Below are positions 1 to 64,000 of a stretch of DNA of 64,000 nt, one piece after another. The DNA comes from Patescibacteria group bacterium UBA3530 (GTDB lineage Bacteria > Patescibacteriota > Minisyncoccia > Phycocordibacterales > UBA2100). The stretch's first letter is position 1, and the number at the start of each line of letters is the position of its first letter. A program made the position numbers and the translations under genes. The stretch is from positions 1,620 through 65,619 of the forward strand of contig DFOX01000016.1 of NCBI GenBank assembly GCA_002376945.1, read 5' to 3'. The notes beneath the pieces were generated by a model, which was not told the origin of the DNA, ran no database searches, and was given only the letters and a program-made list of their open reading frames with translations.

Positions 1-507
1 ATCTTCAGGAAGTACGATATGCTCGTTGAGCGAACTGTAGAGTGATCGCAATGCCGCTCGCACACTTTTGGCATGTGCCGTATCCAGGTACCAATGGTGT
101 ACAAACTCATTTCCATCCTTCCGCTTATCAAAAGCATCTCCAACATGTAGCAAAAAAAGAAGATGATTACGCTCCTTGGGTGATTTGGTAAGAATATCCA
201 GCAGCTCATCTTGCGGTGCGACACCGCCGAGTTGCTCGATAACGTCTGCAAGTTCACGAAAAGCATCTGCCAGATCTTGGTAATCGGCAGATTTTTGAAT
301 TGATTGCAATGCGTGATTTTCAATCTGCCGTACGCGTTCGCGGGTAATATCGTATGATTGTCCAACTGATTCCAAAGTTTCAATCGCGTCGCTTGCAGTC
401 AAACCGTAGCGTCGCATGAGTACATCACGTGCACGCTCGTTTTCAATAACGCCGATGAGGCGCTTGGTAATGTGTGCCGGCTTAAATGTAATTTGGATTT
501 CTGTCAT
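1..507 (-). CDS. Partial gene (C-terminus lies beyond the window edge) encoding a protein with an N-terminal sigma-70 region-4-like helix-turn-helix
   Basis: Minus-strand ORF starting at an ATG at 507 with no stop before position 1. The translation 'LMRRYGLTASDAIETLESVGQSYDITRERVRQIENHALQSIQ' matches the sigma-70 region 4 HTH signature. It is not in the ORF track because it is truncated. Confidence 0.5.
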   Translation of the reverse strand, partial: MTEIQITFKPAHITKRLIGVIENERARDVLMRRYGLTASDAIETLESVGQSYDITRERVRQIENHALQSIQKSADYQDLADAFRELADVIEQLGGVAPQDELLDILTKSPKERNHLLFLLHVGDAFDKRKDGNEFVHHWYLDTAHAKSVRAALRSLYSSLNEHIVLPED

Positions 508-566
508 GATGTAAGAGTGTTGTATCACGATAGTTATATTGCGTCAAGTGGTGTATATTCCGCTAT

Positions 567-3032
567 CTAGACAACGATATTGATTAGTTTGTTCAAGATG
601 TACACAACACGTTTTGGCTCCCCCACTATCCATCGTGAAAGCTTTTCCTCGGCGCGTACTGCGGATACAACTGTCGGTTCATCAGCATTGGTGGCAACCT
701 CCACACTCCCGCGTTTTTTTCCGTTAATTTGAACCGCAATGGTTACGGTTTCTTTGACAAGCTGTGACTCATTGTATTCTGGCCACGCTGTCAGATGGAT
801 TGAGGTATTTTCAGCAAATGTCTCTCTCCAGATTTCTTCAGATAGGTGTGGTGCAAACGGTGCAAGTATTTGCGTGAACAATTTGAAATCTTCACCTGAG
901 ATGCCATGCTCAGTAGCGACATTTAATAAAATCATCAGCTGTGCAATGGCGGTGTTAAATTTAAAACCCTCAATGTCTTCTCCAACCTTCTTGATTGTCT
1001 TATGAAGTTCTAACACGGTGGCCGGACCACTTTCCGTCGTGGTGTTTTGAGACAATTTCCACACTCTCTCCAAAAACCGCTGAGATCCGACAAGTCCGTC
1101 CGTGCTCCATGCAGTGGTGTTCTCAAACGGGCTCATAAACATTTCATATACACGCATTGCATCTGCCCCGTTGGTTTTTACAATTTCATCAGGATTAATC
1201 ACATTTCCCCATCGTTTGCTCATCTTCCGACCGTCCTCTGCAAGAATGAATCCGAGGAATTCAAGCCGAGTAAATGGCTCCTCAGTACTTACATATCCCA
1301 AATCAAATAGCACCTTGTGCCAGAAACGTGCATAGATAAGGTGTCGCACCGCATGATCTCCTCCAACGTACACATTAACCGGCATCCACTGACGCTCTTT
1401 CTCAGGGTCGATAAAGGCGTCGTTGTTATTGGGGTCGATAAAGCGCAGGTAGTACCACGATGATCCCGCCCACTGCGGCATAGTATTGGTCTCACGCTTT
1501 CCTTCTTTGCCGCATGTAGGACAGGATGTATGCACCCATTCGTCAATATGTGCAAGTGGCGACTCTCCTGTTCCAGTAGGTTCATAGTTTTCAACATCAG
1601 GAAGTGTCACTGGTAATTGATCTTCAGGAACCGGCACCGCGCCGCATGTTTTGCAGTGCACAATTGGAATCGGTTCCCCCCAGTATCGTTGTCGCGAGAA
1701 CACCCAGTCATTGAGACGGTAGGTACTTGCAATTGTACCTCCTACTTTCTCCGTTATGACCTCCTTAGCTTTCTCCGACTCCATACCGTTGAACTCGCCG
1801 GAGTTAATCAAGGTACCGGGATTTGTAGTAATTACCGTGCGTGTATACCAAAGGTTGTTAGCAAGCCAACGCAAGAGTGGTATCGAATCCACTCCCCTCG
1901 CATTGCCGCTGTGCGTGATAACTTTTCGTACCGGAAGCGCAAACTTCCGGGCAAACGCGTAATCTCTCTCATCATGCGCCGGAACTGCCATGATTGCGCC
2001 TGTTCCATAATGTGCGAGTACATAATCTGCGACAAACAAAGGGATTTCCTCTCCATTTGCAGGATTTACCACACTAACACCTCGGAGGAGTACGCCGGTT
2101 TTCTCCTTCGTTTCATCAAGTCGATCCATCTCACTTCTTCTTTGAGATTTCACAACATATTCCTCGACTTCCTCTGTATTTGAGTATGCAAGTTTCTTGA
2201 CAAGTTCATGCTCCGGAGCGAGCACCATGTATGTCACACCAAAGATAGTATCGGGTCGTGTGGTAAAAACCTTGATGCGCTCTTGACTACCCTTGACCGT
2301 AAACTCAATCTCCGACCCTTCACTTTTTCCAATCCAATTTCTCTGTGCTTCTTTAATATGTTCAGGCCATCGATCAAGAAGTGACAAATCATCAAGTAGC
2401 CGGTCCGCATAATCGGTAATGCGAAGCACCCATTGCCTCATGGGTTTTTTCTCAACAATCGAACCACATCGCTCACATGTACCATCGCTCTCCAAATCTT
2501 CATTTGCCAAGCCGGTTTGACACGACGGGCACCAGTTAATGGGTTCATGTGATTCAAAAGCCAATCCTTTCTTAAAGAGTTGCAAGAAAATCCATTGTGT
2601 CCATTTGTAGTATTCAGGATCAGTCGTATTGATTTCCCTGCTCCAATCGTAATTAAAACCAAGATGGCTCAATTGGCGCTTAAAGTTCTGGATATTTTTT
2701 TCAACCGCCACGCGTGGATGGACTCGATTTTTTATTGCAAAGTTTTCAGCAGGTAATCCAAACGCATCCCATCCCATGGGGTGCAGAACTTCAAACCCAC
2801 TCATTTTCTTAAAACGGGAGTAGACGTCGGTCGCTATGTACCCTTTCGGGTGACCAACATGCAACCCCTCTCCTGAGGGATAGGGGAACATATCCAACAC
2901 AAATACTTTCGGTTTTTTCGAGGAATCGTCAGTGGCATAGATATCTTCCGATTCCCACTGCTGCTGCCATTTCTTTTCGACTTTTGTGTGGTCAAAGTTT
3001 TTCATAAAAGTACATAGTAGCACTACCGGCAA
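567..3032 (-). CDS. leuS: Leucyl-tRNA synthetase
   Basis: 821 aa, with class I HIGH-type 'PYPSGEGLHVGHPKGY' and LeuRS-typical N-terminal and editing-domain sequence. Confidence 0.95.
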   Translation of the reverse strand: MPVVLLCTFMKNFDHTKVEKKWQQQWESEDIYATDDSSKKPKVFVLDMFPYPSGEGLHVGHPKGYIATDVYSRFKKMSGFEVLHPMGWDAFGLPAENFAIKNRVHPRVAVEKNIQNFKRQLSHLGFNYDWSREINTTDPEYYKWTQWIFLQLFKKGLAFESHEPINWCPSCQTGLANEDLESDGTCERCGSIVEKKPMRQWVLRITDYADRLLDDLSLLDRWPEHIKEAQRNWIGKSEGSEIEFTVKGSQERIKVFTTRPDTIFGVTYMVLAPEHELVKKLAYSNTEEVEEYVVKSQRRSEMDRLDETKEKTGVLLRGVSVVNPANGEEIPLFVADYVLAHYGTGAIMAVPAHDERDYAFARKFALPVRKVITHSGNARGVDSIPLLRWLANNLWYTRTVITTNPGTLINSGEFNGMESEKAKEVITEKVGGTIASTYRLNDWVFSRQRYWGEPIPIVHCKTCGAVPVPEDQLPVTLPDVENYEPTGTGESPLAHIDEWVHTSCPTCGKEGKRETNTMPQWAGSSWYYLRFIDPNNNDAFIDPEKERQWMPVNVYVGGDHAVRHLIYARFWHKVLFDLGYVSTEEPFTRLEFLGFILAEDGRKMSKRWGNVINPDEIVKTNGADAMRVYEMFMSPFENTTAWSTDGLVGSQRFLERVWKLSQNTTTESGPATVLELHKTIKKVGEDIEGFKFNTAIAQLMILLNVATEHGISGEDFKLFTQILAPFAPHLSEEIWRETFAENTSIHLTAWPEYNESQLVKETVTIAVQINGKKRGSVEVATNADEPTVVSAVRAEEKLSRWIVGEPKRVVYILNKLINIVV

Positions 3033-3053
3033 TGCTCATACAAGAAATCCATA

Positions 3054-4034
3054 CTAAAACCGTAACCTCACCGGATCCTTTGGATATGGAGGTACCCGCT
3101 CTGGATCTATTTCTCTCTCAAAACACGTACGCCCCGCATTATGCTCCCAGGATGCTGCGGTTTTTGCAAATTCTCGTACCTGCCAATCATCCGAGTTGCG
3201 AGCGTCACTGCCGAGCTCTGGAAGTGGCAATCCGAAAGTCGCACATAGCTCAAATGTAAGTGGACCAGTTACGGCATATTCATAATCTTCCCGTGTTTCC
3301 GGATCGGTTGGGATATACGCACCAACAAGCGGATCTCTTAGATCGTCGATGGTGTCCGGAAGGCGTTTGGTGTTTCGATAATATTCGGTGATCTGTGATT
3401 GTATGCTTGAAAGATCACTGATTCGCTGATCATCGTATCGGAGAATGCGCTGCGTTCGGGGAGATCCGATGATAAAGAATGCGGCGATGATCGATACTAA
3501 GACGATTAACGAAACTACTTTCTCAATACTCTTGGATAGCTTTTCCCGTTGCTCCCAAACCCCGCGTACGTCTTGCAGGTAGTAGTAGAAAACTCCTCCG
3601 AATACAATAAGCACCGTGAGCACTTTGAGCAGGAATGATGCGGTCAACTCTTCTCCACCTAAGAAGGTGTTAATCAAAACAATCATATCAACAATGAGTG
3701 CAACCGCGGAACCAAATATGGTAAGTACCAAAAGCCATCGGCGCACCCATAGATCTTTTTTTTCAGGAAACATCCTAATCTCCCGTTGAAGCATGCGAGT
3801 GAGTACAATATATATGGGAAAAAGAACGATTAAACTGGCGATTGCGAATCGTATTCCGTCTGAGTACGGATCGTATCCCACAATGGCGTTGCCAAAGAGT
3901 CGTTCAATATATTCAAATGAGAGTATAATGAAGCTCCCGACTGAAAAATAGAGTGCAACTACGGCACCGGTCCATAGAAAGAAGTCTTTTGGTGCTACCT
4001 TCATAATATGTGTATTATGCAATAATACTCTCAT
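3054..4034 (-). CDS. Multi-pass membrane protein of unknown function with a C-terminal soluble domain
   Basis: 326 aa with several hydrophobic segments ('VVALYFSVGSFIILSF', 'LLVLTIFGSAVALIV') and a hydrophilic C-terminal part. No recognisable catalytic motif. Confidence 0.55.
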   Translation of the reverse strand: MRVLLHNTHIMKVAPKDFFLWTGAVVALYFSVGSFIILSFEYIERLFGNAIVGYDPYSDGIRFAIASLIVLFPIYIVLTRMLQREIRMFPEKKDLWVRRWLLVLTIFGSAVALIVDMIVLINTFLGGEELTASFLLKVLTVLIVFGGVFYYYLQDVRGVWEQREKLSKSIEKVVSLIVLVSIIAAFFIIGSPRTQRILRYDDQRISDLSSIQSQITEYYRNTKRLPDTIDDLRDPLVGAYIPTDPETREDYEYAVTGPLTFELCATFGLPLPELGSDARNSDDWQVREFAKTAASWEHNAGRTCFEREIDPERVPPYPKDPVRLRF

Positions 4035-4066
4035 CCTACATTAGTTGTGTGATGAGCGGAAGTCGC

Positions 4067-5167
4067 TTACGAGTGCCTAAACTCCATAACATCTCCATCT
4101 TGCACGATATAGTCCTTCCCTTCGGTACGAACTTTTCCTTGTTCCTTGGCTTTTGACCACGTGCCAGCTGCAACAAGTTTCTCCCAATGAATGGTTTCAG
4201 CTCGAATGAACTTTTTCATAAAATCAGTATGAATGACTCCTGCTGCCACCGGCGCAGTGCTCCCATCAACAATCGTCCATGCACGCGTTTCCTTCTCTCC
4301 CGTTGTAAAGTACGAAATGAGCCCGAGGAGGGCGTACCCTGTTTTGATCATTTCATTCACACCACTTTCGATAACACCGAGCTCTCGTCGAAATTCGTGT
4401 GATTCGTCTCCTGAAATATCTTTAAGCTCGTCCTCAACTCCCGCATCAACCTCCACCCAATATGCTCCAGCGTCTTCCAAAAAACGCTTAAGTGCATCCC
4501 ATCGTATATCACCGTGTTCATGAATATTGTATGCGGAACTTTTCTTGTTCAAGACGTACATACATGGCTTCATCGTAAGGAGGTGAAGTCCTCCTACGAG
4601 TTCCAACTCTTTTTCATCAAGTCGCGCAACACGAGCGAGTTTTCCCGCCTCAAGTATTGGAAGAATTTTTTTGAGTGCTCCTTGCAGTACTACTGCGTCA
4701 TTACTTCCTGAACGAACTTCCTTTTCGATACTTCCCAAACGCTTCATGACCGTCTGTATATCGGCCAAAATTAACTCAAGATTAATGATGTCAATATCAT
4801 GAGCGGGATCAACCGCACCGTTTACATGAATAACGTCTTCATCATCAAACACACGTACCACTTGTGCAATCGCATCCACTTCACGAATTGTTGCAAGAAA
4901 TTGATTTCCCAAACCTTCTCCCCGAGAAGCTCCTTTCACGAGACCTGCAATATCAACAAACTCAACGATTGCAGGAATCACTTTTTTGGAATGTGACAAC
5001 GCGGCGAGCTGTGTAAGTCGAGCGTCAGGCACTGCAACCACACCAATGGAGGGATCAATGGTACAAAAAGGATAGTTCTCAGTTTGGACCGATCCCTTGG
5101 TAAGTGCATTAAAAAGCGTCGATTTCCCGACGTTTGGTAATCCGACAATACCAATTGAGAGTGTCAT
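4067..5167 (-). CDS. ychF: Ribosome-binding ATPase YchF (Obg-like GTPase family)
   Basis: Carries the 'IGIVGLPNVGKSTLFNALT' P-loop and a C-terminal TGS-like domain. The likely true start is the internal ATG (MTLSIG) at 5167, not the ORF-track start at 5254. Confidence 0.9.
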   Translation of the reverse strand: MTLSIGIVGLPNVGKSTLFNALTKGSVQTENYPFCTIDPSIGVVAVPDARLTQLAALSHSKKVIPAIVEFVDIAGLVKGASRGEGLGNQFLATIREVDAIAQVVRVFDDEDVIHVNGAVDPAHDIDIINLELILADIQTVMKRLGSIEKEVRSGSNDAVVLQGALKKILPILEAGKLARVARLDEKELELVGGLHLLTMKPCMYVLNKKSSAYNIHEHGDIRWDALKRFLEDAGAYWVEVDAGVEDELKDISGDESHEFRRELGVIESGVNEMIKTGYALLGLISYFTTGEKETRAWTIVDGSTAPVAAGVIHTDFMKKFIRAETIHWEKLVAAGTWSKAKEQGKVRTEGKDYIVQDGDVMEFRHS

Positions 5168-5214
5168 AATGGTGTATGTTATACCGCATTTACTTGAGAG
5201 TGCAACACAAAATG

Positions 5215-5235
5215 AAAAACCCCTGCCGGAGCAGG
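5215..5235 (-). terminator. Rho-independent terminator
   Basis: Stem CCTGC/GCAGG with loop TCCG, followed by a T-run on the minus strand (seen as 'aaaaac' on the plus strand at 5215..5220). Confidence 0.5.
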
Positions 5236-5380
5236 AATTCTTCAGTGGTGCCATTTTGTTCCGAAGAACGAAACGAGCACCATGGAATCAAGCTCCGGAG
5301 AGCTAGACTCCATGGTGGCCATTTCGAGTCAAAGACCTGAAAAAGTCACCAGTACGGCAATCAGCAAGCTGACTACCGTT
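5216..5380 (-). ncRNA. Candidate structured leader or small RNA between the promoter and an intrinsic terminator, upstream of ychF
   Basis: Five predicted hairpins, including CCAUGGA..AGCUC-UCCG-GAGCU..UCCAUGG and GGUGC..GUUC-UUCG-GAAC..GCACC. It ends with CCUGC-UCCG-GCAGG followed by UUUUU. No ORF. Confidence 0.35.
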
Positions 5381-5385
5381 TCTGT

Positions 5386-5413
5386 AAGATAGCAAATGCG
5401 AAAAAAATGTCAA
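5386..5413 (-). promoter_or_regulatory. Sigma70-like promoter on the minus strand
   Basis: -35 TTGACA (5413..5408), a 16-nt spacer, and -10 TATCTT (5391..5386). Confidence 0.45.
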
Positions 5414-5455
5414 ACACCTTACAGAGTTATGGGATAAATATAGATATGTGTCAAA

Positions 5456-5716
5456 TTATCGCATCAATTGTGCCAATTCATTTCGATACTTTTTACTGAC
5501 CTCCATCATCGCATTCATCTGATCTTTTCCACCCTTTACCAACTCTTGTGTTTCTTTGGCGATTTTCATAAAGAGCTCGGGATCCTTTTCCACCATGGCG
5601 GCGAGCATGTCTGCTTGGTCTTTTGGCATATTCTTAAGCTGGGATGCCATCAGCTTCTTCAACATAAATTTCTTAAACATATGCGTGCATTGTATACCAG
5701 GAGTGACAAGGTGCAA
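5456..5716 (-). CDS. Small K/E/M-rich helical protein, unknown function
   Basis: 86-aa ORF with coding-like composition and no recognisable family. It is followed by an orphan promoter. Confidence 0.4.
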   Translation of the reverse strand: MHLVTPGIQCTHMFKKFMLKKLMASQLKNMPKDQADMLAAMVEKDPELFMKIAKETQELVKGGKDQMNAMMEVSKKYRNELAQLMR

Positions 5717-5740
5717 AACTATTGACTTGTAAGTATTCTA

Positions 5741-7354
5741 ATGGTAGAAATTGGCATGCATATATTTTCAAAAACCCGTCGTTTCGTGCGACGATATTGG
5801 AACACACCAACAAAAATTGCGCTTGTGGTACTTTTGGCATTTCTACTATTGGTCACTTTGCGTGTAATCATTACACGAGAAGCTGTCACTGATGCCGCCC
5901 CTGCTGTGCGCTCGGTAGTGGTGCTTCCCGCTGGAGTAAGTACTCAAAGTCGAGCTGGTATCGAAATAAGTGGAGAAGTTATGGCAACAACTCAAGGTGA
6001 TTTACGATCAAACAGTACCGGCATTGTTACCAATGTATATCAATCAGTATCAGATAACGTGGCGCGCGGGACAATTATCGCGACGATGGAAAATGCGGGA
6101 GAACGGGCTGGTGTTGCTCAGGCAAAGGCGGGAGTAGCTCAGGCGCAGGCAAACCTTAGCAAAGTATCGGGAGGAACACGCGAGGAGCAACTCGCGGTAC
6201 TTGCCGCTTCCACGCAAAGAGCACAGAGTGCGTACGAAGAGGCAGAGATTGGATTGCAAAATGCATTGATCAATGCGTACATTACCACCAACACGGCGTA
6301 CGCCGGCGGTGTGGATGCCATGTTTGACGATGCAGACAAAGCTAGTCCAAAGCTCAAGGTGACGACCGCCAATGGTAGTGACGCACTTGCTGCTGAGCAT
6401 GCACGGTTTCTCATTCAGGCAACCATCGAGCGACACGAGGAACTTTCACGACAGATACAGTTCATTTCCGGTGAGAATTTACTTCAAGAAGCTCGAAAAG
6501 TTGAAAAGGAAAATTTAACTATGAAGGCGGGGCTTGATGCGCTCATACGTGCCCTTAACGGAGCACCGCAGGACGTGAGTGCATACTTGACGATTGCAAA
6601 CACAGCACGTGCAAATGTGGTGCAAGCACGAACATCACTTGTATCAGCAAGAGGCGGATGGAGTGCGGCCGAGAGTGCACGTACCATAGCGCAAGAAAAC
6701 GAGGCGCTCGGAATTTCAGGTGCTCAATCAGAAGATATTGTAGTGGCAAAAGCGCAGCTTGCCGCAGCTCAAGCAACACTCTCACAAGCGTACGCACGAC
6801 TTGAAGATACCTATATACGAGCGCCCGTTGCCGGAACACTCACTCGCCTTTCCATTAAACCCGGTGATTTTGTGTCTGCGTATCAAGACGTTGGATTAGT
6901 TGCCAGTACGGGGTCGTATGAAATTGAGACATTTGTTTCTGTTCCAACTGCTCGGCAAATTGCAGTCGGTACCCCGGTACGCATTGAAGGACAGTATGAT
7001 GGAGTTGTCACCAGTATCGCCGAGAGTATTGATCCTGCAAAACGACAAATTGCAGTGAAAATTGCATTTACTGACACTGCAGTGGATGTACCTACCGGTA
7101 CCCGAGTGTCAGTTATCTTTATCGAAAACATAGATGGTACCGATGTCACTGTCCCGGTTTCAGCACTCAAATTAATTGGTGATGAGGCCTTCGTGTTTAC
7201 GATAGAAAACGGCCTATTGGTGGCGCTTCCTGTGGTATTGGGAGAGATTGCTCAAAATACAGTCGAAATTGTTTCAGGCATTAGTCGCACCACCATGATT
7301 GTAATCGATGCACGAGGATTTAATGAGGGAGATGCTGTGATAATTGCGCCATAG
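5741..7354 (+). CDS. Efflux periplasmic adaptor subunit (HlyD membrane-fusion-protein family)
   Basis: N-terminal TM anchor, an Ala/Gln-rich coiled-coil middle region, and a C-terminal 'RAPVAGTLTRLSIKPGDFV' beta-barrel motif. Its stop overlaps the RND pump gene start (7354/7357). Confidence 0.8.
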   Translation: MVEIGMHIFSKTRRFVRRYWNTPTKIALVVLLAFLLLVTLRVIITREAVTDAAPAVRSVVVLPAGVSTQSRAGIEISGEVMATTQGDLRSNSTGIVTNVYQSVSDNVARGTIIATMENAGERAGVAQAKAGVAQAQANLSKVSGGTREEQLAVLAASTQRAQSAYEEAEIGLQNALINAYITTNTAYAGGVDAMFDDADKASPKLKVTTANGSDALAAEHARFLIQATIERHEELSRQIQFISGENLLQEARKVEKENLTMKAGLDALIRALNGAPQDVSAYLTIANTARANVVQARTSLVSARGGWSAAESARTIAQENEALGISGAQSEDIVVAKAQLAAAQATLSQAYARLEDTYIRAPVAGTLTRLSIKPGDFVSAYQDVGLVASTGSYEIETFVSVPTARQIAVGTPVRIEGQYDGVVTSIAESIDPAKRQIAVKIAFTDTAVDVPTGTRVSVIFIENIDGTDVTVPVSALKLIGDEAFVFTIENGLLVALPVVLGEIAQNTVEIVSGISRTTMIVIDARGFNEGDAVIIAP

Positions 7355-7356
7355 TT

Positions 7357-10300
7357 ATGTTTAATGTTTGGAGTTTTTTTACGCAGCGAAGTCGCTTCGC
7401 CGTGATAGTGATAGCCGCCATTCTCTTTTTGGGCATAGGTGCTATTTACAATATTCCAAAAGAATCTGCTCCGGAAGTTGATGTTCCCATCGCAATTGTA
7501 AGTACGGTACTTCCCGGTGCGTCTCCGGAAGATGTGGAGCAACTGGTGACGAATGTACTTGAGGAGCCGCTAAAAAATACGTTGAGTGATGTGCGGAATA
7601 TTACCTCAACGTCTGGAAATGGCATATCAACAATCACGGTAGAGTTTGAGGCGAATGCAAATTTACCAAAATCCATGCGCAGTGTTCGTGATGAGGTTGA
7701 TGCAGCGAAAATTGATTTGCCCGATGATGCCCTTGATCCACGGATTATCGAAATTGATTTTGGTGGTGATCCGGTAGTTACCGGAACACTTTCGGCAGAC
7801 ATTCCAAATGAACTTCTGTATACGATTGCGGAAGATACTGCAGATGTACTTGAAACAATTCCCGGTGTTTCGTCCGTGGTTTTAAGCGGAGTGACGGGTA
7901 AAGAGGTGCAGGTTGTTATTGACACGCAGGCCCTCCAACAGTATGGGATCACCGTCGCTCACGTAACCGGAGCGATTGCCGGAGCGAATACATCACTTCC
8001 TGTTGGCAATATTGAAATAGATGGTGCTGAGTTCCCCGTTCGCCTTGCAGGAGATATCGAAAGTGCAGAGCACGTGGCCGATACACCAATACTGTCACTT
8101 GATGGTGCACCCGTGTACGTTCGCGATGTGGCAAATGTGTTTGTTGGCCGTGAGGAACCATCATCACTCAGCAGAACCAGTTTGAACAATCAACCATCTA
8201 ATCCATCAGTGTCATTTGAGGTGTTTAAGAGTTCGAGTGCAAACATCACTACTGTGAGTACTGCGGTTCAGGAAAAGCTGCAAAATATGCAAAAGGAACC
8301 CGGGGGACTTCTTGAGAATATTGCGGTTCACAACATGTATGACAGTGGAGAAGAACTGAAGAGCGACTTAACCACACTGACAAGAAGCGGCATGTACACC
8401 GTCTTGTTGGTAACACTCGTCTTAATGATTGCCGTTGGGTGGCGAGAATCCATAATCGCTGCAATATCAATTCCACTCTCATTCCTCACTGCGTTTATTG
8501 GTCTTGCATACTCAGGAAATTCACTCAACTTTGTGAGTCTTTTCGCCCTCATTCTCTCTATCGGTATTATTGTGGATTCAACCATTGTCATTGTTGAAGG
8601 CATTAACAAGAAACTGCACGAAATGCGACGCCATCAAGGAGAGACGGTACAGGAAGTGCAGAGTGTAAAGTCACACGCTGCACTTGATGTTGTGAGAGAA
8701 TTCCACGTGCCACTTACTGCGGGAACAATGACTACCATCGCGGTATTTGCTCCGTTATTTATTGTCTCGGGAATCACCGGTGAGTTTATCAAAAGTATTC
8801 CGTTTACCATCATCTTCGTACTCGCCGCTTCCCTTTTGGTGGCACTGGGCTTCGTACCCATGATTGCTACGAAACTATTACGCCGCGGAAGTAATGCAGA
8901 AAATGCATTTGTGAAGAAAAGGGAGAATGTAACAGCGCGCTTTGAGGCGTTGTATCGAATCTATCTCACTAAATTGCTCTCCAGTCGTGAGGCGGAGAAT
9001 ATCCTCTTCATCACGCTCATTGCCCTCTTTGTGCTGACACTCGCTCTTCCTGTAGTTGGTGCGGTACGTGTCGTCTTTTTTGAAGACAGCAATTCCGATT
9101 ACATGATTCTTGAGACTTCGCTACCAATTGGGTCAGTGCTGTCGGAAACCGACCTAGAAATTCGAAAAGCTGAAGAGGTGCTCTACACTATTCCCGAGGC
9201 CACTTCATTTGTGACTACAGTTGGCAGTGGAAGTGCCTTTACTAATCCATTTGAGGGAAGTCCTACCGGTAGTGCGCGCACCGCAAACATTTTTGTAAAT
9301 CTTGATCCAAAACGAAAGCGAAATACCACTGAAATTCTTGACGATGTTCGTCAGAAACTTGAGGTGATTAAGACATCTGATATTCGCGCAGATCAATTAA
9401 GTGACGGTCCGCCGTCACTTGCGCCGATTACCATAACCATCTATGGAGATAAGTTTGTGGATCTTGAAATTGCTGCGGCAAAAGTTGAAACCGTTCTTAA
9501 GCGTATTCCCGGTACTGCGGATATTACTTCAAGCGTGAAGGATGCCACCAGTGAATTTGTATTTTCGATAAATCGCGATGAAGTAGTGGCACTGGGTGCT
9601 GATATACGTAGTATCGCGGGGAGTTTGCGTGTTGCGTTGTATGGTGAAGATATTACCGAGATTAAACAATTGGGAGACGATGTCGACATTGTCGCTCGTG
9701 TTGCACTTGATGCTGAAGGAGTGAATCGCCGATACGATACGAATATCACAACACTTGAATCGCTCGCGCGAGTGATGGTACAGACACAAAGCGGGGTCTA
9801 TCCACTTGCAACTTTTATCGAGGTGGCAGTTGAACCAAGTCGAGCGTCCATTGAACATGACAACGGCACACGCATTGCCACTGTTTCAAGTCGAATCGGT
9901 GCAGGTGGAAATGCTTTGGTAATTACACAGCAGGCACAAAAATTACTAGCATCTGAAACACTTCCCGAGGGCGTTCGACTTTCCTTTGGTGGTGAGAGCG
10001 AAGATATTGATCAGTCATTCCGGGATATGTTTACCGCACTGATTATCGGCGTCATCAGTATGTTTGCCATTTTGGTACTGCAATTCAATTCGTTTCGTTT
10101 TGCCACCTACGTTCTTATGATCGTACCACTGTCACTCATCGGAGTATTTCTCGGACTGATGATTACGGGAAACCCACTCTCATTTCCATCCATTATGGGA
10201 TTCATCGCCCTTTCAGGAATTGTGGTGAACAATTCAATTATCTTAATTGATACGATTAATACTGAAAGACGCACGTATGCAAACTCAAAAACGATGCACG

Positions 10301-10509
10301 AAATCGTGGTCAATGCAGCTGCGTCTCGTTTGCGACCGGTGCTACTCACCGCACTCACTACGGTAATTGGTGTCATTCCACTACTTTTTGCAGCCGCCAT
10401 TTGGGTACCGCTTGCGTATGCATTGATGTTTGGTCTTGCCTTTGCAACTATTATTACACTAGTGCTCGTTCCATCCATTTATGCACGGTGGCCGGGTAAG
10501 GATATTTAG
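7357..10509 (+). CDS. RND family efflux transporter permease (AcrB/AcrD/AcrF-like)
   Basis: 1050 aa with a 12-TM architecture and two large periplasmic loops, typical of RND pumps. Confidence 0.9.
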   Translation: MFNVWSFFTQRSRFAVIVIAAILFLGIGAIYNIPKESAPEVDVPIAIVSTVLPGASPEDVEQLVTNVLEEPLKNTLSDVRNITSTSGNGISTITVEFEANANLPKSMRSVRDEVDAAKIDLPDDALDPRIIEIDFGGDPVVTGTLSADIPNELLYTIAEDTADVLETIPGVSSVVLSGVTGKEVQVVIDTQALQQYGITVAHVTGAIAGANTSLPVGNIEIDGAEFPVRLAGDIESAEHVADTPILSLDGAPVYVRDVANVFVGREEPSSLSRTSLNNQPSNPSVSFEVFKSSSANITTVSTAVQEKLQNMQKEPGGLLENIAVHNMYDSGEELKSDLTTLTRSGMYTVLLVTLVLMIAVGWRESIIAAISIPLSFLTAFIGLAYSGNSLNFVSLFALILSIGIIVDSTIVIVEGINKKLHEMRRHQGETVQEVQSVKSHAALDVVREFHVPLTAGTMTTIAVFAPLFIVSGITGEFIKSIPFTIIFVLAASLLVALGFVPMIATKLLRRGSNAENAFVKKRENVTARFEALYRIYLTKLLSSREAENILFITLIALFVLTLALPVVGAVRVVFFEDSNSDYMILETSLPIGSVLSETDLEIRKAEEVLYTIPEATSFVTTVGSGSAFTNPFEGSPTGSARTANIFVNLDPKRKRNTTEILDDVRQKLEVIKTSDIRADQLSDGPPSLAPITITIYGDKFVDLEIAAAKVETVLKRIPGTADITSSVKDATSEFVFSINRDEVVALGADIRSIAGSLRVALYGEDITEIKQLGDDVDIVARVALDAEGVNRRYDTNITTLESLARVMVQTQSGVYPLATFIEVAVEPSRASIEHDNGTRIATVSSRIGAGGNALVITQQAQKLLASETLPEGVRLSFGGESEDIDQSFRDMFTALIIGVISMFAILVLQFNSFRFATYVLMIVPLSLIGVFLGLMITGNPLSFPSIMGFIALSGIVVNNSIILIDTINTERRTYANSKTMHEIVVNAAASRLRPVLLTALTTVIGVIPLLFAAAIWVPLAYALMFGLAFATIITLVLVPSIYARWPGKDI

Positions 10510-11423
10510 TACTGCTTCAACCAAAATCCCCAACCGCCGAGTTTTTTAAACACACCAATCTTCTCTCGACGTATCTCCAAAGCTAACGCACCGATACCAA
10601 GTGTTTTCCCAATTTCATTCGCCAAAGTCCGCATGTAGGTGCCGGCGCTTGCAACGCACACAATGTCAACAACTTGCAGGGCGCACGCGCTAGTCCGATA
10701 CCATGTATTCCACGAGTCAATTACTTCGTGGCGCCTAAAATCACGCCCGAGCCGTTTGGATTCATCGGTGACAATGGATAGCGCATGAATTTTTTCGAGC
10801 GTTCTTCTCCGTAGATCTTTTGGTTGAATGGTGCGAATTCCCGTAACACGCAGTGAAAATATTTCTCCGGTTGAATCTGGAACCGTGATCTCGTTGAGTC
10901 GTCCCTCAAGAAACCATTGAAAAAGCGGCTTTCCATCAACCGGCTTTGATGAAATGACCGGATATGACCATGCATACTTTCCCGTAAATGCCTCAATCGT
11001 GTCGGTAATTTCTTGCTCCCCAAATGGTGCCGGTGTCCCTGTATACGTGAGTTTTCCGAGTACGTCATGTGAATCACTGGAGAGGCCCAGTACGATTGAT
11101 ACCTTGTATTCCTTATCCAAATTCCAGTACTTTTTAATGTTCGAGCAGTAGTTTCCCGTCAAGACAAGTAGTTTTCCTTCGGCCATTGGATCCAATCGTC
11201 CCGCATACGCCATTTTTGTGGAAGGAGAAATATTTCGTTCCTCACGAGAACGCTCAATCGCCTGCAGTGGCGTTTCTCCCACTTCCTTATGCAGTGTGTA
11301 TCGGTGATTTTCTGACGCACCATCGCCTTGATTACGTTTTTGAAGCAATGGTGATAACTTGTTCCATATTATCATTAGATGCAATCTTATTCTTCCTAAT
11401 GTGTCCGCAGTCAGTACAGACAT
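10506..11423 (-). CDS. truB: tRNA pseudouridine(55) synthase
   Basis: Carries the 'AYAGRLDPMAEGKLLVLTG' catalytic Asp motif. The start is uncertain (probably internal, around 11375) because the upstream RNHCP gene overlaps. The 3' end overlaps the RND gene by 4 bp. Confidence 0.8.
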   Translation of the reverse strand: MSVLTADTLGRIRLHLMIIWNKLSPLLQKRNQGDGASENHRYTLHKEVGETPLQAIERSREERNISPSTKMAYAGRLDPMAEGKLLVLTGNYCSNIKKYWNLDKEYKVSIVLGLSSDSHDVLGKLTYTGTPAPFGEQEITDTIEAFTGKYAWSYPVISSKPVDGKPLFQWFLEGRLNEITVPDSTGEIFSLRVTGIRTIQPKDLRRRTLEKIHALSIVTDESKRLGRDFRRHEVIDSWNTWYRTSACALQVVDIVCVASAGTYMRTLANEIGKTLGIGALALEIRREKIGVFKKLGGWGFWLKQY

Positions 11424-11667
11424 GCACTACCGTGTACCCCTCCCCGTCGGCAAGAATCTCAGCAGGATGCATCAGGGCACCACATACTGACTCGCGATCT
11501 CCCGGATTGATGTCCACATGCCTGCTCCAGAGACAATGTGTGCAATGATTCGTATACCCGTTACCGATAACATTGGTACCGCAATGTGCGCAGGTAAAAT
11601 CCTCAGTTCTCTTTTGAAAGCGCTTGTGCATTACTCGAGCATAGCACCACTGCACAGTTGCAGGCAA
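11332..11667 (-). CDS. RNHCP domain-containing zinc-ribbon protein
   Basis: The 111-aa ORF carries the literal 'TNHCTHC' motif and further Cys/His pairs ('CAHCGTN', 'CTDCGH'). Confidence 0.65.
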   Translation of the reverse strand: MPATVQWCYARVMHKRFQKRTEDFTCAHCGTNVIGNGYTNHCTHCLWSRHVDINPGDRESVCGALMHPAEILADGEGYTVVHVCTDCGHIRKNKIASNDNMEQVITIASKT

Positions 11668-11676
11668 CAGCAGCTC

Positions 11677-12714
11677 TCACTCTTCTGTCGTGGGATAGTT
11701 TCTTTTTGCGTCCTTGGTTTCAAGAAGCTTCACATCAACGTCATCTTCAGGAGGAACACTGGCGATGAGATACCATGCGAGCACACCTAAAAATACAGCA
11801 ATTCCCGCAAGTGTTACATAATACATCATAAAGGTGGCCGAGAGCACCGTGATGACTGCGGACACCACAAGGCCGTATATATAGGGGTTCTTTAACTTGT
11901 GGATAACGACAGATCGCGCATATCGATACAGCAGGAGAAGGAGTCCGATGATGATAAGGGACGGGATGATATATCGATCACGTGCAAATAGTTGCACATC
12001 GGATTGTAGTGAAAGTCGCTCAGTGGGGATAGTATCCTTCAGTCGTTGCCACATTTCATTTTCACTGCTCATATCCTGAAACGCACTGTCTGCAGCTACC
12101 AGGGCGGCGGGAATAGTGTCAAGTGCGACCACTTCATCACCTTCTATCGTGGCCTCAATACTCACTATGGTGCTTGAATCTGGTGGTGGCGTATCAATCG
12201 TCACTGGTGCTGGCTTGATACTGGTGGGCTCGCGCTTTGCAACCAGCACTCGCGCTTCGCTAATTACCGGTAGTGCTGTCGGATGAGCGCGAGAAACCAA
12301 ACGATATGCATATGCCTTTCCCGGTTCAAGTCCGTCGATAATTGCAGTGTGCGCCACCTCTCCAGCATTGTTTTGCAACGAAGCATCACTGTATCCATAG
12401 TTTGGCGCATCCAAGTCAATGGTGACGGGTTCATTTGCAAGTTCGGTGAAAAGCACTGCACTCGCAGCTGGAGCAGAGGTTGTCCACGATATTACCGCAC
12501 ACCCCTCACCGAGATAGTCAAGACGAGATTCCGATGCAACGAGTGGATCAAATCCCATTATCATGCCCGTGCCGCGTGTTGCAATAGATACTGAGGTTGT
12601 ACCGCATGACTGCACAATGCTGGCAGACGCAAATTGAGGAGTTGCAAAAACTGCAATGGTGAATAGCAAAAGATATAGAACACGTAATGGTGTTGATACG
12701 GATAGCGCACTCAT
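11677..12714 (-). CDS. Secreted or membrane-anchored protein of unknown function
   Basis: Signal peptide 'MSALSVSTPLRVLYLLLFTIAVFATPQFASA' with likely start at the internal M (12714), an extracytoplasmic domain, and C-terminal TM helices. Confidence 0.55.
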   Translation of the reverse strand: MSALSVSTPLRVLYLLLFTIAVFATPQFASASIVQSCGTTSVSIATRGTGMIMGFDPLVASESRLDYLGEGCAVISWTTSAPAASAVLFTELANEPVTIDLDAPNYGYSDASLQNNAGEVAHTAIIDGLEPGKAYAYRLVSRAHPTALPVISEARVLVAKREPTSIKPAPVTIDTPPPDSSTIVSIEATIEGDEVVALDTIPAALVAADSAFQDMSSENEMWQRLKDTIPTERLSLQSDVQLFARDRYIIPSLIIIGLLLLLYRYARSVVIHKLKNPYIYGLVVSAVITVLSATFMMYYVTLAGIAVFLGVLAWYLIASVPPEDDVDVKLLETKDAKRNYPTTEE

Positions 12715-12891
12715 TTTGTAGGACTTTAATTGAAAATAACTGACGAAAAAGAGCAAAAGAGCGTCATGTCATTTGATTATAATTCTCCACACAAAGTTCT
12801 GTCAAGAAAGACAGCAGTACTCATTCATTAAGGACATGAAAGCCGAAAACAGCGCTTAAAATCGTCATAATATGTCCTTGAGAAGTATTTT

Positions 12892-12917
12892 GGAAAAGGC
12901 ACCCTTGAGTGCCTTTT
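12892..12917. terminator. Bidirectional hairpin terminator downstream of doxX
   Basis: AAAGGCAC-ccttga-GTGCCTTT flanked by A and T runs. Confidence 0.5.
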
Positions 12918-12922
12918 CCATT

Positions 12923-13408
12923 CTACGCCGAAGAATTGTCCTTACCACCACGACATTCATCGCAAATGCCACAGGTGCACATTCCCGGAATTTCACATAC
13001 TGCCGAAGTGCGCTTTTTGCACTTGGGGCACGGACATTTTCGTGCAAGACTCATGTTGCCACTATCATGTGCTGCAACATAGAGAAGTCCACCGATGATT
13101 GCGATATTTTTAAGTGCTCCAATCAAATCATTCAGGTGAGCCACAAAAATGGTGAGTAAGGTAAACACTGCCAAAGTGAGCGCCCCTTCTCGTGCATGGA
13201 TTCCTGTTGCCACCATCAGTCCGGCACCAATTTTTATCACAATAACAAGTGCAACCACTAGTGCGGCAAACGGAATGCCAAATGAGGCAAAATATTGTGT
13301 TGTGCCCGGAAAGCTTACGAGCATACCAATACCACTTACAATAAAGAGTAAAGACAATGCGATGCGTCCGACAAAAGGACCATATAGATTTATATTAGAA
13401 TTAATCAT
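12923..13408 (-). CDS. DoxX-family membrane protein with a Cys-rich C-terminal tail
   Basis: DoxX-like multi-TM core. The C-terminal tail 'CPCPKCKKRTSAVCEIPGMCTCGICDECRGG' has 9 Cys in about 30 aa. Confidence 0.7.
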   Translation of the reverse strand: MINSNINLYGPFVGRIALSLLFIVSGIGMLVSFPGTTQYFASFGIPFAALVVALVIVIKIGAGLMVATGIHAREGALTLAVFTLLTIFVAHLNDLIGALKNIAIIGGLLYVAAHDSGNMSLARKCPCPKCKKRTSAVCEIPGMCTCGICDECRGGKDNSSA

Positions 13409-13499
13409 GCGACGTACATTATTGTTAATAACTGCATCTAAGTATAGCAAAGAATTTCGGTTCACGACTCTGCTTCAAAAATACGTGCGAATAGTACTA

Positions 13500-14210
13500 C
13501 TACTGCATCAAGAACGTATTGAGTAATTTGAAATTCGCAAACTGGTTAAGTTCTTGGGTGAACAAAAGAATGCCAAGTACCACGAGCAACGCGCCAAAGA
13601 ATATATTCATGTATCGCAGTAGTAGTGCGTAGCGATTGATGAATTTTGCAGCATCAACCGTAAAGAAGCCGATGATAAGGAATGGGAGCCCTAATCCAAG
13701 TGCATACGCCATAAGAAGCCAAAACGCGATTCCCGGACTATTTGCGGCAAGACCAAGTATTGCGCCGAGTGCAACACTCACGCACGGCGTCCATCCCGCA
13801 GCAAACGCCGCTCCAAAAAGCACTGATGTGAGATGACGTGATTGTACCTTACCAACAACATTAAATGTATGTGCACGCTCGAGGAAAGGAATGCGTATGA
13901 GACGCATTAAAAACAATCCAAAGATGATGACGATCGCGCCACCGATTCGAGAAAGCCACAACTGCACATCAGAGGCACTGTACGACAGCAATGTGCTCAG
14001 CAGTACTCCCATTAGTGCAAAAACCAAGGAGAATCCCGCAACAAACAGAGCGCTCTGTAACAGCACTTGACTTCGCTTTGGCGTCTTGGTTGTGGATGTG
14101 CCTGTAAGATATGCAAGAAAGCCGGGAATGATTGGAAAGACGCACGGTGAAAGAAACGAGAGCAAACCACCGATGAATGCAATGAGGATCGTTACATCAC
14201 CTACTACCAT
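13500..14210 (-). CDS. ccdA: Cytochrome c-type biogenesis / thiol-disulfide transporter CcdA (DsbD transmembrane domain)
   Basis: 'LSFLSPCVFPIIPGFLAYLTG' and a second conserved Cys in 'AAGWTPCV'. Confidence 0.85.
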   Translation of the reverse strand: MVVGDVTILIAFIGGLLSFLSPCVFPIIPGFLAYLTGTSTTKTPKRSQVLLQSALFVAGFSLVFALMGVLLSTLLSYSASDVQLWLSRIGGAIVIIFGLFLMRLIRIPFLERAHTFNVVGKVQSRHLTSVLFGAAFAAGWTPCVSVALGAILGLAANSPGIAFWLLMAYALGLGLPFLIIGFFTVDAAKFINRYALLLRYMNIFFGALLVVLGILLFTQELNQFANFKLLNTFLMQ

Positions 14211-14218
14211 ACACTGCG

Positions 14219-14584
14219 TTAATATTTTTTGTTTCCGTACGCTTGCCCGACAAGTTTTGCAATAACCAGTGTAACCAGTGCTATACCGAGCCAGGGACTG
14301 GGCATGTAGTTGGTAAGAGTTTCAATAGTAATTCCCACCAACAGAACGCTTCCGGTCGCAAGAAATGAAATTCGTGAGCCCAATGTACGAATGAATTGTT
14401 CTCGTTCATCTCCTTTTTGCTCTTTCCATACATACACAGTGAATACCCCAAACACGGCTACCGTACTGAGCAAAAAAAGCATTGTTGCCATATCAGGCAT
14501 CCACGCCTTATTTGCGTACGTTAATAGAGCTACCAACACCGCCAGTAGTCCGGCAATCCCTATTTCCTTTATCGTACTACTCAT
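14219..14584 (-). CDS. Small membrane protein partnered with the XRE regulator (DUF2178-like)
   Basis: About 122 aa with 3-4 TM helices, beginning at the internal M ('MSSTIKEIGIAGLLAVLVALL'). It overlaps the XRE stop by 8 bp. Confidence 0.5.
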   Translation of the reverse strand: MSSTIKEIGIAGLLAVLVALLTYANKAWMPDMATMLFLLSTVAVFGVFTVYVWKEQKGDEREQFIRTLGSRISFLATGSVLLVGITIETLTNYMPSPWLGIALVTLVIAKLVGQAYGNKKY

Positions 14585-14783
14585 AATAAAATAATTCTTC
14601 GACAGATACCTTAAAATGGTGTGCGAGGCGCAGCGCCAACGCCACTGATGGGGTGTACTTACCCTTCTCAATTGAAATGATGGTCTGACGCGATACACCG
14701 ACACTTTTTGCCACCTGCTCTTGTGTTTCGCGGGCCTTGGTGCGTATATCCTTAAGTACCGTCTGTACGCTTGAATCTGCCAT
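14577..14783 (-). CDS. XRE-family helix-turn-helix transcriptional regulator
   Basis: 68 aa with 'QEQVAKSVGVSRQTIISIEKGKYTPSVALALRLAHHFKVSVEELF', a canonical Cro/C1 HTH. Confidence 0.85.
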   Translation of the reverse strand: MADSSVQTVLKDIRTKARETQEQVAKSVGVSRQTIISIEKGKYTPSVALALRLAHHFKVSVEELFYYE

Positions 14784-14807
14784 ACCAATATGATTAGTAT
14801 ATCACAA

Positions 14808-14843
14808 CACACACCATGTAAAGAATATTTTACATGGTGTGTG
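14808..14843. promoter_or_regulatory. Perfect 15-bp inverted repeat (putative XRE operator) overlapping the XRE promoter
   Basis: cacacaccatgtaaa-gaatat-tttacatggtgtgtg. TATACT (-10) lies just downstream on the minus strand, ahead of the XRE ATG. Confidence 0.5.
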
Positions 14844-15091
14844 TGGGTAAGCCAAAACTTCTTTTGAGTGAAATTTTGCTTGAAGCTACTCAGCAGCCTC
14901 GTCTTCGGCAGCTTCCTCAGTAACTTCTTCAGTTGCTGCTTCTTCTGCTCCCATGTCGGTGTTGTTCTCTTCCATGGTATTTTTTTAATTGCTAACCACC
15001 TCTTTCAGGTGCCCTTCTATGGTGCTTCATCATCTGTTTTTTGCAATGCACATATGCAAGTAAGCTACTTGCAAAACACGGGAGACCTGTT

Positions 15092-15685
15092 CTATTTTTC
15101 CACTGTCTCTGGAGTTGTGACGGGCTCCACACTTAACTCTCTATACATATGAATGATCGCCGTCATGACAATAATCACTGCCGGAAACATCCCAACTATC
15201 AGCAGAGCTACTCCAATTAGTATGATGAGAATGGCCACTATGGTAAAAAGGAATAATTTCCATTCATGTCCCTTGGTCATTTCAGAACTTGCTCGCAACG
15301 CTTCCATTGGACGCATCCCCCTATCAAGCACCAGCAGCTCGACAAAATACAGACGGAGGAATACATAAATTCCCGGAATAACGAGAAGCATGAGTCCAGC
15401 GAAAATTATCAATCCCTTAAGTATTGATGCAAATACAAAGTATATCCACCGTGCATCTATTTCAAATATATCATCCAACGCAACATGACGTCCGTCGTGA
15501 TGTGCGATAAGAAGTGTAATAAATCCACCTAAAACAATGTAGGAGAGTGCGGTGTAGAGTGCATTTCCGGTAGTCATCATCATCAGTAGCATTGCCAGTG
15601 CCGAAAGACCGGTCAAATACCAAAATCGTTCTGTAAGTTTTCGCCAACCTGTTCGCAGTGCTTCACGTATGTGTATTTTGTTCAT
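15092..15685 (-). CDS. Polytopic membrane protein, unknown function
   Basis: 197 aa with 5-6 hydrophobic helices and no catalytic motif. Confidence 0.55.
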   Translation of the reverse strand: MNKIHIREALRTGWRKLTERFWYLTGLSALAMLLMMMTTGNALYTALSYIVLGGFITLLIAHHDGRHVALDDIFEIDARWIYFVFASILKGLIIFAGLMLLVIPGIYVFLRLYFVELLVLDRGMRPMEALRASSEMTKGHEWKLFLFTIVAILIILIGVALLIVGMFPAVIIVMTAIIHMYRELSVEPVTTPETVEK

Positions 15686-15808
15686 ATTAATTTGTTACCT
15701 AATAAAGCATAAGTGTATCAAAAAGAAGTTCTGGTCACCACGTGCACCTCACTTTGACCAAATGCAATTAATTGTGTACCGTACATACCAGCAAGAGGGA
15801 GACGTGAC

Positions 15809-16237
15809 ATGGCCACTGATCTTAACGAAATGCTTGGGAGCTTTAACGAACTCGATGAGTTCAATACGTTCAAAATTTTGGCGTTATGCGTCAATATTCT
15901 TCGACTTCACCGCAGCGGGAATGAGACCGGGGTGAAAAACCAGCTTGAACTTATCTCCAGTGCCCTTACTGAAGACGTGGTGAATCGTCTGAAGTATGAG
16001 TGGAATGCGGATGTGGCACTTGAGACAAGAATGTCGGAGATTCACGCAGATTTCATGGTGTATCTTGCCGAGCTCCAAGCATCATTTCTGACCGACGGCG
16101 CTCCGTATACGGTAGTTGATATACTGGAGGAATGTATCGATGCGCGAAGTCTTCTCCATATTCTGGTGTTGTTCATGTCGTTTATGGACGCTCCGGTTGA
16201 TTTTGAGAAGCATCTCATCAATCAACTCAAGGATTGA
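15809..16237 (+). CDS. Acidic helical hypothetical protein
   Basis: Lone plus-strand gene with its own AGGGAG RBS 7 nt upstream of the ATG and a strong downstream terminator. Confidence 0.5.
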   Translation: MATDLNEMLGSFNELDEFNTFKILALCVNILRLHRSGNETGVKNQLELISSALTEDVVNRLKYEWNADVALETRMSEIHADFMVYLAELQASFLTDGAPYTVVDILEECIDARSLLHILVLFMSFMDAPVDFEKHLINQLKD

Positions 16238-16248
16238 GTTGCGTTGAC

Positions 16249-16275
16249 AAAGCCCCGTGCATTCGGGGCTTTGTA
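16249..16275 (+). terminator. Rho-independent terminator
   Basis: AAAGCCCCG-tgcatt-CGGGGCTTT followed by T-rich sequence. Confidence 0.6.
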
Positions 16276-16318
16276 CTTGGATTATTCGAGAATAGAAGGG
16301 TAGGCGGATATTATAATG

Positions 16319-16344
16319 TAAACGGCTCAATGGACTGAGCCGTT
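16319..16344. terminator. Second hairpin (possibly bidirectional terminator)
   Basis: AAACGGCTCA-atggac-TGAGCCGTTT, a perfect 10-bp stem. Confidence 0.4.
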
Positions 16345-16651
16345 TAGATACATGCCTCCAATAAATTTGAGATAGATCACTTTGGTGGAATTTAAACTGT
16401 TTGTAAGTCATCCACATTGTTGATAACAAATAATGTGCTATATACCGTTCGAGCATTGGATGAAGTTTATGCGGAATTTGCACCACTCGGAGGGGCGGGA
16501 AATCCAAAATTGTAGGGTGAGGCCCACTCATGCAAGATCGCAGATCGAACTTTGATCTCTCCCAAGATCAGGGTTGATCAGTTGCAAAACCCGTTCCTGA
16601 AGCAACTTCGGATGTTACGGGCTGGCAATTGGTAACAGCACTGTTTGTGAT

Positions 16652-17086
16652 TTATGCCATTTCCAACTCAGTGGAAGCTGTTTCTCTCGACCGGAGTTTC
16701 ATATCTGCTATGCATGAATCCAGCGTTTCCATATTGATGCATCTTGGGTGGCTATAAAAAATTGAAGGGTGGTTTTTGGGTCCCAAGACATAAATTGGAA
16801 TCGGCCTTCCAATGGTTGATAAAGCGAGTGCAGCCCCCAGCTCTACGTACATTCCTTTTCCGCAAGTTTCATTGTCTGTGATTATCACGTAGAAATCAGC
16901 GTTGCATACACCTTCGATGTCCTTGGCTGCACGAATTTCGGCCTCTTTCGTAAACTTGTCGCATACTGCCAAATCGTCAGTACAAGTCCAATCATGGGTA
17001 ATCTCAAAGCCAGCCTCTCTCAATCGCGAATACACGAACTTAATTTTGTGTTTTTCAGAGATTTGTCCAGAGACGAAGACTTTCAT
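16652..17086 (-). CDS. Nucleoside 2-deoxyribosyltransferase-like protein
   Basis: The N-terminal 'MKVFVSGQ' (Rossmann start) and 'CGKGMYVELGAALAL' match the NDT family. The ELG motif corresponds to the catalytic Glu region. Confidence 0.55.
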   Translation of the reverse strand: MKVFVSGQISEKHKIKFVYSRLREAGFEITHDWTCTDDLAVCDKFTKEAEIRAAKDIEGVCNADFYVIITDNETCGKGMYVELGAALALSTIGRPIPIYVLGPKNHPSIFYSHPRCINMETLDSCIADMKLRSRETASTELEMA

Positions 17087-17127
17087 GTAGTAGCATCCTA
17101 TCATGGATTTGGGAGGCGCGTTTTTGT

Positions 17128-17349
17128 TCAGCCAATGACAATGGATTGATCGACTACCCTAACAACGTGCGGGGCAAACTCGCTGCTTCGGGTGTGCGCA
17201 AAGCTCAGTCGTAGCAACTCGTTCGGGTGGGTTCGCAGTTCATATCGAAGCCGATCAATCAGTTTCCACCGGAAAGTATCAACGAGCTTTCTACAATCAT
17301 TGTCGCCCCAGCGGACGTCAAATACAGGCAGAACAAGGTTTTGTAACAT
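17128..17349 (-). CDS. Small hypothetical protein
   Basis: 73-aa ORF immediately upstream of the NDT-like gene. Weak support. Confidence 0.3.
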   Translation of the reverse strand: MLQNLVLPVFDVRWGDNDCRKLVDTFRWKLIDRLRYELRTHPNELLRLSFAHTRSSEFAPHVVRVVDQSIVIG

Positions 17350-17481
17350 CCCAGGATAGTACTTTTGCTCCTCTATCGAATAGCATTTGGTGGAACGAAC
17401 AAATGATCCTTCGTGTTCGAAGTGCTCAATTTCGAACTCTCGTGCAGTACCGCTAAAGCATCTCTGCTTGCCGACCCCTCG

Positions 17482-17557
17482 GGTGGACCTGAGAGGATTC
17501 GAACCCCCGACCTCCTCAGTGCAAATGAGGCGCTCTAGCCAACTGAGCTACAGGCCC
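17482..17557 (-). tRNA. tRNA-Ala (anticodon UGC)
   Basis: Manual fold of GGGCCTGTAGCTCAGTTGGCTAGAGCGCCTCATTTGCACTGAGGAGGTCGGGGGTTCGAATCCTCTCAGGTCCACC. It shows the G3:U70 alanine identity pair, anticodon loop TTTGCAC, and a TTCGAAT T-loop. Confidence 0.9.
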
Positions 17558-17610
17558 GATATTATTGATACCGGACAAAAATCTATATTCCTGTACGCGG
17601 ACATTCTAAC

Positions 17611-18564
17611 CTACTTCCTCGCAATGGCAAGAGAGAGTACGTGGTCAAGAAATTCAGAGAGCGTAATACCAACCGTGCTCAATGCCGTTGGAAGTGATGA
17701 TTCCGGTGCCAGTTCGGGAAGCGCATTGACTTCCAAGAAGTATATTCCTGATGGTGCAACGATGAAATTTGATCGAGAATAGTGGCGAAGTCCAAGCGCT
17801 CGATGCATTTCTCTTGCAGCATGCTCCATACGACTCTTTTCATCGCGACTGAAATTTCCCGGACACATATCGTCTATTGAAACCATGTTCGGGTTTTGAT
17901 AGATACTTTCAACAGGAGGTAGTGCATACACTCTTTTTTCTCGAAGATTATCCACCACGCCACAAGTACCCTCCTTTCCCTGAATATGCTGCTGGACAAT
18001 AACCGTATCTGTCTCATCAAATACTTCGGACAACATATCCGCCAGTTCGTGTACGGAGTTTGCAATATGTCCACCAATTGAGGAACCGCCCCGTACGGGT
18101 TTTATAACATACCGTGGACCGAACTGGCTAAAAATATGCTGTGCGACTTGTAGAGAGGACGTGCGTACCTCATAAGAGTGTATAACAACATGTTGTGGGA
18201 TCTTAACTCCCTGGATTTTTTTTCCATGAATGTATGTTTGCGCCTTGTCCATTGCCAACGCGGAACCAAATACCCCTGATCCGGTATAGGGAATTCCATG
18301 TACTTCAAGAATTTTTTGCACTACACCATCCTCACCAAATTCACCATGCAGTGCATTAAAAACAACATCAATACTGCGGAGTGCCTGGTTGGGAGTCACC
18401 GGTACTCCGCGCAGGTGCCAATCTCCTGCCCGTGAGATAAAAATATCGTGAACATTATACCGCTCCTCCGGAAGCGCAGCGATTACAGCAGCTCCAGTCG
18501 CCAGCGACACTTCGTACTTTCGCGAAGGCCCTCCTCGTAGTACACCAACATTAATACGTGCCAT
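17611..18564 (-). CDS. ddl: D-alanine--D-alanine ligase
   Basis: 317 aa with ATP-grasp and Ddl sequence ('MARINVGVLRGGPSRKYEVSL', 'GEFGEDGVVQKILEVHGIPYTGSGV'). Confidence 0.9.
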   Translation of the reverse strand: MARINVGVLRGGPSRKYEVSLATGAAVIAALPEERYNVHDIFISRAGDWHLRGVPVTPNQALRSIDVVFNALHGEFGEDGVVQKILEVHGIPYTGSGVFGSALAMDKAQTYIHGKKIQGVKIPQHVVIHSYEVRTSSLQVAQHIFSQFGPRYVIKPVRGGSSIGGHIANSVHELADMLSEVFDETDTVIVQQHIQGKEGTCGVVDNLREKRVYALPPVESIYQNPNMVSIDDMCPGNFSRDEKSRMEHAAREMHRALGLRHYSRSNFIVAPSGIYFLEVNALPELAPESSLPTALSTVGITLSEFLDHVLSLAIARK

Positions 18565-18620
18565 ATGTCACCAGTTTATCATGCACACGGCTACCGCGAA
18601 GTCGCTACTGGGCAAAATGC

Positions 18621-19838
18621 CTACGTGAGTAAATTTTTTCGTTGTTTTTGTCTATGGAATGAAATGGAAAATCGGTGTGCTTCCGCATTGGCCAGCAAAA
18701 TTTCATTTTGATATTTTTCAACCAGCGCTCTGTTGCCAATAATGCGACTGACTTTATGTTTATCGTTTTTTACCACATGCACCAACGGGATTGCATATTC
18801 AAATGTATCCAAGACACGTTGTGCAGCATTTCTTTGTGCTATTCCGCCATCTATCACTATCATATCAGGAAGCGACCATTCATCATGATTGAATCGTCGC
18901 TGCAACAATTCTTCAAGCGCTGCCACATCTCCTTTTTTCTTGGTAGCAATGTTGAACTTTCGATAATCGGAGGTGCGCGCCTTCCCTTCTGTAACTACCA
19001 CCATCACTCCCACGCGATTTTGTTCACTCATATGTGCAACGTCATACCCCTCTACTCTCTTCATATCACTCCCTGACGATACTTTGTAGTCACTTCCAAT
19101 CAGCGCAGTTTCTTGAATGTGTGTGAGGGCGAATATTTTTCTCTTAACCTCACTCGCCTTTTCAAATTCCTCCATCTTTGCCAATCTTTTCATCTCAGTT
19201 GTAAGTGTTTCCAGAAGCTTCTTTTTCTTTCCCTCAAAAAGTAGTTGCACATGACGTATCGTGCGGAGGTATTTTGTTTTGGATATTGAGCCGATACATA
19301 CCCCGGGACACAAACCTATTTGCTGATTGAAACAGGGTTTATGATCGGTGATTGCACATGCATCTCGAAAGGGAAATATCTTTCGCACCGTTTTCAACGC
19401 CTCTTTCAATCCACCTCCGGGAAATGGTCCAAACAACCGCTTTATATCCCGTTCTTTCCATGATGAAAACAGATCTCGTCCGCGAACGATGAGAACGCGA
19501 GGAAAATCTTCATTGGTGATAATAAGGTAGTTAAAACTCTTGTTATCCCTATCTCGCGTATTGTAGCGCGGATGATGTTTTTTGATCAAATTTGCTTCGA
19601 GGATAAGCGCTTCAAGCACTGAATCTGTTTTTTCAAACGTAACGGCAGTTGCCTCATCACGCATTGTCACGAGCAAGGGACCACGAGTATCATCCAAATG
19701 CTTTCCAAAATAGCTGCGGATGCGATTTCGAATGGAGGTCGCCTTACCAATATAGAGAATTTCTTTACGTGCATTGAGAAATAGGTACACACCTGGTGCA
19801 TCCGGAAGTTTTGTAAACTGAATGTCTTTTTTCCTCAT
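18621..19838 (-). CDS. uvrC: Excinuclease ABC subunit C (short form lacking the C-terminal HhH)
   Basis: GIY-YIG N-terminal domain ('APGVYLFLNARKEILYIGKATSIRNRIRSY') and a UvrC central domain ('VEGYDVAHMSEQNRVGVMVVV'). Likely start at the internal M (MRKKD) at 19838. Confidence 0.85.
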   Translation of the reverse strand: MRKKDIQFTKLPDAPGVYLFLNARKEILYIGKATSIRNRIRSYFGKHLDDTRGPLLVTMRDEATAVTFEKTDSVLEALILEANLIKKHHPRYNTRDRDNKSFNYLIITNEDFPRVLIVRGRDLFSSWKERDIKRLFGPFPGGGLKEALKTVRKIFPFRDACAITDHKPCFNQQIGLCPGVCIGSISKTKYLRTIRHVQLLFEGKKKKLLETLTTEMKRLAKMEEFEKASEVKRKIFALTHIQETALIGSDYKVSSGSDMKRVEGYDVAHMSEQNRVGVMVVVTEGKARTSDYRKFNIATKKKGDVAALEELLQRRFNHDEWSLPDMIVIDGGIAQRNAAQRVLDTFEYAIPLVHVVKNDKHKVSRIIGNRALVEKYQNEILLANAEAHRFSISFHRQKQRKNLLT

Positions 19839-19864
19839 ATAAACGCGTGACGGCCGTAGTAACT

Positions 19865-20104
19865 CTACGGCCGTTTGAGTGTTGGATCGGCGAGAATCCC
19901 TTTTAGTTGCGCCTGTCGCAGCGCATACGTGGGTAACACCCCGGATGTTCGATAGAAGATGTAGGATATCAGAACCCACTTTTTGTATCCATCAAATGTG
20001 CTGTGTTGGCAGCAGTACGCTTTCTCCAGAATCGCAACCGGACACGTGTTCTCACATTGGTACGCCTCTCGAAGAAATTCGAGCGTTTCCTCTGTTGATA
20101 GCAT
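19865..20104 (-). CDS. Small Cys-containing hypothetical protein between uvrA and uvrC
   Basis: ATG at 20104 with a GGAG RBS 7 nt upstream. The product contains 'CENTCPVAILEKAYCCQH' with four Cys and no known family. Confidence 0.4.
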   Translation of the reverse strand: MLSTEETLEFLREAYQCENTCPVAILEKAYCCQHSTFDGYKKWVLISYIFYRTSGVLPTYALRQAQLKGILADPTLKRP

Positions 20105-20169
20105 AATGTTCTCCAATCAAATATGTTCCTAAAGATACAATATACTCCATTAAATATGAAAGTACAGCG

Positions 20170-22752
20170 CTACCGCAATACTTTAGCCAGATACTTTCCG
20201 GTGTGGGAACTTTTATTCCCCACAATTTCCTCAGGAGTACCTTTTGCTATCAATCTACCGCCTTCATCACCACCTTCTGGTCCAAAATCAAGAATATAGT
20301 CTGAAGATTTAATGATATCCATGTTATGCTCAATCACCACTACACTATTTCCTCGTCGCACAAGCTCCTGAAGAATTTCAATAAGCTTTGCAACATCATC
20401 ATAATGGAGACCAACCGTTGGCTCATCCAAAAGATACATGGTTTTTGTTGTTCCAGGACGGTACAGTTCAGCGGCAATTTTGACTCGCTGTGCTTCTCCT
20501 CCTGAAAGCGTCGTCGCACTCTGACCCAGCGTTAAGTAGCCCAGACCAACATCATTGAGCGCTTTAAGCCGATCATAAATGCCTGCAATATCTTCAAAGA
20601 AAGTGAGTGCTTCTTCTATCGTCATGCATAGCACCTCGTAGATATTTTTTTCCTTGTACTTAACCTCTAGTGTTTCCTTTGTAAACCGTTTTCCCAAACA
20701 CAGATCACACGTCACATGCACTGTCGGAAGAAAATGCATCTCGACTGCAACCACTCCATTTCCCTGGCACGCTTCACATCTTCCTCCTTTCACATTAAAA
20801 CTAAATCTCCCCGGTTTCCACCCACGCGCACGTGCTTGGGTTGTTTGTGCAAATAGGTCGCGGATATGCGTAAACGCACCTGTGTAGGTTGCTGGGTTGG
20901 AGCGAGGAGTTCTTCCAATTGGTGATTGATCAATGAGAATTGATCGGGAGAGATATTCGGTTCCGGAAAAACGCGTGCAATTATATACCTTTGCGCTCCT
21001 GTACTTCCGATCAAAACGAGCTCGAAGATTCTCGTGTAGAATTTCGTACATAAAAGTGGATTTCCCGGACCCTGACACACCCGTGATGGTTACCAATCGT
21101 CCAAGTGGTACATCCACACTTAAATTCTTGATACTGAACTTTCGTCCCCCGCGCACCAAAAGCGCACCACGGTTTGAATTACGTCGCTTCTCGGGAATAT
21201 CAATCGATCGCTCACCTCGTAGATAGGATAGTGTTCGTGAACCACCCTTGGCAGTCTTTGCCGAAAGCAATGCTTCCAACCACCCGGCGGCAACGACTTC
21301 ACCCCCATGAACTCCGGCCCCTGGTCCGATATCAATCAGATAATCCGCCGCACGAATCGTATCCTCATCATGCTCAACCACCACAATGGTGTTACCAAGG
21401 TCTCGCAGATTTGTGAGCGTACGTATCAGTCGATCATTGTCTCGTTGATGCAATCCGATTGTGGGCTCATCGAGTACATACATAGCCCCGACAAGGCCAC
21501 TACCTAATTGGCTGGCTAATCGTATTCGTTGCGCTTCTCCTCCTGAAAGTGTGTTTGCACGCCGATCCAGTTCAAGATATCCGATTCCAACGTCGAGCAT
21601 GAATTGGAGGCGATCGGTGATTTCTTTGATAATGACTTTTGAAATTTCTTCCTCAGTTTTGGTAAGTTCAAGTGCGATAAAAAAATCTTGAGCATCTTCA
21701 ATTGAAAGTGAGGCGAGTTCAACTATATTTCTTCGGTGCTTCCCTTCACCCAAGAAAACATTGAGAGCCTCCCTTCGTAAACGTGCTCCTTTGCACACGT
21801 GGCAGGCATCGTCAATAAAAAATGCTTTTGTTCCAAGACCCTTGCATTCCTGACATGCGCCGTAGGGTGAGTTAAAGCTAAATAAGCGCGGTTCTATTTC
21901 CGGAAATGAAAATCCATCATAGGGGCACATAAATTTTGCGGAAATGATGTGCTCTTCTCCCGTTGGATCGACAATCTTAATGAGTCCGTCAGATTCGATC
22001 AGTGCTCTTTCTATTGCCTCCGCAACACGTTCTTGCGTGCCCTTCACATCCTCTCGAAATTCACTTACGTATATTTCATCAACCAGCACATCGATATCGT
22101 GCTTTTTGGTCTTTGAAAGAGTAACTCTCTCCCGAAGGCGTATATCATTGCCATCAACACGCACTCGCTCATACCCCTTCCCCAGGAAATCATAGAGTAG
22201 CTGGTAATATTCGCCCTTTCTTCCAACCACTACCGGGGCATAGAGTTGAATTTTTGCATTTGTCACATCCACACCCAGTATTTTCTGTGAGTCGGTGGTG
22301 GTTTCTGCAATTATTTTCGTAATGGTTTCCAAAATTTCTTCATTTGAGAGTCGGCGTATCGGACGGTCACACTTTAAACAGTGGGGCTTTCCAAGTCGTG
22401 CGTAGAGTACACGCAAATAGTCATATATTTCAGTGATGGTTGCGACGGTTGATCGGGGATTATTCGAACGAGACTTTTGATCAATCGAAATAGCAGGAGA
22501 AAGCCCGGTGATTTCATCGACATCAGGTTTCTGCATTTGTCGAAGAAACTGACGTGCGTATGCGGAGAGCGATTCAACATAACGTCGTTGTCCTTCGGCA
22601 AAAATAGTATCAAAAGCGAGTGATGATTTGCCAGATCCGGAGAGGCCGGAAATTACCACCATCTTGTTCCGTGGCAGTGTAACCGTAATGTTCTTTAAGT
22701 TGTGCGTTCGCGCACCCTTTATGATAATTTCATCTTCCATACATGTATCCAC
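20170..22752 (-). CDS. uvrA: Excinuclease ABC subunit A
   Basis: 860 aa with two ABC ATPase modules ('[16 protein letters not shown]' and '[12 protein letters not shown]') and Zn-finger CxxC motifs. Confidence 0.95.
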
Positions 22753-22785
22753 ACCCCAGCATGAGGGCAGGGGTGAGTATGGGTA

Positions 22786-24852
22786 CTATACCATATCCTC
22801 AAGCACCTTCACTTCGTCTCGTAACAACGCCGCGGTTTCAAAATCTAGATTCCGTGCTGCAACAAGCATGTGTTTTCGCTTCTCTGAAATGAGTTTCCTT
22901 CGCTGTGCTGCTGTTTTGACAGACGCAATATCCATTTCTACCATTTTTGCCACTGCTTTTGAGTGACTTTTTACAAACTGGTCTGAAATGTCCTTCACCT
23001 GCTTTTGTATCGTCGCGGGTGTAATACCGTGCAGGGTATTGTACGCGACTTGTTTTTCTCGACGTCGTTGCGTCTCCTCAAGTGCATTGCGCATTGAACC
23101 GGTGATGTTTTCCGCATACAAGATGACACGTCCGTGTACATTTCGTGCCGCTCGTCCTATTGTTTGAATTAAGGCGGTGTCACTGCGGAGAAATCCCTCT
23201 TTGTCTGCATCTAAAATTCCCACCAACTCGACCTCGGGTAAATCCAGTCCTTCACGCAGTAAGTTTACGCCAACGAGAACATCAAATGTTCCTTGTCGGA
23301 ACTGGGTAAGTATTTTAATTCTCTCTACAGTCTTTATACCGCTATGGATGTATTCTGCACGAATTCCGGTGTCGCGTAAGAATTCTGCCAAATCCTCTGC
23401 CATTTTCTTGGTGAGCACCGTCACCAGTGATCGAGCACCGCGCTTTGTTACCGCATCCGCTGCAGCTATGAAATCTTTAACCTGCCCTGCATATCGCCCC
23501 TTGGACACGACCGGTCGCACATCAATTTCTGGATCAACCAATCCGGTTGGACGAATTATTTGTTCCACAATGTGACACGAGCTCGAGTGTGACGCATGGT
23601 GAGATTGGTGATCTCCACTACCACTGCACGTTAGTTCATACTTTCCCGGAGTCGCGCTTACATACACCGCCTCGCCGATAGATTCTTCAAATTCATCAAA
23701 TGACAATGGTCGATTATCCCGTGCACTCGGCAGTCTGAACCCATGATTAATGAGTGTGTTTTTGCGCGCATTGTCTCCCGCATACATGCCTGCTATTTGT
23801 GGAATGGTGACGTGTGATTCGTCGATAACGGTTAGAAAATCAGCTGAACCGTCTTCCCTTTTTGGAAAGTATGAAAGTAGTGTATGCGGCGGCTCTCCTT
23901 CACCCCTCCTGTCAAAGTGCCGCGAGTAATTTTCAATGCCGCTGCAGTATCCGATTTCCTTGATCATCGCGATATCTTGTCGTGTCCTTCGGTTGAGTCG
24001 CTCCGCATCCAATTCCCGACCTGACCTTCTCAGGAGAGCAAGTTGACCTTGTAACTCTTCCTCAATATCCGCAATAGCCATATCCACAACCTCATCCGGC
24101 GTCACAAAGTGTTTTGCCGGAAAGAGATCTATTTCCACCTCTTCTCCCTTCACTTCTCGAGTGATAGCATCCAGCGTCTCCACTTTCGAAATGATCTCTC
24201 CATTGAAGTGTACGCGATGCAGTACCTGTTCATGTGATGGCATTATTTCAACCGTATTTCCAAGAGCACGAAATGTTCCCGGAGTGGGGTCACCCGCAAC
24301 TCGCTCAAAATACATGGAAACGAGATTTCGTATAAGTGTCGCACGTGTATGCTTTGTACCTGCACCCAGATGTAATATGACTTTCGCATATTCTCCCGGA
24401 TTGCCCAGTCCGTAAATTGCTGAAACCGAGGCGACGACAATAACATCTTTCTTTGTCAGAAGCGCCTGCGTTGCTGCATGCCGCAATCTGTCAATTTCTT
24501 CGTTGATCTGCGCCTCTTTCTCGATGTAGGTATCGGTAACGGGGACATATGCTTCCGGTTGATAGTAATCGTAGTACGATACAAAGTAGTGTACCTCATT
24601 GTCCGGAAAAAATTCCCTGAATTCAGCGGCGAGCTGTGCAGCCAATGTCTTATTATGTGCAATAACAAGTGTGGTTTTGCCGGTATTTTGAATAACATTA
24701 GCAATGGTAAACGTCTTTCCCGTTCCCGTTGCGCCCAGTAGTGTTTGGTGACGCGCTCCTTGCAGTACACCATCTGTTAATGCAGCAATAGCCGCTGGTT
24801 GATCTCCAGCGGGTGTATATGGATTACGTAGCTTGAATACATTGCTCTGCAT
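22786..24852 (-). CDS. uvrB: Excinuclease ABC subunit B
   Basis: '[17 protein letters not shown]' Walker A plus helicase motifs. It carries a His/Cys/Ser-rich insertion of about 20 aa ('[20 protein letters not shown]') before the conserved '[11 protein letters not shown]'. Confidence 0.95.
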
Positions 24853-24888
24853 GCAGCTACTCTACAACTAATATGACGGTTTGGCTAT

Positions 24889-25416
24889 TTAATCTACCCC
24901 CTTATCAACACGCATTAACACGACGTCGAATATCAGTGTTGCATTGGCAGGTATCAACTCAGTACCGTCAGAAGCAACTACTGCTTGATCACCGTACGCT
25001 AATTCCGGTGGAATAACCAAACGGCGCGTGCCACCTTCACGCATTCCTAAAAGTCCAAAATCCCATCCTTGAATCACTTCTTCACGTCCAAGCGTAAAAG
25101 AGAAAGGTTGATCCTGACCGGTTGAGTTATCAAATTGTCTTCCGTCCTCAAATTGGCCCGTGTAGTGCACATATACAACATCTCCACTGCGAGCTTCTGC
25201 ACCATCTCCTATCAAAAAATCAATCACTTCAAAACTAGTGTTATATACGGTAGTAACTGCGTAGGTATTCTTGGCAATTTCTTTTGTTTGCTCAAAAAGT
25301 CGGAATGGTTCATTTGGTGCAGACGCTTGACTTGAGAAGATAAAAGGAGCGAAACCAAACGCGACGAACATCGCTGCAACGACTGCCACTCCTTCTTGTA
25401 CACTGAGTTTTGACAT
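24889..25416 (-). CDS. FKBP-type peptidyl-prolyl cis-trans isomerase (secreted or membrane-anchored)
   Basis: 'GDVVYVHYTGQFEDGRQFDNS' and 'GWDFGLLGMREGGTRRLVIPPELAYG' FKBP motifs, with an N-terminal hydrophobic segment. Confidence 0.85.
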   Translation of the reverse strand: MSKLSVQEGVAVVAAMFVAFGFAPFIFSSQASAPNEPFRLFEQTKEIAKNTYAVTTVYNTSFEVIDFLIGDGAEARSGDVVYVHYTGQFEDGRQFDNSTGQDQPFSFTLGREEVIQGWDFGLLGMREGGTRRLVIPPELAYGDQAVVASDGTELIPANATLIFDVVLMRVDKGVD

Positions 25417-25466
25417 ACGTATGTATATAATAGCGCAAAAACCACAAACGAAATGAACTTATCCAC

Positions 25467-27080
25467 CTAGGTAAGGAATAATCTCGCCAATCGTAATTCA
25501 TCGTATGAATATCTTCCTCCCAGCGCCTTGTGAATCGGAGTCAGTGCAACTTTTCCAGACTCTTCAAACGCCATTTGTATCTCACGCATTACTTCCTCTT
25601 CTGGAGATAGATGTCGAAACACCATTGGGTCCAATCGCTCCAGATGCCCGATGATGGTCCCGACCGTCATGTTTCGCGCATGCGCTATCTCCTTTAAGCT
25701 CTTTTTCTCCTCCAGCAATAACTTTGTTTTCTCATAGGTGGAGAGCTTCTTCGAATCCACTAGGTTGCGAGCGATCTTTTTGATAAATGTGTTTTGCATC
25801 TCTTGGATTTTAGTGTCTGAGAGTTTTGCAAAAATGTGATCCCAATGCTCGGATTCAACTTGTAATCGTTCATCTAATCGCTTTACATACGGATGTATCT
25901 GCAATGCTGTTGCATTAATCCCGCGAAGCACCAGTCCCCTGAGGGTACGTGCGCGAGAGAGAGCTACATACCCTTGCCCGGGAGTGAACGCACGCGAAAG
26001 ATCAACCTCAACTGCATCCAAACTCATACCTTGACTCTTATGCACCGTGATTGCCCAAGCAAGTCTGAGGGGAATTTGTGAGACACTTGCGAGTACCTTG
26101 TTATCATCAGTTGTCTCCCACGAAACAGTACTTGCCACCACTTTTCGTCCATCATGTGTTTGTACAACGGGATATGCTCCCGCTAGATCAACAACTTCTC
26201 CAAGTGTTCCATTTACATACTCCTGTTCCGGATGATTTTTGACGAACATGACGTGTGCTCCCACTTTCAGCTCTAACACCTCCGGTGCGAGCACGCTCCT
26301 TTTAAGTGCGGTGACCAAATGAGCTCTTCCCGTTGAAGTCATTTCGAATTGATGCACATTAGTATTTAACTTTTGCAACTCAGTATTGTTCCGCTCATCC
26401 ACTCGTTCATTGTGTGTATGCAACACAACTGCTGATACACTCTCCTCCTCTTGTTGCTCATTCATTCGATTCTCTAATGATTCTTGTGTCATGTACGATA
26501 TTTCTCCACTTCGAATATCATTGAGTATAGTGAGGAGATCATCGTCCCGCTGTCGATATTGTTCGGTGAGGTAACATGTTCGAAAATCTCCATCGCGCCA
26601 GGAATGTGCAGCATCTGCAAACAGATCAGTGGACCCGTTTCTCACTACGGGTGGAAGTTGGAAGAAGTCGCCGGAGAGAATTACTTGCATACCGCCAAAG
26701 GGTTTCTCATTTTGCTTCATTACCTTAGCCACTTGATCCACCATATCGAGCAGTTCGGGCCTGAGCATTGAGATTTCATCGATAATCAGTACATCAGTTC
26801 TTTGATACCGCTTGAAAAGCGGTTGCCGCTGTATGAGTGCGTCAATATCCCATTCACTCAAATGTTCTTTGATTCCGATTCCAGACCACGCGTGGATCGT
26901 CATACCACCTAAGTGTGTTGCCGCTATGCCGGTTGATGCAGTGATTCCAACTCCCACATTATGCTTCTGCAAATACGCAATATACTGGTTGAGCACGTGC
27001 GTTTTGCCTGTTCCTGCCGCACCAGTTAGGTACACGTTACGGCCGGTCTTTAAAATGTTAAGTGTTGTTTCTTGCAACAT
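25467..27080 (-). CDS. RecD/PIF1-like ATP-dependent DNA helicase
   Basis: 'YLTGAAGTGKTHVL' Walker A and 'VLIIDEISML' Walker B, with a C-terminal UvrD_C-like region. Confidence 0.8.
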   Translation of the reverse strand: MLQETTLNILKTGRNVYLTGAAGTGKTHVLNQYIAYLQKHNVGVGITASTGIAATHLGGMTIHAWSGIGIKEHLSEWDIDALIQRQPLFKRYQRTDVLIIDEISMLRPELLDMVDQVAKVMKQNEKPFGGMQVILSGDFFQLPPVVRNGSTDLFADAAHSWRDGDFRTCYLTEQYRQRDDDLLTILNDIRSGEISYMTQESLENRMNEQQEEESVSAVVLHTHNERVDERNNTELQKLNTNVHQFEMTSTGRAHLVTALKRSVLAPEVLELKVGAHVMFVKNHPEQEYVNGTLGEVVDLAGAYPVVQTHDGRKVVASTVSWETTDDNKVLASVSQIPLRLAWAITVHKSQGMSLDAVEVDLSRAFTPGQGYVALSRARTLRGLVLRGINATALQIHPYVKRLDERLQVESEHWDHIFAKLSDTKIQEMQNTFIKKIARNLVDSKKLSTYEKTKLLLEEKKSLKEIAHARNMTVGTIIGHLERLDPMVFRHLSPEEEVMREIQMAFEESGKVALTPIHKALGGRYSYDELRLARLFLT

Positions 27081-27168
27081 ACGTACGTGGCATTACCGTG
27101 TTGATACTGAGTATGGAGATGTAGAAATTGGCATGCATACGAGTATCATACCAGATACAAATGCTGAT

Positions 27169-27771
27169 CTATTGTATCGTGACCGACACGATGGTAACTG
27201 GTTCAATAGGTCGATCTTGTGCATCGGTTGGTGTATTTTCAATTGCGGTCACCACTTCCATTCCTTCAATCACCTCTCCAAACACCGTGTGTTTAGGATC
27301 TAAGAAATTGTTATCCGCCACATTGATGAAGAATTGGCTTCCGTTTGTGTTTGGTCCGGCATTGGCCATTGCGATTGTTCCGGTAGTATTTTGATTGTTT
27401 ACATGAATCTCATCGGCAAACGTATATCCAGGTCCACCTGTTCCCCAGCGATCTTTCATTGAATCATCTTTGGTGAGCGGGTCACCTCCCTGAATCATGA
27501 ATCCTGGGATAACACGGTGAAATTTTATACCGTCATAGTATCCATCGCTGGCTAATCGTACAAAGTTTTCCACTGTTTGCGGTGCATCCGTTGCATTAAG
27601 CCCCAGTGTAATGGTGCCAAGTGATGTTTCCATCACGACCACCGGACTATTTTCTTCAACTACCGTCGTTATTTGATCTTTTTCGTTTGCATTATTTGTT
27701 GGTGACATAATATATGAGATCGCCCCGAGTGCGATGATAATAATACCTACTAGTACATACACATACTTCAT
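27169..27771 (-). CDS. Cyclophilin-type peptidyl-prolyl cis-trans isomerase with an N-terminal TM anchor
   Basis: 'FHRVIPGFMIQGGDP', 'GTIAMANAGPNTNGSQFFI'. Confidence 0.9.
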   Translation of the reverse strand: MKYVYVLVGIIIIALGAISYIMSPTNNANEKDQITTVVEENSPVVVMETSLGTITLGLNATDAPQTVENFVRLASDGYYDGIKFHRVIPGFMIQGGDPLTKDDSMKDRWGTGGPGYTFADEIHVNNQNTTGTIAMANAGPNTNGSQFFINVADNNFLDPKHTVFGEVIEGMEVVTAIENTPTDAQDRPIEPVTIVSVTIQ

Positions 27772-27825
27772 GACAATAGCATACTAAAAAAGTTCAAAGC
27801 CGGCAATTGCACCGGCTTTGAAAGT

Positions 27826-28122
27826 TCATTCGATACGCCTGGGTCTCCTGTGTGCTCTCAGGCGTTCAGCGGCTTTCTCCAAATCACTGCGACGGAACGC
27901 GACGTCCAACTCCGTACTGTTGTGCTGGAAGTAAAACCGCTCCGCGCGACCAAGTGGTAAACCGATACCTTTCCTGTTTTGGCGAAGTGTATAGCTTATC
28001 CCGTCTTTGCTCCACAAAGTGAAGGAAATCCCCTCAAACCACGCATTGACTACAACCTCCTTCAGAAGATCCATGGTGTCGGGAGGAAGTGTCCCCTTAA
28101 TGCTAATAATCATAGGTTCCAT
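27826..28122 (-). CDS. Hypothetical protein
   Basis: 98-aa ORF with no recognisable motif. Confidence 0.4.
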   Translation of the reverse strand: MEPMIISIKGTLPPDTMDLLKEVVVNAWFEGISFTLWSKDGISYTLRQNRKGIGLPLGRAERFYFQHNSTELDVAFRRSDLEKAAERLRAHRRPRRIE

Positions 28123-28180
28123 CTCTGCCCCCTTAATAAAGCTGAGGTAATGATGTAATTTCAGAAGTGTTTTGTCAAAG

Positions 28181-28657
28181 TCAATTTAGTGAGAAAAGTG
28201 AGTAATTTAAATAGACGGCAAAACTAACCCATAGAAGATACGGAAGCAGTAGTGCCCCGGCACGAGAATCGATTCTCCAGAATAGAAGCGTTGAGAGAAG
28301 GATCAAAACCCAGAGTAGCAGTATCACCAACAAAGCGAGTGCTATATTTTGCATGCCGAAAAATGCAACAGACCAGAATGCATTTACGCCCAAATGCACT
28401 AGAAAAAATGAGAACGCAAATTGTACTCTCCGATAAGACAACCCGCGATGCCACACTAAGTACAATGCAATTCCCATGAGTGTATAGAGAATAAACCAAA
28501 CTGGTCCAAATACCCAGTCCGGCGGACTAAAAGAGGGTTTTGTAAGTGTCGTATACCATATCGACATCGAAGAAACACCGAAGAGCGCGCCGATGAATCC
28601 AGGGCTTTGTGCGAGTGTAATTGAGCTGGCGAGCTTCAAGATATTTTTACTCCGCAT
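28181..28657 (-). CDS. tspO: TspO/MBR family tryptophan-rich sensory protein
   Basis: Five TM helices and the TspO signatures 'PPDWVFGPVWFILYTLMGIALY' and 'LLLPYLLWVSFAVYLNYS'. Confidence 0.85.
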   Translation of the reverse strand: MRSKNILKLASSITLAQSPGFIGALFGVSSMSIWYTTLTKPSFSPPDWVFGPVWFILYTLMGIALYLVWHRGLSYRRVQFAFSFFLVHLGVNAFWSVAFFGMQNIALALLVILLLWVLILLSTLLFWRIDSRAGALLLPYLLWVSFAVYLNYSLFSLN

Positions 28658-28806
28658 ACATGCAGTATAGCATGCGTGGTTCTTGGTTTAGTGAGTTTTT
28701 TGTTGTTGCTGGCGGAGTTGCAAATGGTTCGAACCCTCATTTTGGTGAATTAATTCCTATTTAATAAGAAATAAAGGATGCTGGCTCAATTTATCCAAGA
28801 AAGACT

Positions 28807-29031
28807 TTAGTTTCTTAATTCTTCGTATTCCTCTTTAGTTAATTTCACGTCGTTGAGTATTTTACGTAGCAACCCTTTACTCAACTCTTTTTTATGGGTA
28901 GGTATAGTAGTAGTTCTACCATCAGGATGACGTAAAAATACATGTGAACCTTCTGCATCCCTCTTTATAAAACCAATACTTAGTAATAATTTTAGCAATG
29001 TCCTAGATTTGACAGGAACAAGTTTAACCAT
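28807..29031 (-). CDS. hicA: HicA-family toxin (mRNA interferase, YcfA-like)
   Basis: 'GSHVFLRHPDGRTTTIPTHKKELSKGLLRKILNDV' matches the HicA signature, including the catalytic His. Confidence 0.8.
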   Translation of the reverse strand: MVKLVPVKSRTLLKLLLSIGFIKRDAEGSHVFLRHPDGRTTTIPTHKKELSKGLLRKILNDVKLTKEEYEELRN

Positions 29032-29239
29032 GAACTACACTTATGTTTTGTATCCCTACAAATTGCATCTTTGATTTTGGTCGCATGTTACGTATGCACA
29101 ATTTAAGCACCTGTTGTAGATTCTCAGTAACTTCTTTGTAGGTATCACCTTCTGTATAGCACCCAGGAACAGAAGGAACGGAACCAACAAAAATTCCGTC
29201 TTCATCCTTCTCTATATATGCTACGTATTGTTTATCCAT
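29024..29239 (-). CDS. hicB: HicB-family antitoxin (UPF0150, short form)
   Basis: 'YIEKDEDGIFVGSVPSVPGCYTEGDTYKEVTENL'. It overlaps hicA by 8 bp. Confidence 0.75.
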   Translation of the reverse strand: MDKQYVAYIEKDEDGIFVGSVPSVPGCYTEGDTYKEVTENLQQVLKLCIRNMRPKSKMQFVGIQNISVVHG

Positions 29240-29439
29240 ATATTTATAGAGTAACTATCTATGAGTTAAAAATCAAGCTGACAGACTTGGACTCGACCAT
29301 AAGTCGCTAAACATAATCTGCGCGCTTCACGCTTGATTCTGTTAAGTGCTCCTGGTCTGGGCTCGGCGACAAGCACTCGCTCCGCTCGTCTTGTATATCG
29401 CCTCCGCCTTTCTCGTCTAATCTGGCAGAGTCACGGTAA

Positions 29440-29467
29440 AACCCCATGGGTATACCATGGGGTTAAC
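29440..29467 (-). terminator. Terminator hairpin downstream of tRNA-Gln
   Basis: AACCCCATGG-gtatac-CCATGGGGTT followed by TTTT on the minus strand. Confidence 0.5.
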
Positions 29468-29476
29468 CGTGCCTAG

Positions 29477-29547
29477 CTACCGGACAGGGACTCGAACCCC
29501 GATTACTTGGACCAAAACCAAGTGTCCTACCATTAGACGATCCGGTA
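29477..29547 (-). tRNA. tRNA-Gln (anticodon UUG)
   Basis: Manual fold of TACCGGATCGTCTAATGGTAGGACACTTGGTTTTGGTCCAAGTAATCGGGGTTCGAGTCCCTGTCCGGTAG. It has the U1:A72 pair typical of bacterial tRNA-Gln and anticodon loop TTTTGGT. Confidence 0.85.
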
Positions 29548-29605
29548 CTGTGTGGTGGTATCCTAACAGATGCCGCACCAACTAACAATTTATTGAAATC
29601 GACAC

Positions 29606-30250
29606 TTATGACATTGTTCCCAGGTGCGCAAAATCACTCCACGCATACAACTGCCACTTATGCGTATCATCAACCGTAAAGTACGTTATTCCCGTATTGC
29701 TCATCCTCATTCTATCCGCAACAAAATCAATATATACTTCAGGTGTGAGATGTGGCCCAAGGATGTGATGTGCGGTAAAGAACTTAAGAAAAAATCCATG
29801 AGATACAACGACTATATGCTGTTCCGGTCGTGATTCCAACAATGTAGTTAACTCGTATACTCTCCGTCGTACACTATCAAAATGCTCTCCTGACTCGGTA
29901 TTTGATTCATGCATCCATTCATAGTAGAAATTTCTCATGAGTTTCTTTGCTTTCGGATCGCTCTTGTGTAATTTTTTTAGTCCTTCCGGAACCTCGCGCT
30001 CACCGGCCATGGGGACAACTTCCAGTGGAACATTACACGTTTCGGTGATGGTACGCGCGGTGTCATGTGCACGTACAAAATCACTACTTAACACCACTTC
30101 AATGGGAATGTTCGTAAATCGCTCGGCCAAAAGATCGGCTTGCTCCTCACCGCGCTTGGTGAGTGGTGTTCTTCGATCACCCGCAACATGAGTGAGGTTG
30201 GACCGACTCTCGCCATGACGAACGAGGTATATGTGCTTCACGGTATCCAT
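29606..30250 (-). CDS. Histidine phosphatase family protein (phosphoglycerate mutase-like)
   Basis: 'IYLVRHGESRSN' RHG catalytic motif and 'VVVSHGFFLK' second His. Confidence 0.8.
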   Translation of the reverse strand: MDTVKHIYLVRHGESRSNLTHVAGDRRTPLTKRGEEQADLLAERFTNIPIEVVLSSDFVRAHDTARTITETCNVPLEVVPMAGEREVPEGLKKLHKSDPKAKKLMRNFYYEWMHESNTESGEHFDSVRRRVYELTTLLESRPEQHIVVVSHGFFLKFFTAHHILGPHLTPEVYIDFVADRMRMSNTGITYFTVDDTHKWQLYAWSDFAHLGTMS

Positions 30251-30251
30251 A

Positions 30252-31283
30252 TTACGCAAGAGACTCCATTAGTGCGATTTCCAACGGTAGTTGTCGAATA
30301 TAGGCATGTGGTGTTTGTGCATAGGCCGTGAGAAGCGCATCGAGGACACGGGCGTTGATTTTTGATGTTTTTGCGTGTGCAAGTTTTTGAAGGCGTGTAA
30401 AATCATCACCGCTAAACTGTTCTGCTAAAAATTTCTCCGCCGAAGGCGCATTCTTCAAAAGCAGTATCGCACGAACTCGGTCCAAGAGTAGCTTTTGAAA
30501 CACTACAAAATCGACATTGGCCTTATGTGCCTCAGCCACCGCAGCAAGTGCAGCATCAATTTTTCCATCGGCAATTGCTTGCACGAGCGCATGTATCAAT
30601 TCTCCACGTGGTGCTCCTGTGACTGATTCAACTTCACTCCTGGTAATATTCGCATCACGCGAATATGAAATTACCTTCTGAAGTACGCCAAACGCATCCC
30701 GAAATGACCCTTCTGCCAAAATCGCAATTAGTTCCGCCGCATCTTTTGCAAGCATCACATGCTCCTTCTTCGCTATTCTCGAAACTGCAGCGGCAAGTGT
30801 TGAACGTGTGGGTTTCTGAAACGTATAGGACTGGCATCGAGAAACAATGGTCTCGGGCAATTTATCAATTTCCGTTGTTGCAAGCACGAAAACAACATGC
30901 TGTGGTGGTTCTTCTAGTGTTTTCAAAAAGGCATTAAACGCATCTTTGGTGAGCATGTGTACCTCATCGATTATGTACACCTTATATTTTGAATCAAAAG
31001 GTAGTGTATGCACCGATTCATTGAGCTCTCTAAAATCATCAATCTTTCGATTCGACGCTGCATCCATTTCATACAGATCTTTCTCAGTCGTACCGATCTC
31101 TTTTGCAAGTATACGAGCAACTGATGTTTTACCGGTGCCACGTCCTCCTGCAAACAAGTATGCGTGCGCCATATTGCCATCTGAAATAGATTTTTTCAAA
31201 ACACCGACAACGTGCTCTTGACCCACAACCTCTTTAAATGTCTGTGGTCGATATTTTCTGTATAGTGCAATGTTATTCATCAC
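30252..31283 (-). CDS. dnaX: DNA polymerase III subunit gamma/tau (short form)
   Basis: 'FAGGRGTGKTSVARILA' Walker A, 'YIIDEVHML', and 'SRCQ' sensor motifs. 343 aa. Confidence 0.85.
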   Translation of the reverse strand: MMNNIALYRKYRPQTFKEVVGQEHVVGVLKKSISDGNMAHAYLFAGGRGTGKTSVARILAKEIGTTEKDLYEMDAASNRKIDDFRELNESVHTLPFDSKYKVYIIDEVHMLTKDAFNAFLKTLEEPPQHVVFVLATTEIDKLPETIVSRCQSYTFQKPTRSTLAAAVSRIAKKEHVMLAKDAAELIAILAEGSFRDAFGVLQKVISYSRDANITRSEVESVTGAPRGELIHALVQAIADGKIDAALAAVAEAHKANVDFVVFQKLLLDRVRAILLLKNAPSAEKFLAEQFSGDDFTRLQKLAHAKTSKINARVLDALLTAYAQTPHAYIRQLPLEIALMESLA

Positions 31284-31322
31284 TGTATAGTATATCAGAA
31301 AGTGATGGAAGCGGTTTTTGTC

Positions 31323-32282
31323 CTATGTGCCGTTTTGCAATACTGCTTCGACTTGGTTTGCGTTGGTGCACTTCATTAATGTACCACGCAACTCTTTTGC
31401 ACCGGCAAATCCCTCAACATAGCTGGCAAAGTGCTTCTTCATCGTTGCAAAACTTTTAATACCGGTAAATTCTTTCTCGAATAAGTTTGTGTGTGCAATG
31501 AGTGCATTCATTTTCTCTTCCTTTGTTGGCGTGTAGTCACTCATATTCCACGGATTCCCGTATATCCCCCTTCCGATCATAACGCCATCTGCGCCAGATT
31601 CCTGTGCTCGTTCCTTTGCGTGTGCGATTCCCGTAACGTCACCATTTCCGATAATCATTGTATCGCTTCCCAGTGCATCACGTATGGCAACCGCCTCTTG
31701 TATCGCTTCCCACTGTGCCGGAACTTTACTCATTTCCTTCCGTGTACGTGCATGTATCGTAATAGCGGCAGGTGCAGCTGTGAGTAGCGCGGGAAGCCAT
31801 GTTTTCAATTCATTTTCATGATACCCAATACGAGTCTTAACCGATACCGGCAACTCTCCGGCTCCTCGCTTCGCTGCCTGTATGAGTTCCACCGCAAGTT
31901 TGGGATTTCTGATAAGTGCTGAACCCGCACCTTGCTTTTCAACCGCACGATCGGGACATCCCATATTTATATCCACCCCATCAAAACCATGTGCACGCAC
32001 TATCGCAGCAGCGTATTCCATATGCTTGGGAGTTGCAGTGAATAATTGAGCGACAATGGGACGCTCTCGCTCGGTAAAGCGAAGCTTTGCTCTTAATTTC
32101 TCCTGCCCCCGCTCATTAGCGTACACCAGTCCATCAGCTGAAATAAACTCGGTGAACGTCACGTACGTGCCACCGTGTGCCTTGCTCTTTTTGGCGATAA
32201 TTGCACGAAATGCGGCATCAGTAACATCTTCCATCGGTGCAAGCACAAAGAAAGGTTTCGGTAACGTTTTCCAAAAATTCAT
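31323..32282 (-). CDS. dus: tRNA-dihydrouridine synthase
   Basis: 'LAPMEDVTDAAFR', 'GFDGVDINMGCP', and 'KTRIG' TIM-barrel motifs. Confidence 0.85.
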   Translation of the reverse strand: MNFWKTLPKPFFVLAPMEDVTDAAFRAIIAKKSKAHGGTYVTFTEFISADGLVYANERGQEKLRAKLRFTERERPIVAQLFTATPKHMEYAAAIVRAHGFDGVDINMGCPDRAVEKQGAGSALIRNPKLAVELIQAAKRGAGELPVSVKTRIGYHENELKTWLPALLTAAPAAITIHARTRKEMSKVPAQWEAIQEAVAIRDALGSDTMIIGNGDVTGIAHAKERAQESGADGVMIGRGIYGNPWNMSDYTPTKEEKMNALIAHTNLFEKEFTGIKSFATMKKHFASYVEGFAGAKELRGTLMKCTNANQVEAVLQNGT

Positions 32283-33142
32283 TGTGCTACGGTACCATCT
32301 TTCATGGTGTAGTACACCCTCTCTCCGAAACGCATATCAATATATGCCAATTCAGTGAGAACTGCTTTCAAATTATTCTCTTCGAGTATCGCGGATAAAT
32401 TGAAAATCTGTGCTCCGGTATCTTTATCAAGTGCGATGCGAAGATTCCAATTCCCTTCCTGTATGCGCAACGTTGCATCGGAATTTTCAAACGTAATTGT
32501 AGTAGCTGTTAATTCCATGGCGGATAAGTCTGTTAGTATTGTGTTCATTTTCTTAAAATACTTTTTGTTGACAAATTCTCGCAACGGGGTTTCCAAAACG
32601 CCTTCCACACCGCCAAAGAATAGTCGTTGATCGCGCGATGGAATCACCTTCTCAAAAAGAAAGCCCTCTGCATCCACCTTGTAGCAATCGAGAGTTTCCT
32701 GGCACCACACACCAAACGGTACTCGCTCAGTAATTAATACTTCCACCATTCCGGTAGTGAGTTTTGTACGTATTTTGACTGCACGTATATTTGGAAATGC
32801 CTGCAGTAGATTTTTCTCAAGAGCGTTTTTTGGATACAGCAGAAGATTATTTCTTGAAAACAGCAATGCGTACGGGCGCTCTGTCAATCGCCACAGATGT
32901 GCCTCAAGCATTTTTGTTTTGAGTACCTCGTTGCCGATAATCGATATAGCACGAACTGATGTATTTGGATGAAATGAAAGCCAACTCAGTGCTCCAAGTG
33001 CTCCAACTACTAATGAGCAGACGAATGCTCCATAGAGAAGCCGCCTTCGTCTCCGTTTCTGCAGAAGGTGAGATGGCGGAATCTTTCCGCGATGAAGACG
33101 CTTTATCGTTCTCTTCCGTCGAGAGTGACGTGTACGCCACAT
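32279..33142 (-). CDS. ftsQ: FtsQ/DivIB-like cell division protein (POTRA domain)
   Basis: Basic N-terminus, a single TM helix ('LLYGAFVCSLVVGALGALSWL'), then a POTRA-like 'VRAISIIGNEVL' domain. Its start overlaps the dus stop by 4 bp. Confidence 0.55.
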   Translation of the reverse strand: MWRTRHSRRKRTIKRLHRGKIPPSHLLQKRRRRRLLYGAFVCSLVVGALGALSWLSFHPNTSVRAISIIGNEVLKTKMLEAHLWRLTERPYALLFSRNNLLLYPKNALEKNLLQAFPNIRAVKIRTKLTTGMVEVLITERVPFGVWCQETLDCYKVDAEGFLFEKVIPSRDQRLFFGGVEGVLETPLREFVNKKYFKKMNTILTDLSAMELTATTITFENSDATLRIQEGNWNLRIALDKDTGAQIFNLSAILEENNLKAVLTELAYIDMRFGERVYYTMKDGTVAQ

Positions 33143-33146
33143 ACCT

Positions 33147-34421
33147 TTATCGTTTTTTGGTTATTTCAGTTTTTCCTCGCAGGTATGGTTGCAGTGCTTC
33201 GGGAATAGCGACCGATCCATCTGCGCGCTGATAGTTTTCAATCAAAGAAACCAAAATTCGTGGTGTTGGAATCGCGGTGCAGTTTAGAGAATGCACGTAG
33301 CGCATCTTTCCTTCTTCGTCTTTATACCGAATGTTGAATCGTCTCGTTTGAAAATCATGGAAGTATGATGCGGAACTGATTTCACGATACTTTTTTTCCA
33401 TAGGAACCCATAATTCGATATCGTATTTCTTTACTTGCCCCTGTCCCAAATCTCCCCCGCAGTTTGCGACGGTATGGTATGGAATACCGAGTGATTCGAT
33501 AAATTCTTCAGTATTTTTGTTCAACCAATCGTGCCATTTCACTGACTCTTCATGTGAGGCCTCGCATAAAATAACTTGTTCCACCTTATAGAATTCGTGT
33601 ACGCGAATCAAACCCTTGGTGTCCTTACCGTGACTTCCCGCCTCCCGTCTAAAACATGGTGAGAAAGAAAGGTATTTAATCGGCAACTGTGCCTTATCAA
33701 GCACCTCGTCTGAATGATATCCCATGGTTCCAATCTCTGCGGTGCCTGCAAGATAGTCACCATCTTGTGTGTGATACACATCATCAGCATCGTTTGGAAG
33801 ATGTCCGGTTCCGTATAGATTACTCTTTCGCACTATCGAAGGAACAATCATCGGATCGAATCCTTTTTCCATGAAGAAATCCATTGCGTAATTCCATATC
33901 GCATAACTCAACAAAGCTCCTTGATTTTTAAGAAAATATCCTCTGAATCCGGAGACCTTTACCCCTCTCTCAAAATCAACCATGTCCAATTCGGTCATGA
34001 TATCGATGTGACTTTTTGGTTCAAAATCAAAGGTTGTTTTCTCGCCCCACACTTTAATTTCTTGATTGTCCTCATCGTCAACTCCTTCAGGAACCGACAT
34101 GTCCGGAACATTTGGCACTTGCAACATGAGGGTTTGCCATTCGGTCATTACTTCCTTGAGCTCATCTTCTTCTTTTTGCAAAGCGGTTTTGAGCGTCTGC
34201 ATGCTGAGAATCATTTCATTCCGCTTCACGTCATCTTGTGCTGCTGCAATACTCTTTGTTACCTCGTTTTGCTTGGCCCGCTTTTCCTCCACGCCGAGGA
34301 GTATTTCCTTTCGCCTATCATCGAGTGTGATGAGCCGATCGAGGTCAATTTGCACGTGCTTCTTTTTCGCACCTGCCGCTACAACCTCTTTATTATCCCG
34401 AATGAATTTAATATCCAACAT
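33147..34421 (-). CDS. serS: Seryl-tRNA synthetase
   Basis: N-terminal coiled-coil arm and class II motifs ('FRREAGSHGKDTKGLIRVHEF', 'GQGQVKKYDIELW'). Confidence 0.95.
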   Translation of the reverse strand: MLDIKFIRDNKEVVAAGAKKKHVQIDLDRLITLDDRRKEILLGVEEKRAKQNEVTKSIAAAQDDVKRNEMILSMQTLKTALQKEEDELKEVMTEWQTLMLQVPNVPDMSVPEGVDDEDNQEIKVWGEKTTFDFEPKSHIDIMTELDMVDFERGVKVSGFRGYFLKNQGALLSYAIWNYAMDFFMEKGFDPMIVPSIVRKSNLYGTGHLPNDADDVYHTQDGDYLAGTAEIGTMGYHSDEVLDKAQLPIKYLSFSPCFRREAGSHGKDTKGLIRVHEFYKVEQVILCEASHEESVKWHDWLNKNTEEFIESLGIPYHTVANCGGDLGQGQVKKYDIELWVPMEKKYREISSASYFHDFQTRRFNIRYKDEEGKMRYVHSLNCTAIPTPRILVSLIENYQRADGSVAIPEALQPYLRGKTEITKKR

Positions 34422-34448
34422 ATCTTTTTGTTATGATGAAATCGTACT

Positions 34449-35309
34449 ATGGAGCAGGACATACATCAAATCACATACGAGGATTTCCCTTTACCGCTAA
34501 AGGAGATCGCTGACCCACCAAAGACGCTCTACGTTCGAGGACATGCTGACGTGCTCTTTGACCCCTCTGTTAAAAAGCTCGCCATTGTGGGATCTCGTAA
34601 GTGCAGCGCATACGGTGCAGATGTTGTGCAGTATCTTGTCAGTGGTCTCAAAGGACATCCCATATGTATTATTTCCGGTCTTGCGCTTGGAATTGATGCA
34701 CTCGCGCACGAAGCAGCTCTTGAGTACGGTCTGTGTACCGTGTCCGTTCCCGGCTCTGGAATTGCACATAGCGTACTCTACCCAAAGACAAACGTGAACC
34801 TTGCAGAACGCATCCTTGCCGAAGGCGGTTGTTTGTTAAATGAATTTTCCCCCACGCAAACCGCTACTAAATGGACGTTTCCAAAGCGAAATCGACTCAT
34901 TGCCGGATTGGCGGATGCAGTACTTATAATTGAAGCAGCTGAGCAATCAGGGACACTCATTACCGCTCGTTTAGCCAGCGAGTACAATCGTGACCTGTTC
35001 GTAGTTCCCGCATCCATCTTCGCAAAATCTTCAAGAGGTGCACATCAATTCCTCAAACTTGGTGCTATTCCCGTTACCACACCGGAAGATATTCTTGACC
35101 ATTTCGATCTGATGAAGACATCGCAGCACCCTCAGCGAACCCTCTCTCCTCCAGAGAGGGAAATCGTGACCATACTCGCTACACCAACACCGCGAGAGGA
35201 GGTTATTGAAGCGCTGTCGATGTCGATATCTGAGGCGGAAACACTGCTTTCAAAACTCGAACTTGATGGAATTATCAAGGAGCGTTTGGGGAAGCTATAC
35301 GTGCAATAA
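34449..35309 (+). CDS. dprA: DNA processing protein DprA (Smf)
   Basis: 'LAIVGSRKCSAYG' and 'ISGLALGIDALAHEAALE' DprA Rossmann motifs. It is divergent from serS across only 27 bp. Confidence 0.85.
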   Translation: MEQDIHQITYEDFPLPLKEIADPPKTLYVRGHADVLFDPSVKKLAIVGSRKCSAYGADVVQYLVSGLKGHPICIISGLALGIDALAHEAALEYGLCTVSVPGSGIAHSVLYPKTNVNLAERILAEGGCLLNEFSPTQTATKWTFPKRNRLIAGLADAVLIIEAAEQSGTLITARLASEYNRDLFVVPASIFAKSSRGAHQFLKLGAIPVTTPEDILDHFDLMKTSQHPQRTLSPPEREIVTILATPTPREEVIEALSMSISEAETLLSKLELDGIIKERLGKLYVQ

Positions 35310-35347
35310 TTTTGCATTTTTTGCAAAGTCATGTAACGCTGCTCGCT

Positions 35348-37522
35348 ATGAAGCTTGTGATCGTGGAAAGCCCGGCAAAAGCCAAGACCATCGAGAAGTA
35401 TCTCGGAGAGGGTTTTACCGTGCGCGCAAGTGTCGGTCATGTGCGTGATTTACCCAAGAGCAACAAGGAGGCAATCGCCGTTGATAAAGGTTTCACCCCT
35501 CATTACGAAATTTCTCCTGCAAAGCACGATGTGATTTCTGAACTCAAAAAGATTTCAAAAAAGGCAGAGGAAGTGATTCTTGCAACTGACCCTGACCGAG
35601 AAGGTGAAGCAATCGCTTGGCATTTAGAACAAGTCTTGGGGCTTCACAATCCAAAGCGAATTGTTTTTAACGAAATTACCAAAGATGCGATTCGAGCTGC
35701 TCTTGAAAATCCACGCACGATAGATACGAATCTGCGTGAGGCACAGGAAGCTCGCCGGGTACTTGACCGACTTGTTGGTTACGATCTCTCGGGGCTGATT
35801 TGGAAAAAGGTGCGCTATGGGCTTTCTGCAGGACGCGTACAGTCCCCCGCGCTTCGTATCCTAATGGAACGGGAACGTGAAATACGTGCATTTACACCGG
35901 AGGCATTCTGGGTGATAACTGCTGATACGAAAACAGCTGCCGGGCATGACATTACATTCTCCTGTATTGAGGAACCAAAGACGCACGAGGCGGCGCATGC
36001 AATCGTCACAATTGCCGAACGTGAATCTTGGAAGGTAAAGGAAATTAAGGAGAGCGCGGCAAAAAGAGCTCCACGAGCTCCATTTACCACTTCAACACTA
36101 CAGCAAGCGGCGAGTTCACGTTTGGGATATGCACCTTCGCGCACAATGGGTATTGCACAGAAACTGTACGAAGCAGGACTCATTACGTATATGCGTACCG
36201 ATAGCACATCCCTTTCATCACAAGCTCGTGAGAACATTGCAGATGTCATTACAGACACATACGGAAAAGATCATCTCCATACGAAGCAATATGCGACTCA
36301 ATCAAAATCTGCCCAAGAAGCACATGAAGCAGTGCGTCCGGCAGATGTACGTAAAACAACAGCAGGTCGCACCGAAGAACAGAAACGATTATATTCCCTT
36401 ATTTGGGCTCGCACGGTGGCCAGCCAGATGATTGAAGCCGAGATAGCACGCACAAAAATTACCGCGCATGTATCTGGTATTCCTGATTTTACCGTAACCG
36501 GATCACGTGTGGTGAGAGAGGGGTGGCTTCGGGCTGACCCCACAGCTCGCGGGGAAGATGTTGAATTGCCACCCGTGCAAAAAGGGGATGCGCTTTCATT
36601 GATTGCAATCAATGCCGAAGGAAAGGAAACACAACCGCCACCACGATATACAGAAGCGCGTTTGATTAAGGAACTCGAGAAACGTGGTATTGGACGACCA
36701 AGTACATATGCCGCTATTATGCGGACACTTGCTGATCGCGGTTATGTAACCAAAGAGGGACGTACCCTCATCCCAACCGACACTGGGGATGTGGTTAGTT
36801 CATTTTTGGAAAAACACTTTGCACGCTATGTAAGTGATACCTTTACTGCTGAAATGGAAGATGAGCTTGATGAGATTGCTACGGGTACACGTGGGTATGC
36901 GAAAACTCTTTCAGATTTTTACACCCCATTCTCCAAAGAGGTGGCATCAAAAGAGCACGTGCCGAAGTTAACTAATCTCGGACCAGCACCGGAAGAATTT
37001 ACCTGTCCTGAATGTGGCGCCGATATGGTATACAAATTGGCCAAGCATGGAAAGTTTATGAGTTGTGCAAAATTTCCTGACTGTCATGGAGCACGAAAGG
37101 AAGATGGTGCTATCATCGAACCTCCAAAGGAGATTGGGGAACCCTGTCCTGAGTGCGGTACGCCGTCTGCAAGAAGCAAACAGGTACCGGGAAAACTGGT
37201 GGAGCGCGAAGGACGGTTTGGTATGTTTATCTCCTGTGATCGCTATCCGAAGTGCAAATATATCAAGCAAGATACTACTTTGAATTCAACCGGGGTTGCG
37301 TGTACTGAATGCAAGGATGGAGAACTTATCGAACGACATGGACGTTTTGGAACCTTCTACAGTTGTTCCCATTACCCGGAATGCAAACTGGCGATAAAGG
37401 CAAAGCCCACTGGAGCGCACTGTCCACTGTGCAACAAACTTATGATGGAGGGGACTAAGACAATACCTGAGCGATGTAGTGATAAGAGTTGCCCCAACCA
37501 TAACCCACACAAGCTGAAATAG
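35348..37522 (+). CDS. topA: DNA topoisomerase I
   Basis: 'MKLVIVESPAKAKTIEKYLG' Toprim start and the active-site Tyr region, plus C-terminal repeated C4 zinc ribbons ('CPECGADM', 'CPECGTP', 'CTECKDG', 'CPLCNK'). The ATG (MKL) at 35348 is preferred over the ORF-track start. Confidence 0.95.
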   Translation: MKLVIVESPAKAKTIEKYLGEGFTVRASVGHVRDLPKSNKEAIAVDKGFTPHYEISPAKHDVISELKKISKKAEEVILATDPDREGEAIAWHLEQVLGLHNPKRIVFNEITKDAIRAALENPRTIDTNLREAQEARRVLDRLVGYDLSGLIWKKVRYGLSAGRVQSPALRILMEREREIRAFTPEAFWVITADTKTAAGHDITFSCIEEPKTHEAAHAIVTIAERESWKVKEIKESAAKRAPRAPFTTSTLQQAASSRLGYAPSRTMGIAQKLYEAGLITYMRTDSTSLSSQARENIADVITDTYGKDHLHTKQYATQSKSAQEAHEAVRPADVRKTTAGRTEEQKRLYSLIWARTVASQMIEAEIARTKITAHVSGIPDFTVTGSRVVREGWLRADPTARGEDVELPPVQKGDALSLIAINAEGKETQPPPRYTEARLIKELEKRGIGRPSTYAAIMRTLADRGYVTKEGRTLIPTDTGDVVSSFLEKHFARYVSDTFTAEMEDELDEIATGTRGYAKTLSDFYTPFSKEVASKEHVPKLTNLGPAPEEFTCPECGADMVYKLAKHGKFMSCAKFPDCHGARKEDGAIIEPPKEIGEPCPECGTPSARSKQVPGKLVEREGRFGMFISCDRYPKCKYIKQDTTLNSTGVACTECKDGELIERHGRFGTFYSCSHYPECKLAIKAKPTGAHCPLCNKLMMEGTKTIPERCSDKSCPNHNPHKLK

Positions 37523-37566
37523 TACAATTATTTTGAAAAAACGAGTGTATACCGTACCATACATAC

Positions 37567-39135
37567 ATGGCTATACTCGGCTCAACAACCAAATCACCTC
37601 CGGCTGCCTTGCAAAAAATACTTGGACTGATGGAGTTGAAGGATAAACATGATGTACAGTTTGTAAGCAGTGCATACGAGCTGGCACGTCGCGCACATCG
37701 GGGACAAAAGCGGTATTCGGGAGAACCCTATCTCAATCATCTTGTTGCCACTGCGGAGTATCTGGCAAAAATTGGTATGGGACCAACAATCGTTGCAGCA
37801 GGGTTGCTCCACGACACACTTGAGGACACTTCTGTTACGGAAGAAGAAATTACCGAGCAACTCAGTGTTGACGTTTGTGAACTTGTACAGGGTGTTACCA
37901 AACTTGGCCATGTGCGCTACCACGGTATGCAGCGGCACACTGAAAGTTTACGTAAATTGTTCGCCGCAACTTCCCAAGACGTTCGTGTAATGCTCATTAA
38001 ACTTGCCGATCGATTGCATAATGCGAGAACATTGGAACATGTACCGAACCAAGAGAAGAGAGAACGTATTGCTCATGAGACACTTGAAATATATGCTCCC
38101 ATCGCTGATCGACTCGGTATGGGGTTGATGAAGCGTGAATTGGAGGACGCGGTATTTCCATATGCATACCCAGAGGCATACGAACGTGTGCTTGCAATAT
38201 TTAAGGATGAAGGCGGCGATGATTTGCGTCGACTGGAGCACATTCACAACAATGTCCGAAGGAAAATTGCTGAGTACGGTGTCAAAAATTTTAAAACAAA
38301 GAATCGTGTGAAAGGGCTCTACAGTTTGTACAGAAAGTTAGAAAGGAAAGATTGGGATCCGAGCAAAATATATGATATTTGGGCACTTCGCATCATCGTT
38401 GATTCAATAACCGATTGCTATACCGTATTGGGTATTGTGCACGGTGAATGGAGACCGCTATACGGACGATTAAAAGACTACATTGCGTCGCCAAAGCCAA
38501 ATGGGTATAAAAGTATCCATACCAATGTGCACACCGGAGAAGGTGATAGTATTGAAATTCAAATTCGAACAAGAGAGATGCATAAAGAAGCACAGCTTGG
38601 TATCGCATCTCATTTTTCATATAAAGCGCAAGTGCAAAAACATTCCACCGGTGCAGTAAGTTGGATTCGTCAATTCATACCCGTTCGCATATGGATGGAA
38701 GGACAAGGACGTACCTCCACCGGAGAAACTAGACATACCTATACAAACGAAGAGACTCCGGAATGGATTAAACACATATCCGACCCAAAGCAAGTCGGTT
38801 CTGAAGATCCTCATGTATTCCTGCAAGATATGAAAAGTGATTTCTTTAGTCACCGTGTATTTGTGTATACTCCCCGTGGTGATGTTATCGACCTGCCCGT
38901 AGATTCCAGTCCGATAGATTTTGCCTATGCCATTCATTCTGATATAGGGAACCACATGGGAGGTGCCAAAGTTAACGGAAAAATGGCTTCCCTTGATACA
39001 CATTTACACAATGGTGATATTGTGGAAATTATGACAAACCAAAAATCACACCCCACTCAGAAGTGGCTCGACTTAGCAAAAACAACTCTTGCCAAACGTC
39101 ACATCCGCTCATATCTGCAAAAAGACACTGCTTAA
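37567..39135 (+). CDS. rel: Bifunctional (p)ppGpp synthetase/hydrolase (RelA/SpoT family, compact)
   Basis: HD domain ('LLHDTLEDT'), synthetase motifs ('YKSIHTNVH', 'EIQIRT'), and a C-terminal TGS. 522 aa with no ACT domain. Confidence 0.9.
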   Translation: MAILGSTTKSPPAALQKILGLMELKDKHDVQFVSSAYELARRAHRGQKRYSGEPYLNHLVATAEYLAKIGMGPTIVAAGLLHDTLEDTSVTEEEITEQLSVDVCELVQGVTKLGHVRYHGMQRHTESLRKLFAATSQDVRVMLIKLADRLHNARTLEHVPNQEKRERIAHETLEIYAPIADRLGMGLMKRELEDAVFPYAYPEAYERVLAIFKDEGGDDLRRLEHIHNNVRRKIAEYGVKNFKTKNRVKGLYSLYRKLERKDWDPSKIYDIWALRIIVDSITDCYTVLGIVHGEWRPLYGRLKDYIASPKPNGYKSIHTNVHTGEGDSIEIQIRTREMHKEAQLGIASHFSYKAQVQKHSTGAVSWIRQFIPVRIWMEGQGRTSTGETRHTYTNEETPEWIKHISDPKQVGSEDPHVFLQDMKSDFFSHRVFVYTPRGDVIDLPVDSSPIDFAYAIHSDIGNHMGGAKVNGKMASLDTHLHNGDIVEIMTNQKSHPTQKWLDLAKTTLAKRHIRSYLQKDTA

Positions 39136-40139
39136 ACGACGAAGTTTTTAAGAGAGTACAAATCTTCTTCTTCCTCTTCAGGAATGGTCTCCTCAATTTT
39201 TTCCGGAGGTTCCACTACTTCCGCATCAGACGTAAACTGCAGCAATGGTGACGGAACCGGTTCAGTTGCTGATGCTATTACTTCCTTCTCCTCCGCCGAA
39301 TGCTTCTCTGATGTTGTCACACCCCCTATTCTTGAGAGAAGTGTTTGGATATCTTCCTGACTAAAGAAATCAATGTGTACTTTCCCTCCGTTTTCTCTCG
39401 GGTCAATTTGCACACGCGTACCGAGTTTTTCTGTTAAAGCGCGTTCAAGTGTCGCAAGTTCTGGTGAAAGATCTTGTTTGCGAGCTCTCTCAACTGCAAT
39501 TCCACGAGCAATGCGCTCAGCTTCCCGAACGGTCAATTTTTTTGCAATAATCTCGTTAAACAAATCGTCTTGTTGCTGTTTGCGATCCGAGAGCATAAGA
39601 ATCGGACGTGTATGGCCTTCGGTAATATGTCCGGCGATCACTGCTGATTGAATATCACTTGGCAGTGCCAATAATCGTAAAGAATTCGATACATACTCTC
39701 TACTCTTTCCCACTTTTTTAGCAATTTCAATATGCTTTAAGTTAAAATTATCCGCAAGCTGCTTAAATGCAAGTGCTCGATCAATAGGGTTTAAATCCTC
39801 ACGTTGTAAGTTTTCGATAATGGCAATCTCAAGCTTCATCTTATCCGAATCTTCCGAACTTCGGATAAGGACCGGTACTTGCGTTAGTTGTGCCAATTTA
39901 GAAGCGCGCAAGCGTCGTTCTCCTGCCACAAGCTCATATTCCACTGAAATACCACCGTCACCTCTTTCAAATTCTTTGCGGGTGACTACCAGTGGTTGTA
40001 GCACTCCATACTGTCGAATTGAATCAGCCAAACTTTCCAAAGCCTCCTGGTCAAATTCCCTTCGAGGTTGAAAGGGGTTTGGTTGAATGCGATTCACCTC
40101 GATCCAAAATACCGCATTGTCATAGAATTCTGATGCCAT
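39132..40139 (-). CDS. parB: Chromosome partitioning protein ParB (Spo0J)
   Basis: 'LVAGERRLRASKLA' ParB box and an HTH ('IEIAKKVGKSREYVSNSLRLL'), with an acidic C-terminal tail. Confidence 0.85.
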   Translation of the reverse strand: MASEFYDNAVFWIEVNRIQPNPFQPRREFDQEALESLADSIRQYGVLQPLVVTRKEFERGDGGISVEYELVAGERRLRASKLAQLTQVPVLIRSSEDSDKMKLEIAIIENLQREDLNPIDRALAFKQLADNFNLKHIEIAKKVGKSREYVSNSLRLLALPSDIQSAVIAGHITEGHTRPILMLSDRKQQQDDLFNEIIAKKLTVREAERIARGIAVERARKQDLSPELATLERALTEKLGTRVQIDPRENGGKVHIDFFSQEDIQTLLSRIGGVTTSEKHSAEEKEVIASATEPVPSPLLQFTSDAEVVEPPEKIEETIPEEEEEDLYSLKNFVV

Positions 40140-40247
40140 GCGCGATAGTATACCACAGTGTCTATGGTAACTTTGTGTGCAAAAGTGGAAATATACTGCG
40201 TGTAACATGCATTCATGACAAAATCATGTACAATGCGTCCATCGCAT

Positions 40248-40329
40248 GCCGAGGTGGCGGAATTGGTAGACGCGCGCGACTCAAAATCGCGTTCCTTCGG
40301 GAGTGGGGGTTCGATTCCCCCCTTCGGCA
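40248..40329 (+). tRNA. tRNA-Leu (anticodon CAA), type II with long variable arm
   Basis: Manual fold of GCCGAGGTGGCGGAATTGGTAGACGCGCGCGACTCAAAATCGCGTTCCTTCGGGAGTGGGGGTTCGATTCCCCCCTTCGGCA. Anticodon loop CTCAAAA and variable stem-loop TCC-TTCG-GGA. Confidence 0.85.
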
Positions 40330-40434
40330 CAGACTGTAGTTTTTCCAGCCAGTGGATGATATCTATTTCGCTACTGTCCATAGTAGTATCGTGTTATAGT
40401 GCGCTGAGCTGTTGTTTTAGGAGGGGGTGAAAAA

Positions 40435-40974
40435 ATGAAGCTTACCTTGCTAGCCGATGCAGTGCCGATCCATATTTCATTCGATCAGCGTTGCTCAATA
40501 GATATCTACACGATGTATGTTGTCAATTGTGGCAAGCCCGTTCTATTGGCGGATTATTCTGTCGAAAAGCATCTCTCAGAAGTGGAACTTTGGGTATCCG
40601 TTGGTGACACGTCCATTAAGCTGAATATGACTCGAAAAGTGGAAGCGGCGGTGTTGCATTTTCTCAAAAAGCATCATCGCATTTTCACCAGCCAATTCGG
40701 CTGCTATGAACTCGTCAGAACAATTCATTCCCTTCCGAAGCATAATAGGAGAAATGTGTCTGACTACTGGACGCCGGTGGATCGAAAACCGACTAATGGA
40801 GATGTGATTTTTTTGCTTAATCGTGGAGGTTATTTTCTCCATGCGGCGGTGAGTATGGGGAATGGCTTATATCTATCGATATTTGGCATCGAGAGCTACT
40901 TGGCACTCACCACCATGGAGCAAATGGAGAATGCATGGCAACCAGAGGTAGTTGTCACGGTCGTTCCGCGATAA
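40435..40974 (+). CDS. NlpC/P60-like papain-fold protein with no signal peptide
   Basis: 'FGCYELV' (Cys), 'LPKHNRR', and 'PTNGDVIFLLNRGGYFLHAAVSMGNGLYLS' (His) match the Cys..His core of NlpC/P60 domains. Own RBS (AGGAGGGGG) and its own terminator. Confidence 0.5.
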   Translation: MKLTLLADAVPIHISFDQRCSIDIYTMYVVNCGKPVLLADYSVEKHLSEVELWVSVGDTSIKLNMTRKVEAAVLHFLKKHHRIFTSQFGCYELVRTIHSLPKHNRRNVSDYWTPVDRKPTNGDVIFLLNRGGYFLHAAVSMGNGLYLSIFGIESYLALTTMEQMENAWQPEVVVTVVPR

Positions 40975-40985
40975 ACTGCTTTCAA

Positions 40986-41019
40986 CAAACCCCGTCCTGT
41001 GATGGGGTTTGTTCTTGTG
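40986..41019 (+). terminator. Rho-independent terminator
   Basis: CAAACCCC-gtcctgtgat-GGGGTTTG followed by TTCTTGTGT. Confidence 0.5.
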
Positions 41020-41052
41020 TGACTCTTGAATTACGTATGGAAAATTGGTTTG

Positions 41053-41124
41053 TGATCCCACGGGGAATTGAACCCCGATTTCCAGGATGAAAACCTGGTG
41101 TCCTAACCGTTAGACGATGGGACC
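41053..41124 (-). tRNA. tRNA-Glu (anticodon UUC)
   Basis: Manual fold of GGTCCCATCGTCTAACGGTTAGGACACCAGGTTTTCATCCTGGAAATCGGGGTTCAATTCCCCGTGGGATCA. Anticodon loop TTTTCAT. Confidence 0.85.
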
Positions 41125-41165
41125 TTGGTACATGATATTCTACACATTTCTCATATTTCTTCCAG

Positions 41166-41260
41166 AAAAAAACCCGCGTGAAGGGTTTGGGACGGAAGTT
41201 CTTGGGGTGACTCCAACTCTTCACGCGGGTGGGTGCCTTCCGGTCTGCCGCGGGGCACCC
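41166..41260 (-). terminator. Two tandem stem-loops ending in an intrinsic terminator downstream of murF
   Basis: On the minus strand: GGGUGCC-16 nt-GGCACCC, then CCCGCGUGAAG-35 nt-CUUCACGCGGG followed by UUUUUUU. Confidence 0.45.
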
Positions 41261-41298
41261 TACAGAAGTAATATACTCCACATCGCTTCTATATGCAA

Positions 41299-42609
41299 CT
41301 ATTTCCTCATTTTCCACTCATCATCTTGTCGGACCAATAATCTTTTTGCCTCCATTGGATCTCGTAATATTTCCTTAATCGAACGCTCTATACGAATGCC
41401 TGTTTGCGAACCCTTTCCGAGAACCACATCATGTGGTTGTAAGATTCCTCGAACAAAACGACCGGCTTCTTGCGATTTCCCCACTTCATATATATGAGTG
41501 TTATCCTTTTCAAAACCAGCTTTGTGTGCTGCTGCAGCCAAAAGATTAATGTGCTCTCCCACGAGTATCAACTCATCCACCACACCCGCTGCTTGCACCC
41601 CAGCTTTTTTGTGCGCAGTATCACTCATTGATCCGAGTTCGAGCATGTCACCCAAAATCGCTATCTTCCGCCCCGAAGTTTCCACTTTCTTAAGTGTCGC
41701 CAGTGCAGCTCTGAGTGCCGTTGGAGATGAGTTGTACGAATCATCAATGATAGTCGTATTATTGTATCCGTGTAAGATGCGCATACGTCCCGGCGAACCC
41801 TGCTCACTCGCGAGAGATTTGGCCACTGTCAATGGAGCAATCTCAAGTGCTCGTGCAACGGCAAATGTGGCCACAATGGGATACACTTGCTGTTGCCCCA
41901 AGCGACCAAAAATCCGAATAGGCATACTTGAACCCTTCTCATCAACACTGAAGCGCATTCCGACGGGTTTTCCCGTGCCATCATAGCTGATTGAAGTGCC
42001 TGATGCTGCAACATCATTGTGCGGCTCCATTCCGTAGAGTAGGACATATTCGTCTGAAAATTTTTCCTTCTCTGCAAGTACATTCTTATCATCACCATTC
42101 ATCACAAGCGTTCCATTTTTCTTAAGCGCCTTGGCAAGAAACAATTTTTCCCGAATAACTTCTTTTGGACTGGAGAAGGCCTCAACATGCACGGGAACAT
42201 CCGGAAGAGAGGTGATAACTGTAACATCCGGCTTGATCCATCGAGTGACTTTTTCGATATCACCCGGTGCATCGGCCCCAATTTCCAAAATGAGCCACTT
42301 TGGATAGTGATTCGGCAACACAATAACCGCAAGCCCTGAAAGAATATTCTTGAACCATTTGAGCGGATTGCTCCAACCTGTCTCACATCCTATGATGGTT
42401 AGCGGAATGCCGATCTCACTGTTAAAGCTCTTCTGGCTTTTCCGTATAAAGAGCGAATCTCTCAATCCGGCATAGATGGCATCTTTGGTACTGGTTTTAC
42501 CAACACTTCCGGTTACCGCAATAATGCTGGGTTTGTATTTCCACAGAATGAGCTGAGCTTCTACAGTGAGTATGCCAACCACCACGCTTTTGCATAACGC
42601 TTTTATCAT
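41299..42609 (-). CDS. murF: UDP-N-acetylmuramoyl-tripeptide--D-alanyl-D-alanine ligase
   Basis: 'IIAVTGSVGKTSTKD' Mur ligase P-loop and Mur ligase C-terminal domain. Confidence 0.9.
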   Translation of the reverse strand: MIKALCKSVVVGILTVEAQLILWKYKPSIIAVTGSVGKTSTKDAIYAGLRDSLFIRKSQKSFNSEIGIPLTIIGCETGWSNPLKWFKNILSGLAVIVLPNHYPKWLILEIGADAPGDIEKVTRWIKPDVTVITSLPDVPVHVEAFSSPKEVIREKLFLAKALKKNGTLVMNGDDKNVLAEKEKFSDEYVLLYGMEPHNDVAASGTSISYDGTGKPVGMRFSVDEKGSSMPIRIFGRLGQQQVYPIVATFAVARALEIAPLTVAKSLASEQGSPGRMRILHGYNNTTIIDDSYNSSPTALRAALATLKKVETSGRKIAILGDMLELGSMSDTAHKKAGVQAAGVVDELILVGEHINLLAAAAHKAGFEKDNTHIYEVGKSQEAGRFVRGILQPHDVVLGKGSQTGIRIERSIKEILRDPMEAKRLLVRQDDEWKMRK

Positions 42610-42648
42610 ATACCCATTATATGCCTTATTTCAACAAATGCACCATTT

Positions 42649-44370
42649 TTAGCGGTCTGGTGGAATATTGTAGTAATTGATAAGAAAATCGGTAATGTTC
42701 ACAAACGGATCAGTTAATGTCTGTGACGCATACTGCGCACCCACTGGTTCAACGTTCATGAGAAATATCAAGTATTTCGCATCGTATGCGGGGAAATAAC
42801 CAAAGAATGAATGGAGGTATCGATCATCATAGTAGCCGCCGTCGGGTGAAGCTATTTGTGCAGTTCCTGTTTTAGCGGCGATACTGTATCGTTCCTTCTT
42901 TACACTGCCACCTAAGAGTGCTTCATCAAATACGGTCACCAACATGCGCGTCACATTCTCCGCAGTTTCTGGATCGAGCACCTGCTCCCGTACATCAGAA
43001 TAGTCAATGGCGTACGTCAGTCCGTTTTTTGAACGAATGGAAGAAACCACATGCGGCTGCTCTGCAAATCCGTCCGGTAACATTGCCAGAGCACGAACCG
43101 TTGTTATCGGTGTCAGTGCAATCCCTTGACCAAAACTTGCAGTAGCATACTCAATATCACGGGGTGAATTGAGATTTTCCGTTAAATTGCGAGCCTCATT
43201 TGGCAAATCTATTCCCGTCTCTTCATGAATACCGAATCGATAGAAATACCTTCTGAAGGTATCTTTTCCCATCTTTGACACAATGTAGGCAACTCCCGTG
43301 TTAAGTGACTGTGACAAAATTTCCTGCATTGACACTACACCGCGCGCCTTGCCGTCGTAATTGGATATGGTGTAGGTATCAAGAGTGAGAGAACCTTCGT
43401 CAATATATGTACTCGCAACATCAACGGCTCCTGAATCAAGTCCTGCTGCCATTGTCAGTGGTTTTACAATCGATCCCATTTCATACACCCTCTCCACCAA
43501 TGGGTTTGCATACTGCCAACTTTCCGCCTGACTGAAGAGATTGAGATCAAACGTGGGTGATACCGCCATCGCTTGTATTGCTCCTGTCTGTGGATCCATA
43601 ATGATGCCTGCGGTGAATTTTGAATCCCACTTGTCTTGTAATTCATCCAGTGTGTCTTCTAAGAACAGTTGTACAGAAGGTTCAATTGTGGTCACAATGC
43701 TTCCCTCCTGCTTCCGCACCGGAACAAATACCACATCTCGAACGTTTGCGAACAGTTCGGCGAAGAAATTCACGTATAAATTACTCTCGCCTCTACTGAG
43801 TACATCTTCATAATATCGTTCCAATCCATAACGTCCATTTTTTTGTTCTCCATCGTAGGCGACAAATCCAACCGTATGTGCTGCGAGTGTGTTCCCCGGG
43901 TAGTAGCGCCATCGTTCAGGTATCAATAGCACCCCCGGAATTTTTTTCTTTCTAATACTTTCTGCAGTTCGCTCATCCAACTGAGTTGCAATCTCCTCAT
44001 GTGGATCACCTTTCTTGGTTGCGCGCTTCATAAAAGTATCCTTATCGATGGTGATATACTCCTCCACCATCAAGTATACCTTCTCTGGATTTTCAATCTC
44101 AGATGGTTTTAATGCGAGTATGTATCCTGTTTTGATTGTTGCTCCACTTATCTCTCTTCCCTCCTTATCCTTAAAGAAAATGCCTCCGCGATCATAGAAA
44201 CTGTTTGATGCGCGCATATATTGATCCGTTGCTCTTGCTCTGTACTCCGCCCCATGCACAATCTGCAAGAAATATAGTCGAACAACGAGGATAAGGGCGA
44301 CAAAGAAAATGACGCCCAAAATGACGCGAATGCGTAGTGTAAAATGTTGACGATTCTTTGTTGCGGACAT
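42649..44370 (-). CDS. ftsI: Penicillin-binding protein (peptidoglycan D,D-transpeptidase, FtsI-like)
   Basis: N-terminal TM anchor, dimerisation domain, transpeptidase 'SIVKP' (SxxK), and 'KTGTAQ' motifs. Confidence 0.9.
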   Translation of the reverse strand: MSATKNRQHFTLRIRVILGVIFFVALILVVRLYFLQIVHGAEYRARATDQYMRASNSFYDRGGIFFKDKEGREISGATIKTGYILALKPSEIENPEKVYLMVEEYITIDKDTFMKRATKKGDPHEEIATQLDERTAESIRKKKIPGVLLIPERWRYYPGNTLAAHTVGFVAYDGEQKNGRYGLERYYEDVLSRGESNLYVNFFAELFANVRDVVFVPVRKQEGSIVTTIEPSVQLFLEDTLDELQDKWDSKFTAGIIMDPQTGAIQAMAVSPTFDLNLFSQAESWQYANPLVERVYEMGSIVKPLTMAAGLDSGAVDVASTYIDEGSLTLDTYTISNYDGKARGVVSMQEILSQSLNTGVAYIVSKMGKDTFRRYFYRFGIHEETGIDLPNEARNLTENLNSPRDIEYATASFGQGIALTPITTVRALAMLPDGFAEQPHVVSSIRSKNGLTYAIDYSDVREQVLDPETAENVTRMLVTVFDEALLGGSVKKERYSIAAKTGTAQIASPDGGYYDDRYLHSFFGYFPAYDAKYLIFLMNVEPVGAQYASQTLTDPFVNITDFLINYYNIPPDR

Positions 44371-44375
44371 TCTTT

Positions 44376-44687
44376 CTATTGTGCATTTGCTTGACCGAGA
44401 TAGCGAGCTCGTTCCACAAAGCGCTTATGAGCGACGGTGACAAATCCCAAATCACGCGCTTTTTCTTCGGTAATTGCCGCCTTGCTCTGTAAATATGCCA
44501 CTTCCAAAGTTGCAATGCGCGAATTCACTCGCGCTGACATATCCTGAACCTCTTTGCGTTCAACAGCAAAGACGACCGCACTTGCGAGAAAGTAGATGTA
44601 TGATGCGATCAATACCACAACGAGTCCAAAAAGGAGACCGGTTACTTTCTGCTCGGCACTGCGCAGAGCCAGTGCGGTGATGTGCAT
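44376..44687 (-). CDS. ftsL: FtsL-like small bitopic cell division protein
   Basis: About 104 aa from the internal M: 'MHITALAL..', a TM helix 'LLFGLVVVLIASYIYFLASAVVF', then a coiled coil. It sits between rsmH and ftsI as in canonical division/cell-wall clusters. Confidence 0.5.
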   Translation of the reverse strand: MHITALALRSAEQKVTGLLFGLVVVLIASYIYFLASAVVFAVERKEVQDMSARVNSRIATLEVAYLQSKAAITEEKARDLGFVTVAHKRFVERARYLGQANAQ

Positions 44688-44694
44688 GTAATTC

Positions 44695-45633
44695 CTATTT
44701 TGTGTTGTTTGCATAGTGTGTGAATGTAAATGCTCGAAGTTTTGCGCTCCTTGAGCGCGGATTGTGCCCAACTTCGACAGCGGTAGCTGATAGTGGTTTT
44801 TTGATAATTCGTCTCCCCTTGCCTTCGCGCTCCCAAGCACGAAATGCATCCTTAACGAGTTTGTCTTCAAGACTGTGAAAAGTGAGAAAGGCAACACGTG
44901 CACCATTGTGAGTAATATCAGGAAGCACTGATAGGATATCCTGCAATGCGCCCAATTCATCATTCACTGCAATACGAAGTGCTTGAAAGGTTTTCGTTGC
45001 AGGATTTCGTTTGCCTTTCCGCGGTAGAACGCTCGTGATGATATCAACAAGTTCTCCCGTTGTACTGATCTCCCGATTCTTTCTCGCTTCAATAATGGCC
45101 CGAGCAATTTTGCGAGATGCTCTCTCTTCTCCCCAGCCATAAATAATGTCAGCGATATGTTCCTCATCCCACGTATTCACAATTTCTGCCGCAGTGAGTG
45201 TACTATCGTTAATGTCATCGCGAAGTGTCATGGTAAGGGGTTCGTCTCTATCGAAACTAAAACCACGACCAGAGACTTCCAGTTGATCACTACTCCAACC
45301 AAGGTCAAAAAAAGCAACGTCCACTTTTGTATTGAGATCAGCAAGTTGTGACTTCACATTTCGGAAAGTGTCGTGGATAAGCACTACCGTAGGAGATACT
45401 CCTTTTAGTTTTTTGCGAGTTCGCTCGACCGCTGCGGAATCCACATCAAAACCAATGAGTTTTCCTTTTGCGGTAAGGCGATGAGCGAATGTGTGTGCGT
45501 GACCACCCCCTCCCAATGTGCCATCGAGCACGGTGTCATCTTTCTGTATATTCAGCACCTTGAGTACTTCTTGTAAAAGAACTGGAACATGTCGGGTGTG
45601 TGTTGTCGACGTCGAGCCGCTGGAGGATTGCAT
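44695..45633 (-). CDS. rsmH: 16S rRNA (cytosine1402-N4)-methyltransferase
   Basis: 'HVPVLLQEVL', 'DGTLGGGGHA', and 'FDLGWSSDQL' RsmH/MraW motifs. Confidence 0.95.
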   Translation of the reverse strand: MQSSSGSTSTTHTRHVPVLLQEVLKVLNIQKDDTVLDGTLGGGGHAHTFAHRLTAKGKLIGFDVDSAAVERTRKKLKGVSPTVVLIHDTFRNVKSQLADLNTKVDVAFFDLGWSSDQLEVSGRGFSFDRDEPLTMTLRDDINDSTLTAAEIVNTWDEEHIADIIYGWGEERASRKIARAIIEARKNREISTTGELVDIITSVLPRKGKRNPATKTFQALRIAVNDELGALQDILSVLPDITHNGARVAFLTFHSLEDKLVKDAFRAWEREGKGRRIIKKPLSATAVEVGHNPRSRSAKLRAFTFTHYANNTK

Positions 45634-45708
45634 AATGTTGAGTGCGCATGACTATGGAAAATCCTCCAGCAACTCGATGTAAACAACGAGTCAAACGTCC
45701 TAATTAAC

Positions 45709-46143
45709 TTATAAAACTCCTATTTCGCCTAATTTCTCTGCCATGGCGTCTCCCTGTCGTTCAATGCGATCCTGATACGCTGCCCATCGTTTTTCATCCC
45801 AGATTTCGACCCTATCTGCCACTCCTGCCAAAATTACTTTCGACTGAAGCGCTGCAAATTTTTTGAGATGCTCTGGAAGCAAGATGCGACCAGCACTATC
45901 AACTGCCACTTCTGCAGCTCCAGAGAACATGAATCGGTTGAATCCACGAGTATCGGCTTGGGCAAAACTCAATTCTCGAAGTTTAGCTGCAATGTCTGCC
46001 CACTCTTTTTCCGCATAAACAAAGAGACAATTATCAAGTCCTCGTGTGACGACCAACTTCTTTCCAAGCACATGCTTAAATTTCTTTGGCAAGGTAAGTC
46101 TCTTTTTCTCGTCTAATGTGTGTGTATATTCTCCAAGAAGCAT
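45709..46143 (-). CDS. mraZ: Division/cell wall cluster transcriptional regulator MraZ
   Basis: Two MraZ repeats with DxxxR-type motifs ('LDEKKRLTLPKKF', 'VDSAGRILLPEHL'). Confidence 0.9.
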   Translation of the reverse strand: MLLGEYTHTLDEKKRLTLPKKFKHVLGKKLVVTRGLDNCLFVYAEKEWADIAAKLRELSFAQADTRGFNRFMFSGAAEVAVDSAGRILLPEHLKKFAALQSKVILAGVADRVEIWDEKRWAAYQDRIERQGDAMAEKLGEIGVL

Positions 46144-46155
46144 ATGCTATTGATT

Positions 46156-46171
46156 TCCCACTCTCTCCCAC
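46156..46171 (-). promoter_or_regulatory. Two GTGGGA repeats spaced 10 bp apart immediately upstream of mraZ (candidate MraZ operator)
   Basis: Minus strand GAGTGGGAGAGAGTGGGAAAT. A third GTGGGT lies about 31 bp further upstream. Confidence 0.4.
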
Positions 46172-46223
46172 TCAATAGTTATTTTACTACACCTTGACCC
46201 ACTTTCTTGTATTTATCCACACG

Positions 46224-46257
46224 AAACATTCCTGGTGTAAACCAGGAATGTTTTCTG
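46224..46257. terminator. Strong 12-bp hairpin between lysK and mraZ
   Basis: AAACATTCCTGG-tgtaa-ACCAGGAATGTTT then TTCTG. A perfect DnaA-box-like TTATCCACA sits 3 bp upstream (46213..46221). Confidence 0.5.
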
Positions 46258-46282
46258 TATGTCTCACTCAATTACTGGCAGA

Positions 46283-47848
46283 TTATCGCAGGGCATGTTG
46301 CAGTCTCTCGAGTACATACTCCTGGGGTAAGACGCTCAAAAACCAACCGGCTTGAGGACCTGAATCTCTACCGAGAAAAATCTGATACAGTGCGGAGAAA
46401 AATTCTTTTGGCTCTATTGCTGTTTCTGTTTTGATTGCATGGAGCTGTTTATGAAACTCCTCTCCGGTATACTGCTTATTTTCTTGCAAATACTCCACTA
46501 TCATTGTCAGCGCTCTTTTTTGTGCATCACTCAAATCGATACTGATTTCTCCGCTCTGAAGTTTAAAAACGTACCGCTCCGGTGCATACTCATTGAGCCA
46601 CAATTGTGCATACTGCACTCGCTCTTCCAACGCTGCTTTTTCCATCTCAGACAGCTCCATACCATGTTCCTCAGCTGCCACCGCAAACACATCAATGTGT
46701 GGCATTTGGCTTAAGAATGCGACTTGGGAAAATCGCATTCGATAGTATTTTTCAGGAACTTTTGAGTGATGTACGCGTTCAAATAAACGAGCGTCATCAT
46801 CTCCGGCACCGCTCCAATACTTCTCAGCTATTTCATCATAGCGATCAAAGAGTGCTGGAATTGTCGTCCCACGTACATCAAAATTAATGGCACGCATGGG
46901 CCGTGTCCCGAGCAAGGCCACTCTCAATATAGTGACGGGGAGCAATGCAGCCACATCACTCGCCAAATCACCGGCTCCCTTTGAGCTCGACATCTTGGCT
47001 CCTCCCACCAAAAAGAATTCATACGGTATATCATACGGCGGTTCATAGCCAAAAATTTCACGAGCTATGTGATTACTCACATCTCGTGCACCTCCTTTTG
47101 TAGAATGATCTTTTCCGGCACCTTCGATATCAACCCCCACAACCGCCCATTTTGCTGCCCACTCGACTTTCCAAGGAAATGTAGCGTTGCCATTGAAAGG
47201 ACTATTAGACCCTTCGTACCCACAACCACGAGAACCACCGGCTCCCCCTTCTTTCATGCACTGATACTGTACTTCGTTTCCGTCCCATCCTAGTGTTTTA
47301 GTGGTGAGTACTTTTCCGCACTTCTCGCAGATCATGTGTATAGGAAGCCATCCTTCTGGTTTTTCAGATCCGGAAACTTCTTTATAAATCGTTCGTATTC
47401 GATCCGCTCTATCAAGCGCGGTGAGTATTACGTCGTTCATATCTCCCCGAGTATACAACTCGCTCGCGCGATAATACTCGGGAGTAAAGCCGGATGCCTT
47501 GATGACATTCATAAACTCATGTGCGTATTGTTCGGCAAAATTCTTACTCTTTCCATCTGGTGCGGGCACATCTTTTAATGGCTTCCCCAAGTGTTGCGCA
47601 TACTCTCTCTCATCCAAATAACTTGGAATATCATCCATGGGATCAATGTCGTTAATCTCATACAGGAAAATGGCAGGAGTGCCGTCTTGGGACAGTAATT
47701 GTGCAATTTCATCATGAATTGCCACCCCACGAAGAGAACCTACATGAACGCGGCCACTGGCAGTTTTTTCATCGCGCACCACGAAAGGTTCCGTCTTTTT
47801 GGTAAGCGTGGTTTGTATATCTTTTCGTATCTTATCCGCCCAGAACAT
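46283..47848 (-). CDS. lysK: Lysyl-tRNA synthetase, class I (archaeal-type LysRS)
   Basis: 'SGRVHVGSLRG' (HIGH-like HVGS) and 'KMSSSKG' (KMSKS), with Zn-binding Cys ('CEKCGK', 'CMKEGGAGGSRGCGYEG'). Confidence 0.85.
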   Translation of the reverse strand: MFWADKIRKDIQTTLTKKTEPFVVRDEKTASGRVHVGSLRGVAIHDEIAQLLSQDGTPAIFLYEINDIDPMDDIPSYLDEREYAQHLGKPLKDVPAPDGKSKNFAEQYAHEFMNVIKASGFTPEYYRASELYTRGDMNDVILTALDRADRIRTIYKEVSGSEKPEGWLPIHMICEKCGKVLTTKTLGWDGNEVQYQCMKEGGAGGSRGCGYEGSNSPFNGNATFPWKVEWAAKWAVVGVDIEGAGKDHSTKGGARDVSNHIAREIFGYEPPYDIPYEFFLVGGAKMSSSKGAGDLASDVAALLPVTILRVALLGTRPMRAINFDVRGTTIPALFDRYDEIAEKYWSGAGDDDARLFERVHHSKVPEKYYRMRFSQVAFLSQMPHIDVFAVAAEEHGMELSEMEKAALEERVQYAQLWLNEYAPERYVFKLQSGEISIDLSDAQKRALTMIVEYLQENKQYTGEEFHKQLHAIKTETAIEPKEFFSALYQIFLGRDSGPQAGWFLSVLPQEYVLERLQHALR

Positions 47849-47869
47849 TGAGCAAATTGTACCTCAAAC

Positions 47870-48340
47870 TTACGAAATCTTCACCACTTTGTACTTGGCG
47901 ATGCCATTTGGTGTTTCGAACTCAAATGTCTCTCCTTTTTTCTTTGCCATCATTGCAGTACCAAGCGGTGACATATGAGAAATTTTTCGGTCACGCATAT
48001 TTGCTTCCGCTGAGCCAACAATTTCATACTCTCGCTCTTCCTTCTCTCCCACTTTTATAATGCTCACTTTCGATCCGATACTTATCTCACTCTGCTTACC
48101 TCCCTCAATTACTTGTGCATGTGCAAGCATCCCTTCGAGTTGCTTAATGCGCCCCTCAGTTGCGCCTTGAATTTCTCGAGCTTCCTGATACTCGGCATTT
48201 TCGGAGAGATCGCCCAAAGAACGTGCGTACTCGAGCTGTTCTGCAATCTCACGACGGCGCGTTGTCTTTAGATGATCCAATTCTTTGGTAAACTCATCAA
48301 ACTTTTCTTTTGTTAGGAAATTATCAGATTCTTGATTCAT
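47870..48340 (-). CDS. greA: Transcription elongation factor GreA
   Basis: 'EYARSLGDLSENAEYQEAREIQ' coiled-coil with the acidic tip DxxE, plus an FKBP-like C-terminal domain. Start at the internal M (MNQESD). Confidence 0.9.
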   Translation of the reverse strand: MNQESDNFLTKEKFDEFTKELDHLKTTRRREIAEQLEYARSLGDLSENAEYQEAREIQGATEGRIKQLEGMLAHAQVIEGGKQSEISIGSKVSIIKVGEKEEREYEIVGSAEANMRDRKISHMSPLGTAMMAKKKGETFEFETPNGIAKYKVVKIS

Positions 48341-48381
48341 GATGGCGCTATTATACGCGAGGAAATTCCAAATGAAAATAG

Positions 48382-50097
48382 CTATTCGACCTCCACAGGA
48401 TAACCTCCTTTTGCGTATTCGGACTGCTCTCTCACGATCCACTCAAAGAAACTGCGCATTGCCGGTGCGGCACCTTGCAATGTTCCCGCAGGAGCTTTTT
48501 CAAGCACTACTGCGTATGCAAATTGAGGGTCATTTGCAGGCCAGAAACCAACTACCCAGGAATTCATGAATTCATTATTTCTTCCGAGCTGCGCTGTTCC
48601 CGTTTTTCCTGCAATCTGTATACCCGGAACATTGATTGCTGCTGCGGTACCATCTTCTGCGGCCGCCCGCATTCCTCGTCGCACCACTTGTAAGTATTCG
48701 TCCTTGACCCCCACTGATTTTTGCTTTTGCAGCGCAGAAGACACGAGATGTGGAGACACGAGATTCCCCCCATTTGCAATTGCTCCAATATATCGTACCG
48801 CTTGCACGGGGGTTACCAAAAATCCAAATTGTCCAATTGCCGTGTGATAGGTATTACCAATCAACCAAGGGTCATCCTCACCAAACACGACTCGCTTCCA
48901 AGAAGGTGTCGGCACTACACCGATACCCTCTCCTTCGAGCTCAATTCCCGTTGGAGTACCGAACCCAAAACGAGCTGCATACGCTGCTAATTTCTCAATA
49001 CCCAACCCCTCCTGCGCCTCAAATCCACCACCGACAGTATAGAAATATACATTTGAGGAAACCTTGAGCGCCTGAGCTGCATTAACCCATCCATGCGCCT
49101 TCCAATCTTTAAACACAGTGTAGTTTCCAGGAGCGTACGGGTTTGGAATTCGAATTTCTCCTGTTGAAAGAAAGGATGTTGTTGGAGTTACCAACTCTTC
49201 CTGCAACGCTGCTGCCGCAACATATGGCTTTACAATAGATCCGGGAGTATACTCCCCCAAGACTGCTCGATTGAGGAATGGTTGCCCATCACTATTCGTA
49301 TATCCTGCAATGCGCCTAGTATCAACACCATCGGTCATGACTTGGGAAGAGAACTCCGGATAGCTCGTCATAGCTAACACCTCTCCTGTGCGTACATCCA
49401 TAATAATGCCGGCTCCACCAACAAATCCCGCCTCGTTTGCACCATCTCGTATCGCCATATACAACTGTGTCTGCATGGAACTGTCAATGGTCAAAACTAT
49501 ATTCTCCCCATCAATTGGCTCCTGAATGACATTTGCCGATTGCACACGACTGAGCGCATCTACCTCAATGATACGAACGCCGTTTTCACCTCTGAGACGC
49601 TCGTCCAAACTGCGTTCAATACCGGACTTGCCAATATAGTCTGTCCGCCACCAATAGCCGCGCGTATCATGTTCCGGATATCCCACAAACCCAAGAAGTA
49701 ATGAATGTCCCGGAAGGTCCGTGTATTGTCGAAGTGAGTACATGTCGAGACCACTTTCGTTTTCAGTATTGGGAATGTTCCAGGCAAGTTCGTTTCCATA
49801 CCTATCATAAATAACACCACGTTCTGCAAACAAAACCTCGTGATCAAGTCTGTTATTCTGCGACAGTACGACAAATGCCTCTCCTTGAAGTATTTGAAGA
49901 CTCCACACTTTAGAGAGGAAAATGGCAAAAATGAGCATGGCAAATAGCCCAACTGCAATCGGGACCTTGCTTCTGATTGATCGCGCAACACGTCCTTCAA
50001 ACTGATTAGTGTCAAATGAAGGCAGGTTAAAGGCATCCAACAACACTTCATCTGGATCAATAGATCGTTGCATTACCCGTCGTCGTTTCCTGCGCAT
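48382..50097 (-). CDS. mrdA: Penicillin-binding protein 2 (elongation transpeptidase MrdA-like)
   Basis: TM anchor, 'SIVKP' SxxK, and 'KTGTAQ' motifs. It is co-oriented directly after mreBCD. Confidence 0.85.
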   Translation of the reverse strand: MRRKRRRVMQRSIDPDEVLLDAFNLPSFDTNQFEGRVARSIRSKVPIAVGLFAMLIFAIFLSKVWSLQILQGEAFVVLSQNNRLDHEVLFAERGVIYDRYGNELAWNIPNTENESGLDMYSLRQYTDLPGHSLLLGFVGYPEHDTRGYWWRTDYIGKSGIERSLDERLRGENGVRIIEVDALSRVQSANVIQEPIDGENIVLTIDSSMQTQLYMAIRDGANEAGFVGGAGIIMDVRTGEVLAMTSYPEFSSQVMTDGVDTRRIAGYTNSDGQPFLNRAVLGEYTPGSIVKPYVAAAALQEELVTPTTSFLSTGEIRIPNPYAPGNYTVFKDWKAHGWVNAAQALKVSSNVYFYTVGGGFEAQEGLGIEKLAAYAARFGFGTPTGIELEGEGIGVVPTPSWKRVVFGEDDPWLIGNTYHTAIGQFGFLVTPVQAVRYIGAIANGGNLVSPHLVSSALQKQKSVGVKDEYLQVVRRGMRAAAEDGTAAAINVPGIQIAGKTGTAQLGRNNEFMNSWVVGFWPANDPQFAYAVVLEKAPAGTLQGAAPAMRSFFEWIVREQSEYAKGGYPVEVE

Positions 50098-50114
50098 GCA
50101 AACAGCTTATCATT

Positions 50115-50375
50115 CTATGAAGCCCAGAGCACACGTTCTCGTAGGAACTCTACGACGATTGTAGTGATTAAGAACACGATTGTATAAAACCCAACATACA
50201 GCCAATAAGTCCCAAGCGCTGCAAAGACCAAATCAAGCAACACGCCGGTGAACATGACAATGTATGAGCGTTTTGCGATGAGTGCGACAATGCCCGAAAA
50301 CATAAAGAGCCACCACAGACCTCCAATGATACTACTTGTCAACAACCCGAGAGAAAATGCGTAAAGATATTTCAT
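50115..50375 (-). CDS. mreD: Small 3-TM membrane protein (MreD-like by position)
   Basis: 86 aa, all hydrophobic helices, lying between mreC and the PBP2 gene. The assignment rests on position only. Confidence 0.4.
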   Translation of the reverse strand: MKYLYAFSLGLLTSSIIGGLWWLFMFSGIVALIAKRSYIVMFTGVLLDLVFAALGTYWLYVGFYTIVFLITTIVVEFLRERVLWAS

Positions 50376-51160
50376 AATGATTGAACGGTTACGAACCGCA
50401 CGGTCTGCAAATTCACCGGGACACGTACCTGTATCGTTTGGAAGGCATCGGTCGGTTGCGTTGTGATATTTCCCACGTACCCAATTATGGCACTATCTGC
50501 ACTGGGCAATACCACGGGGTCACCTACATACACGGGTACGTCGCGCGGCACCGCACCCTTAAAATTACCAAGACCAATCCCATCCAACACCACCGGAGAA
50601 ACTGTTTCCTCGTTAATTATCTGAGCTTCGATTCTATTCATCGGTGCTGAAAGCAATTGTATAATCGCAGTATTTTCGGTAATGCGCATAACAGTCCCGA
50701 TCAAAGCTCCATATTCTGCAAATACCGCGTCCCCCGTGGCGTACCCCTTGTTCTCAATGGCGAGCGTACCGTACGGAAACAGGGAAAGAGAGCTGCGTAC
50801 TGCAGAGACAGATCCCGTATCATCATTTGCACCCGCAAGATTTCGTAATGCGTCATTCTCTGATTGCAATATAACTTTTTGCAAGGCGTACCATTCAAGT
50901 TGCCGTACGCGTTCTTTGAGTGCATCCCTCTCCTGTATGAGCGCTTCTTTGTTCGCCACATATACGTACAATGGAGAAAGTGCTTGTCCAGCAGCGGCAT
51001 TAATTCCAAAGACGCCGACAGTTGATGGAGTGAGAAAATCACCAATCCGATTATTGGTAAGATAATTTACTGCAAACAGTATGGTTATACTAACAACAGA
51101 TAGGAGAAAGATTCGTCTCCTGATCGGAACCTTCTTTTTACTCGGTAGGTGAAAATTCAT
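50372..51160 (-). CDS. mreC: Rod shape-determining protein MreC
   Basis: N-terminal TM, a coiled-coil ('ERDALKERVRQLEWYALQK'), and C-terminal beta-domains. It overlaps mreB by 23 bp. Confidence 0.8.
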   Translation of the reverse strand: MNFHLPSKKKVPIRRRIFLLSVVSITILFAVNYLTNNRIGDFLTPSTVGVFGINAAAGQALSPLYVYVANKEALIQERDALKERVRQLEWYALQKVILQSENDALRNLAGANDDTGSVSAVRSSLSLFPYGTLAIENKGYATGDAVFAEYGALIGTVMRITENTAIIQLLSAPMNRIEAQIINEETVSPVVLDGIGLGNFKGAVPRDVPVYVGDPVVLPSADSAIIGYVGNITTQPTDAFQTIQVRVPVNLQTVRFVTVQSL

Positions 51161-52232
51161 GACTTTGTGTTATCAGCGCTTCGTGATATTTTGATAGATC
51201 TTCCAAAATCATTCCGGTTCCCTGTACCACTGCGGTAAGCGGATCATCCGGTACATATACCGGGACGCCCATATGCTCTCCAAGTAATTGCGAGAGTCCT
51301 CTGATAAGAGCGCCACCCCCTGCAAGATAAATCCCACGACGCATGACATCGGAAACTACTTCAGGTGGTGCAGTTTCGAGAACTTCTTTCACTGCATCAA
51401 CGAGTTGATCAACTGAGGCGGCAATTGCTTCTCGTATATCAGCATCAGTAATAATTACCTCTCTGGGAAGTCCGGTGACAAGATCACGTCCCCGAATAGT
51501 AGACTCAAGTGGTGTCTCTAAATCAAGTACGGATGCGGTGGCAATCTTTAACTCTTCTGCCGATTTCTTCCCAATCAGTATCTTAAATTCTCCCCGAATG
51601 TAGTTAATAATATCTTCATTAAGCTTATCCCCCGCAATGCGCACATTCTTTGCACTGACCAAACCGCCAAGCGAAATGATGCCAATATCGGTAGTTCCTC
51701 CCCCAATATCTATCACCATAGATCCCGAAGGTTCACTAACCGGGAGACGTATACCGATTGCCGCTGCCATCGGTTCTTCAACGATAAACACTTCTCGTGC
51801 TCCCGCATTCTTTGCAGCATCTTGTACGGCGCGAACTTGCACTGACGTAATGCCTGAGGGTACGCCAATAACAACTCGAGGTCCTAAAAAGCGAGTTTTT
51901 CCATCCTGCGCTTTTCGTATCAAATATCCGAGCATTTCTTCAGTAACCTCAAAGTCTGAAATGACTCCATCGACCAAGGGCTGTATCGCAACTACGTGCG
52001 CGGGAGTTCGTCCAAGCATATTCTTTGCATCTGCTCCAACTGCAACCACTTGCCCTGTTTTTTGATTAAGTGCAACCATTGATGGCTCGTTTAATACAAT
52101 TCCCTGCCCATTCACATATACCAAGGTATTCGCCGTTCCCAAATCAATTCCAATATCATCAGACACAAGATTTGAGAGCTTGTCTTTGATTGTATCTGTC
52201 CATCCGCGCACTCGATTCATATATCTATTCAT
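51138..52232 (-). CDS. mreB: Rod shape-determining protein MreB (actin homologue)
   Basis: 'IGIDLGTANTLVYV', 'VIDIGGGTTDI', and 'YLAGGGALIRGL' actin-fold phosphate and adenosine motifs. Confidence 0.95.
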   Translation of the reverse strand: MNRYMNRVRGWTDTIKDKLSNLVSDDIGIDLGTANTLVYVNGQGIVLNEPSMVALNQKTGQVVAVGADAKNMLGRTPAHVVAIQPLVDGVISDFEVTEEMLGYLIRKAQDGKTRFLGPRVVIGVPSGITSVQVRAVQDAAKNAGAREVFIVEEPMAAAIGIRLPVSEPSGSMVIDIGGGTTDIGIISLGGLVSAKNVRIAGDKLNEDIINYIRGEFKILIGKKSAEELKIATASVLDLETPLESTIRGRDLVTGLPREVIITDADIREAIAASVDQLVDAVKEVLETAPPEVVSDVMRRGIYLAGGGALIRGLSQLLGEHMGVPVYVPDDPLTAVVQGTGMILEDLSKYHEALITQSHEFSPTE

Positions 52233-53499
52233 TAAGGAGTTCTTGTTCGTGTATATATGATGAAATACCCGTCGCGCGCGCTATAACCTCATATTCACCT
52301 GATGCGAGTGTTTTTTCACTCACGATGATACGTTTTGGAATACCCAATAAATCTGCATCGGCAAATTTTTCACCAGCACGTGCTTCTCGATCGTCATACA
52401 GTACCGACATACCCCGAGATTCCATTTCTCTAAATAACCGTTCTGCCTCCCCGTGCACCTCTTCATTGTCATGGTCAAGCATAATCAAGTGATATGTAAA
52501 CGGTGCAATTTCTTCCGGCCACACCAACCCTTTTTCATCCGAAAGGATTTCTGCAACTGTCCCCATCACGCGAGCTGGGCCAATACCGTATGAACCCATA
52601 ATCACTGGAATCTTTTCCCCTTTCTCATTCTTGTAGGTAAGGCCGATGGCGTCAGAAAATTTTGTTCCGAGAGGGAATATATTGCCAACCTCAATAGCTT
52701 TTTCTTCGCGTAGCTCGACCCCCTCCCATCCAAGATCTTTAATGACCTCTTCGGTATGTACCTCTCTGTTGAGTGCGGTGCCTGTTTCATCATTGATATA
52801 GATACGGTCTTCTCCCGCATCTGAGATTGTTTGAAACTCATCACTAAACTTTGAAAACGATCCTCCACTGGCAAATGTGCGATATGTTTTGTCCCCAAGT
52901 CCAATACGCTCAAATATCCTTACATACGCCTCCGCGCACTGTTCATAGAACTCGCGGAACCCCTCCTCGTCCTTGTTAAATGAATAGAGGTCTTTCATCA
53001 CAAACTCACGAGTGCGCATAATTCCGCTCTTGGCACGAGTTTCGTTCCTGAATTTTGTTTGGAACTGATAGATAAACTTTGGAAGATCTTTGTATGAAGA
53101 TATGTGCTCCTTCAACAACTGTGTGAGGGGTTCTTCGTGAGTATTGGCGATACCCAATTCCGAACCTTGATGATAGTTATCTCCACTGTGTAAGTGTGTC
53201 TTAAACCACACATCAACCGCAGCATCATCCCACCGCCCGGACGCCTTCCATACCTTAGGATCCTGAAGTGCCGTCATGGTTATTTCTTGTCCTCCAATTG
53301 CATCCATCTCTTCTCGAATTATCTGCACAATATTGTTAAAGGTGCGTAAACCCAGTGGTAATAGCGTATACACTCCCGCCATCTCTTTGTGTATAAAACC
53401 TGCACGTATAAGTAACTGAGCATTTTTTGAAACCTCATCAGACGGAGCTTCTTTCCGTGTTTTGGTAAACAATTGTGACTGTCGTAGTGTGTTTGTCAT
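52225..53499 (-). CDS. proS: Prolyl-tRNA synthetase (short form without the large editing insertion)
   Basis: Class II motifs ('FRNETRAKSGIMRTREFVMKD', 'GSYGIGPARV') and a C-terminal anticodon-binding domain. 424 aa. Confidence 0.9.
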   Translation of the reverse strand: MTNTLRQSQLFTKTRKEAPSDEVSKNAQLLIRAGFIHKEMAGVYTLLPLGLRTFNNIVQIIREEMDAIGGQEITMTALQDPKVWKASGRWDDAAVDVWFKTHLHSGDNYHQGSELGIANTHEEPLTQLLKEHISSYKDLPKFIYQFQTKFRNETRAKSGIMRTREFVMKDLYSFNKDEEGFREFYEQCAEAYVRIFERIGLGDKTYRTFASGGSFSKFSDEFQTISDAGEDRIYINDETGTALNREVHTEEVIKDLGWEGVELREEKAIEVGNIFPLGTKFSDAIGLTYKNEKGEKIPVIMGSYGIGPARVMGTVAEILSDEKGLVWPEEIAPFTYHLIMLDHDNEEVHGEAERLFREMESRGMSVLYDDREARAGEKFADADLLGIPKRIIVSEKTLASGEYEVIARATGISSYIHEQELLNE

Positions 53500-53564
53500 A
53501 GTGTTCGAATAGTATCAGAAACGAGGATTTTTTCCAAAAATCTGATACACTGCATATAGGCGCA

Positions 53565-53600
53565 TCCCACACGTTCTCCCACGTTCTCCTTGATGTGGGA
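53565..53600 (-). promoter_or_regulatory. Inverted repeat enclosing a tandem 10-bp direct repeat in the proS upstream region
   Basis: tcccaca-[acgttctccc][acgttctcct]-tga-tgtggga. Two further hairpins follow at 53612..53634 and 53641..53666 (CCTCCAGC/GCTGGAGG). Confidence 0.35.
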
Positions 53601-53677
53601 ATGCGTTGGACGGGTGTCTCTCGTCAGAGACCCGCAACGACCTCCAGCGACTGATGTTGCTGGAGGTCACTTTACTA

Positions 53678-54775
53678 TCAAATCAATCGTACTATATCGT
53701 AGTACGTCACCACAATCATCAGGAGAATGATGAGAGAAAAACCAACCACATTCAAGAATGTCGCCACACCTTCATTGATAGGTTTTTGAGTAATTCCCTC
53801 AATGGCAACAAAGAGCAATCTCCCCCCATCTAGTGCAGGAAGTGGTATTAAATTAATAATTGCCAAGTTTATCGAAATGAAAGCAGTGAAGTACAACAGG
53901 TATATAAAACTTACCGAAGAGGCGTCTCCCACTAATCCTGCAATACCCACCGGTCCCGCAACTTGACTCCAATCTGCGGTACCCTTGGCGATTGATCCAA
54001 AGAATACCCCCAAACCGATGGTTACATTTTTTAACGAATACATGGTTTGAGAAAATCCTTTCACGATAGCGGGAACAAGCGAAAGTGACTGTTCAGCTAC
54101 CAGCGTCATCGCAATGCCAACCGCGGGAGTTCCCGGACTGCGTTCAAGAACACCGTGTACCGGTGTGAGTGCTACGGTACTCTCCTCTCCACTACGTATG
54201 TATGACAGTACTATTTCCTCTCCGGCATTTCTTTGTATAAACGCTGCGGTTTCGCTCGGAACCAATTCTTCAACAGCAGCATCACTGGTATACACTCCTA
54301 CAATTTCGTCTCCTGCAATTAAACCAACCGCGTTTGCCGGCGTACCTGCCATGACTGAGCTAATCACCAATTGTGTTTCCAACCCCTCTGCATCAGCTTC
54401 ATCAATTGAAGCCGGTGTTCCAATCATGAGCGTCGCTGAGAAAAGCACCCATGCAAACATAATATTAAAAACGACTCCTGCAACCAACACCGCGGCTTGA
54501 ATCCATTTAGATTTGTGTGTAAAAGCGACCTTAATTTCTTCTTCCGAGTATGTAATATCGTTCCGCTCACCAAATATTTTGACGAATCCGCCAAAGGGAA
54601 GCCAATTGAGTGTATATGTTGTATCACCTCGTCGACCCAGTGTGAATGCACGGGGAGGATAACCGACACCAAATTCATCCACACGAATACCGAATAGTTT
54701 TGCAACGAGAAAGTGTCCACATTCGTGAACAACGATAAGTATCACTAAGACACCAATAAAGAGTGCAAATGACAT
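53678..54775 (-). CDS. rseP: RIP metalloprotease RseP (site-2 protease, M50 with PDZ)
   Basis: 'IVVHECGHFLVAKL' HExxH and 'LIPLPALDGGRLL' LDG motifs, with a central PDZ-like region. Confidence 0.9.
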   Translation of the reverse strand: MSFALFIGVLVILIVVHECGHFLVAKLFGIRVDEFGVGYPPRAFTLGRRGDTTYTLNWLPFGGFVKIFGERNDITYSEEEIKVAFTHKSKWIQAAVLVAGVVFNIMFAWVLFSATLMIGTPASIDEADAEGLETQLVISSVMAGTPANAVGLIAGDEIVGVYTSDAAVEELVPSETAAFIQRNAGEEIVLSYIRSGEESTVALTPVHGVLERSPGTPAVGIAMTLVAEQSLSLVPAIVKGFSQTMYSLKNVTIGLGVFFGSIAKGTADWSQVAGPVGIAGLVGDASSVSFIYLLYFTAFISINLAIINLIPLPALDGGRLLFVAIEGITQKPINEGVATFLNVVGFSLIILLMIVVTYYDIVRLI

Positions 54776-54778
54776 AGA

Positions 54779-55327
54779 TTAATTTTGTATCTCCTCTTCT
54801 TTTCTGCTAAACAACTCCTCCAGAGCTTTATTGGCGGCATCGATATGTTTTTGGAGGTCATCTTTGTTTCTAAATTTTTCATCTTCACTCATCTCACCTT
54901 CTTTTTCTTGCGTCTGTATGACACTCCATACCTCTTCTCGTATACCCCGCAAACTTTGACGAGCGGCTTCGAGCTTCTCCTTCGCCATTTTGATAAGAGT
55001 ATCACGTCGCTCAGAAGTCAGTTCTGGAAATGAAACACGGATCCCCTTTTCATCCGTTGAGATTCCAACACCAAAATCCGCAGCGGTAATTGCTTTTTCA
55101 ATCTCCTTTACCTGTGCTCTATCCCAAGGAGTAATGCGTAGAGTCCGAGCATCTTCTACACCTATATTTGCAACTTGGTTCAGCGGTACTCGAGATCCAT
55201 AGCTCTCAACGTAAATCGAGTCTAACAGCGTTGGTGTTGCTCTTCCTGTGCGCAGTCCTGCATATTCTTTACGAAGCCATTCTTGTGTCTCGTCTATTCT
55301 TTGTTGTAATGGTGAAAAATCGTACAT
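54779..55327 (-). CDS. frr: Ribosome recycling factor
   Basis: 'TPTLLDSIYVESYGSRVPLNQVANI' and 'ISTDEKGIRVSFPELTSERRDTLIK'. Start at the internal M (MYDFSP). Confidence 0.9.
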   Translation of the reverse strand: MYDFSPLQQRIDETQEWLRKEYAGLRTGRATPTLLDSIYVESYGSRVPLNQVANIGVEDARTLRITPWDRAQVKEIEKAITAADFGVGISTDEKGIRVSFPELTSERRDTLIKMAKEKLEAARQSLRGIREEVWSVIQTQEKEGEMSEDEKFRNKDDLQKHIDAANKALEELFSRKEEEIQN

Positions 55328-55340
55328 GGTAATTAGTATA

Positions 55341-55976
55341 CTATCTAACTCTTGGTAGCGTAAGTGCAACACTCTCCAACAGTGTCTTAAGTGAAGCACC
55401 TTTGTTGTGCAACACTCTCCTCACTGCAAACAAATGCGTAATACTCGCATCCCGCTCACCTTTTTGATACACAACGGTCTCGATATCTTGCAAAAGCGCA
55501 TCAGCTGCTGCAATGTTCTTGTCTTTGATAATCTTGTCCAAAATATGCATTCGCTTTTTAGGTTGAGCTGCAAGAAAGACAGCACCCTCGTTTTCAACTT
55601 CACCAGATGAAGCTACGAGTACTTGTGAGCGTGATAGTAGTGTGGGTAAAATGTCACCCAACGTTGAAACGCACAAAAAGAAGTGTGTTCGCTCTGGGGG
55701 CTCTTCAAAAAGTTTTAGCAATGCATTTTGCGCTTCCGATGAAAATGTACGTATTTTGTATACGAATATCTGTATTCCAACAGATCGCATGTTGGCCAGC
55801 TGTATTAACTCGCGACTATCATCAATGCCTAAAGAATCGAGTTCACGAACATACAATTCTGCGTCGGCATGTACTTCTTGCAACACGCCCGGAAGCTGAG
55901 CGAAAATATTGTCATTATCTTCTATAAAATATGCGTGGTATGGTGCTTTTATTTTCAACGACTCGAGTGCATCCAT
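55341..55976 (-). CDS. holB: DNA polymerase III delta-prime-like clamp-loader subunit, truncated (no P-loop)
   Basis: 'LLKLFEEPPERTHFFLCVSTLGDILPTLLSRSQVL' matches the delta-prime/RFC box VII and sensor-2 region. The Walker A motif is absent. Confidence 0.55.
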   Translation of the reverse strand: MDALESLKIKAPYHAYFIEDNDNIFAQLPGVLQEVHADAELYVRELDSLGIDDSRELIQLANMRSVGIQIFVYKIRTFSSEAQNALLKLFEEPPERTHFFLCVSTLGDILPTLLSRSQVLVASSGEVENEGAVFLAAQPKKRMHILDKIIKDKNIAAADALLQDIETVVYQKGERDASITHLFAVRRVLHNKGASLKTLLESVALTLPRVR

Positions 55977-55977
55977 A

Positions 55978-56997
55978 TTATCTCTTTGAAAGAATCGCTT
56001 TTTTGTACACGTCCAAATGCTGTAAAGCGATTCCTGTTCCTTTTGCCACACTGTACAATGCGTCATCTGTCAACGCCGCTTTCACACCCGTTCGACGATA
56101 TACCAACTCGGGAAGGTTTCGCAACTGACTCGACCCTCCCGACATGATAATGCCGTTGTCGATAATATCAGCGGCAAGTTCCGGAGGGGTGTCCTGTAAC
56201 ACATCTCGTATCGCTTTCACAATTTCCCGAAGCTCTCTCCCGATTGCCTTCACCACCTCATTTGTTGAAAGCTCTACTGAACGAGGTAGGCCCGTGAGAT
56301 AGTCGCGTCCCTTGATGGTCATGACCAATTCTTCTTCAAGGGGTATTGCAGAACCTACGTGCACTTTTATCTCTTCCGCGGTTTTGTCTCCAATGGCTAA
56401 ATTAAATGTCTTCTTCACGTGCGCGGTAATTGCCTCGTCAATCCTATTCCCCGCACATTTCACAGAAGTTGAAGCAACAATGCCTCCCAGAGAAATCACC
56501 GCGACATCTGTCGTTCCTCCACCAATGTCTACAATCATGTGTCCTCGAGCTTCGTGAATGGGAATACCCGCCCCAATGGCGGCGAGAATAGGTTCTTTTA
56601 CCACTTGCGCCGTTTTTGCTCCTGCTTTTACCGCGGCAGTAATGACTGCTCGTCGTTCAGCTGAAGTTACCCCTGCGGGAACTGAAATCATCACATCAGG
56701 TTTAAAAATACTCCACCAGTGGGTTGCTTTGCGCATGTAGTATCGTAACATCGCTTCTGTTACGCGATAATCAGCAATAACTCCATCTTTCATGGGACGA
56801 TACGCGATAATATCTTCCGGAGTTCGTCCAATCATTTCCTTTGCTTCATCTCCCACAGCCAAGATTTTGTTCTCTTGTTCGGATACGGCTACCACCGAAG
56901 GTTCCCGAAGAACCACTCCGCGACCAGGTGCGTATATAAGTGTATACGTGGTTCCTAGATCAATTCCCAGTTTTGGTTTTGCTAAAAAATGCATCAT
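55978..56997 (-). CDS. Second MreB-like actin homologue (paralogue)
   Basis: 'LGIDLGTTYTLIYA', 'IVDIGGGTTDVAVI', and 'IIMSGGSSQLRNL'. Confidence 0.85.
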   Translation of the reverse strand: MMHFLAKPKLGIDLGTTYTLIYAPGRGVVLREPSVVAVSEQENKILAVGDEAKEMIGRTPEDIIAYRPMKDGVIADYRVTEAMLRYYMRKATHWWSIFKPDVMISVPAGVTSAERRAVITAAVKAGAKTAQVVKEPILAAIGAGIPIHEARGHMIVDIGGGTTDVAVISLGGIVASTSVKCAGNRIDEAITAHVKKTFNLAIGDKTAEEIKVHVGSAIPLEEELVMTIKGRDYLTGLPRSVELSTNEVVKAIGRELREIVKAIRDVLQDTPPELAADIIDNGIIMSGGSSQLRNLPELVYRRTGVKAALTDDALYSVAKGTGIALQHLDVYKKAILSKR

Positions 56998-57099
56998 GTG
57001 GATTGATTGTACTCTTATTATCTATCGCAAGCAAAAATGAGGGGCTTGAAAGAAATGTTCTATGGTGTCATACTGATACATTCCAAAAAGGAGGGTGTA

Positions 57100-57327
57100 A
57101 TGAAAAAATTGGAGGAACGAGAGCTAATTCTCGGCGAAACCGTTGAGCTAACCTCACTCGGCAAAATACATGTCGAAGATTTGGTGCATGAGCACTACGG
57201 CATTACAGGAGAAGCCGAGGTGGTTGTGCTGCAAAGCGAGGGAGAAACGCTCCAGTGTCGCCTTCTAGGACATGCCGATGATGGGCCTCAATTTATCCTT
57301 GGACCAACACAGTGGCGTCGAAAATAA
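57100..57327 (+). CDS. Small hypothetical protein
   Basis: ATG with an AAGGAGGGTG RBS and a terminator immediately downstream. 75 aa with no recognisable family. Confidence 0.4.
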   Translation: MKKLEERELILGETVELTSLGKIHVEDLVHEHYGITGEAEVVVLQSEGETLQCRLLGHADDGPQFILGPTQWRRK

Positions 57328-57344
57328 CACAACGTCACCATCGG

Positions 57345-57375
57345 GGCCCGGGCACACGTCCGGGTCTTTTCTTTG
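57345..57375 (+). terminator. Rho-independent terminator
   Basis: GGCCCGG-gcacacgt-CCGGGTC followed by TTTTCTTT. Confidence 0.55.
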
Positions 57376-57401
57376 GAAAATAAATTTGCTTTAATGCTCG
57401 C

Positions 57402-58151
57402 ATGTTTAGTGTGCGCATAAAGAAATATATTTTATATGTGGGCGGAGTGATTGCCGCTCTCGTGCTTCTCCTCGGTGCTTTGAGTCAAGCGGGATTTGTT
57501 GTCTCCGGCGCATATATTGTCAAAGGAGGAACGCTTACGATCACCTCTGCATATCCTGACAGTATTGTGTTTATCGATAATCGACAAGTAGGACGTGTGG
57601 CTGCTGATGGCACTTTTTCAAAATATCCAGTGAAGCCGGGTAAGCGATCAATAATACTCTCGCACACCACCTCATGGCCGTGGATGTACACCGTGAATAT
57701 GCAGTCTCGGAAGAACATTAGTATCGCCCCCCTTCAAATTACCAAAGATCCAATAAGATCTCTTCTTACCGCATCAGATGATCCGTTACTACTCTCTGCA
57801 AACAGTGCTCTCTCTGATTATCGAGAACCAACGAGACCACAACCTCTCGAGAGAAATCGGCGTTTGGTATGGGTTGAAGGCACAACCATTTACACACAGG
57901 AAAACGATACTGTCCGCAGCGTCATCTCTATCCAAAGTCCGATTACATCAGTGTTTTGGTATGGAGATCGTGAAGACGCGATCATTGTATCGGCCAGAAA
58001 TGCAGTATTTGCTCTTGATTTACGCTATGGTGGAGCACAAAACTACCTTCCGCTTTATACCGGCACCAAACCGCAAGCTGTAGCAGATCCAATACGTTCA
58101 AATATCATCTACGTAAAAGATGCGGGAGATATTTTCACTCTCGATATCTAA
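57402..58151 (+). CDS. Membrane-anchored protein with a PEGA-like domain, unknown function
   Basis: N-terminal TM ('ILYVGGVIAALVLLLGAL') and a PEGA-like 'IVFIDNRQVGRVAADGTFSKYPVKPGKRSIIL'. Confidence 0.5.
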   Translation: MFSVRIKKYILYVGGVIAALVLLLGALSQAGFVVSGAYIVKGGTLTITSAYPDSIVFIDNRQVGRVAADGTFSKYPVKPGKRSIILSHTTSWPWMYTVNMQSRKNISIAPLQITKDPIRSLLTASDDPLLLSANSALSDYREPTRPQPLERNRRLVWVEGTTIYTQENDTVRSVISIQSPITSVFWYGDREDAIIVSARNAVFALDLRYGGAQNYLPLYTGTKPQAVADPIRSNIIYVKDAGDIFTLDI

Positions 58152-59662
58152 AGGTCATTCACTATCTCCACTTTTGCGCCAAGCTCTCGCAATCGTTCAG
58201 CAATACGTTCATAGCCGCGTTCGATTGAATAGACGTTCCGCAAAACCGAGACTCCCTCAGCGGCAAGCATTGCCAGGAGAATCACTACCGCAGGGCGAAG
58301 TGCCGGAGGACACACAACCTGTGCGGCTTTTAGTGTGGTTGGTCCGCTTACGAAGACTCTATGTGGATCAGCAAGTTTAATATCTGCTCCCAATCGATTC
58401 AGTTCAGTGAAGTAGAGTGCGCGTTCCTCCCATACCCAATCATGAATAAGAGTCGTTCCCTTGGCCTGTGTGGCGATTGGTACAAAGAAGGGAAGGTTGT
58501 CAATATTCAAACCAGGATACGGCAGAGGGTGAATCTTAATCGGGGAGGATTCGAGTGCAGGAGTGTGCATTTGTATATCAACAAGTTTTGTTTTTCCATT
58601 CCGTGCAAAATACGGTGCACTTTTCTCATATGATACTCCCATGTACGAGAGTTTGAGAAGTTCGATCTCCAGAAAATCAATAGGGCATCTTTCTATACGC
58701 AATTCAGACTGAGTAACAATTGATGCCGTGATGAACATCATTGCCTCAATGGGATCCTCGCTATTGTAATGAGTTACTTCCTTTTCTATTTCCTCAACTC
58801 CGTAGACCGATAAGGTGGTCGTACCAACTCCTTCCACACGAACTCCGAATTGTTGTAAGAGAAAGCAAACATCTTGTACTTGATAGTTTGGCGGCGCGTA
58901 TTTTATCACACTCTTTCCCGGGATGAGTGCGGCGATAAATAGCGCATTGATAGCGGCCGTATCACTTGCTTCATACATCACCACTTCAGCTGTGTGTAGT
59001 TTTTTTCTTGCACAAGCATAATGATTTTCATGTGTTGTAATGCGCGCACCAAATGCTTCAAGTACATGTTTGTGTGCTGCAATGGTACGATCGCCCATAG
59101 CACAACCGCCGGCATGCGGAAGGGTGAATTCTTTTTTGTTGTGCAAGAGCGGACCTAACAGCATAAGCACTGATCGCATCTTTCCTGCGGATTCAGCGGC
59201 AATATCTTGAATTTTGAATCGCTTTGGAGGTGTTATCTTCAGTGTATTCTTATCAGTGTTCTCAACACTAATACCGATACTTTTAAATACTTCGATCATT
59301 CTATGAATCTCCTCAATGCGCGGTATGCCATGCAGTGTCGTTGTACCGCGATTAAGCAAAGCGCCACACATTAGTGCGAGCGCTCCGTTTTTTGAAGTAT
59401 TGGTGATAGCAGTTCCGTGCAATTTATGCCCGCCCTCCACACTAAAATCAACTCCCTCTTTAATTCCCACAATTTGATGTTGTAATACGTCGCTCACTTT
59501 TAGTAACTGCGTGGTTGAAAGATTCTGGTCTCCCTTCTCCATACGAGCAACTGCGGATTGTGAAGTGCCGAGAGCATCAGCAAATTCTTTTTGTGTAAGA
59601 TTTTTCTTTTGGCGAAGTTCTCTGATGAACGTTCCAATCTTTTTATGCGATTCGTTTGTCAT
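58148..59662 (-). CDS. murA: XRE-type HTH domain fused to UDP-N-acetylglucosamine 1-carboxyvinyltransferase (MurA)
   Basis: The first ~60 aa ('IGTFIRELRQKKNLTQKEFADALGTSQSAVARMEKG') form a Cro/C1 HTH. The rest is MurA, including the active-site loop 'LPHAGGCAMGDR' with the catalytic Cys. Confidence 0.85.
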   Translation of the reverse strand: MTNESHKKIGTFIRELRQKKNLTQKEFADALGTSQSAVARMEKGDQNLSTTQLLKVSDVLQHQIVGIKEGVDFSVEGGHKLHGTAITNTSKNGALALMCGALLNRGTTTLHGIPRIEEIHRMIEVFKSIGISVENTDKNTLKITPPKRFKIQDIAAESAGKMRSVLMLLGPLLHNKKEFTLPHAGGCAMGDRTIAAHKHVLEAFGARITTHENHYACARKKLHTAEVVMYEASDTAAINALFIAALIPGKSVIKYAPPNYQVQDVCFLLQQFGVRVEGVGTTTLSVYGVEEIEKEVTHYNSEDPIEAMMFITASIVTQSELRIERCPIDFLEIELLKLSYMGVSYEKSAPYFARNGKTKLVDIQMHTPALESSPIKIHPLPYPGLNIDNLPFFVPIATQAKGTTLIHDWVWEERALYFTELNRLGADIKLADPHRVFVSGPTTLKAAQVVCPPALRPAVVILLAMLAAEGVSVLRNVYSIERGYERIAERLRELGAKVEIVNDL

Positions 59663-59726
59663 ATATCATATATGATATCACGCATTGACTTTGTCTAGTC
59701 ACTATTCCACATATATACTGGCAATC

Positions 59727-61610
59727 ATGTTTATCGTTCACGTCGCACCAATTCAAAAGCGCGCTATGGATCGGCTCACTTATTTTTCGGCCGAAGATCT
59801 TCCCATTGGATCTGTGGTAACAATTCCCCTGCGTAAAAAAGAGGTGCCGGCTTTGGTTCTCGCAACTGAAGACGCACAATCAATAAAGGCGGTTTTGCGA
59901 TCGAATATTTTTGAGATGAAGAAGCTGCCAAAACAAAAGGCACGCGCACTGTTTCTTCCCTCTTTCTTGCGAGCACTTGATACTACCGCCCAACATTTTG
60001 TCGCATCTCGCGGCGCTCTTTTGGAGCGATATGCACCGACTGCTATTGTAGCAGCAGCACAAAGAGGGGGTGTATGCTCTCCGAGCGAAACAAACAATGC
60101 CACCACTTTTAAGCAACACGTTCTCCAACTGTCACTCACCGAACGCATTGAAAAATACAAAACACTTATACGTAGTAATTTTGCACACGGCAACTCTGTT
60201 TTCGTGTGTGTACCAACCATACACCGGGCTCAATTTCTTGGTGAACAATGCAGTCGCGGTATTGAACAATATACATTCATACTCGAAAGCTCCCAGACAA
60301 AGAAGAAGCAGGTAGAAACATGGAATGCAATTCTTAGGGAGCGTCATCCGGTAGTGGTAATCGCAACGCCAGCATTTTTGAGTATACCGCGCGGTGATGT
60401 CTCCTTGTTCATTCTAGAGCAGGAAATGGCATCTTCATACAAACAACACTCTGTTCCTTTTTCAGACGCACGTACATTAGTCAAAGCGCTTGCTCGAGAG
60501 ATACCGGCATCGATTCTGTATGCTGGAACCACGGTGAGTACTCGTGTGCATAAGGAGATGCATGATGGGTTCGCTACTGCGCTTGAAGAACATGCACGAA
60601 AACTACGTACGACGAGCTCTGTACAAATTATTGATGCGAAAAAATCACGTGCACAGGCCGACAGAGAGTTTCCGGTACTTACCAACGAATCTCTACAACT
60701 ACTCGCCTCATGCACAAAGGAACGAGGAAATATTTTTGTATTCGCTGCCCGCAGGGGTATCGCCACACAAACCGTGTGCAACGATTGTAGCTTGCCAGTG
60801 AAATGTCCTTCCTGTAAATCATCTCTTGTTTTGCACGAACAACGAGGAATTCGAGAACTGCTCTGTCATCGCTGCGGAATCGCACAAGACGCTCACACAC
60901 GATGTGTCCATTGTGATAGCTGGAACCTTGTACCGTTGGGTATTGGTATTGAGCGAATCGAGGCATATGTGAAGAAACACTTACCGGATACGCCCCTCTT
61001 TGTTATTACCAGCGACCGCACCAAAACGCCAAAGCAGGCGCTTGAAGTAGTTACAAAATTCTACCAAACACCCGGGAGCATACTTATCGGAACTGAAATG
61101 GCACTGTCACACCTCACCTTGCCAATATCGTGTAGTGTGGTGAGTTCTATTGATTCTCTGCTATGCATACCTGATTTTGGTATTGAGGAGAAAATATTCG
61201 GAATTATCGCTACTTTACGAGAGCGCACAAATCGCATTCTTCTCATCGAAACAGCCAATATCCAAAACGCAATGCTTGAGTATGCAACAACCGGAGCACT
61301 TTCAGAATACGCTGATACAGAATTACGGCTGCGAAAAAAGTTGCGCTACCCGCCATATGTCACCCTCATACAAGTTGCGTGTATCGGTACTCGCGCAAAG
61401 GTGATCGACGATATGCAATCATTTGTGGAGATTACAAAGAAATACACACCTCGCGTGTTCTCCGGATTCATTCCCAGGGGTCGTCATGTGGAATTGCGGG
61501 CACTCATTAAAATTTCGACTGAGCAATGGCCTGATTCTGAACTTGTCGGTATTTTGCACTCGCTTCCGCACTCATTTACCATAACCGTTGATCCTGAGAG
61601 AATGTTGTAA
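59727..61610 (+). CDS. priA: Primosomal protein N' (PriA)-like, with degenerate ATPase motifs
   Basis: N-terminal 3'-DNA-binding-domain-like 'IGSVVTIPLRKKEVPALVL', a retained 'SSYKQ' motif, and a C-terminal C4 zinc-binding cluster ('CNDCSLPVKCPSCK...CHRCG...CVHCDS'). There is no GSGKTE Walker A, and DEEH is replaced by LEQE. Confidence 0.7.
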   Translation: MFIVHVAPIQKRAMDRLTYFSAEDLPIGSVVTIPLRKKEVPALVLATEDAQSIKAVLRSNIFEMKKLPKQKARALFLPSFLRALDTTAQHFVASRGALLERYAPTAIVAAAQRGGVCSPSETNNATTFKQHVLQLSLTERIEKYKTLIRSNFAHGNSVFVCVPTIHRAQFLGEQCSRGIEQYTFILESSQTKKKQVETWNAILRERHPVVVIATPAFLSIPRGDVSLFILEQEMASSYKQHSVPFSDARTLVKALAREIPASILYAGTTVSTRVHKEMHDGFATALEEHARKLRTTSSVQIIDAKKSRAQADREFPVLTNESLQLLASCTKERGNIFVFAARRGIATQTVCNDCSLPVKCPSCKSSLVLHEQRGIRELLCHRCGIAQDAHTRCVHCDSWNLVPLGIGIERIEAYVKKHLPDTPLFVITSDRTKTPKQALEVVTKFYQTPGSILIGTEMALSHLTLPISCSVVSSIDSLLCIPDFGIEEKIFGIIATLRERTNRILLIETANIQNAMLEYATTGALSEYADTELRLRKKLRYPPYVTLIQVACIGTRAKVIDDMQSFVEITKKYTPRVFSGFIPRGRHVELRALIKISTEQWPDSELVGILHSLPHSFTITVDPERML

Positions 61611-61674
61611 TTGAATCATTATCGTACGATTGTCACCGCTTTTTTTATACAAATAATCACGGTATAGTTTTTCC

Positions 61675-62202
61675 ATGAGAGCAATTGTATACAGAGGAGA
61701 TTCGATATTGCAGCGCATTGCAGAAGAAGTCCCTTTGTCAGAAATAGACAGCGCACAGATACACGAAGTAATACAAGATATGAAAACCACGCTGCACCGA
61801 GAAAAATTCGGTGTTGCCATTGCTGCTCCGCAAATTGGTATTTCTTTGAGAATATTCGTGGTTGGTGGACATGTCTTTGCATCACGAAGCGGTGAAGAAT
61901 TCGATCCCAAAGTACACAAGGATCACGTTTTTATAAATCCGGAGATCGTGAAAGCATCAAAAAAGACTGTGATTGGAGACGAGGGTTGTCTTTCGGTTCC
62001 GGGAAAGTATGGGACCAAAGTTAAGCGAAGCGAAAAGGTAACGATTCTCTACTATGATGAGCGGGGCAAGTGTCACACACGTGGTGCGTCAAGCTTTTTG
62101 TCACGTATCTTTCAGCATGAAATTGATCATCTCAACGGCATTCTTTATATCGACAATGCTATTGAAGTTATCGATGTAGATGATGAATTAAAACCTATTT
62201 AG
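61675..62202 (+). CDS. def: Peptide deformylase
   Basis: 'GVAIAAPQIG', 'EGCLSVPG', and 'HEIDHLNG'. Confidence 0.9.
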   Translation: MRAIVYRGDSILQRIAEEVPLSEIDSAQIHEVIQDMKTTLHREKFGVAIAAPQIGISLRIFVVGGHVFASRSGEEFDPKVHKDHVFINPEIVKASKKTVIGDEGCLSVPGKYGTKVKRSEKVTILYYDERGKCHTRGASSFLSRIFQHEIDHLNGILYIDNAIEVIDVDDELKPI

Positions 62203-62686
62203 AAAATTCGTGTGATAATTGATCATACTCTTGGGTATCATACACACAAATGCCATTCTCGTGCCAAAGCACAAATTCCGCCAATCCAACATCAAGGGAC
62301 ATTTTGCTGCAGATAGTGCAATATGGTTTTCCAGATTTGAGTATGTGCCCATGAGCATCAACTCGAGTAAAATATATGCGTGCTCCGGTTAATTCATTAG
62401 GATTAGTATGTAATGCATCCATTATAGCTCGTTGTTCAGCGTGTATACAGCACGTTTTATCGGTAATTTTTTCCTCATATGTTTGCTTTTCTTTATCACA
62501 ATATCGGTGACTCTCAAATTCACCCGGAGGACTATTAAAACCCGCGCCTATAACGTGGTTATTTTTTACAATAATACTTCCACACCGTGCTCGAGTACAT
62601 GTCGCAGCAGAAGCTATCAATGCCGCTTGTTCCATGTATGCACTTGCTCTCCTTTCTTCTGCCCCTTTTAGATATTTCATTATCAC
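62195..62686 (-). CDS. Cytidine/deoxycytidylate deaminase family protein
   Basis: 'CIHAEQRAI' (H-A-E zinc motif) and 'PCTICS' (PCxxC). It converges with def, overlapping by 8 bp. Confidence 0.8.
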   Translation of the reverse strand: MIMKYLKGAEERRASAYMEQAALIASAATCTRARCGSIIVKNNHVIGAGFNSPPGEFESHRYCDKEKQTYEEKITDKTCCIHAEQRAIMDALHTNPNELTGARIYFTRVDAHGHILKSGKPYCTICSKMSLDVGLAEFVLWHENGICVYDTQEYDQLSHEFSK

Positions 62687-62710
62687 ACTATACCTGATAC
62701 GCTAGTTAGC

Positions 62711-63568
62711 ATGAATACTAACATACAATTTGTCTTCTTTGGGACACCAAAGCTCGCAACCATCGTGCTTGACGAACTCAAGAAAAGGGATCTGCTTCCC
62801 GCTCTTGTGGTTACTGCACCCGACAGACCTGCGGGTCGTGGTATGCAAGTGGCAGCTTCGCCCGTTAAAGAATGGGCTCAAAAGCACAATATACCCACCA
62901 TTGAACCTGAGACGTTTGATGCACGTGCTGTGGAACGTATTCAATCTGTATCAGCGGACGTGTTCGTACTTGCAGCATATGGGAAGATCCTTCCACAAAC
63001 AATTATCACTATGCCCGCATTAGGTATTCTCAATGTACATCCATCACTCCTTCCGAAATTGCGTGGCCCTTCTCCGATACGAAGTGCAATACGTGAAGAT
63101 CATAGAACTGTCGGGGTTTCGATTATGTTACTTGACGAGAAGATGGATCACGGACCAATTCTTAAGCAGGAAGAATATACTCCAGCAGTATGGCCACCCA
63201 GCGCACAAGAACTTGGCGACTATCTCTTTCTCCGCGGAGGTTCACTACTTGCCGATGTGCTTCCCGCATATATTCAAGGAGAAGTTACCGCAATCCCGCA
63301 AGATGATGCAAAAGCCACCTATTGCCACCTTTTCAAGAAGGAAGATGGTGAGTTACATTTTGACGATGACCCCTATACAAACCTTCTTAAAATTCATGCG
63401 TATCAAGGATGGCCTGGTACGTACTTCTTTACCGAAACTGGTGTACGGGTGAAAGTTATCTCAGCGCATATGGAAAACACCTCACTCATAATCGATGAGG
63501 TGGTTCCGGAAGGCAAGAACAAAATGTCCTATACTGATTTTATTTCCAAAAGCGAAGCATCTTCTTAA
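62711..63568 (+). CDS. fmt: Methionyl-tRNA formyltransferase
   Basis: 'IQFVFFGTP', 'ILNVHPSLLPKLRGPSPI' (SLLP motif), and a C-terminal Fmt domain. Confidence 0.9.
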   Translation: MNTNIQFVFFGTPKLATIVLDELKKRDLLPALVVTAPDRPAGRGMQVAASPVKEWAQKHNIPTIEPETFDARAVERIQSVSADVFVLAAYGKILPQTIITMPALGILNVHPSLLPKLRGPSPIRSAIREDHRTVGVSIMLLDEKMDHGPILKQEEYTPAVWPPSAQELGDYLFLRGGSLLADVLPAYIQGEVTAIPQDDAKATYCHLFKKEDGELHFDDDPYTNLLKIHAYQGWPGTYFFTETGVRVKVISAHMENTSLIIDEVVPEGKNKMSYTDFISKSEASS

Positions 63569-63896
63569 TTTTTGCCCCTCCTTTGCGAAATGCGTTCTGT
63601 TTTTTATCCTTAGCACGACGCAACCGTCCAGCAAGTTCATCTTTTGCATTGTCAATCGCTGCAAGCATGGACTCTCCGTGCCCCACCGCATGCGTACGAT
63701 CAGCTCCTGCATGAATGGTAATATCTGCTCTAAATACTTCTCCTGATTGTTGATTCGCCTTTGAGAGTTCTACATCGACTTGCACATTTTCATCAGTAGT
63801 TGCGATGAGTTTTTGAACCATCGCTACTTTGGCTTCAGTGTAATTACGTATCTCGTCAGTCAAATCTATTGTGGGTGCTTTATAGTTAATTTGCAT
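63540..63896 (-). CDS. hpf: Ribosome hibernation promoting factor (HPF/RaiA/YfiA family)
   Basis: 'MQINYKAPTIDLTDEIRNYTEAKVAMVQKL', the typical HPF start. It converges with fmt, overlapping by 29 bp. Confidence 0.85.
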   Translation of the reverse strand: MQINYKAPTIDLTDEIRNYTEAKVAMVQKLIATTDENVQVDVELSKANQQSGEVFRADITIHAGADRTHAVGHGESMLAAIDNAKDELAGRLRRAKDKKQNAFRKGGAKIKKMLRFWK

Positions 63897-63931
63897 ATTT
63901 TTTCATCTATCTCTTAATGATTCCTCTATAT

Positions 63932-64000
63932 ATCATATCAACTGTTTTAATCCGTGCACGATGTCCTGCCTTAATAACAACATCAGACACTGGAACACCG
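63932..64000 (-). CDS. C-terminal fragment of a gene that starts beyond the window edge
   Basis: Open frame '...GVPVSDVVIKAGHRARIKTVDMIYRGIIKR*' ending at 63932. Identity unknown. Confidence 0.2.

What the first reader, a model, noticed from the sequence alone, without database searches (positions are those of the whole stretch)
5215..5413. Orphan promoter, ~165-nt highly structured transcript and intrinsic terminator immediately upstream of ychF
On the minus strand there is a near-consensus promoter (TTGACA, 16-nt spacer, TATCTT). It is followed by about 165 nt with no ORF that fold into five hairpins: two with UCCG loops, one with a UUCG tetraloop, and a long CCAUGGA...UCCAUGG stem. The region ends in a textbook terminator (CCUGC-UCCG-GCAGG followed by UUUUU) about 50 nt before the ychF start codon. 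Promoter, structured leader, terminator, then gene is the architecture of a riboswitch or attenuator. It could also be an independent small RNA. I could not match it to any RNA family I know, including TPP, SAM, T-box, SRP, 6S or fluoride.
Basis: seen in the sequence. Interest (0 to 1): 0.6.

Follow-up and report, generated by a model that had tools for sequence, protein, structure and literature searches.

The report
Unclassified modular hairpin small RNA gene
The flagged stretch is a real, conserved gene for a roughly 170-nucleotide non-coding RNA built from tandem hairpins, found only in one clade of marine Patescibacteria and matching no catalogued RNA family; it is a free-standing small RNA, not a switch controlling the neighbouring ychF gene.

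Summary
In detail: promoter, five hairpins and terminator lie on the minus strand at 5413..5213. The fold is far more stable than shuffled sequence (z = -10.4).

Eleven distinct homologues were recovered from related marine Patescibacteria (YchF 69-83% identical). All keep a TTGACN-16/17-TANNNT promoter and an intrinsic terminator. Stems H1, H3 and the terminator covary strongly: 27 pairs have double changes, against 13.4±2.3 in shuffles. G·U pairs outnumber A·C 84:12, so selection acts on the RNA of this strand. No reading frame is conserved and Rfam 15 gives no credible match.

The riboswitch/attenuator reading is not supported:
- In 4 of 11 genomes other genes lie between the RNA and ychF.
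- A more distant relative keeps the synteny without the RNA.
- The terminator has no conserved competitor.
- ychF appears to have its own promoter.

The RNA is an array of paralogous 12-bp modules (GGUG-N4-UUUC…GAAR-UGNN-CACC). These can pair locally or across modules, giving two near-isoenergetic folds. My inferred function is a stable trans-acting RNA that binds a protein at several sites. It is a new, clade-restricted RNA family of moderate interest.

The parts
5408..5413 (-). -35 hexamer TTGACA of the RNA's own promoter
   Evidence: Found by the promoter scan. TTGAC is invariant in all 12 promoter copies from 11 homologues, with a 16-17 nt spacer.
5386..5394 (-). Extended -10 element: TG (5394..5393), one base, then TATCTT (5391..5386)
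   Evidence: flags 'TG_before_second: yes'. TANNNT is conserved in 12/12 copies and the TG in most of them.
5354..5379 (-). H1: 11-bp hairpin ACGGUAGUCAG-CUUG-CUGAUUGCCGU. It lies at or next to the predicted 5' end; the start site near 5379-5385 is inferred, not mapped.
   Evidence: Predicted in the MFE fold. 8 of its 11 pairs show double compensatory changes and 98% of cells are paired. L175 lacks it, so it is dispensable.
5313..5351 (-). H2, module 1: UGGUGACUUUUUC [AGGUC-UUU-GACUC] GAAAUGGCCACCA. It is a 12-bp stem with conserved A·C and U·U mismatches, capped by a small variable hairpin.
   Evidence: The sequence is nearly invariant. Pair U/C:A/G covaries (U-A to C-G in L166 and L179). This is the only match to the module pattern in the 64-kb window, against 0 expected.
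5283..5312 (-). H3: UGGAGUCUAGCUC-UCCG-GAGCUUGAUUCCA. It is a variable stem flanked by the CCAUGG junctions.
   Evidence: 9 of 12 pairs have double compensatory changes. The basal A-U changes to G-C in L163 and L175.
5246..5282 (-). H4, module 2: UGGUGCUCGUUUC [GUUC-UUCG-GAAC] AAAAUGGCACCA. It is a paralogue of H2.
   Evidence: A direct repeat links 5250-5267 and 5318-5335 at 72% identity. The apical hairpin covaries.
5269..5326 (-). Alternative long helix (fold B): the 3' strand of H2 pairs with the 5' strand of H4 and stacks on H3. This is a 27-nt inverted repeat.
   Evidence: RNAalifold chose this helix and 97.6% of its cells are paired. The inverted repeat is reported. Constrained energies for the two folds differ by 0.2-5.3 kcal/mol in 9 of 10 sequences.
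5213..5244 (-). Intrinsic terminator UGAAGAAUUCCUGC-UCCG-GCAGGGGUUUUUCA: an A-tract/U-tract-extended hairpin followed by a U run.
   Evidence: Found by the terminator scan. 5 pairs have double changes and the stem has four different sequences across homologues. Mean pair probability is at least 0.97.
5178..5205 (-). Candidate promoter of ychF itself: TTGCAC-16-TATAAC, 10 nt before the ATG, with no Shine-Dalgarno sequence. It is context, not part of the RNA.
   Evidence: Read from the sequence. -10-like hexamers lie 5-10 nt before the ATG in the relatives. This is an inference.
4067..5167 (-). ychF (366 aa), the downstream neighbour
   Evidence: Translated. Pfam families MMR_HSR1 and YchF-GTPase_C.
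5456..5680 (-). Conserved small ORF (74 aa, no family) just upstream. It has no terminator of its own before the RNA.
   Evidence: It is syntenic in all relatives and in L001.

Best explanation
Window 5413..5213 (minus strand) is a free-standing gene for a stable non-coding RNA of about 170 nt.

**Transcription (inferred from sequence).** The gene has a strong sigma-70-type promoter with a consensus -35 and an extended -10. It ends at an unconditional intrinsic terminator.

**Architecture (shown).** The RNA is an array of short hairpins that are paralogues of one another. Two of them, H2 and H4, are 12-bp modules with the near-invariant sequence 5'-GGUG-N4-UUUC ... GAAR-UGNN-CACC-3' and conserved internal mismatches. 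The other hairpins vary freely but keep their pairing. Module number varies between species, from no H1 in L175 to four or five modules in L180.

**Two folds (shown by prediction).** Every 3' strand of a module can pair with the 5' strand before it or the one after it. The RNA can therefore form a string of local hairpins, or one long imperfect duplex closed by the outermost strands. The two folds are nearly equal in predicted energy.

**Function (inferred).** I think the RNA most likely acts in trans as a multivalent binding platform (a sponge or scaffold) for a protein that recognises the repeated module stems. I think this for three reasons:
- Conservation sits in double-stranded sequence, not in loops.
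- All loops are closed UNCG or CUUG tetraloops.
- No conserved single-stranded seed exists.

The fold switch could gate that binding, or gate cleavage by RNase III. The RNA does not regulate ychF in cis.

**Confidence.** About 0.8 that it is an independent, selected structured RNA gene. About 0.35 for the protein-binding mechanism. The single figure of 0.55 given for this explanation is a compromise between the two.
For: **Anatomy.** Promoter and terminator are present and the fold has z = -10.4.

**Conservation.** Eleven distinct homologues were found in relatives with YchF 69-83% identical. Each has its own promoter and terminator.

**Covariation.** In the 11-sequence alignment 95% of cells are paired. 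27 pairs have double changes, against 13.4 ± 2.3 in shuffles (0/500) and 2-8 in slid controls. The MAFFT alignment gives similar results.

**Strand.** There are 84 G·U cells against 12 A·C cells. The covariance model scores 193.9 bits on this strand and 42.3 on the other.

**Non-coding.** Candidate frames differ between homologues. The only recurrent frame has a stop at codon 5 in L166, L170 and L172.

**Independence from ychF.**
- Intervening genes in L163, L164, L172/L173 and L180.
- Absent from syntenic L001.
- Terminator pair probability at least 0.97, with no conserved antiterminator.
- Promoter-like hexamers directly before the ychF ATG.

**Modularity.**
- L180 has CACCAYGGTGWTCRTT three times at 38/43-nt spacing.
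- The window's H2 and H4 form a direct repeat (sequence).
- The module pattern is found only inside the element.

**Two folds.** Per-sequence MFE structures alternate between the folds. Constrained energies differ by 0.2-5.3 kcal/mol in 9 of 10 sequences.
Against: - No expression data were available. The transcription start, the 3' end and the abundance are inferred from sequence only.
- No partner protein is identified, and no other copy of the module exists in the 64-kb window. There is therefore no evidence for cellular RNAs that the supposed protein would otherwise bind.
- The H2 and H4 closing helices are invariant, so covariation can neither prove them nor separate fold A from fold B.
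- The near-equal energies of the two folds could be a by-product of hairpin duplication rather than a selected switch.
- In most genomes ychF is still the next gene, so some read-through contribution to ychF expression cannot be excluded.
- Only 11 closely related sequences were available.
Confidence: 0.55

Rival explanations
1. It is a cis-acting leader of ychF: a riboswitch, or a protein- or temperature-sensing attenuator. A ligand or factor would shift the upstream fold and decide whether the terminator stops transcription before ychF.
For: - Promoter, structured RNA, terminator and then ychF is the layout in the window and in 6 of the 10 other homologues.
- Two near-isoenergetic alternative folds exist upstream of the terminator.
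Against: - The fold switch does not involve the terminator. Its stem forms with probability of at least 0.97, and its 5' arm has no conserved competitor.
- The terminator stem sequence changes between species while all upstream junction sequences stay invariant, so no antiterminator pairing is being maintained.
- Other genes or terminators separate the RNA from ychF in L163, L164, L172/L173 and L180.
- L001 keeps ychF and the small ORF without the RNA.
- ychF has promoter-like hexamers of its own.
- No riboswitch model in Rfam matches.
Confidence: 0.07
2. It is a classical base-pairing small RNA that regulates mRNAs in trans through a short seed. The hairpins would serve only to stabilise it.
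For: It has its own promoter and a Rho-independent terminator with a U tail, a 5'-terminal hairpin, and a size typical of such RNAs.
Against: - The conserved nucleotides lie almost entirely inside stems.
- The loops are closed UNCG or CUUG tetraloops, which are poor pairing surfaces.
- The linkers are 0-2 nt long.
- No conserved accessible seed is visible.
- Hfq and ProQ are generally lacking in this phylum (my own background knowledge, not tested here).
Confidence: 0.18
3. There is no RNA function of its own. The hairpin array would be the terminator and 3'-end stabiliser of the small upstream ORF (REP/BIME-like), or a DNA-level palindrome or operator array (CACCATGGTG repeats) bound by a dimeric DNA-binding protein.
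For: - The small ORF has no terminator of its own in the window, so its transcripts should end at 5213.
- The 10-bp palindrome CACCAYGGTG recurs at about 40-bp spacing in L180.
- The -35 region resembles the terminator tail (81% over 16 nt). This hints that the element arose by duplication of a terminator.
Against: - An internal consensus promoter is conserved in 12/12 copies.
- G·U pairs outnumber A·C pairs 84:12, and the two strands differ by about 150 bits in the covariance-model search. Selection therefore acts on the RNA of one strand, not on duplex DNA.
- In L164 and L163 the element sits about 0.3-0.9 kb from the small ORF, and in L164 a bidirectional terminator lies in between.
- Near-invariant stem sequence is not needed for a mere stabiliser.
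Confidence: 0.1
4. It is a highly divergent member of a housekeeping RNA class. The leading candidate is 6S RNA, a long irregular hairpin that binds RNA polymerase. The other candidate is SRP RNA.
For: - It is about 170 nt long, has a strong promoter, and in fold B forms one long imperfect hairpin.
- No 6S or SRP gene is detected elsewhere in the 64-kb window.
Against: - The Rfam 6S and SRP models give no hit at E ≤ 10, either in the element or in eight homologous loci.
- Fold B has only small internal loops and no large central bubble.
- The 5' and 3' ends sit in separate hairpins (H1 and the terminator) instead of forming a closing stem.
- The H3 apex is variable and lacks the SRP domain IV motifs.
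- The element is absent from the syntenic locus of a relative at 67% YchF identity. Most of each genome was not searchable.
Confidence: 0.05
5. It is a processed guide-RNA array of the TIGR-Tas (box C/D-like) kind, or a type III antitoxin-like repeat RNA.
For: - It is a tandem array of hairpin units (about 38-43 nt in L180) followed by a terminator.
- Each unit starts with UG and ends with CCA, the letters called box D and box C in TIGR repeats (PMC12045711).
- TIGR systems are reported in parasitic bacteria (PMC12045711).
Against: - There are no unpaired 8-12-nt spacers. The equivalent segments are complementary to each other and conserved between species, not variable.
- There is no 36-nt periodicity (one search finds no tandem repeat).
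- No Nop-domain (Tas) or ToxN-like gene lies in the flanks fetched at any locus. The neighbours are an RND pump, the small ORF, YchF, DUF5671 and LeuRS.
Confidence: 0.03

Closest known systems
CsrB/RsmZ-type protein-sequestering small RNAs
   Same: Both are independently transcribed and terminator-ended RNAs made of several repeated hairpin units. Unit number varies between species. This is the closest analogy for how the RNA probably works.
   Different: The repeated unit here is a 12-bp stem with conserved duplex sequence (GGUG...UUUC / GAAR...CACC), not a GGA motif in a loop. The only related Rfam hit (rsmX, 24.2 bits against a gathering score of 56) is a chance-level match to the terminator end. 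The partner protein is unknown.
6S RNA (Rfam RF00013)
   Same: The size is similar. Both have a strong promoter and are highly structured. Fold B is a single long irregular hairpin.
   Different: There is no covariance-model match, no large central bubble, and no closing stem formed by the two ends. Distribution is limited to one clade.
Terminator-based riboswitches and attenuators
   Same: In most genomes the layout is promoter, structured RNA, intrinsic terminator, gene. Alternative pairings exist upstream of the terminator.
   Different: The alternative pairings do not compete with the terminator. The downstream gene is not fixed. No aptamer model matches.
TIGR stem-loop arrays (TIGR-Tas; PMC12045711)
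   Same: Both are tandem hairpin units ending in a terminator. The units are bounded by UG...CCA. TIGR systems are reported from parasitic bacteria and their phages.
   Different: There are no variable unpaired spacers, no 36-nt unit and no adjacent Nop-domain protein. The units are conserved across species and evolve by compensatory change.
REP/BIME-type intergenic hairpin arrays
   Same: Both are clusters of stable hairpins downstream of a gene. Such clusters can terminate and stabilise the upstream mRNA.
   Different: This is a single-copy, orthologous locus with its own conserved promoter. It is not repeated elsewhere in the window, and selection acts on one RNA strand.

Membership tests
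Independent bacterial small non-coding RNA gene | Own promoter | tested here: met
   The window has TTGACA-16-TATCTT with an extended TG. TTGACN-16/17-TANNNT is present in 12/12 copies from 11 homologues. This rests on sequence only; the start site is not mapped.
Independent bacterial small non-coding RNA gene | Own intrinsic terminator | tested here: met
   Found by the terminator scan. It is conserved with covarying stems and a mean pair probability of at least 0.97.
Independent bacterial small non-coding RNA gene | Conserved secondary structure supported by compensatory changes on one strand | tested here: met
   27 pairs have double changes, against 13.4 ± 2.3 in shuffles. G·U to A·C is 84:12. 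The model scores 193.9 against 42.3 bits on the two strands.
Independent bacterial small non-coding RNA gene | No conserved reading frame | tested here: met
   ORFs differ in frame and length. The recurrent frame is interrupted at codon 5 in 3 homologues.
Independent bacterial small non-coding RNA gene | A discrete transcript is detected | not testable with these tools
   No RNA-seq or metatranscriptome mapping was available.
Riboswitch / transcription attenuator of ychF | Constant linkage to the regulated downstream gene | tested here: not met
   Other genes intervene in L163, L164, L172/L173 and L180. The RNA is absent from syntenic L001.
Riboswitch / transcription attenuator of ychF | Terminator competes with a conserved antiterminator | tested here: not met
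   The 5' arm of the terminator is unpaired or inconsistently paired in nascent-transcript folds, and the terminator dominates the ensemble. The terminator sequence varies while the upstream junctions are invariant.
Riboswitch / transcription attenuator of ychF | Match to a known aptamer class | tested here: not met
   Rfam 15 at gathering threshold finds only 4 tRNAs. E-value mode gives only sub-threshold chance hits, such as istR at 22.9 bits against a gathering score of 45.
6S RNA | Match to the RF00013 covariance model | tested here: not met
   No 6S hit at E ≤ 10 in the element or in 8 homologous loci.
6S RNA | Closing stem formed by the 5' and 3' ends, large central bubble, terminal stem | tested here: not met
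   The ends form separate hairpins (H1 and the terminator). Fold B has only small internal loops.
6S RNA | Binds RNA polymerase holoenzyme and templates product RNA | not testable with these tools
   This needs biochemistry.
SRP RNA (4.5S) | Domain IV motifs and a match to the Rfam SRP models | tested here: not met
   No SRP hit. The apex of the long stem is variable and carries UNCG loops.
CsrB/Rsm-type sponge RNA | Multiple GGA motifs exposed in hairpin loops | tested here: not met
   The loops are UNCG or CUUG tetraloops. GGA occurs only as the closing pair plus stem. rsmX scores 24.2 bits against a gathering score of 56.
CsrB/Rsm-type sponge RNA | Repeated binding units, variable in number, in a free-standing RNA | tested here: met
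   Module number varies: H1 is absent in L175, the window has two sequence-conserved modules (H2, H4) plus H1 and H3, and L180 has 4-5 modules. This shows a resemblance in design only, not membership.
TIGR-Tas guide array | Units of about 36 nt with two unpaired 8-12-nt variable spacers between box C and box D | tested here: not met
   No tandem periodicity. The candidate spacer segments pair with each other and are conserved across species. Definition taken from PMC12045711.
TIGR-Tas guide array | Adjacent Nop-domain (Tas) protein | tested here: not met
   The precomputed Pfam families of neighbouring genes at 11 loci show none. The rest of each genome was not searched.

The most novel reading that the evidence does not exclude
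The RNA could be a new class of regulatory RNA specific to Patescibacteria. Its paralogous stem modules would form a designed two-state device.

- In the hairpin-array state it would present several identical duplex sites to a lineage-specific RNA-binding protein and titrate it.
- In the extended state it would become a 27-60-bp duplex that RNase III can destroy or process.

The RNA would then couple a cellular signal, such as temperature, helicase activity or protein load, to release of that protein. That would make it one of the first mechanistically defined trans-acting regulatory RNAs in the candidate phyla radiation.
Probability: 0.2. Interest if true: 0.7.

Novelty: new variant of a known kind. 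Interest (0 to 1): 0.5.

Why it matters
As far as my three literature searches showed, almost nothing is known about regulatory RNAs in Patescibacteria (the candidate phyla radiation). These organisms have tiny genomes, few known global RNA-binding proteins and few cultured representatives.

A strongly promoted, structurally selected RNA that is absent from Rfam gives a concrete entry point:
- It can be modelled, searched for across the phylum and looked for in marine metatranscriptomes.
- It can be synthesised for probing and pull-downs.
- Its modular, two-fold architecture is an unusual and testable design.

It also corrects an annotation trap. The promoter, hairpins, terminator and gene look like a riboswitch, but the element is not tied to ychF. 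Its narrow distribution and unknown function keep its importance moderate for now.

Tried and rejected
- **Rfam 15.** I ran it at gathering threshold on the whole window and in E-value mode on the element and on eight homologous loci. Only tRNAs and chance sub-threshold hits appeared (istR, rnk_pseudo, rsmX, miRNAs). These were mostly driven by single hairpins or the terminator.
- **Genome-collection and JGI metagenome scans with YchF**. These returned only relatives at 67% identity or less. None carries the RNA (nhmmer; cmsearch).
- **Route that worked.** Homologues were found by a protein search followed by exact-protein contig look-ups. One look-up (L177/L178) gave contigs that start too close to ychF to be informative.
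- **IMG/VR pattern scan** for CGAARTGGCCACCRTGG. It gave 38 hits, about the number I estimated for chance. None matches the model.
- **Phage and plasmid BLAST.** No match.
- **Repeat search in the window.** The element is not a dispersed repeat.
- **Tandem Repeats Finder.** Nothing found.
- **Kink-turn / box C-D reading** of CUGGUGA...CUGA, considered by eye. I rejected it because there are no tandem G·A pairs.
- **Anti-Shine-Dalgarno mimicry and tRNA-minihelix readings** of GGUG...CACCA. I dropped these as unsupported.
- **Upstream small ORF.** No Pfam or NCBIfam family.
- **Literature searches** for non-coding RNAs of Patescibacteria, the candidate phyla radiation or Parcubacteria. They found nothing describing this RNA. 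They did surface the TIGR-Tas paper, which I read and rejected as a match.
- **Fold A versus fold B.** Covariation could not separate them because the decisive helices are invariant.
Full report

Yes. On the minus strand the promoter scan finds TTGACA (5413..5408), a 16-nt spacer and TATCTT (5391..5386) preceded by TG. This is the best of five promoter-like sites in 3000..8000. The same scan finds a 14-pair terminator hairpin at 5244..5213 followed by a U run. It ends 46 nt before the ychF start codon at 5167.

The 176 nt between them fold into five consecutive hairpins at -86.6 kcal/mol. Dinucleotide shuffles average -48.8 ± 3.7, so z = -10.4, and none of 200 shuffles folds as well. The loops are CUUG, UUU, UCCG, UUCG and UCCG, so four of the five are extra-stable tetraloops. 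The element is not repeated elsewhere in the 64-kb window.

**2. Related sequences**

Scans of the genome and metagenome collections with YchF gave only relatives at 67% identity or less. In the closest of these, L001, the small ORF that lies upstream of the element in the window is followed by ychF after only 5 nt. The element is therefore missing there, although synteny is kept.

A protein search found closer YchF relatives at 69-83% identity. Fetching their contigs recovered the element in every case where the upstream region was available. These are L163, L164, L166, L167, L170, L172/L173, L175, L176, L179 and L180. With the window that makes 11 distinct sequences, from Tara Oceans and other metagenomes. 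Source names for YchF relatives in the protein search place the lineage among Paceibacteria/Parcubacteria-like Patescibacteria.

A covariance model built from ten of these sequences (R1) finds nothing in about 160 more distant ychF loci. It also finds nothing in 38 viral-collection loci that match a 17-nt core pattern by chance. Phage and plasmid collections give no match.

**3. It is an RNA gene under selection on this strand**

- **Promoter.** All 12 promoter copies keep TTGAC-N at -35, a 16-17-nt spacer and TANNNT at -10. Most also keep the upstream TG.
- **Terminator.** All homologues end in a hairpin with a U tract. The stem has four different sequences across species that still pair.
- **Covariation.** On the MAFFT alignment RNAalifold predicts 59 pairs, 20 of them with compensatory double changes. 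For the five-hairpin structure 92.6% of cells are paired. 22 pairs show double changes, against 11.8 ± 2.0 in shuffles (0/500) and 1-7 in slid controls. With 11 sequences aligned to the model the numbers are 95.0% paired and 27 pairs, against 13.4 ± 2.3. That alignment is fitted to the model and so leans towards it.
- **Where the signal lies.** H1 has 8 of 11 pairs with double changes, H3 has 9 of 12, and the terminator has 5 of 14.
- **Strand.** G·U cells outnumber A·C cells 84 to 12. The model scores 193.9 bits on the minus strand and 42.3 on the plus strand. Selection therefore acts on the transcript of the promoter-to-terminator strand, not on a DNA palindrome.
- **Coding potential.** No reading frame is conserved. 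The one recurrent frame, (A/G)UG-GCC-ACC-AUG..., has a stop at codon 5 in L166, L170 and L172.

**4. Architecture: paralogous modules and two folds**

H2 and H4 are near-invariant in sequence and are paralogues. Each is a 12-bp stem, 5'-GGUG-N4-UUUC ... GAAR-UGNN-CACC-3', with conserved non-canonical positions in the middle. Each is capped by a small variable hairpin. The window shows a direct repeat between 5250-5267 and 5318-5335.

In L180 the RNA is visibly a tandem array. CACCAYGGTGWTCRTT occurs three times at 38- and 43-nt spacing, and four or five modules precede the terminator. The L180 RNA folds with z = -13.7. L175 lacks H1 altogether, because its promoter abuts H2. Module number therefore varies.

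Every 3' strand can pair with the 5' strand before it or with the one after it. Two structures therefore compete:
- **Fold A** is the string of local hairpins.
- **Fold B** pairs the 3' strand of H2 with the 5' strand of H4. This stacks on H3 to give a helix of about 27 bp, and the outer strands close the structure.

Per-sequence minimum-energy structures alternate between the two folds. Constrained energies differ by only 0.2-5.3 kcal/mol, out of about -85, in 9 of 10 sequences, and by 8.8 in L176.

Substitutions are compatible with both folds:
- The three variable positions in the fold B helix always keep pairing (30/30 cells).
- A U-A to C-G double change in L166 and L179 supports the fold A H2 stem.

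The decisive GGUG:CACC helices never vary, so covariation cannot choose between the folds. The near-equal energies may be selected, or may simply follow from hairpin duplication.

**5. It is not a ychF leader**

In the window and 6 of the 10 other homologues ychF is the next gene. In the other four something else intervenes:
- a 49-aa HicB-like ORF in L164;
- a second terminator-like hairpin and a 92-aa ORF in L163;
- a response regulator, plus a DUF1153 gene in L172, in L172/L173;
- two minus-strand ORFs in L180.

The terminator forms with mean pair probability of at least 0.97 in the full-length ensemble in ten of the eleven homologues. The script mislocated it in L180. In folds of the nascent transcript its 5' arm is unpaired or paired inconsistently. 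The A/B switch does not touch the terminator.

Just before the ychF ATG every relative has a -10-like hexamer 5-10 nt upstream and no Shine-Dalgarno sequence. In the window this is TTGCAC-16-TATAAC, then 10 nt, then ATG. This suggests an independent promoter and a leaderless or nearly leaderless ychF mRNA. That last point is an inference from sequence.

**6. Comparison with known families**

Rfam 15 gives only four tRNAs in the window at gathering threshold. In E-value mode the element and eight homologous loci give only inconsistent sub-threshold hits: istR at 22.9 bits against 45, rnk_pseudo, rsmX at 24.2 against 56, and plant or animal miRNA precursors.

- **6S RNA.** No model hit, no large central bubble, and the ends do not form a closing stem.
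- **SRP RNA.** No hit, and the apex is variable.
- **Csr/Rsm sponges.** These are the closest analogy in design, since they have repeated units of variable number in a free-standing RNA. The GGA-in-loop motif is absent here.
- **TIGR-Tas arrays.** I read PMC12045711. They share tandem hairpin units bounded by UG...CCA and a terminal terminator. They require unpaired variable spacers, a unit of about 36 nt and an adjacent Nop-domain protein. None of these is present (and the neighbour tables).
- **Literature.** Three searches found no description of this RNA.

**7. Most likely mechanism**

*Shown:* a conserved gene with promoter and terminator signals; an RNA structure under strand-specific selection; a modular make-up; two near-isoenergetic folds; and no fixed downstream gene.

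*Inferred:* the RNA is stable and probably abundant. The grounds are a consensus -35 with an extended -10, hairpins at both ends, and tetraloop caps. Conservation is concentrated in double-stranded module sequence with fixed mismatches, all loops are closed tetraloops, and there is no conserved single-stranded seed.

The best-fitting mechanism is therefore a trans-acting RNA that offers several copies of one duplex site to a protein. That would make it a sponge or scaffold, with the fold switch possibly gating binding or RNase III cleavage. I put about 0.8 on "independent structured RNA gene" and about 0.35 on this mechanism.

Rivals, in order of my confidence:
- a base-pairing small RNA (0.18);
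- a stabiliser or terminator array of the small ORF, or a DNA-level element (0.10);
- a ychF attenuator (0.07);
- a divergent 6S or SRP RNA (0.05);
- a TIGR-like or antitoxin-like array (0.03).

No second copy of the module exists in the 64 kb available. This neither supports nor excludes cellular targets elsewhere in the genome.

**8. Verdict**

Its favoured riboswitch/attenuator reading is not supported, and its alternative reading of an independent small RNA is supported. The element defines a new RNA family restricted to one clade and without a match in Rfam 15. Its modular, two-fold design is unusual, and the phylum has essentially no characterised regulatory RNAs. The function remains unknown and the distribution is narrow, so interest is moderate (0.5).

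Noticed in passing
window 5456..5680 (-): A conserved 74-aa Met/Lys-rich ORF (MFKKFMLKKL...) with no Pfam or NCBIfam family. It lies upstream of the RNA in every homologue and is directly fused to ychF (5-nt gap) in L001. It has no terminator of its own, so its transcripts should end at the RNA's terminator.
   Followed up: partly
window 5178..5205 (-) and the 90 nt before ychF in L163-L180: ychF has a -10-like hexamer 5-10 nt before its ATG and no Shine-Dalgarno sequence in all relatives. In the window this is TTGCAC-16-TATAAC, then 10 nt, then ATG. This suggests a leaderless or nearly leaderless ychF mRNA from its own promoter.
   Followed up: partly
L164 2325-2474; L172 2886-3925; L163 2073-2351; L180 3697-4905: The gap between the RNA terminator and ychF is a hot spot for gene insertion. 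It holds a HicB-like 49-aa ORF in L164, a Trans_reg_C response regulator plus DUF1153 in L172, a 92-aa ORF that looks membrane-like by eye in L163, and two minus-strand ORFs in L180.
   Followed up: no
L166 4654-, L167 7077-, L176 6203-8992, L179 6260-9013, compared with window 567..3032 (-): The downstream leucyl-tRNA synthetase carries a NUDIX (PF00293) domain insertion (917-1068 aa) in several relatives. In the window (821-aa ORF) and its duplicate contigs L081/L082, no NUDIX is listed on the part of the gene fetched.
   Followed up: no
window 5404..5419 and 5209..5224: The -35 region of the RNA promoter (AGGTGTTTGACATTTT) is 81% identical over 16 nt to the terminator tail (AGGGGTTTTTCATTTT). 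The promoter may have evolved from a duplicated terminator U tract. This fits an origin of the whole array by hairpin duplication.
   Followed up: no
window 5427..5455 (-); L166 about 2231-2260; L163 about 1414-1445: A second promoter-like sequence (TTGACA-17-CATAAC) lies directly after the stop codon of the small ORF. The TTTGACATAT part is conserved in L166 and L163. Its role is unknown.
   Followed up: no
window 5741..10509 (+): A divergently oriented RND efflux pair: a 537-aa HlyD-like membrane-fusion protein and a 1050-aa ACR_tran transporter. It is syntenic in all relatives.
   Followed up: no
window 20485-20553 and 21526-21594: A 69-nt direct repeat (71% identity) spaced 1041 nt apart inside one 860-aa ORF (20170..22752, -). 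It probably reflects an internal domain duplication.
   Followed up: no

What the first reader, a model, noticed from the sequence alone, without database searches (positions are those of the whole stretch)
59727..61610. PriA-like protein that keeps DNA-binding and zinc-finger modules but has lost the ATPase signature motifs
The protein aligns with PriA in the N-terminal 3'-DNA-binding domain, the 'SSYKQ' region and the C-terminal Cys4 zinc cluster. The Walker A motif (GxGKT) is absent and the DExH box reads LEQE. That predicts a helicase-dead PriA that may act only as a replication-restart scaffold or loader.
Basis: partly seen in the sequence, partly recalled or inferred. Interest (0 to 1): 0.5.

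Follow-up and report, generated by a model that had tools for sequence, protein, structure and literature searches.

The report
Naturally helicase-dead PriA of Parcubacteria
This gene encodes the replication-restart protein PriA of an ultra-small marine bacterium (Patescibacteria), and in this whole lineage the protein has kept its DNA-fork-binding and zinc-binding parts but lost every ATP-binding motif, so it is a conserved "pseudohelicase", a kind so far described only in Deinococcus-Thermus.

Summary
Window 59727-61610 (+) is one intact ORF of 627 aa. It aligns end to end with canonical PriA (hhalign probability 100%, E 8.7e-92). Its AlphaFold model (pLDDT 89) matches E. coli PriA structures (TM 0.79). 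The next family, Mfd, reaches only TM 0.37.

- **Lost:** Walker A (GxTGSGKT reads LQLSLTER, Lys to Arg), Walker B (DEEH reads EQEM), motif III and motif VI (GRAGR deleted). The motif-Q segment is absent.
- **Kept:** the 3' DNA-binding domain, motifs Ia, IV and V, the SSYKQ loop, all eight zinc cysteines and the C-terminal domain.

This is not decay. All 336 full-length relatives examined share the same form (Arg at the Lys position in 334 of 336). A scan found relatives in 426 species genomes. dN/dS between close pairs is 0.01-0.18. The priA-def-fmt gene order is conserved.

The clade is monophyletic (200 of 200 bootstraps) within Paceibacteria/Parcubacteria. Other candidate-phyla-radiation (CPR) lineages, Berkelbacteria and Gracilibacteria, keep a canonical PriA. 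A second, differently degenerate clade also turned up.

The most likely role is an ATP-independent fork-recognition and helicase-loading scaffold, like E. coli PriA K230R and Deinococcus radiodurans PriA. This is a new member of a known kind and of moderate interest.

The parts
59727..61610 (+). priA gene, pseudohelicase form ('type A'), 627 aa plus stop codon
   Evidence: ORF list. TIGR00595 E 2.3e-63. hhalign against canonical PriA probability 100%. AF2 model pLDDT 89.1. Foldseek best match is E. coli PriA 8fak_H, TM 0.79.
59691..59719 (+). Promoter-like site TTGTCT-17-TATACT. Its -10 element ends 7 nt before the ATG, so the mRNA may be leaderless. This argues against the upstream TTG start at 59685.
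   Evidence: Consensus scan only. Sequence. Homologues start at the same Met.
59727..60062 (+). N-terminal 3' DNA-binding domain (residues 1-112). Y19 (E. coli Y18) and K65 (E. coli K61) are near-invariant in the clade. A short linker follows directly, and there is no winged-helix domain.
   Evidence: Pfam PF17764 weak hit, 17.4 bits. hhalign aligns from residue 1. Conservation. Only 27 residues lie between the 3' DNA-binding domain and the Walker A position, against 119 in E. coli.
60108..60716 (+). RecA-like helicase lobe 1 (residues 128-330) with a dead nucleotide site. It is as conserved as the other domains.
   Evidence: AF2 secondary structure. Mean pairwise identity 0.38, against 0.35-0.47 for the other domains.
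60114..60158 (+). Walker A equivalent QHVLQLSLTERIEKY (residues 130-144). All P-loop glycines are lost, K230 is R140 and T231 is I141. The model shows an extra helical turn in place of the loop.
   Evidence: Arg in 334 of 336 relatives; an acidic residue at the G229 position in 307 of 336. DSSP: strand 130-134, helix from 137.
60408..60446 (+). Walker B equivalent plus the start of the aromatic-rich loop: FIL-EQEM-A-SSYKQ (residues 228-240). DEEH reads EQEM. Only the E322 equivalent (E233) is kept clade-wide.
   Evidence: E322 kept in 322 of 336; the E321 position is R/K/H in 263 of 336. Y238 and R249 of the loop are kept.
60522..60536 (+). Motif III equivalent AGTTV (residues 266-270). SAT-P is lost (GDxL in most relatives).
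60717..61262 (+). RecA-like helicase lobe 2 (residues 331-512), carrying the cysteine-rich region insertion.
   Evidence: hhalign. AF2 and Foldseek.
60750..60758 (+). Motif IV, RRG (residues 342-344), retained.
   Evidence: R427 kept in 329 of 336 and G429 in 334 of 336.
60777..60926 (+). Cysteine-rich region (CRR, residues 351-400). All eight zinc cysteines are retained. D353 corresponds to E. coli D438. W399 is clade-invariant and sits at E. coli T482, a PriB-docking residue.
   Evidence: Pfam PF18319 weak hit. Cysteines kept in 95-100% of relatives. D438 kept in 327 of 336 and T482 is Trp in 332 of 336. PriB-docking residues are from PMC10175261.
61083..61103 (+). Motif V, LIGTEMA (residues 453-459). 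G-T is retained and Q540 is Glu.
   Evidence: G538 kept in 319 of 336, T539 in 335 of 336, and Q540 is Glu in 310 of 336.
61194..61229 (+). Motif VI remnant IFGIIATLRERT (residues 490-501). Q580 is lost and the five residues carrying G583, R584 and G586 are deleted.
   Evidence: gap in 336 of 336.
61263..61607 (+). C-terminal domain (residues 513-627), including the invariant R536 and P542-P543 (E. coli R625, P631-P632).
   Evidence: hhalign runs to the last residue. Conservation.
61675..62202 (+). def (peptide deformylase), a conserved downstream neighbour.
   Evidence: Pfam PF01327 E 6.8e-45. Downstream of priA in 69 of 80 related loci.
62711..63568 (+). fmt (methionyl-tRNA formyltransferase), a conserved downstream neighbour.
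   Evidence: Pfam PF00551 and PF02911. Present in 67 of 80 related loci.
58148..59662 (-). XRE-HTH::MurA fusion gene, divergent from priA and a frequent neighbour.
   Evidence: Pfam PF01381 plus PF00275. A murA homologue lies next to priA in 64 of 80 related loci.

Best explanation
This is the orthologous, single-copy priA gene of a marine Patescibacterium of the Kaiserbacteria/Paceibacteria group. The lineage has turned it into a pseudohelicase.

**Shown by the sequence:**
- The two RecA-like lobes are kept as a folded scaffold.
- Every element that binds or hydrolyses ATP is substituted or deleted. This covers the motif-Q segment, the P-loop, the catalytic part of Walker B, motif III and the motif VI arginine fingers.
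- The elements that in E. coli PriA contact fork DNA or partner proteins are conserved under strong purifying selection. These are the 3'-end-binding domain, motifs Ia, IV and V, the SSYKQ/aromatic loop that wedges at the fork junction, the two-zinc cysteine-rich region (CRR) and the C-terminal domain.

**Inferred mechanism:**
1. The protein recognises an abandoned fork or D-loop through the 3' DNA-binding domain and the lobes.
2. It clamps single-stranded lagging-strand template between the CRR, lobe 2 and the C-terminal domain, without using ATP.
3. The CRR surface, which carries a clade-invariant Trp where E. coli docks PriB, recruits the replicative helicase DnaB directly or through a loader or SSB.
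4. Because it cannot unwind, it should act only on forks whose lagging-strand template is already single-stranded. Forks with a duplex lagging arm would need another enzyme.
5. The conserved charged cluster at the old active site (acidic-acidic-Arg140 facing E231 and E233, and in most relatives Arg or Lys at the position that is Q232 in this protein) probably forms salt bridges that hold the site together in place of Mg-ATP.
For: **Orthology**
- Full-length profile alignment to canonical PriA.
- Foldseek best hits are all PriA, including the fork-bound 8FAK state (TM 0.79) and the E. coli winged-helix-deletion protein 6DCR (TM 0.73).
- The priA-def-fmt order is conserved in 67-69 of 80 loci.
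- There is no second PriA-like ORF in the window.

**Dead ATPase**
- The K230R substitution alone abolishes E. coli PriA ATPase and helicase activity (PMC4504706 introduction; PMC5778457).
- The model replaces the P-loop with a helical turn.

**Maintained function**
- 336 of 336 full-length relatives share the form, with pairwise identity as low as 26%.
- A scan found relatives in 426 GTDB species genomes.
- dN/dS is 0.01-0.18.
- Lobe 1 is as conserved as the DNA-binding domains.
- The DNA and partner elements are retained.

**Precedent for ATP-independent restart**
- priA300 (K230R) cells behave much like wild type, and the PriA-PriB pathway does not need the helicase (PMC5778457, PMC10175261).
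- D. radiodurans PriA binds ssDNA, forks and DnaB without ATPase activity (PMC4504706).
- CRR rotation around ssDNA needs a single-stranded lagging strand, not unwinding (PMC13594977).
Against:
- Loss of nucleotide binding is predicted from sequence and a model. I could not inspect the model's coordinates, so the salt-bridge idea is untested.
- Only 64 kb of the genome, plus 10 kb flanks of relatives, was searched. An intact second priA elsewhere in these genomes is not formally excluded.
- The partners (DnaB, DciA or another loader, SSB) were not located.
- The slightly better fit of the model to the fork-bound E. coli state may only reflect the absent or poorly resolved winged-helix domain in that entry.
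Confidence: 0.8

Rival explanations
1. The protein is a specialised paralogue. An intact, ATP-hydrolysing PriA encoded elsewhere in the same genome does the real restart work.
For: Only the 64-kb window and 6-10 kb flanks of related loci were searched. The genome scan used a pattern specific to this clade (G[SAG][IV]L[IVL]GTE[MF]A), so it could not have found a canonical copy.
Against: The gene sits in a priA-def-fmt arrangement that is conserved across the related loci, as expected of the resident priA. There are no extra PriA hits in the window. These genomes are about 0.6-0.75 Mb (contig lengths), and from general knowledge PriA is normally single-copy. Canonical CPR PriAs recovered carry names from other lineages (Berkelbacteria, Gracilibacteria), not Paceibacteria.
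Confidence: 0.05
2. The protein still binds, and perhaps hydrolyses, a nucleotide through a non-canonical site. The conserved Arg140, E231 and E233 would act as catalytic residues rather than structural ones.
For: The substituted site is itself strongly conserved: Arg in 334 of 336, E322-equivalent in 322 of 336, Q134 in about 97%. A second, weaker nucleotide site has been proposed for E. coli PriA (PMC5778457).
Against: All P-loop glycines are replaced, mostly by Asp or Glu, which would repel phosphate. The loop is modelled as helix. The motif-Q segment and the motif VI arginine fingers are deleted. K230R alone kills E. coli PriA ATPase activity (PMC5778457).
Confidence: 0.04
3. The protein was re-purposed away from replication restart, for example as a structure-specific DNA-binding factor in recombination, competence or origin-independent initiation. 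It would use the PriA fold only as a fork or D-loop reader.
For: The residue at the E. coli PriB-docking position T482 has become an invariant Trp, and H483 varies. This indicates a different partner surface. Restart partners known from E. coli (PriB, DnaT) were not seen in the window ORFs scanned.
Against: According to PMC5778457, PriB and DnaT are absent from most bacteria and PriA is the only restart protein conserved across bacterial phyla. D. radiodurans PriA, also a pseudohelicase, binds DnaB (PMC4504706). All fork-reading modules are kept, which is what restart needs.
Confidence: 0.08
4. The gene is a decaying pseudogene or an assembly or annotation artefact.
For: Pfam domain hits are below threshold. 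The gene caller records no Pfam family. Many database copies are named 'hypothetical protein'.
Against: The ORF is intact at 627 aa. The identical protein occurs on 9 independent contigs. Relatives in 78 of 80 related loci are 620-680 aa long. dN/dS is 0.01-0.18. The model is confident, with pLDDT 89.
Confidence: 0.01
5. It belongs to a different SF2 family (RecG, Mfd or ComFA-like) that only resembles PriA.
For: SF2 helicase cores resemble one another. Mfd and DEAD-box proteins appear lower in the fold search.
Against: PriA structures score E 1e-30 to 1e-40 and TM 0.63-0.79, against Mfd at 3e-11 and TM 0.37. The only NCBIfam hits are PriA models, apart from one insignificant match to YacG at E 0.12. 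The 3' DNA-binding domain, the CRR insertion and the C-terminal domain are PriA-specific and align end to end.
Confidence: 0.01

Closest known systems
Deinococcus radiodurans / Deinococcus-Thermus PriA pseudohelicase (Lopper et al. 2015, PMC4504706)
   Same: A natural PriA orthologue whose Walker A lysine is replaced by arginine and whose Walker A and B boxes match the consensus poorly. The trait is lineage-wide. The Deinococcus protein has been shown to lack ATPase and helicase activity while still binding ssDNA, forks and DnaB. That is the behaviour predicted here.
   Different: The lineage is an unrelated phylum (Patescibacteria, not Deinococcota). By taxonomy this looks like an independent loss, but I could not test it because no Deinococcus sequence was available to me. 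Here motifs III and VI and the motif-Q segment are also lost or deleted, and no winged-helix domain is present. The activity of the protein here is untested.
E. coli PriA K230R (priA300) and K230A/D engineered variants (PMC5778457)
   Same: The same Lys-to-Arg change at the P-loop lysine. The variants have no ATPase, helicase or translocase activity but are proficient in primosome assembly and in PriA-PriB-dependent restart. They provide the functional model for a scaffold-only PriA.
   Different: These are laboratory point mutants in an otherwise canonical protein. They need PriB and DnaT, which are restricted to some proteobacteria. The natural protein here has remodelled the whole nucleotide site.
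Canonical PriA (E. coli / Klebsiella; PDB 8FAK, 4NL4, 6DGD)
   Same: Same order of the shared domains and same fold (TM 0.69-0.79). Also shared are the 3' DNA-binding domain, two RecA lobes, a two-zinc CRR inside lobe 2, the C-terminal domain, motifs Ia, IV and V, the SSYKQ loop, and invariant residues R625, P631 and P632.
   Different: About 21% sequence identity. No winged-helix domain. Motifs Q, I, II, III and VI are lost. The PriB-docking residues T482 and H483 are replaced (Trp, and Asn/Arg/Lys).
E. coli PriA winged-helix deletion protein (PDB 6DCR)
   Same: Second-best structural match (TM 0.73). It shares the architecture in which the 3' DNA-binding domain leads straight into lobe 1.
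   Different: It is an engineered deletion of an active helicase. Natural winged-helix-less PriAs with intact motifs also exist in CPR (Berkelbacteria P0367, Gracilibacteria P0380), so loss of the winged helix is not tied to loss of the ATPase.
'Type B' degenerate PriA of other Parcubacteria
   Same: CPR PriAs of about 630 aa without P-loop glycines and without motif VI arginines. They keep the 3' DNA-binding domain, the CRR and the C-terminal domain.
   Different: A different substitution pattern. The lysine is kept (E-[DN]-K-I), the first three Walker B residues D-E-E are kept (DEE[DE]), SSYKQ reads ENHKQEE, and motif III is partly kept. These proteins score lower against the window protein (76-128 bits) than canonical PriAs do (median 118 bits). 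A common origin of the two degenerate forms has only 54% NJ bootstrap support.

Membership tests
PriA (primosomal protein N', replication restart protein; TIGR00595 / PRK05580) | N-terminal 3' DNA-binding domain (PF17764) | tested here: met
   hhalign aligns from residue 1. The window protein's own Pfam hit is below threshold (17.4 against 22.7 bits), but PF17764 is on record for many clade members. Y18 and K61 equivalents are near-invariant. The fold is confirmed by AF2 and Foldseek.
PriA (primosomal protein N', replication restart protein; TIGR00595 / PRK05580) | Two RecA-like SF2 lobes with the PriA topology, followed by the PriA C-terminal domain | tested here: met
   Foldseek: 8fak_H E 2.8e-40, TM 0.79; 4nl4 TM 0.69; the next family, Mfd, TM 0.37. 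hhalign covers 617 columns to the C-terminus.
PriA (primosomal protein N', replication restart protein; TIGR00595 / PRK05580) | Cysteine-rich region with eight zinc-binding cysteines inserted in lobe 2 | tested here: met
   C351, C354, C360, C363, C380, C383, C393 and C396 align with E. coli C436-C479 and are kept in 95-100% of 336 relatives.
PriA (primosomal protein N', replication restart protein; TIGR00595 / PRK05580) | SF2 ATPase motifs (Q, I/Walker A, II/DExH, III, VI) | tested here: not met
   All are substituted or deleted. This fails the 'helicase' part of the family definition, not the homology.
PriA (primosomal protein N', replication restart protein; TIGR00595 / PRK05580) | Score at or above the curated equivalog cut-off (TIGR00595, 230.35 bits) | tested here: not met
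   214.5 bits. Only 8 of 52 clade members reach about the cut-off.
PriA (primosomal protein N', replication restart protein; TIGR00595 / PRK05580) | Winged-helix domain between the 3' DNA-binding domain and lobe 1 | tested here: not met
   27 residues against 119 in E. coli. Canonical CPR PriAs with intact motifs also lack it (45-50 residues), so it is not a universal defining feature.
PriA (primosomal protein N', replication restart protein; TIGR00595 / PRK05580) | Conserved chromosomal context across the related loci, as expected of a resident single-copy priA (priA-def-fmt) | tested here: met
   def lies downstream in 69 of 80 related loci and fmt in 67 of 80. The same order is present in the window.
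PriA pseudohelicase (kind defined by D. radiodurans PriA, PMC4504706) | Clearly derived from PriA, with the Walker A lysine replaced (Lys to Arg) and degenerate Walker A and B boxes, as a lineage-wide trait | tested here: met
   R140 is at the K230 position (Arg in 334 of 336). DEEH reads EQEM. The clade is monophyletic in 200 of 200 bootstraps.
PriA pseudohelicase (kind defined by D. radiodurans PriA, PMC4504706) | No ATP hydrolysis and no duplex unwinding in vitro | not testable with these tools
   Predicted from motif loss only.
PriA pseudohelicase (kind defined by D. radiodurans PriA, PMC4504706) | Retains ssDNA and fork binding, and binds the cognate DnaB | not testable with these tools
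   Indirect only. The DNA-contacting modules and the CRR are conserved under purifying selection.
PriA pseudohelicase (kind defined by D. radiodurans PriA, PMC4504706) | Common descent with the Deinococcus-Thermus proteins | not tested
Taxonomy (Patescibacteria against Deinococcota), and the NJ tree placing the clade among sequences that include named CPR PriAs, suggest an independent origin.

The most novel reading that the evidence does not exclude
The remodelled nucleotide site may not be a mere scar. It could be a new, selected device: a conserved charge cluster (Q134, acidic-acidic-R140, E231, E233, plus a basic residue in most relatives at the position that is Q232 here) that mimics the nucleotide-bound state. 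This would lock the two lobes and the cysteine-rich region in the fork-clamping, partner-recruiting conformation. PriA of Parcubacteria would then be a constitutive, ATP-independent helicase-loading platform with a new partner surface around the invariant Trp399. Together with the second degenerate clade found here, this would mean a major bacterial radiation, a sizeable fraction of known PriA diversity, restarts replication without any PriA motor. The task of clearing the lagging strand would fall to another enzyme or be dispensed with.
Probability: 0.15. Interest if true: 0.65.

Novelty: new member of a known kind. Interest (0 to 1): 0.42.

Why it matters
[quoted passage not shown] This locus shows a second and much larger natural experiment. 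A deep, species-rich clade of Patescibacteria has a PriA with no ATP site but conserved fork-reading and zinc modules. I examined at least 336 representative sequences, and a scan found relatives in 426 species genomes. A sister set of lineages has a differently degenerate form.

If confirmed biochemically, three things follow:
- The essential, ancestral job of PriA would be fork recognition and helicase recruitment, not unwinding.
- These proteins would be a minimal, naturally motor-less PriA for structural work on how DnaB is recruited without PriB or DnaT.
- It would raise the question of how ultra-small symbionts deal with forks whose lagging arm is duplex.

There is also a practical annotation point. 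Most of these proteins fall below the NCBIfam equivalog cut-off and have no Pfam hits above the curated cut-offs. They are often labelled 'hypothetical protein', so gene-content surveys may wrongly score PriA as absent from these genomes.

I found no paper in the searchable library that mentions PriA together with Patescibacteria, Parcubacteria or CPR in this sense. That is absence in that library only.

Tried and rejected
- **Upstream TTG start at 59685.** Rejected. Homologues begin at the ATG-equivalent Met, and a promoter-like -10 element ends 7 nt before the ATG.
- **Second PriA in the window.** A tblastn with E. coli PriA and with the window protein found only this gene, plus a weak UvrB helicase-domain hit.
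- **Hidden P-loop elsewhere in the protein.** A regex scan of 340 sequences found only six chance matches at unrelated positions.
- **Winged-helix loss coupled to ATPase loss.** Rejected. Canonical CPR PriAs with intact motifs also lack the winged helix.
- **One ancestral loss for both degenerate CPR clades.** Unresolved. NJ bootstrap support is 108 of 200, and type B scores lower against the window protein than canonical PriAs do.
- **Counting the clade from the 1.84-billion-protein search.** The 1,299 hits at E <= 1e-30 are only an upper bound, because canonical PriAs reach up to 157 bits against this query.
- **SSB-tail pocket conservation.** The residue numbers I recalled from memory did not match the E. 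coli sequence, so I dropped the analysis.
- **AFDB fold search for more organism names.** The library was unavailable.
- **Cluster look-up for names.** It added almost nothing.
- **Deinococcus-Thermus PriA sequences.** None could be obtained, so a direct comparison was not possible.
- **tRNA and Rfam scans of the window.** Only four tRNAs, none relevant.
Full report
**1. What is at the coordinates.** Window 59727-61610 (+) is a single intact ORF of 627 codons that starts at an ATG.
- A longer reading from a TTG at 59685 is unlikely. Homologues begin at the equivalent Met, and a promoter-like TTGTCT-17-TATACT ends 7 nt before the ATG.
- The identical protein is in public data, on nine contigs including a 153,664-bp Tara Oceans scaffold.
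- The surrounding genes are ordinary chromosome genes of a Patescibacterium. They include leuS, ychF, ddl, uvrCAB, dnaX, serS, dprA, topA, relA/spoT, parB, the mraZ-rsmH-ftsI-mur cluster, mreBCD, proS, rseP, frr and holB, and then HTH-murA (divergent), priA, def, a deaminase and fmt.

**2. It is PriA.**
- NCBIfam hits are, with one insignificant exception, PriA models. The best is TIGR00595 at E 2.3e-63 and 214.5 bits, just under the 230.35-bit equivalog cut-off.
- Pfam gives only sub-threshold hits, to the PriA cysteine-rich region (CRR) and to the 3' DNA-binding domain.
- phmmer against the PDB finds only PriA chains (E 1e-28).
- A profile of 52 relatives aligns with a profile of 26 canonical PriAs over 617 columns, from the first to the last residue, at probability 100% and E 8.7e-92.
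- An AlphaFold2 model built from the alignment is confident (pLDDT 89.1, pTM 0.86). Its best PDB matches are all PriA: fork- and PriB-bound E. coli PriA 8FAK (E 2.8e-40, TM 0.79), the E. coli winged-helix-deletion protein 6DCR (TM 0.73) and Klebsiella PriA 4NL4 (TM 0.69). The next family, Mfd, has E 3e-11 and TM 0.37.

**3. The motifs.** Registers below come from the profile alignment and several MAFFT alignments.

| Element | E. coli PriA | This protein |
|---|---|---|
| Walker A | G224-V-T-G-S-G-K230-T231 | Q134-L-S-L-T-E139-R140-I141 |
| Walker B | D320-E-E-H323 | E231-Q232-E233-M234 |
| Motif III | S-A-T-P | G-T-T-V |
| Motif VI | Q-V-A-G-R-A-G-R | A-T-L-----R (GRAGR deleted) |

- About 20 residues that carry the canonical invariant Gln (Q203) ahead of strand 1 are missing.
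- In the model the P-loop is replaced by an extra helical turn (strand 130-134, helix from 137).
- I checked 57 positions that are invariant or nearly so in canonical PriA. The positions lost are those known to contact ATP or to couple hydrolysis. This assignment of roles rests on established SF2 helicase knowledge.
- The positions kept are Y234, P253 (motif Ia), E322, R380, R427-R428-G429 (motif IV), the eight CRR cysteines with H455 and H464, G490, G538-T539 (motif V), E572, R625 and P631-P632.
- The SSYKQ loop is partly kept (Y238, K239, R249). In E. coli this loop wedges into the fork junction (PMC10175261).
- Y18 and K61 of the 3' DNA-binding domain are kept. Their role in 3'-end binding is from my memory of the literature and was not checked here.

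**4. It is a conserved state, not decay.**
- All 120 best hits in the 5.8-billion-protein search share the form. So do all 150 best cluster representatives in the exhaustive HMMER search, and the PriAs of 80 species-representative genomes.
- Across 336 full-length sequences, whose pairwise identity falls as low as 26%, Arg is at the Lys position in 334. An acidic residue is at the G229 position in 307, and Glu is kept at E322 in 322.
- No sequence has a Walker A at the aligned position.
- The GTDB scan found 426 species genomes encoding a relative. The named ones are Kaiser-, Yonath-, Campbell-, Taylor-, Vogel- and Lloydbacteria and Paceibacterota/Parcubacteria.
- Close pairs give dN/dS of 0.01-0.18.
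- Lobe 1, which holds the dead site, is as conserved (0.38 mean pairwise identity) as the 3' DNA-binding domain (0.36) and the C-terminal domain (0.35).
- def follows priA in 69 of 80 loci and fmt in 67 of 80. A murA homologue is adjacent in 64 of 80.

**5. Where the clade sits.**
- Walking out from a peripheral member (P0080) reached canonical PriAs across a clear score gap: at least 198 bits inside the clade and at most 121 bits outside.
- From one of those hits (P0286) I found two further groups:
  - A second degenerate clade, 'type B', in Falkowbacteria, Buchananbacteria and other Parcubacteria, with a different pattern. The lysine is kept but no glycines remain, Walker B reads DEE[DE], SSYKQ reads ENHKQEE, and motif VI is lost.
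  - Canonical PriAs with all motifs intact in other candidate-phyla-radiation (CPR) lineages (Berkelbacteria, Gracilibacteria).
- Those canonical CPR proteins also lack the winged-helix domain. Its absence here is a lineage trait and is unrelated to the loss of the ATPase.
- In a neighbour-joining tree the window's clade ('type A') is monophyletic in 200 of 200 bootstraps, on a long stem.
- Whether types A and B share one loss is unresolved. Bootstrap support for a joint clade is 108 of 200, and type B scores lower against the window protein than canonical PriAs do.

**6. How it most likely works.**
- What is shown: the protein is the resident PriA, it keeps the fork-reading and zinc modules under purifying selection, and it has no recognisable nucleotide site.
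- What is inferred: it acts as an ATP-independent fork-recognition and helicase-recruitment scaffold.
- The inference rests on three published results:
  - E. coli PriA K230R loses ATPase, helicase and translocase activity, yet supports primosome assembly and PriA-PriB restart (PMC5778457, PMC4504706).
  - D. radiodurans PriA carries the same Lys-to-Arg change. It has no ATPase or helicase activity but binds ssDNA, forks and DnaB (PMC4504706).
  - In E. coli the CRR rotates to encircle single-stranded lagging-strand template and expose the partner-docking surface, whereas a duplex lagging arm must first be unwound (PMC10175261, PMC13594977).
- At the E. coli PriB-docking residues, D438 is kept (D353). 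T482 is an invariant Trp (W399, 332 of 336), and H483 varies. That suggests a conserved but different partner surface.
- The conserved charge pattern at the old active site suggests salt bridges that replace Mg-ATP. I could not check this because the model's coordinates are not exposed.
- The model fits the fork-bound E. coli state slightly better than the apo states. This is only a hint.

**7. Comparison with what is known, and novelty.**
- The kind, a PriA pseudohelicase, is known from Deinococcus-Thermus (PMC4504706). The 2018 review treats that as the sole exception to helicase conservation (PMC5778457).
- The present protein meets the sequence-level criteria of that kind. It comes from an unrelated phylum, degenerates further (motifs Q, III and VI as well), and represents a very large radiation.
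- Three full-text searches found no paper linking PriA with Patescibacteria, Parcubacteria or CPR in this sense.
- I therefore rate it a new member of a known kind, of moderate interest.
- A practical consequence concerns annotation. Only 8 of 52 clade members reach about the TIGR00595 cut-off. The gene caller records no Pfam family for this protein, and many database copies are named 'hypothetical protein'. Surveys may therefore miss PriA in these genomes.

**8. Limits.**
- No activity was measured.
- A second, intact priA elsewhere in these genomes is unlikely but not excluded.
- Partners were not identified.
- The number of independent losses within CPR, and the relation to the Deinococcus-Thermus proteins, remain open.

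Noticed in passing
Related proteins P0286, P0302-P0362; not in the window: A second, differently degenerate PriA clade in other CPR lineages (named members: Falkowbacteria, Buchananbacteria, 'Parcubacteria bacterium'). The Walker A lysine is kept but all glycines are lost (LLxYxxxE[DN]KI). Walker B reads DEE[DE], SSYKQ reads ENHKQEE, and the motif VI arginines are lost. Canonical PriAs occur in Berkelbacteria (P0367) and Gracilibacteria (P0380).
   Followed up: partly
window 25467-27080 (-): A PIF1-like SF1 helicase with an intact GTGKT P-loop and a C-terminal HTH_40 domain lies next to uvrB/uvrA. In principle it is a candidate for DNA-unwinding tasks that the dead PriA cannot do, but it is not linked to priA.
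   Followed up: partly
window 58148-59662 (-): MurA (UDP-GlcNAc enolpyruvyl transferase) carries an N-terminal XRE-type helix-turn-helix domain. A murA homologue lies next to priA in 64 of 80 related loci, in either orientation.
   Followed up: partly
window 59691-59726 (+): The promoter-like -10 element ends only 7 nt before the priA ATG and no Shine-Dalgarno sequence is evident, so the priA mRNA may be leaderless. This rests on a consensus match only.
   Followed up: no
window 62195-62680 (-): A dCMP/cytidine deaminase gene on the opposite strand is wedged between def and fmt and overlaps the end of def by 8 nt. In many of the related loci def and fmt are almost contiguous.
   Followed up: no
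window 51138-52232 (-) and 55978-56997 (-): Two MreB paralogues, together with mreC, mreD and a PBP2-type transpeptidase, in an ultra-small bacterium. holB (DNA polymerase III delta') sits between frr and the second mreB (about 55341-55976, -).
   Followed up: no
window 5741-10509 (+): An AcrB-family RND transporter (1050 aa, E 1.3e-170) is preceded by a HlyD-like adaptor. No outer-membrane component is evident in the window.
   Followed up: no
window 57402-58151 (+): A 249-aa ORF with an N-terminal hydrophobic segment and no Pfam match. A homologue lies upstream of murA or priA in 13 of 80 related loci.
   Followed up: no
L082 14780-21884 (just beyond the right end of the window on the Tara scaffold): A large serine recombinase, several ORFs without a recorded family, a MerR/HTH_17 regulator and an N6/N4 DNA methyltransferase. 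This may be an integrated mobile element or prophage remnant.
   Followed up: no
window 59727-61610 and clade members: There is an annotation gap. The protein scores 214.5 bits against a 230.35-bit TIGR00595 cut-off. Only 8 of 52 relatives reach about the cut-off, and the gene caller lists no Pfam family. Many public copies are named 'hypothetical protein'.
   Followed up: yes
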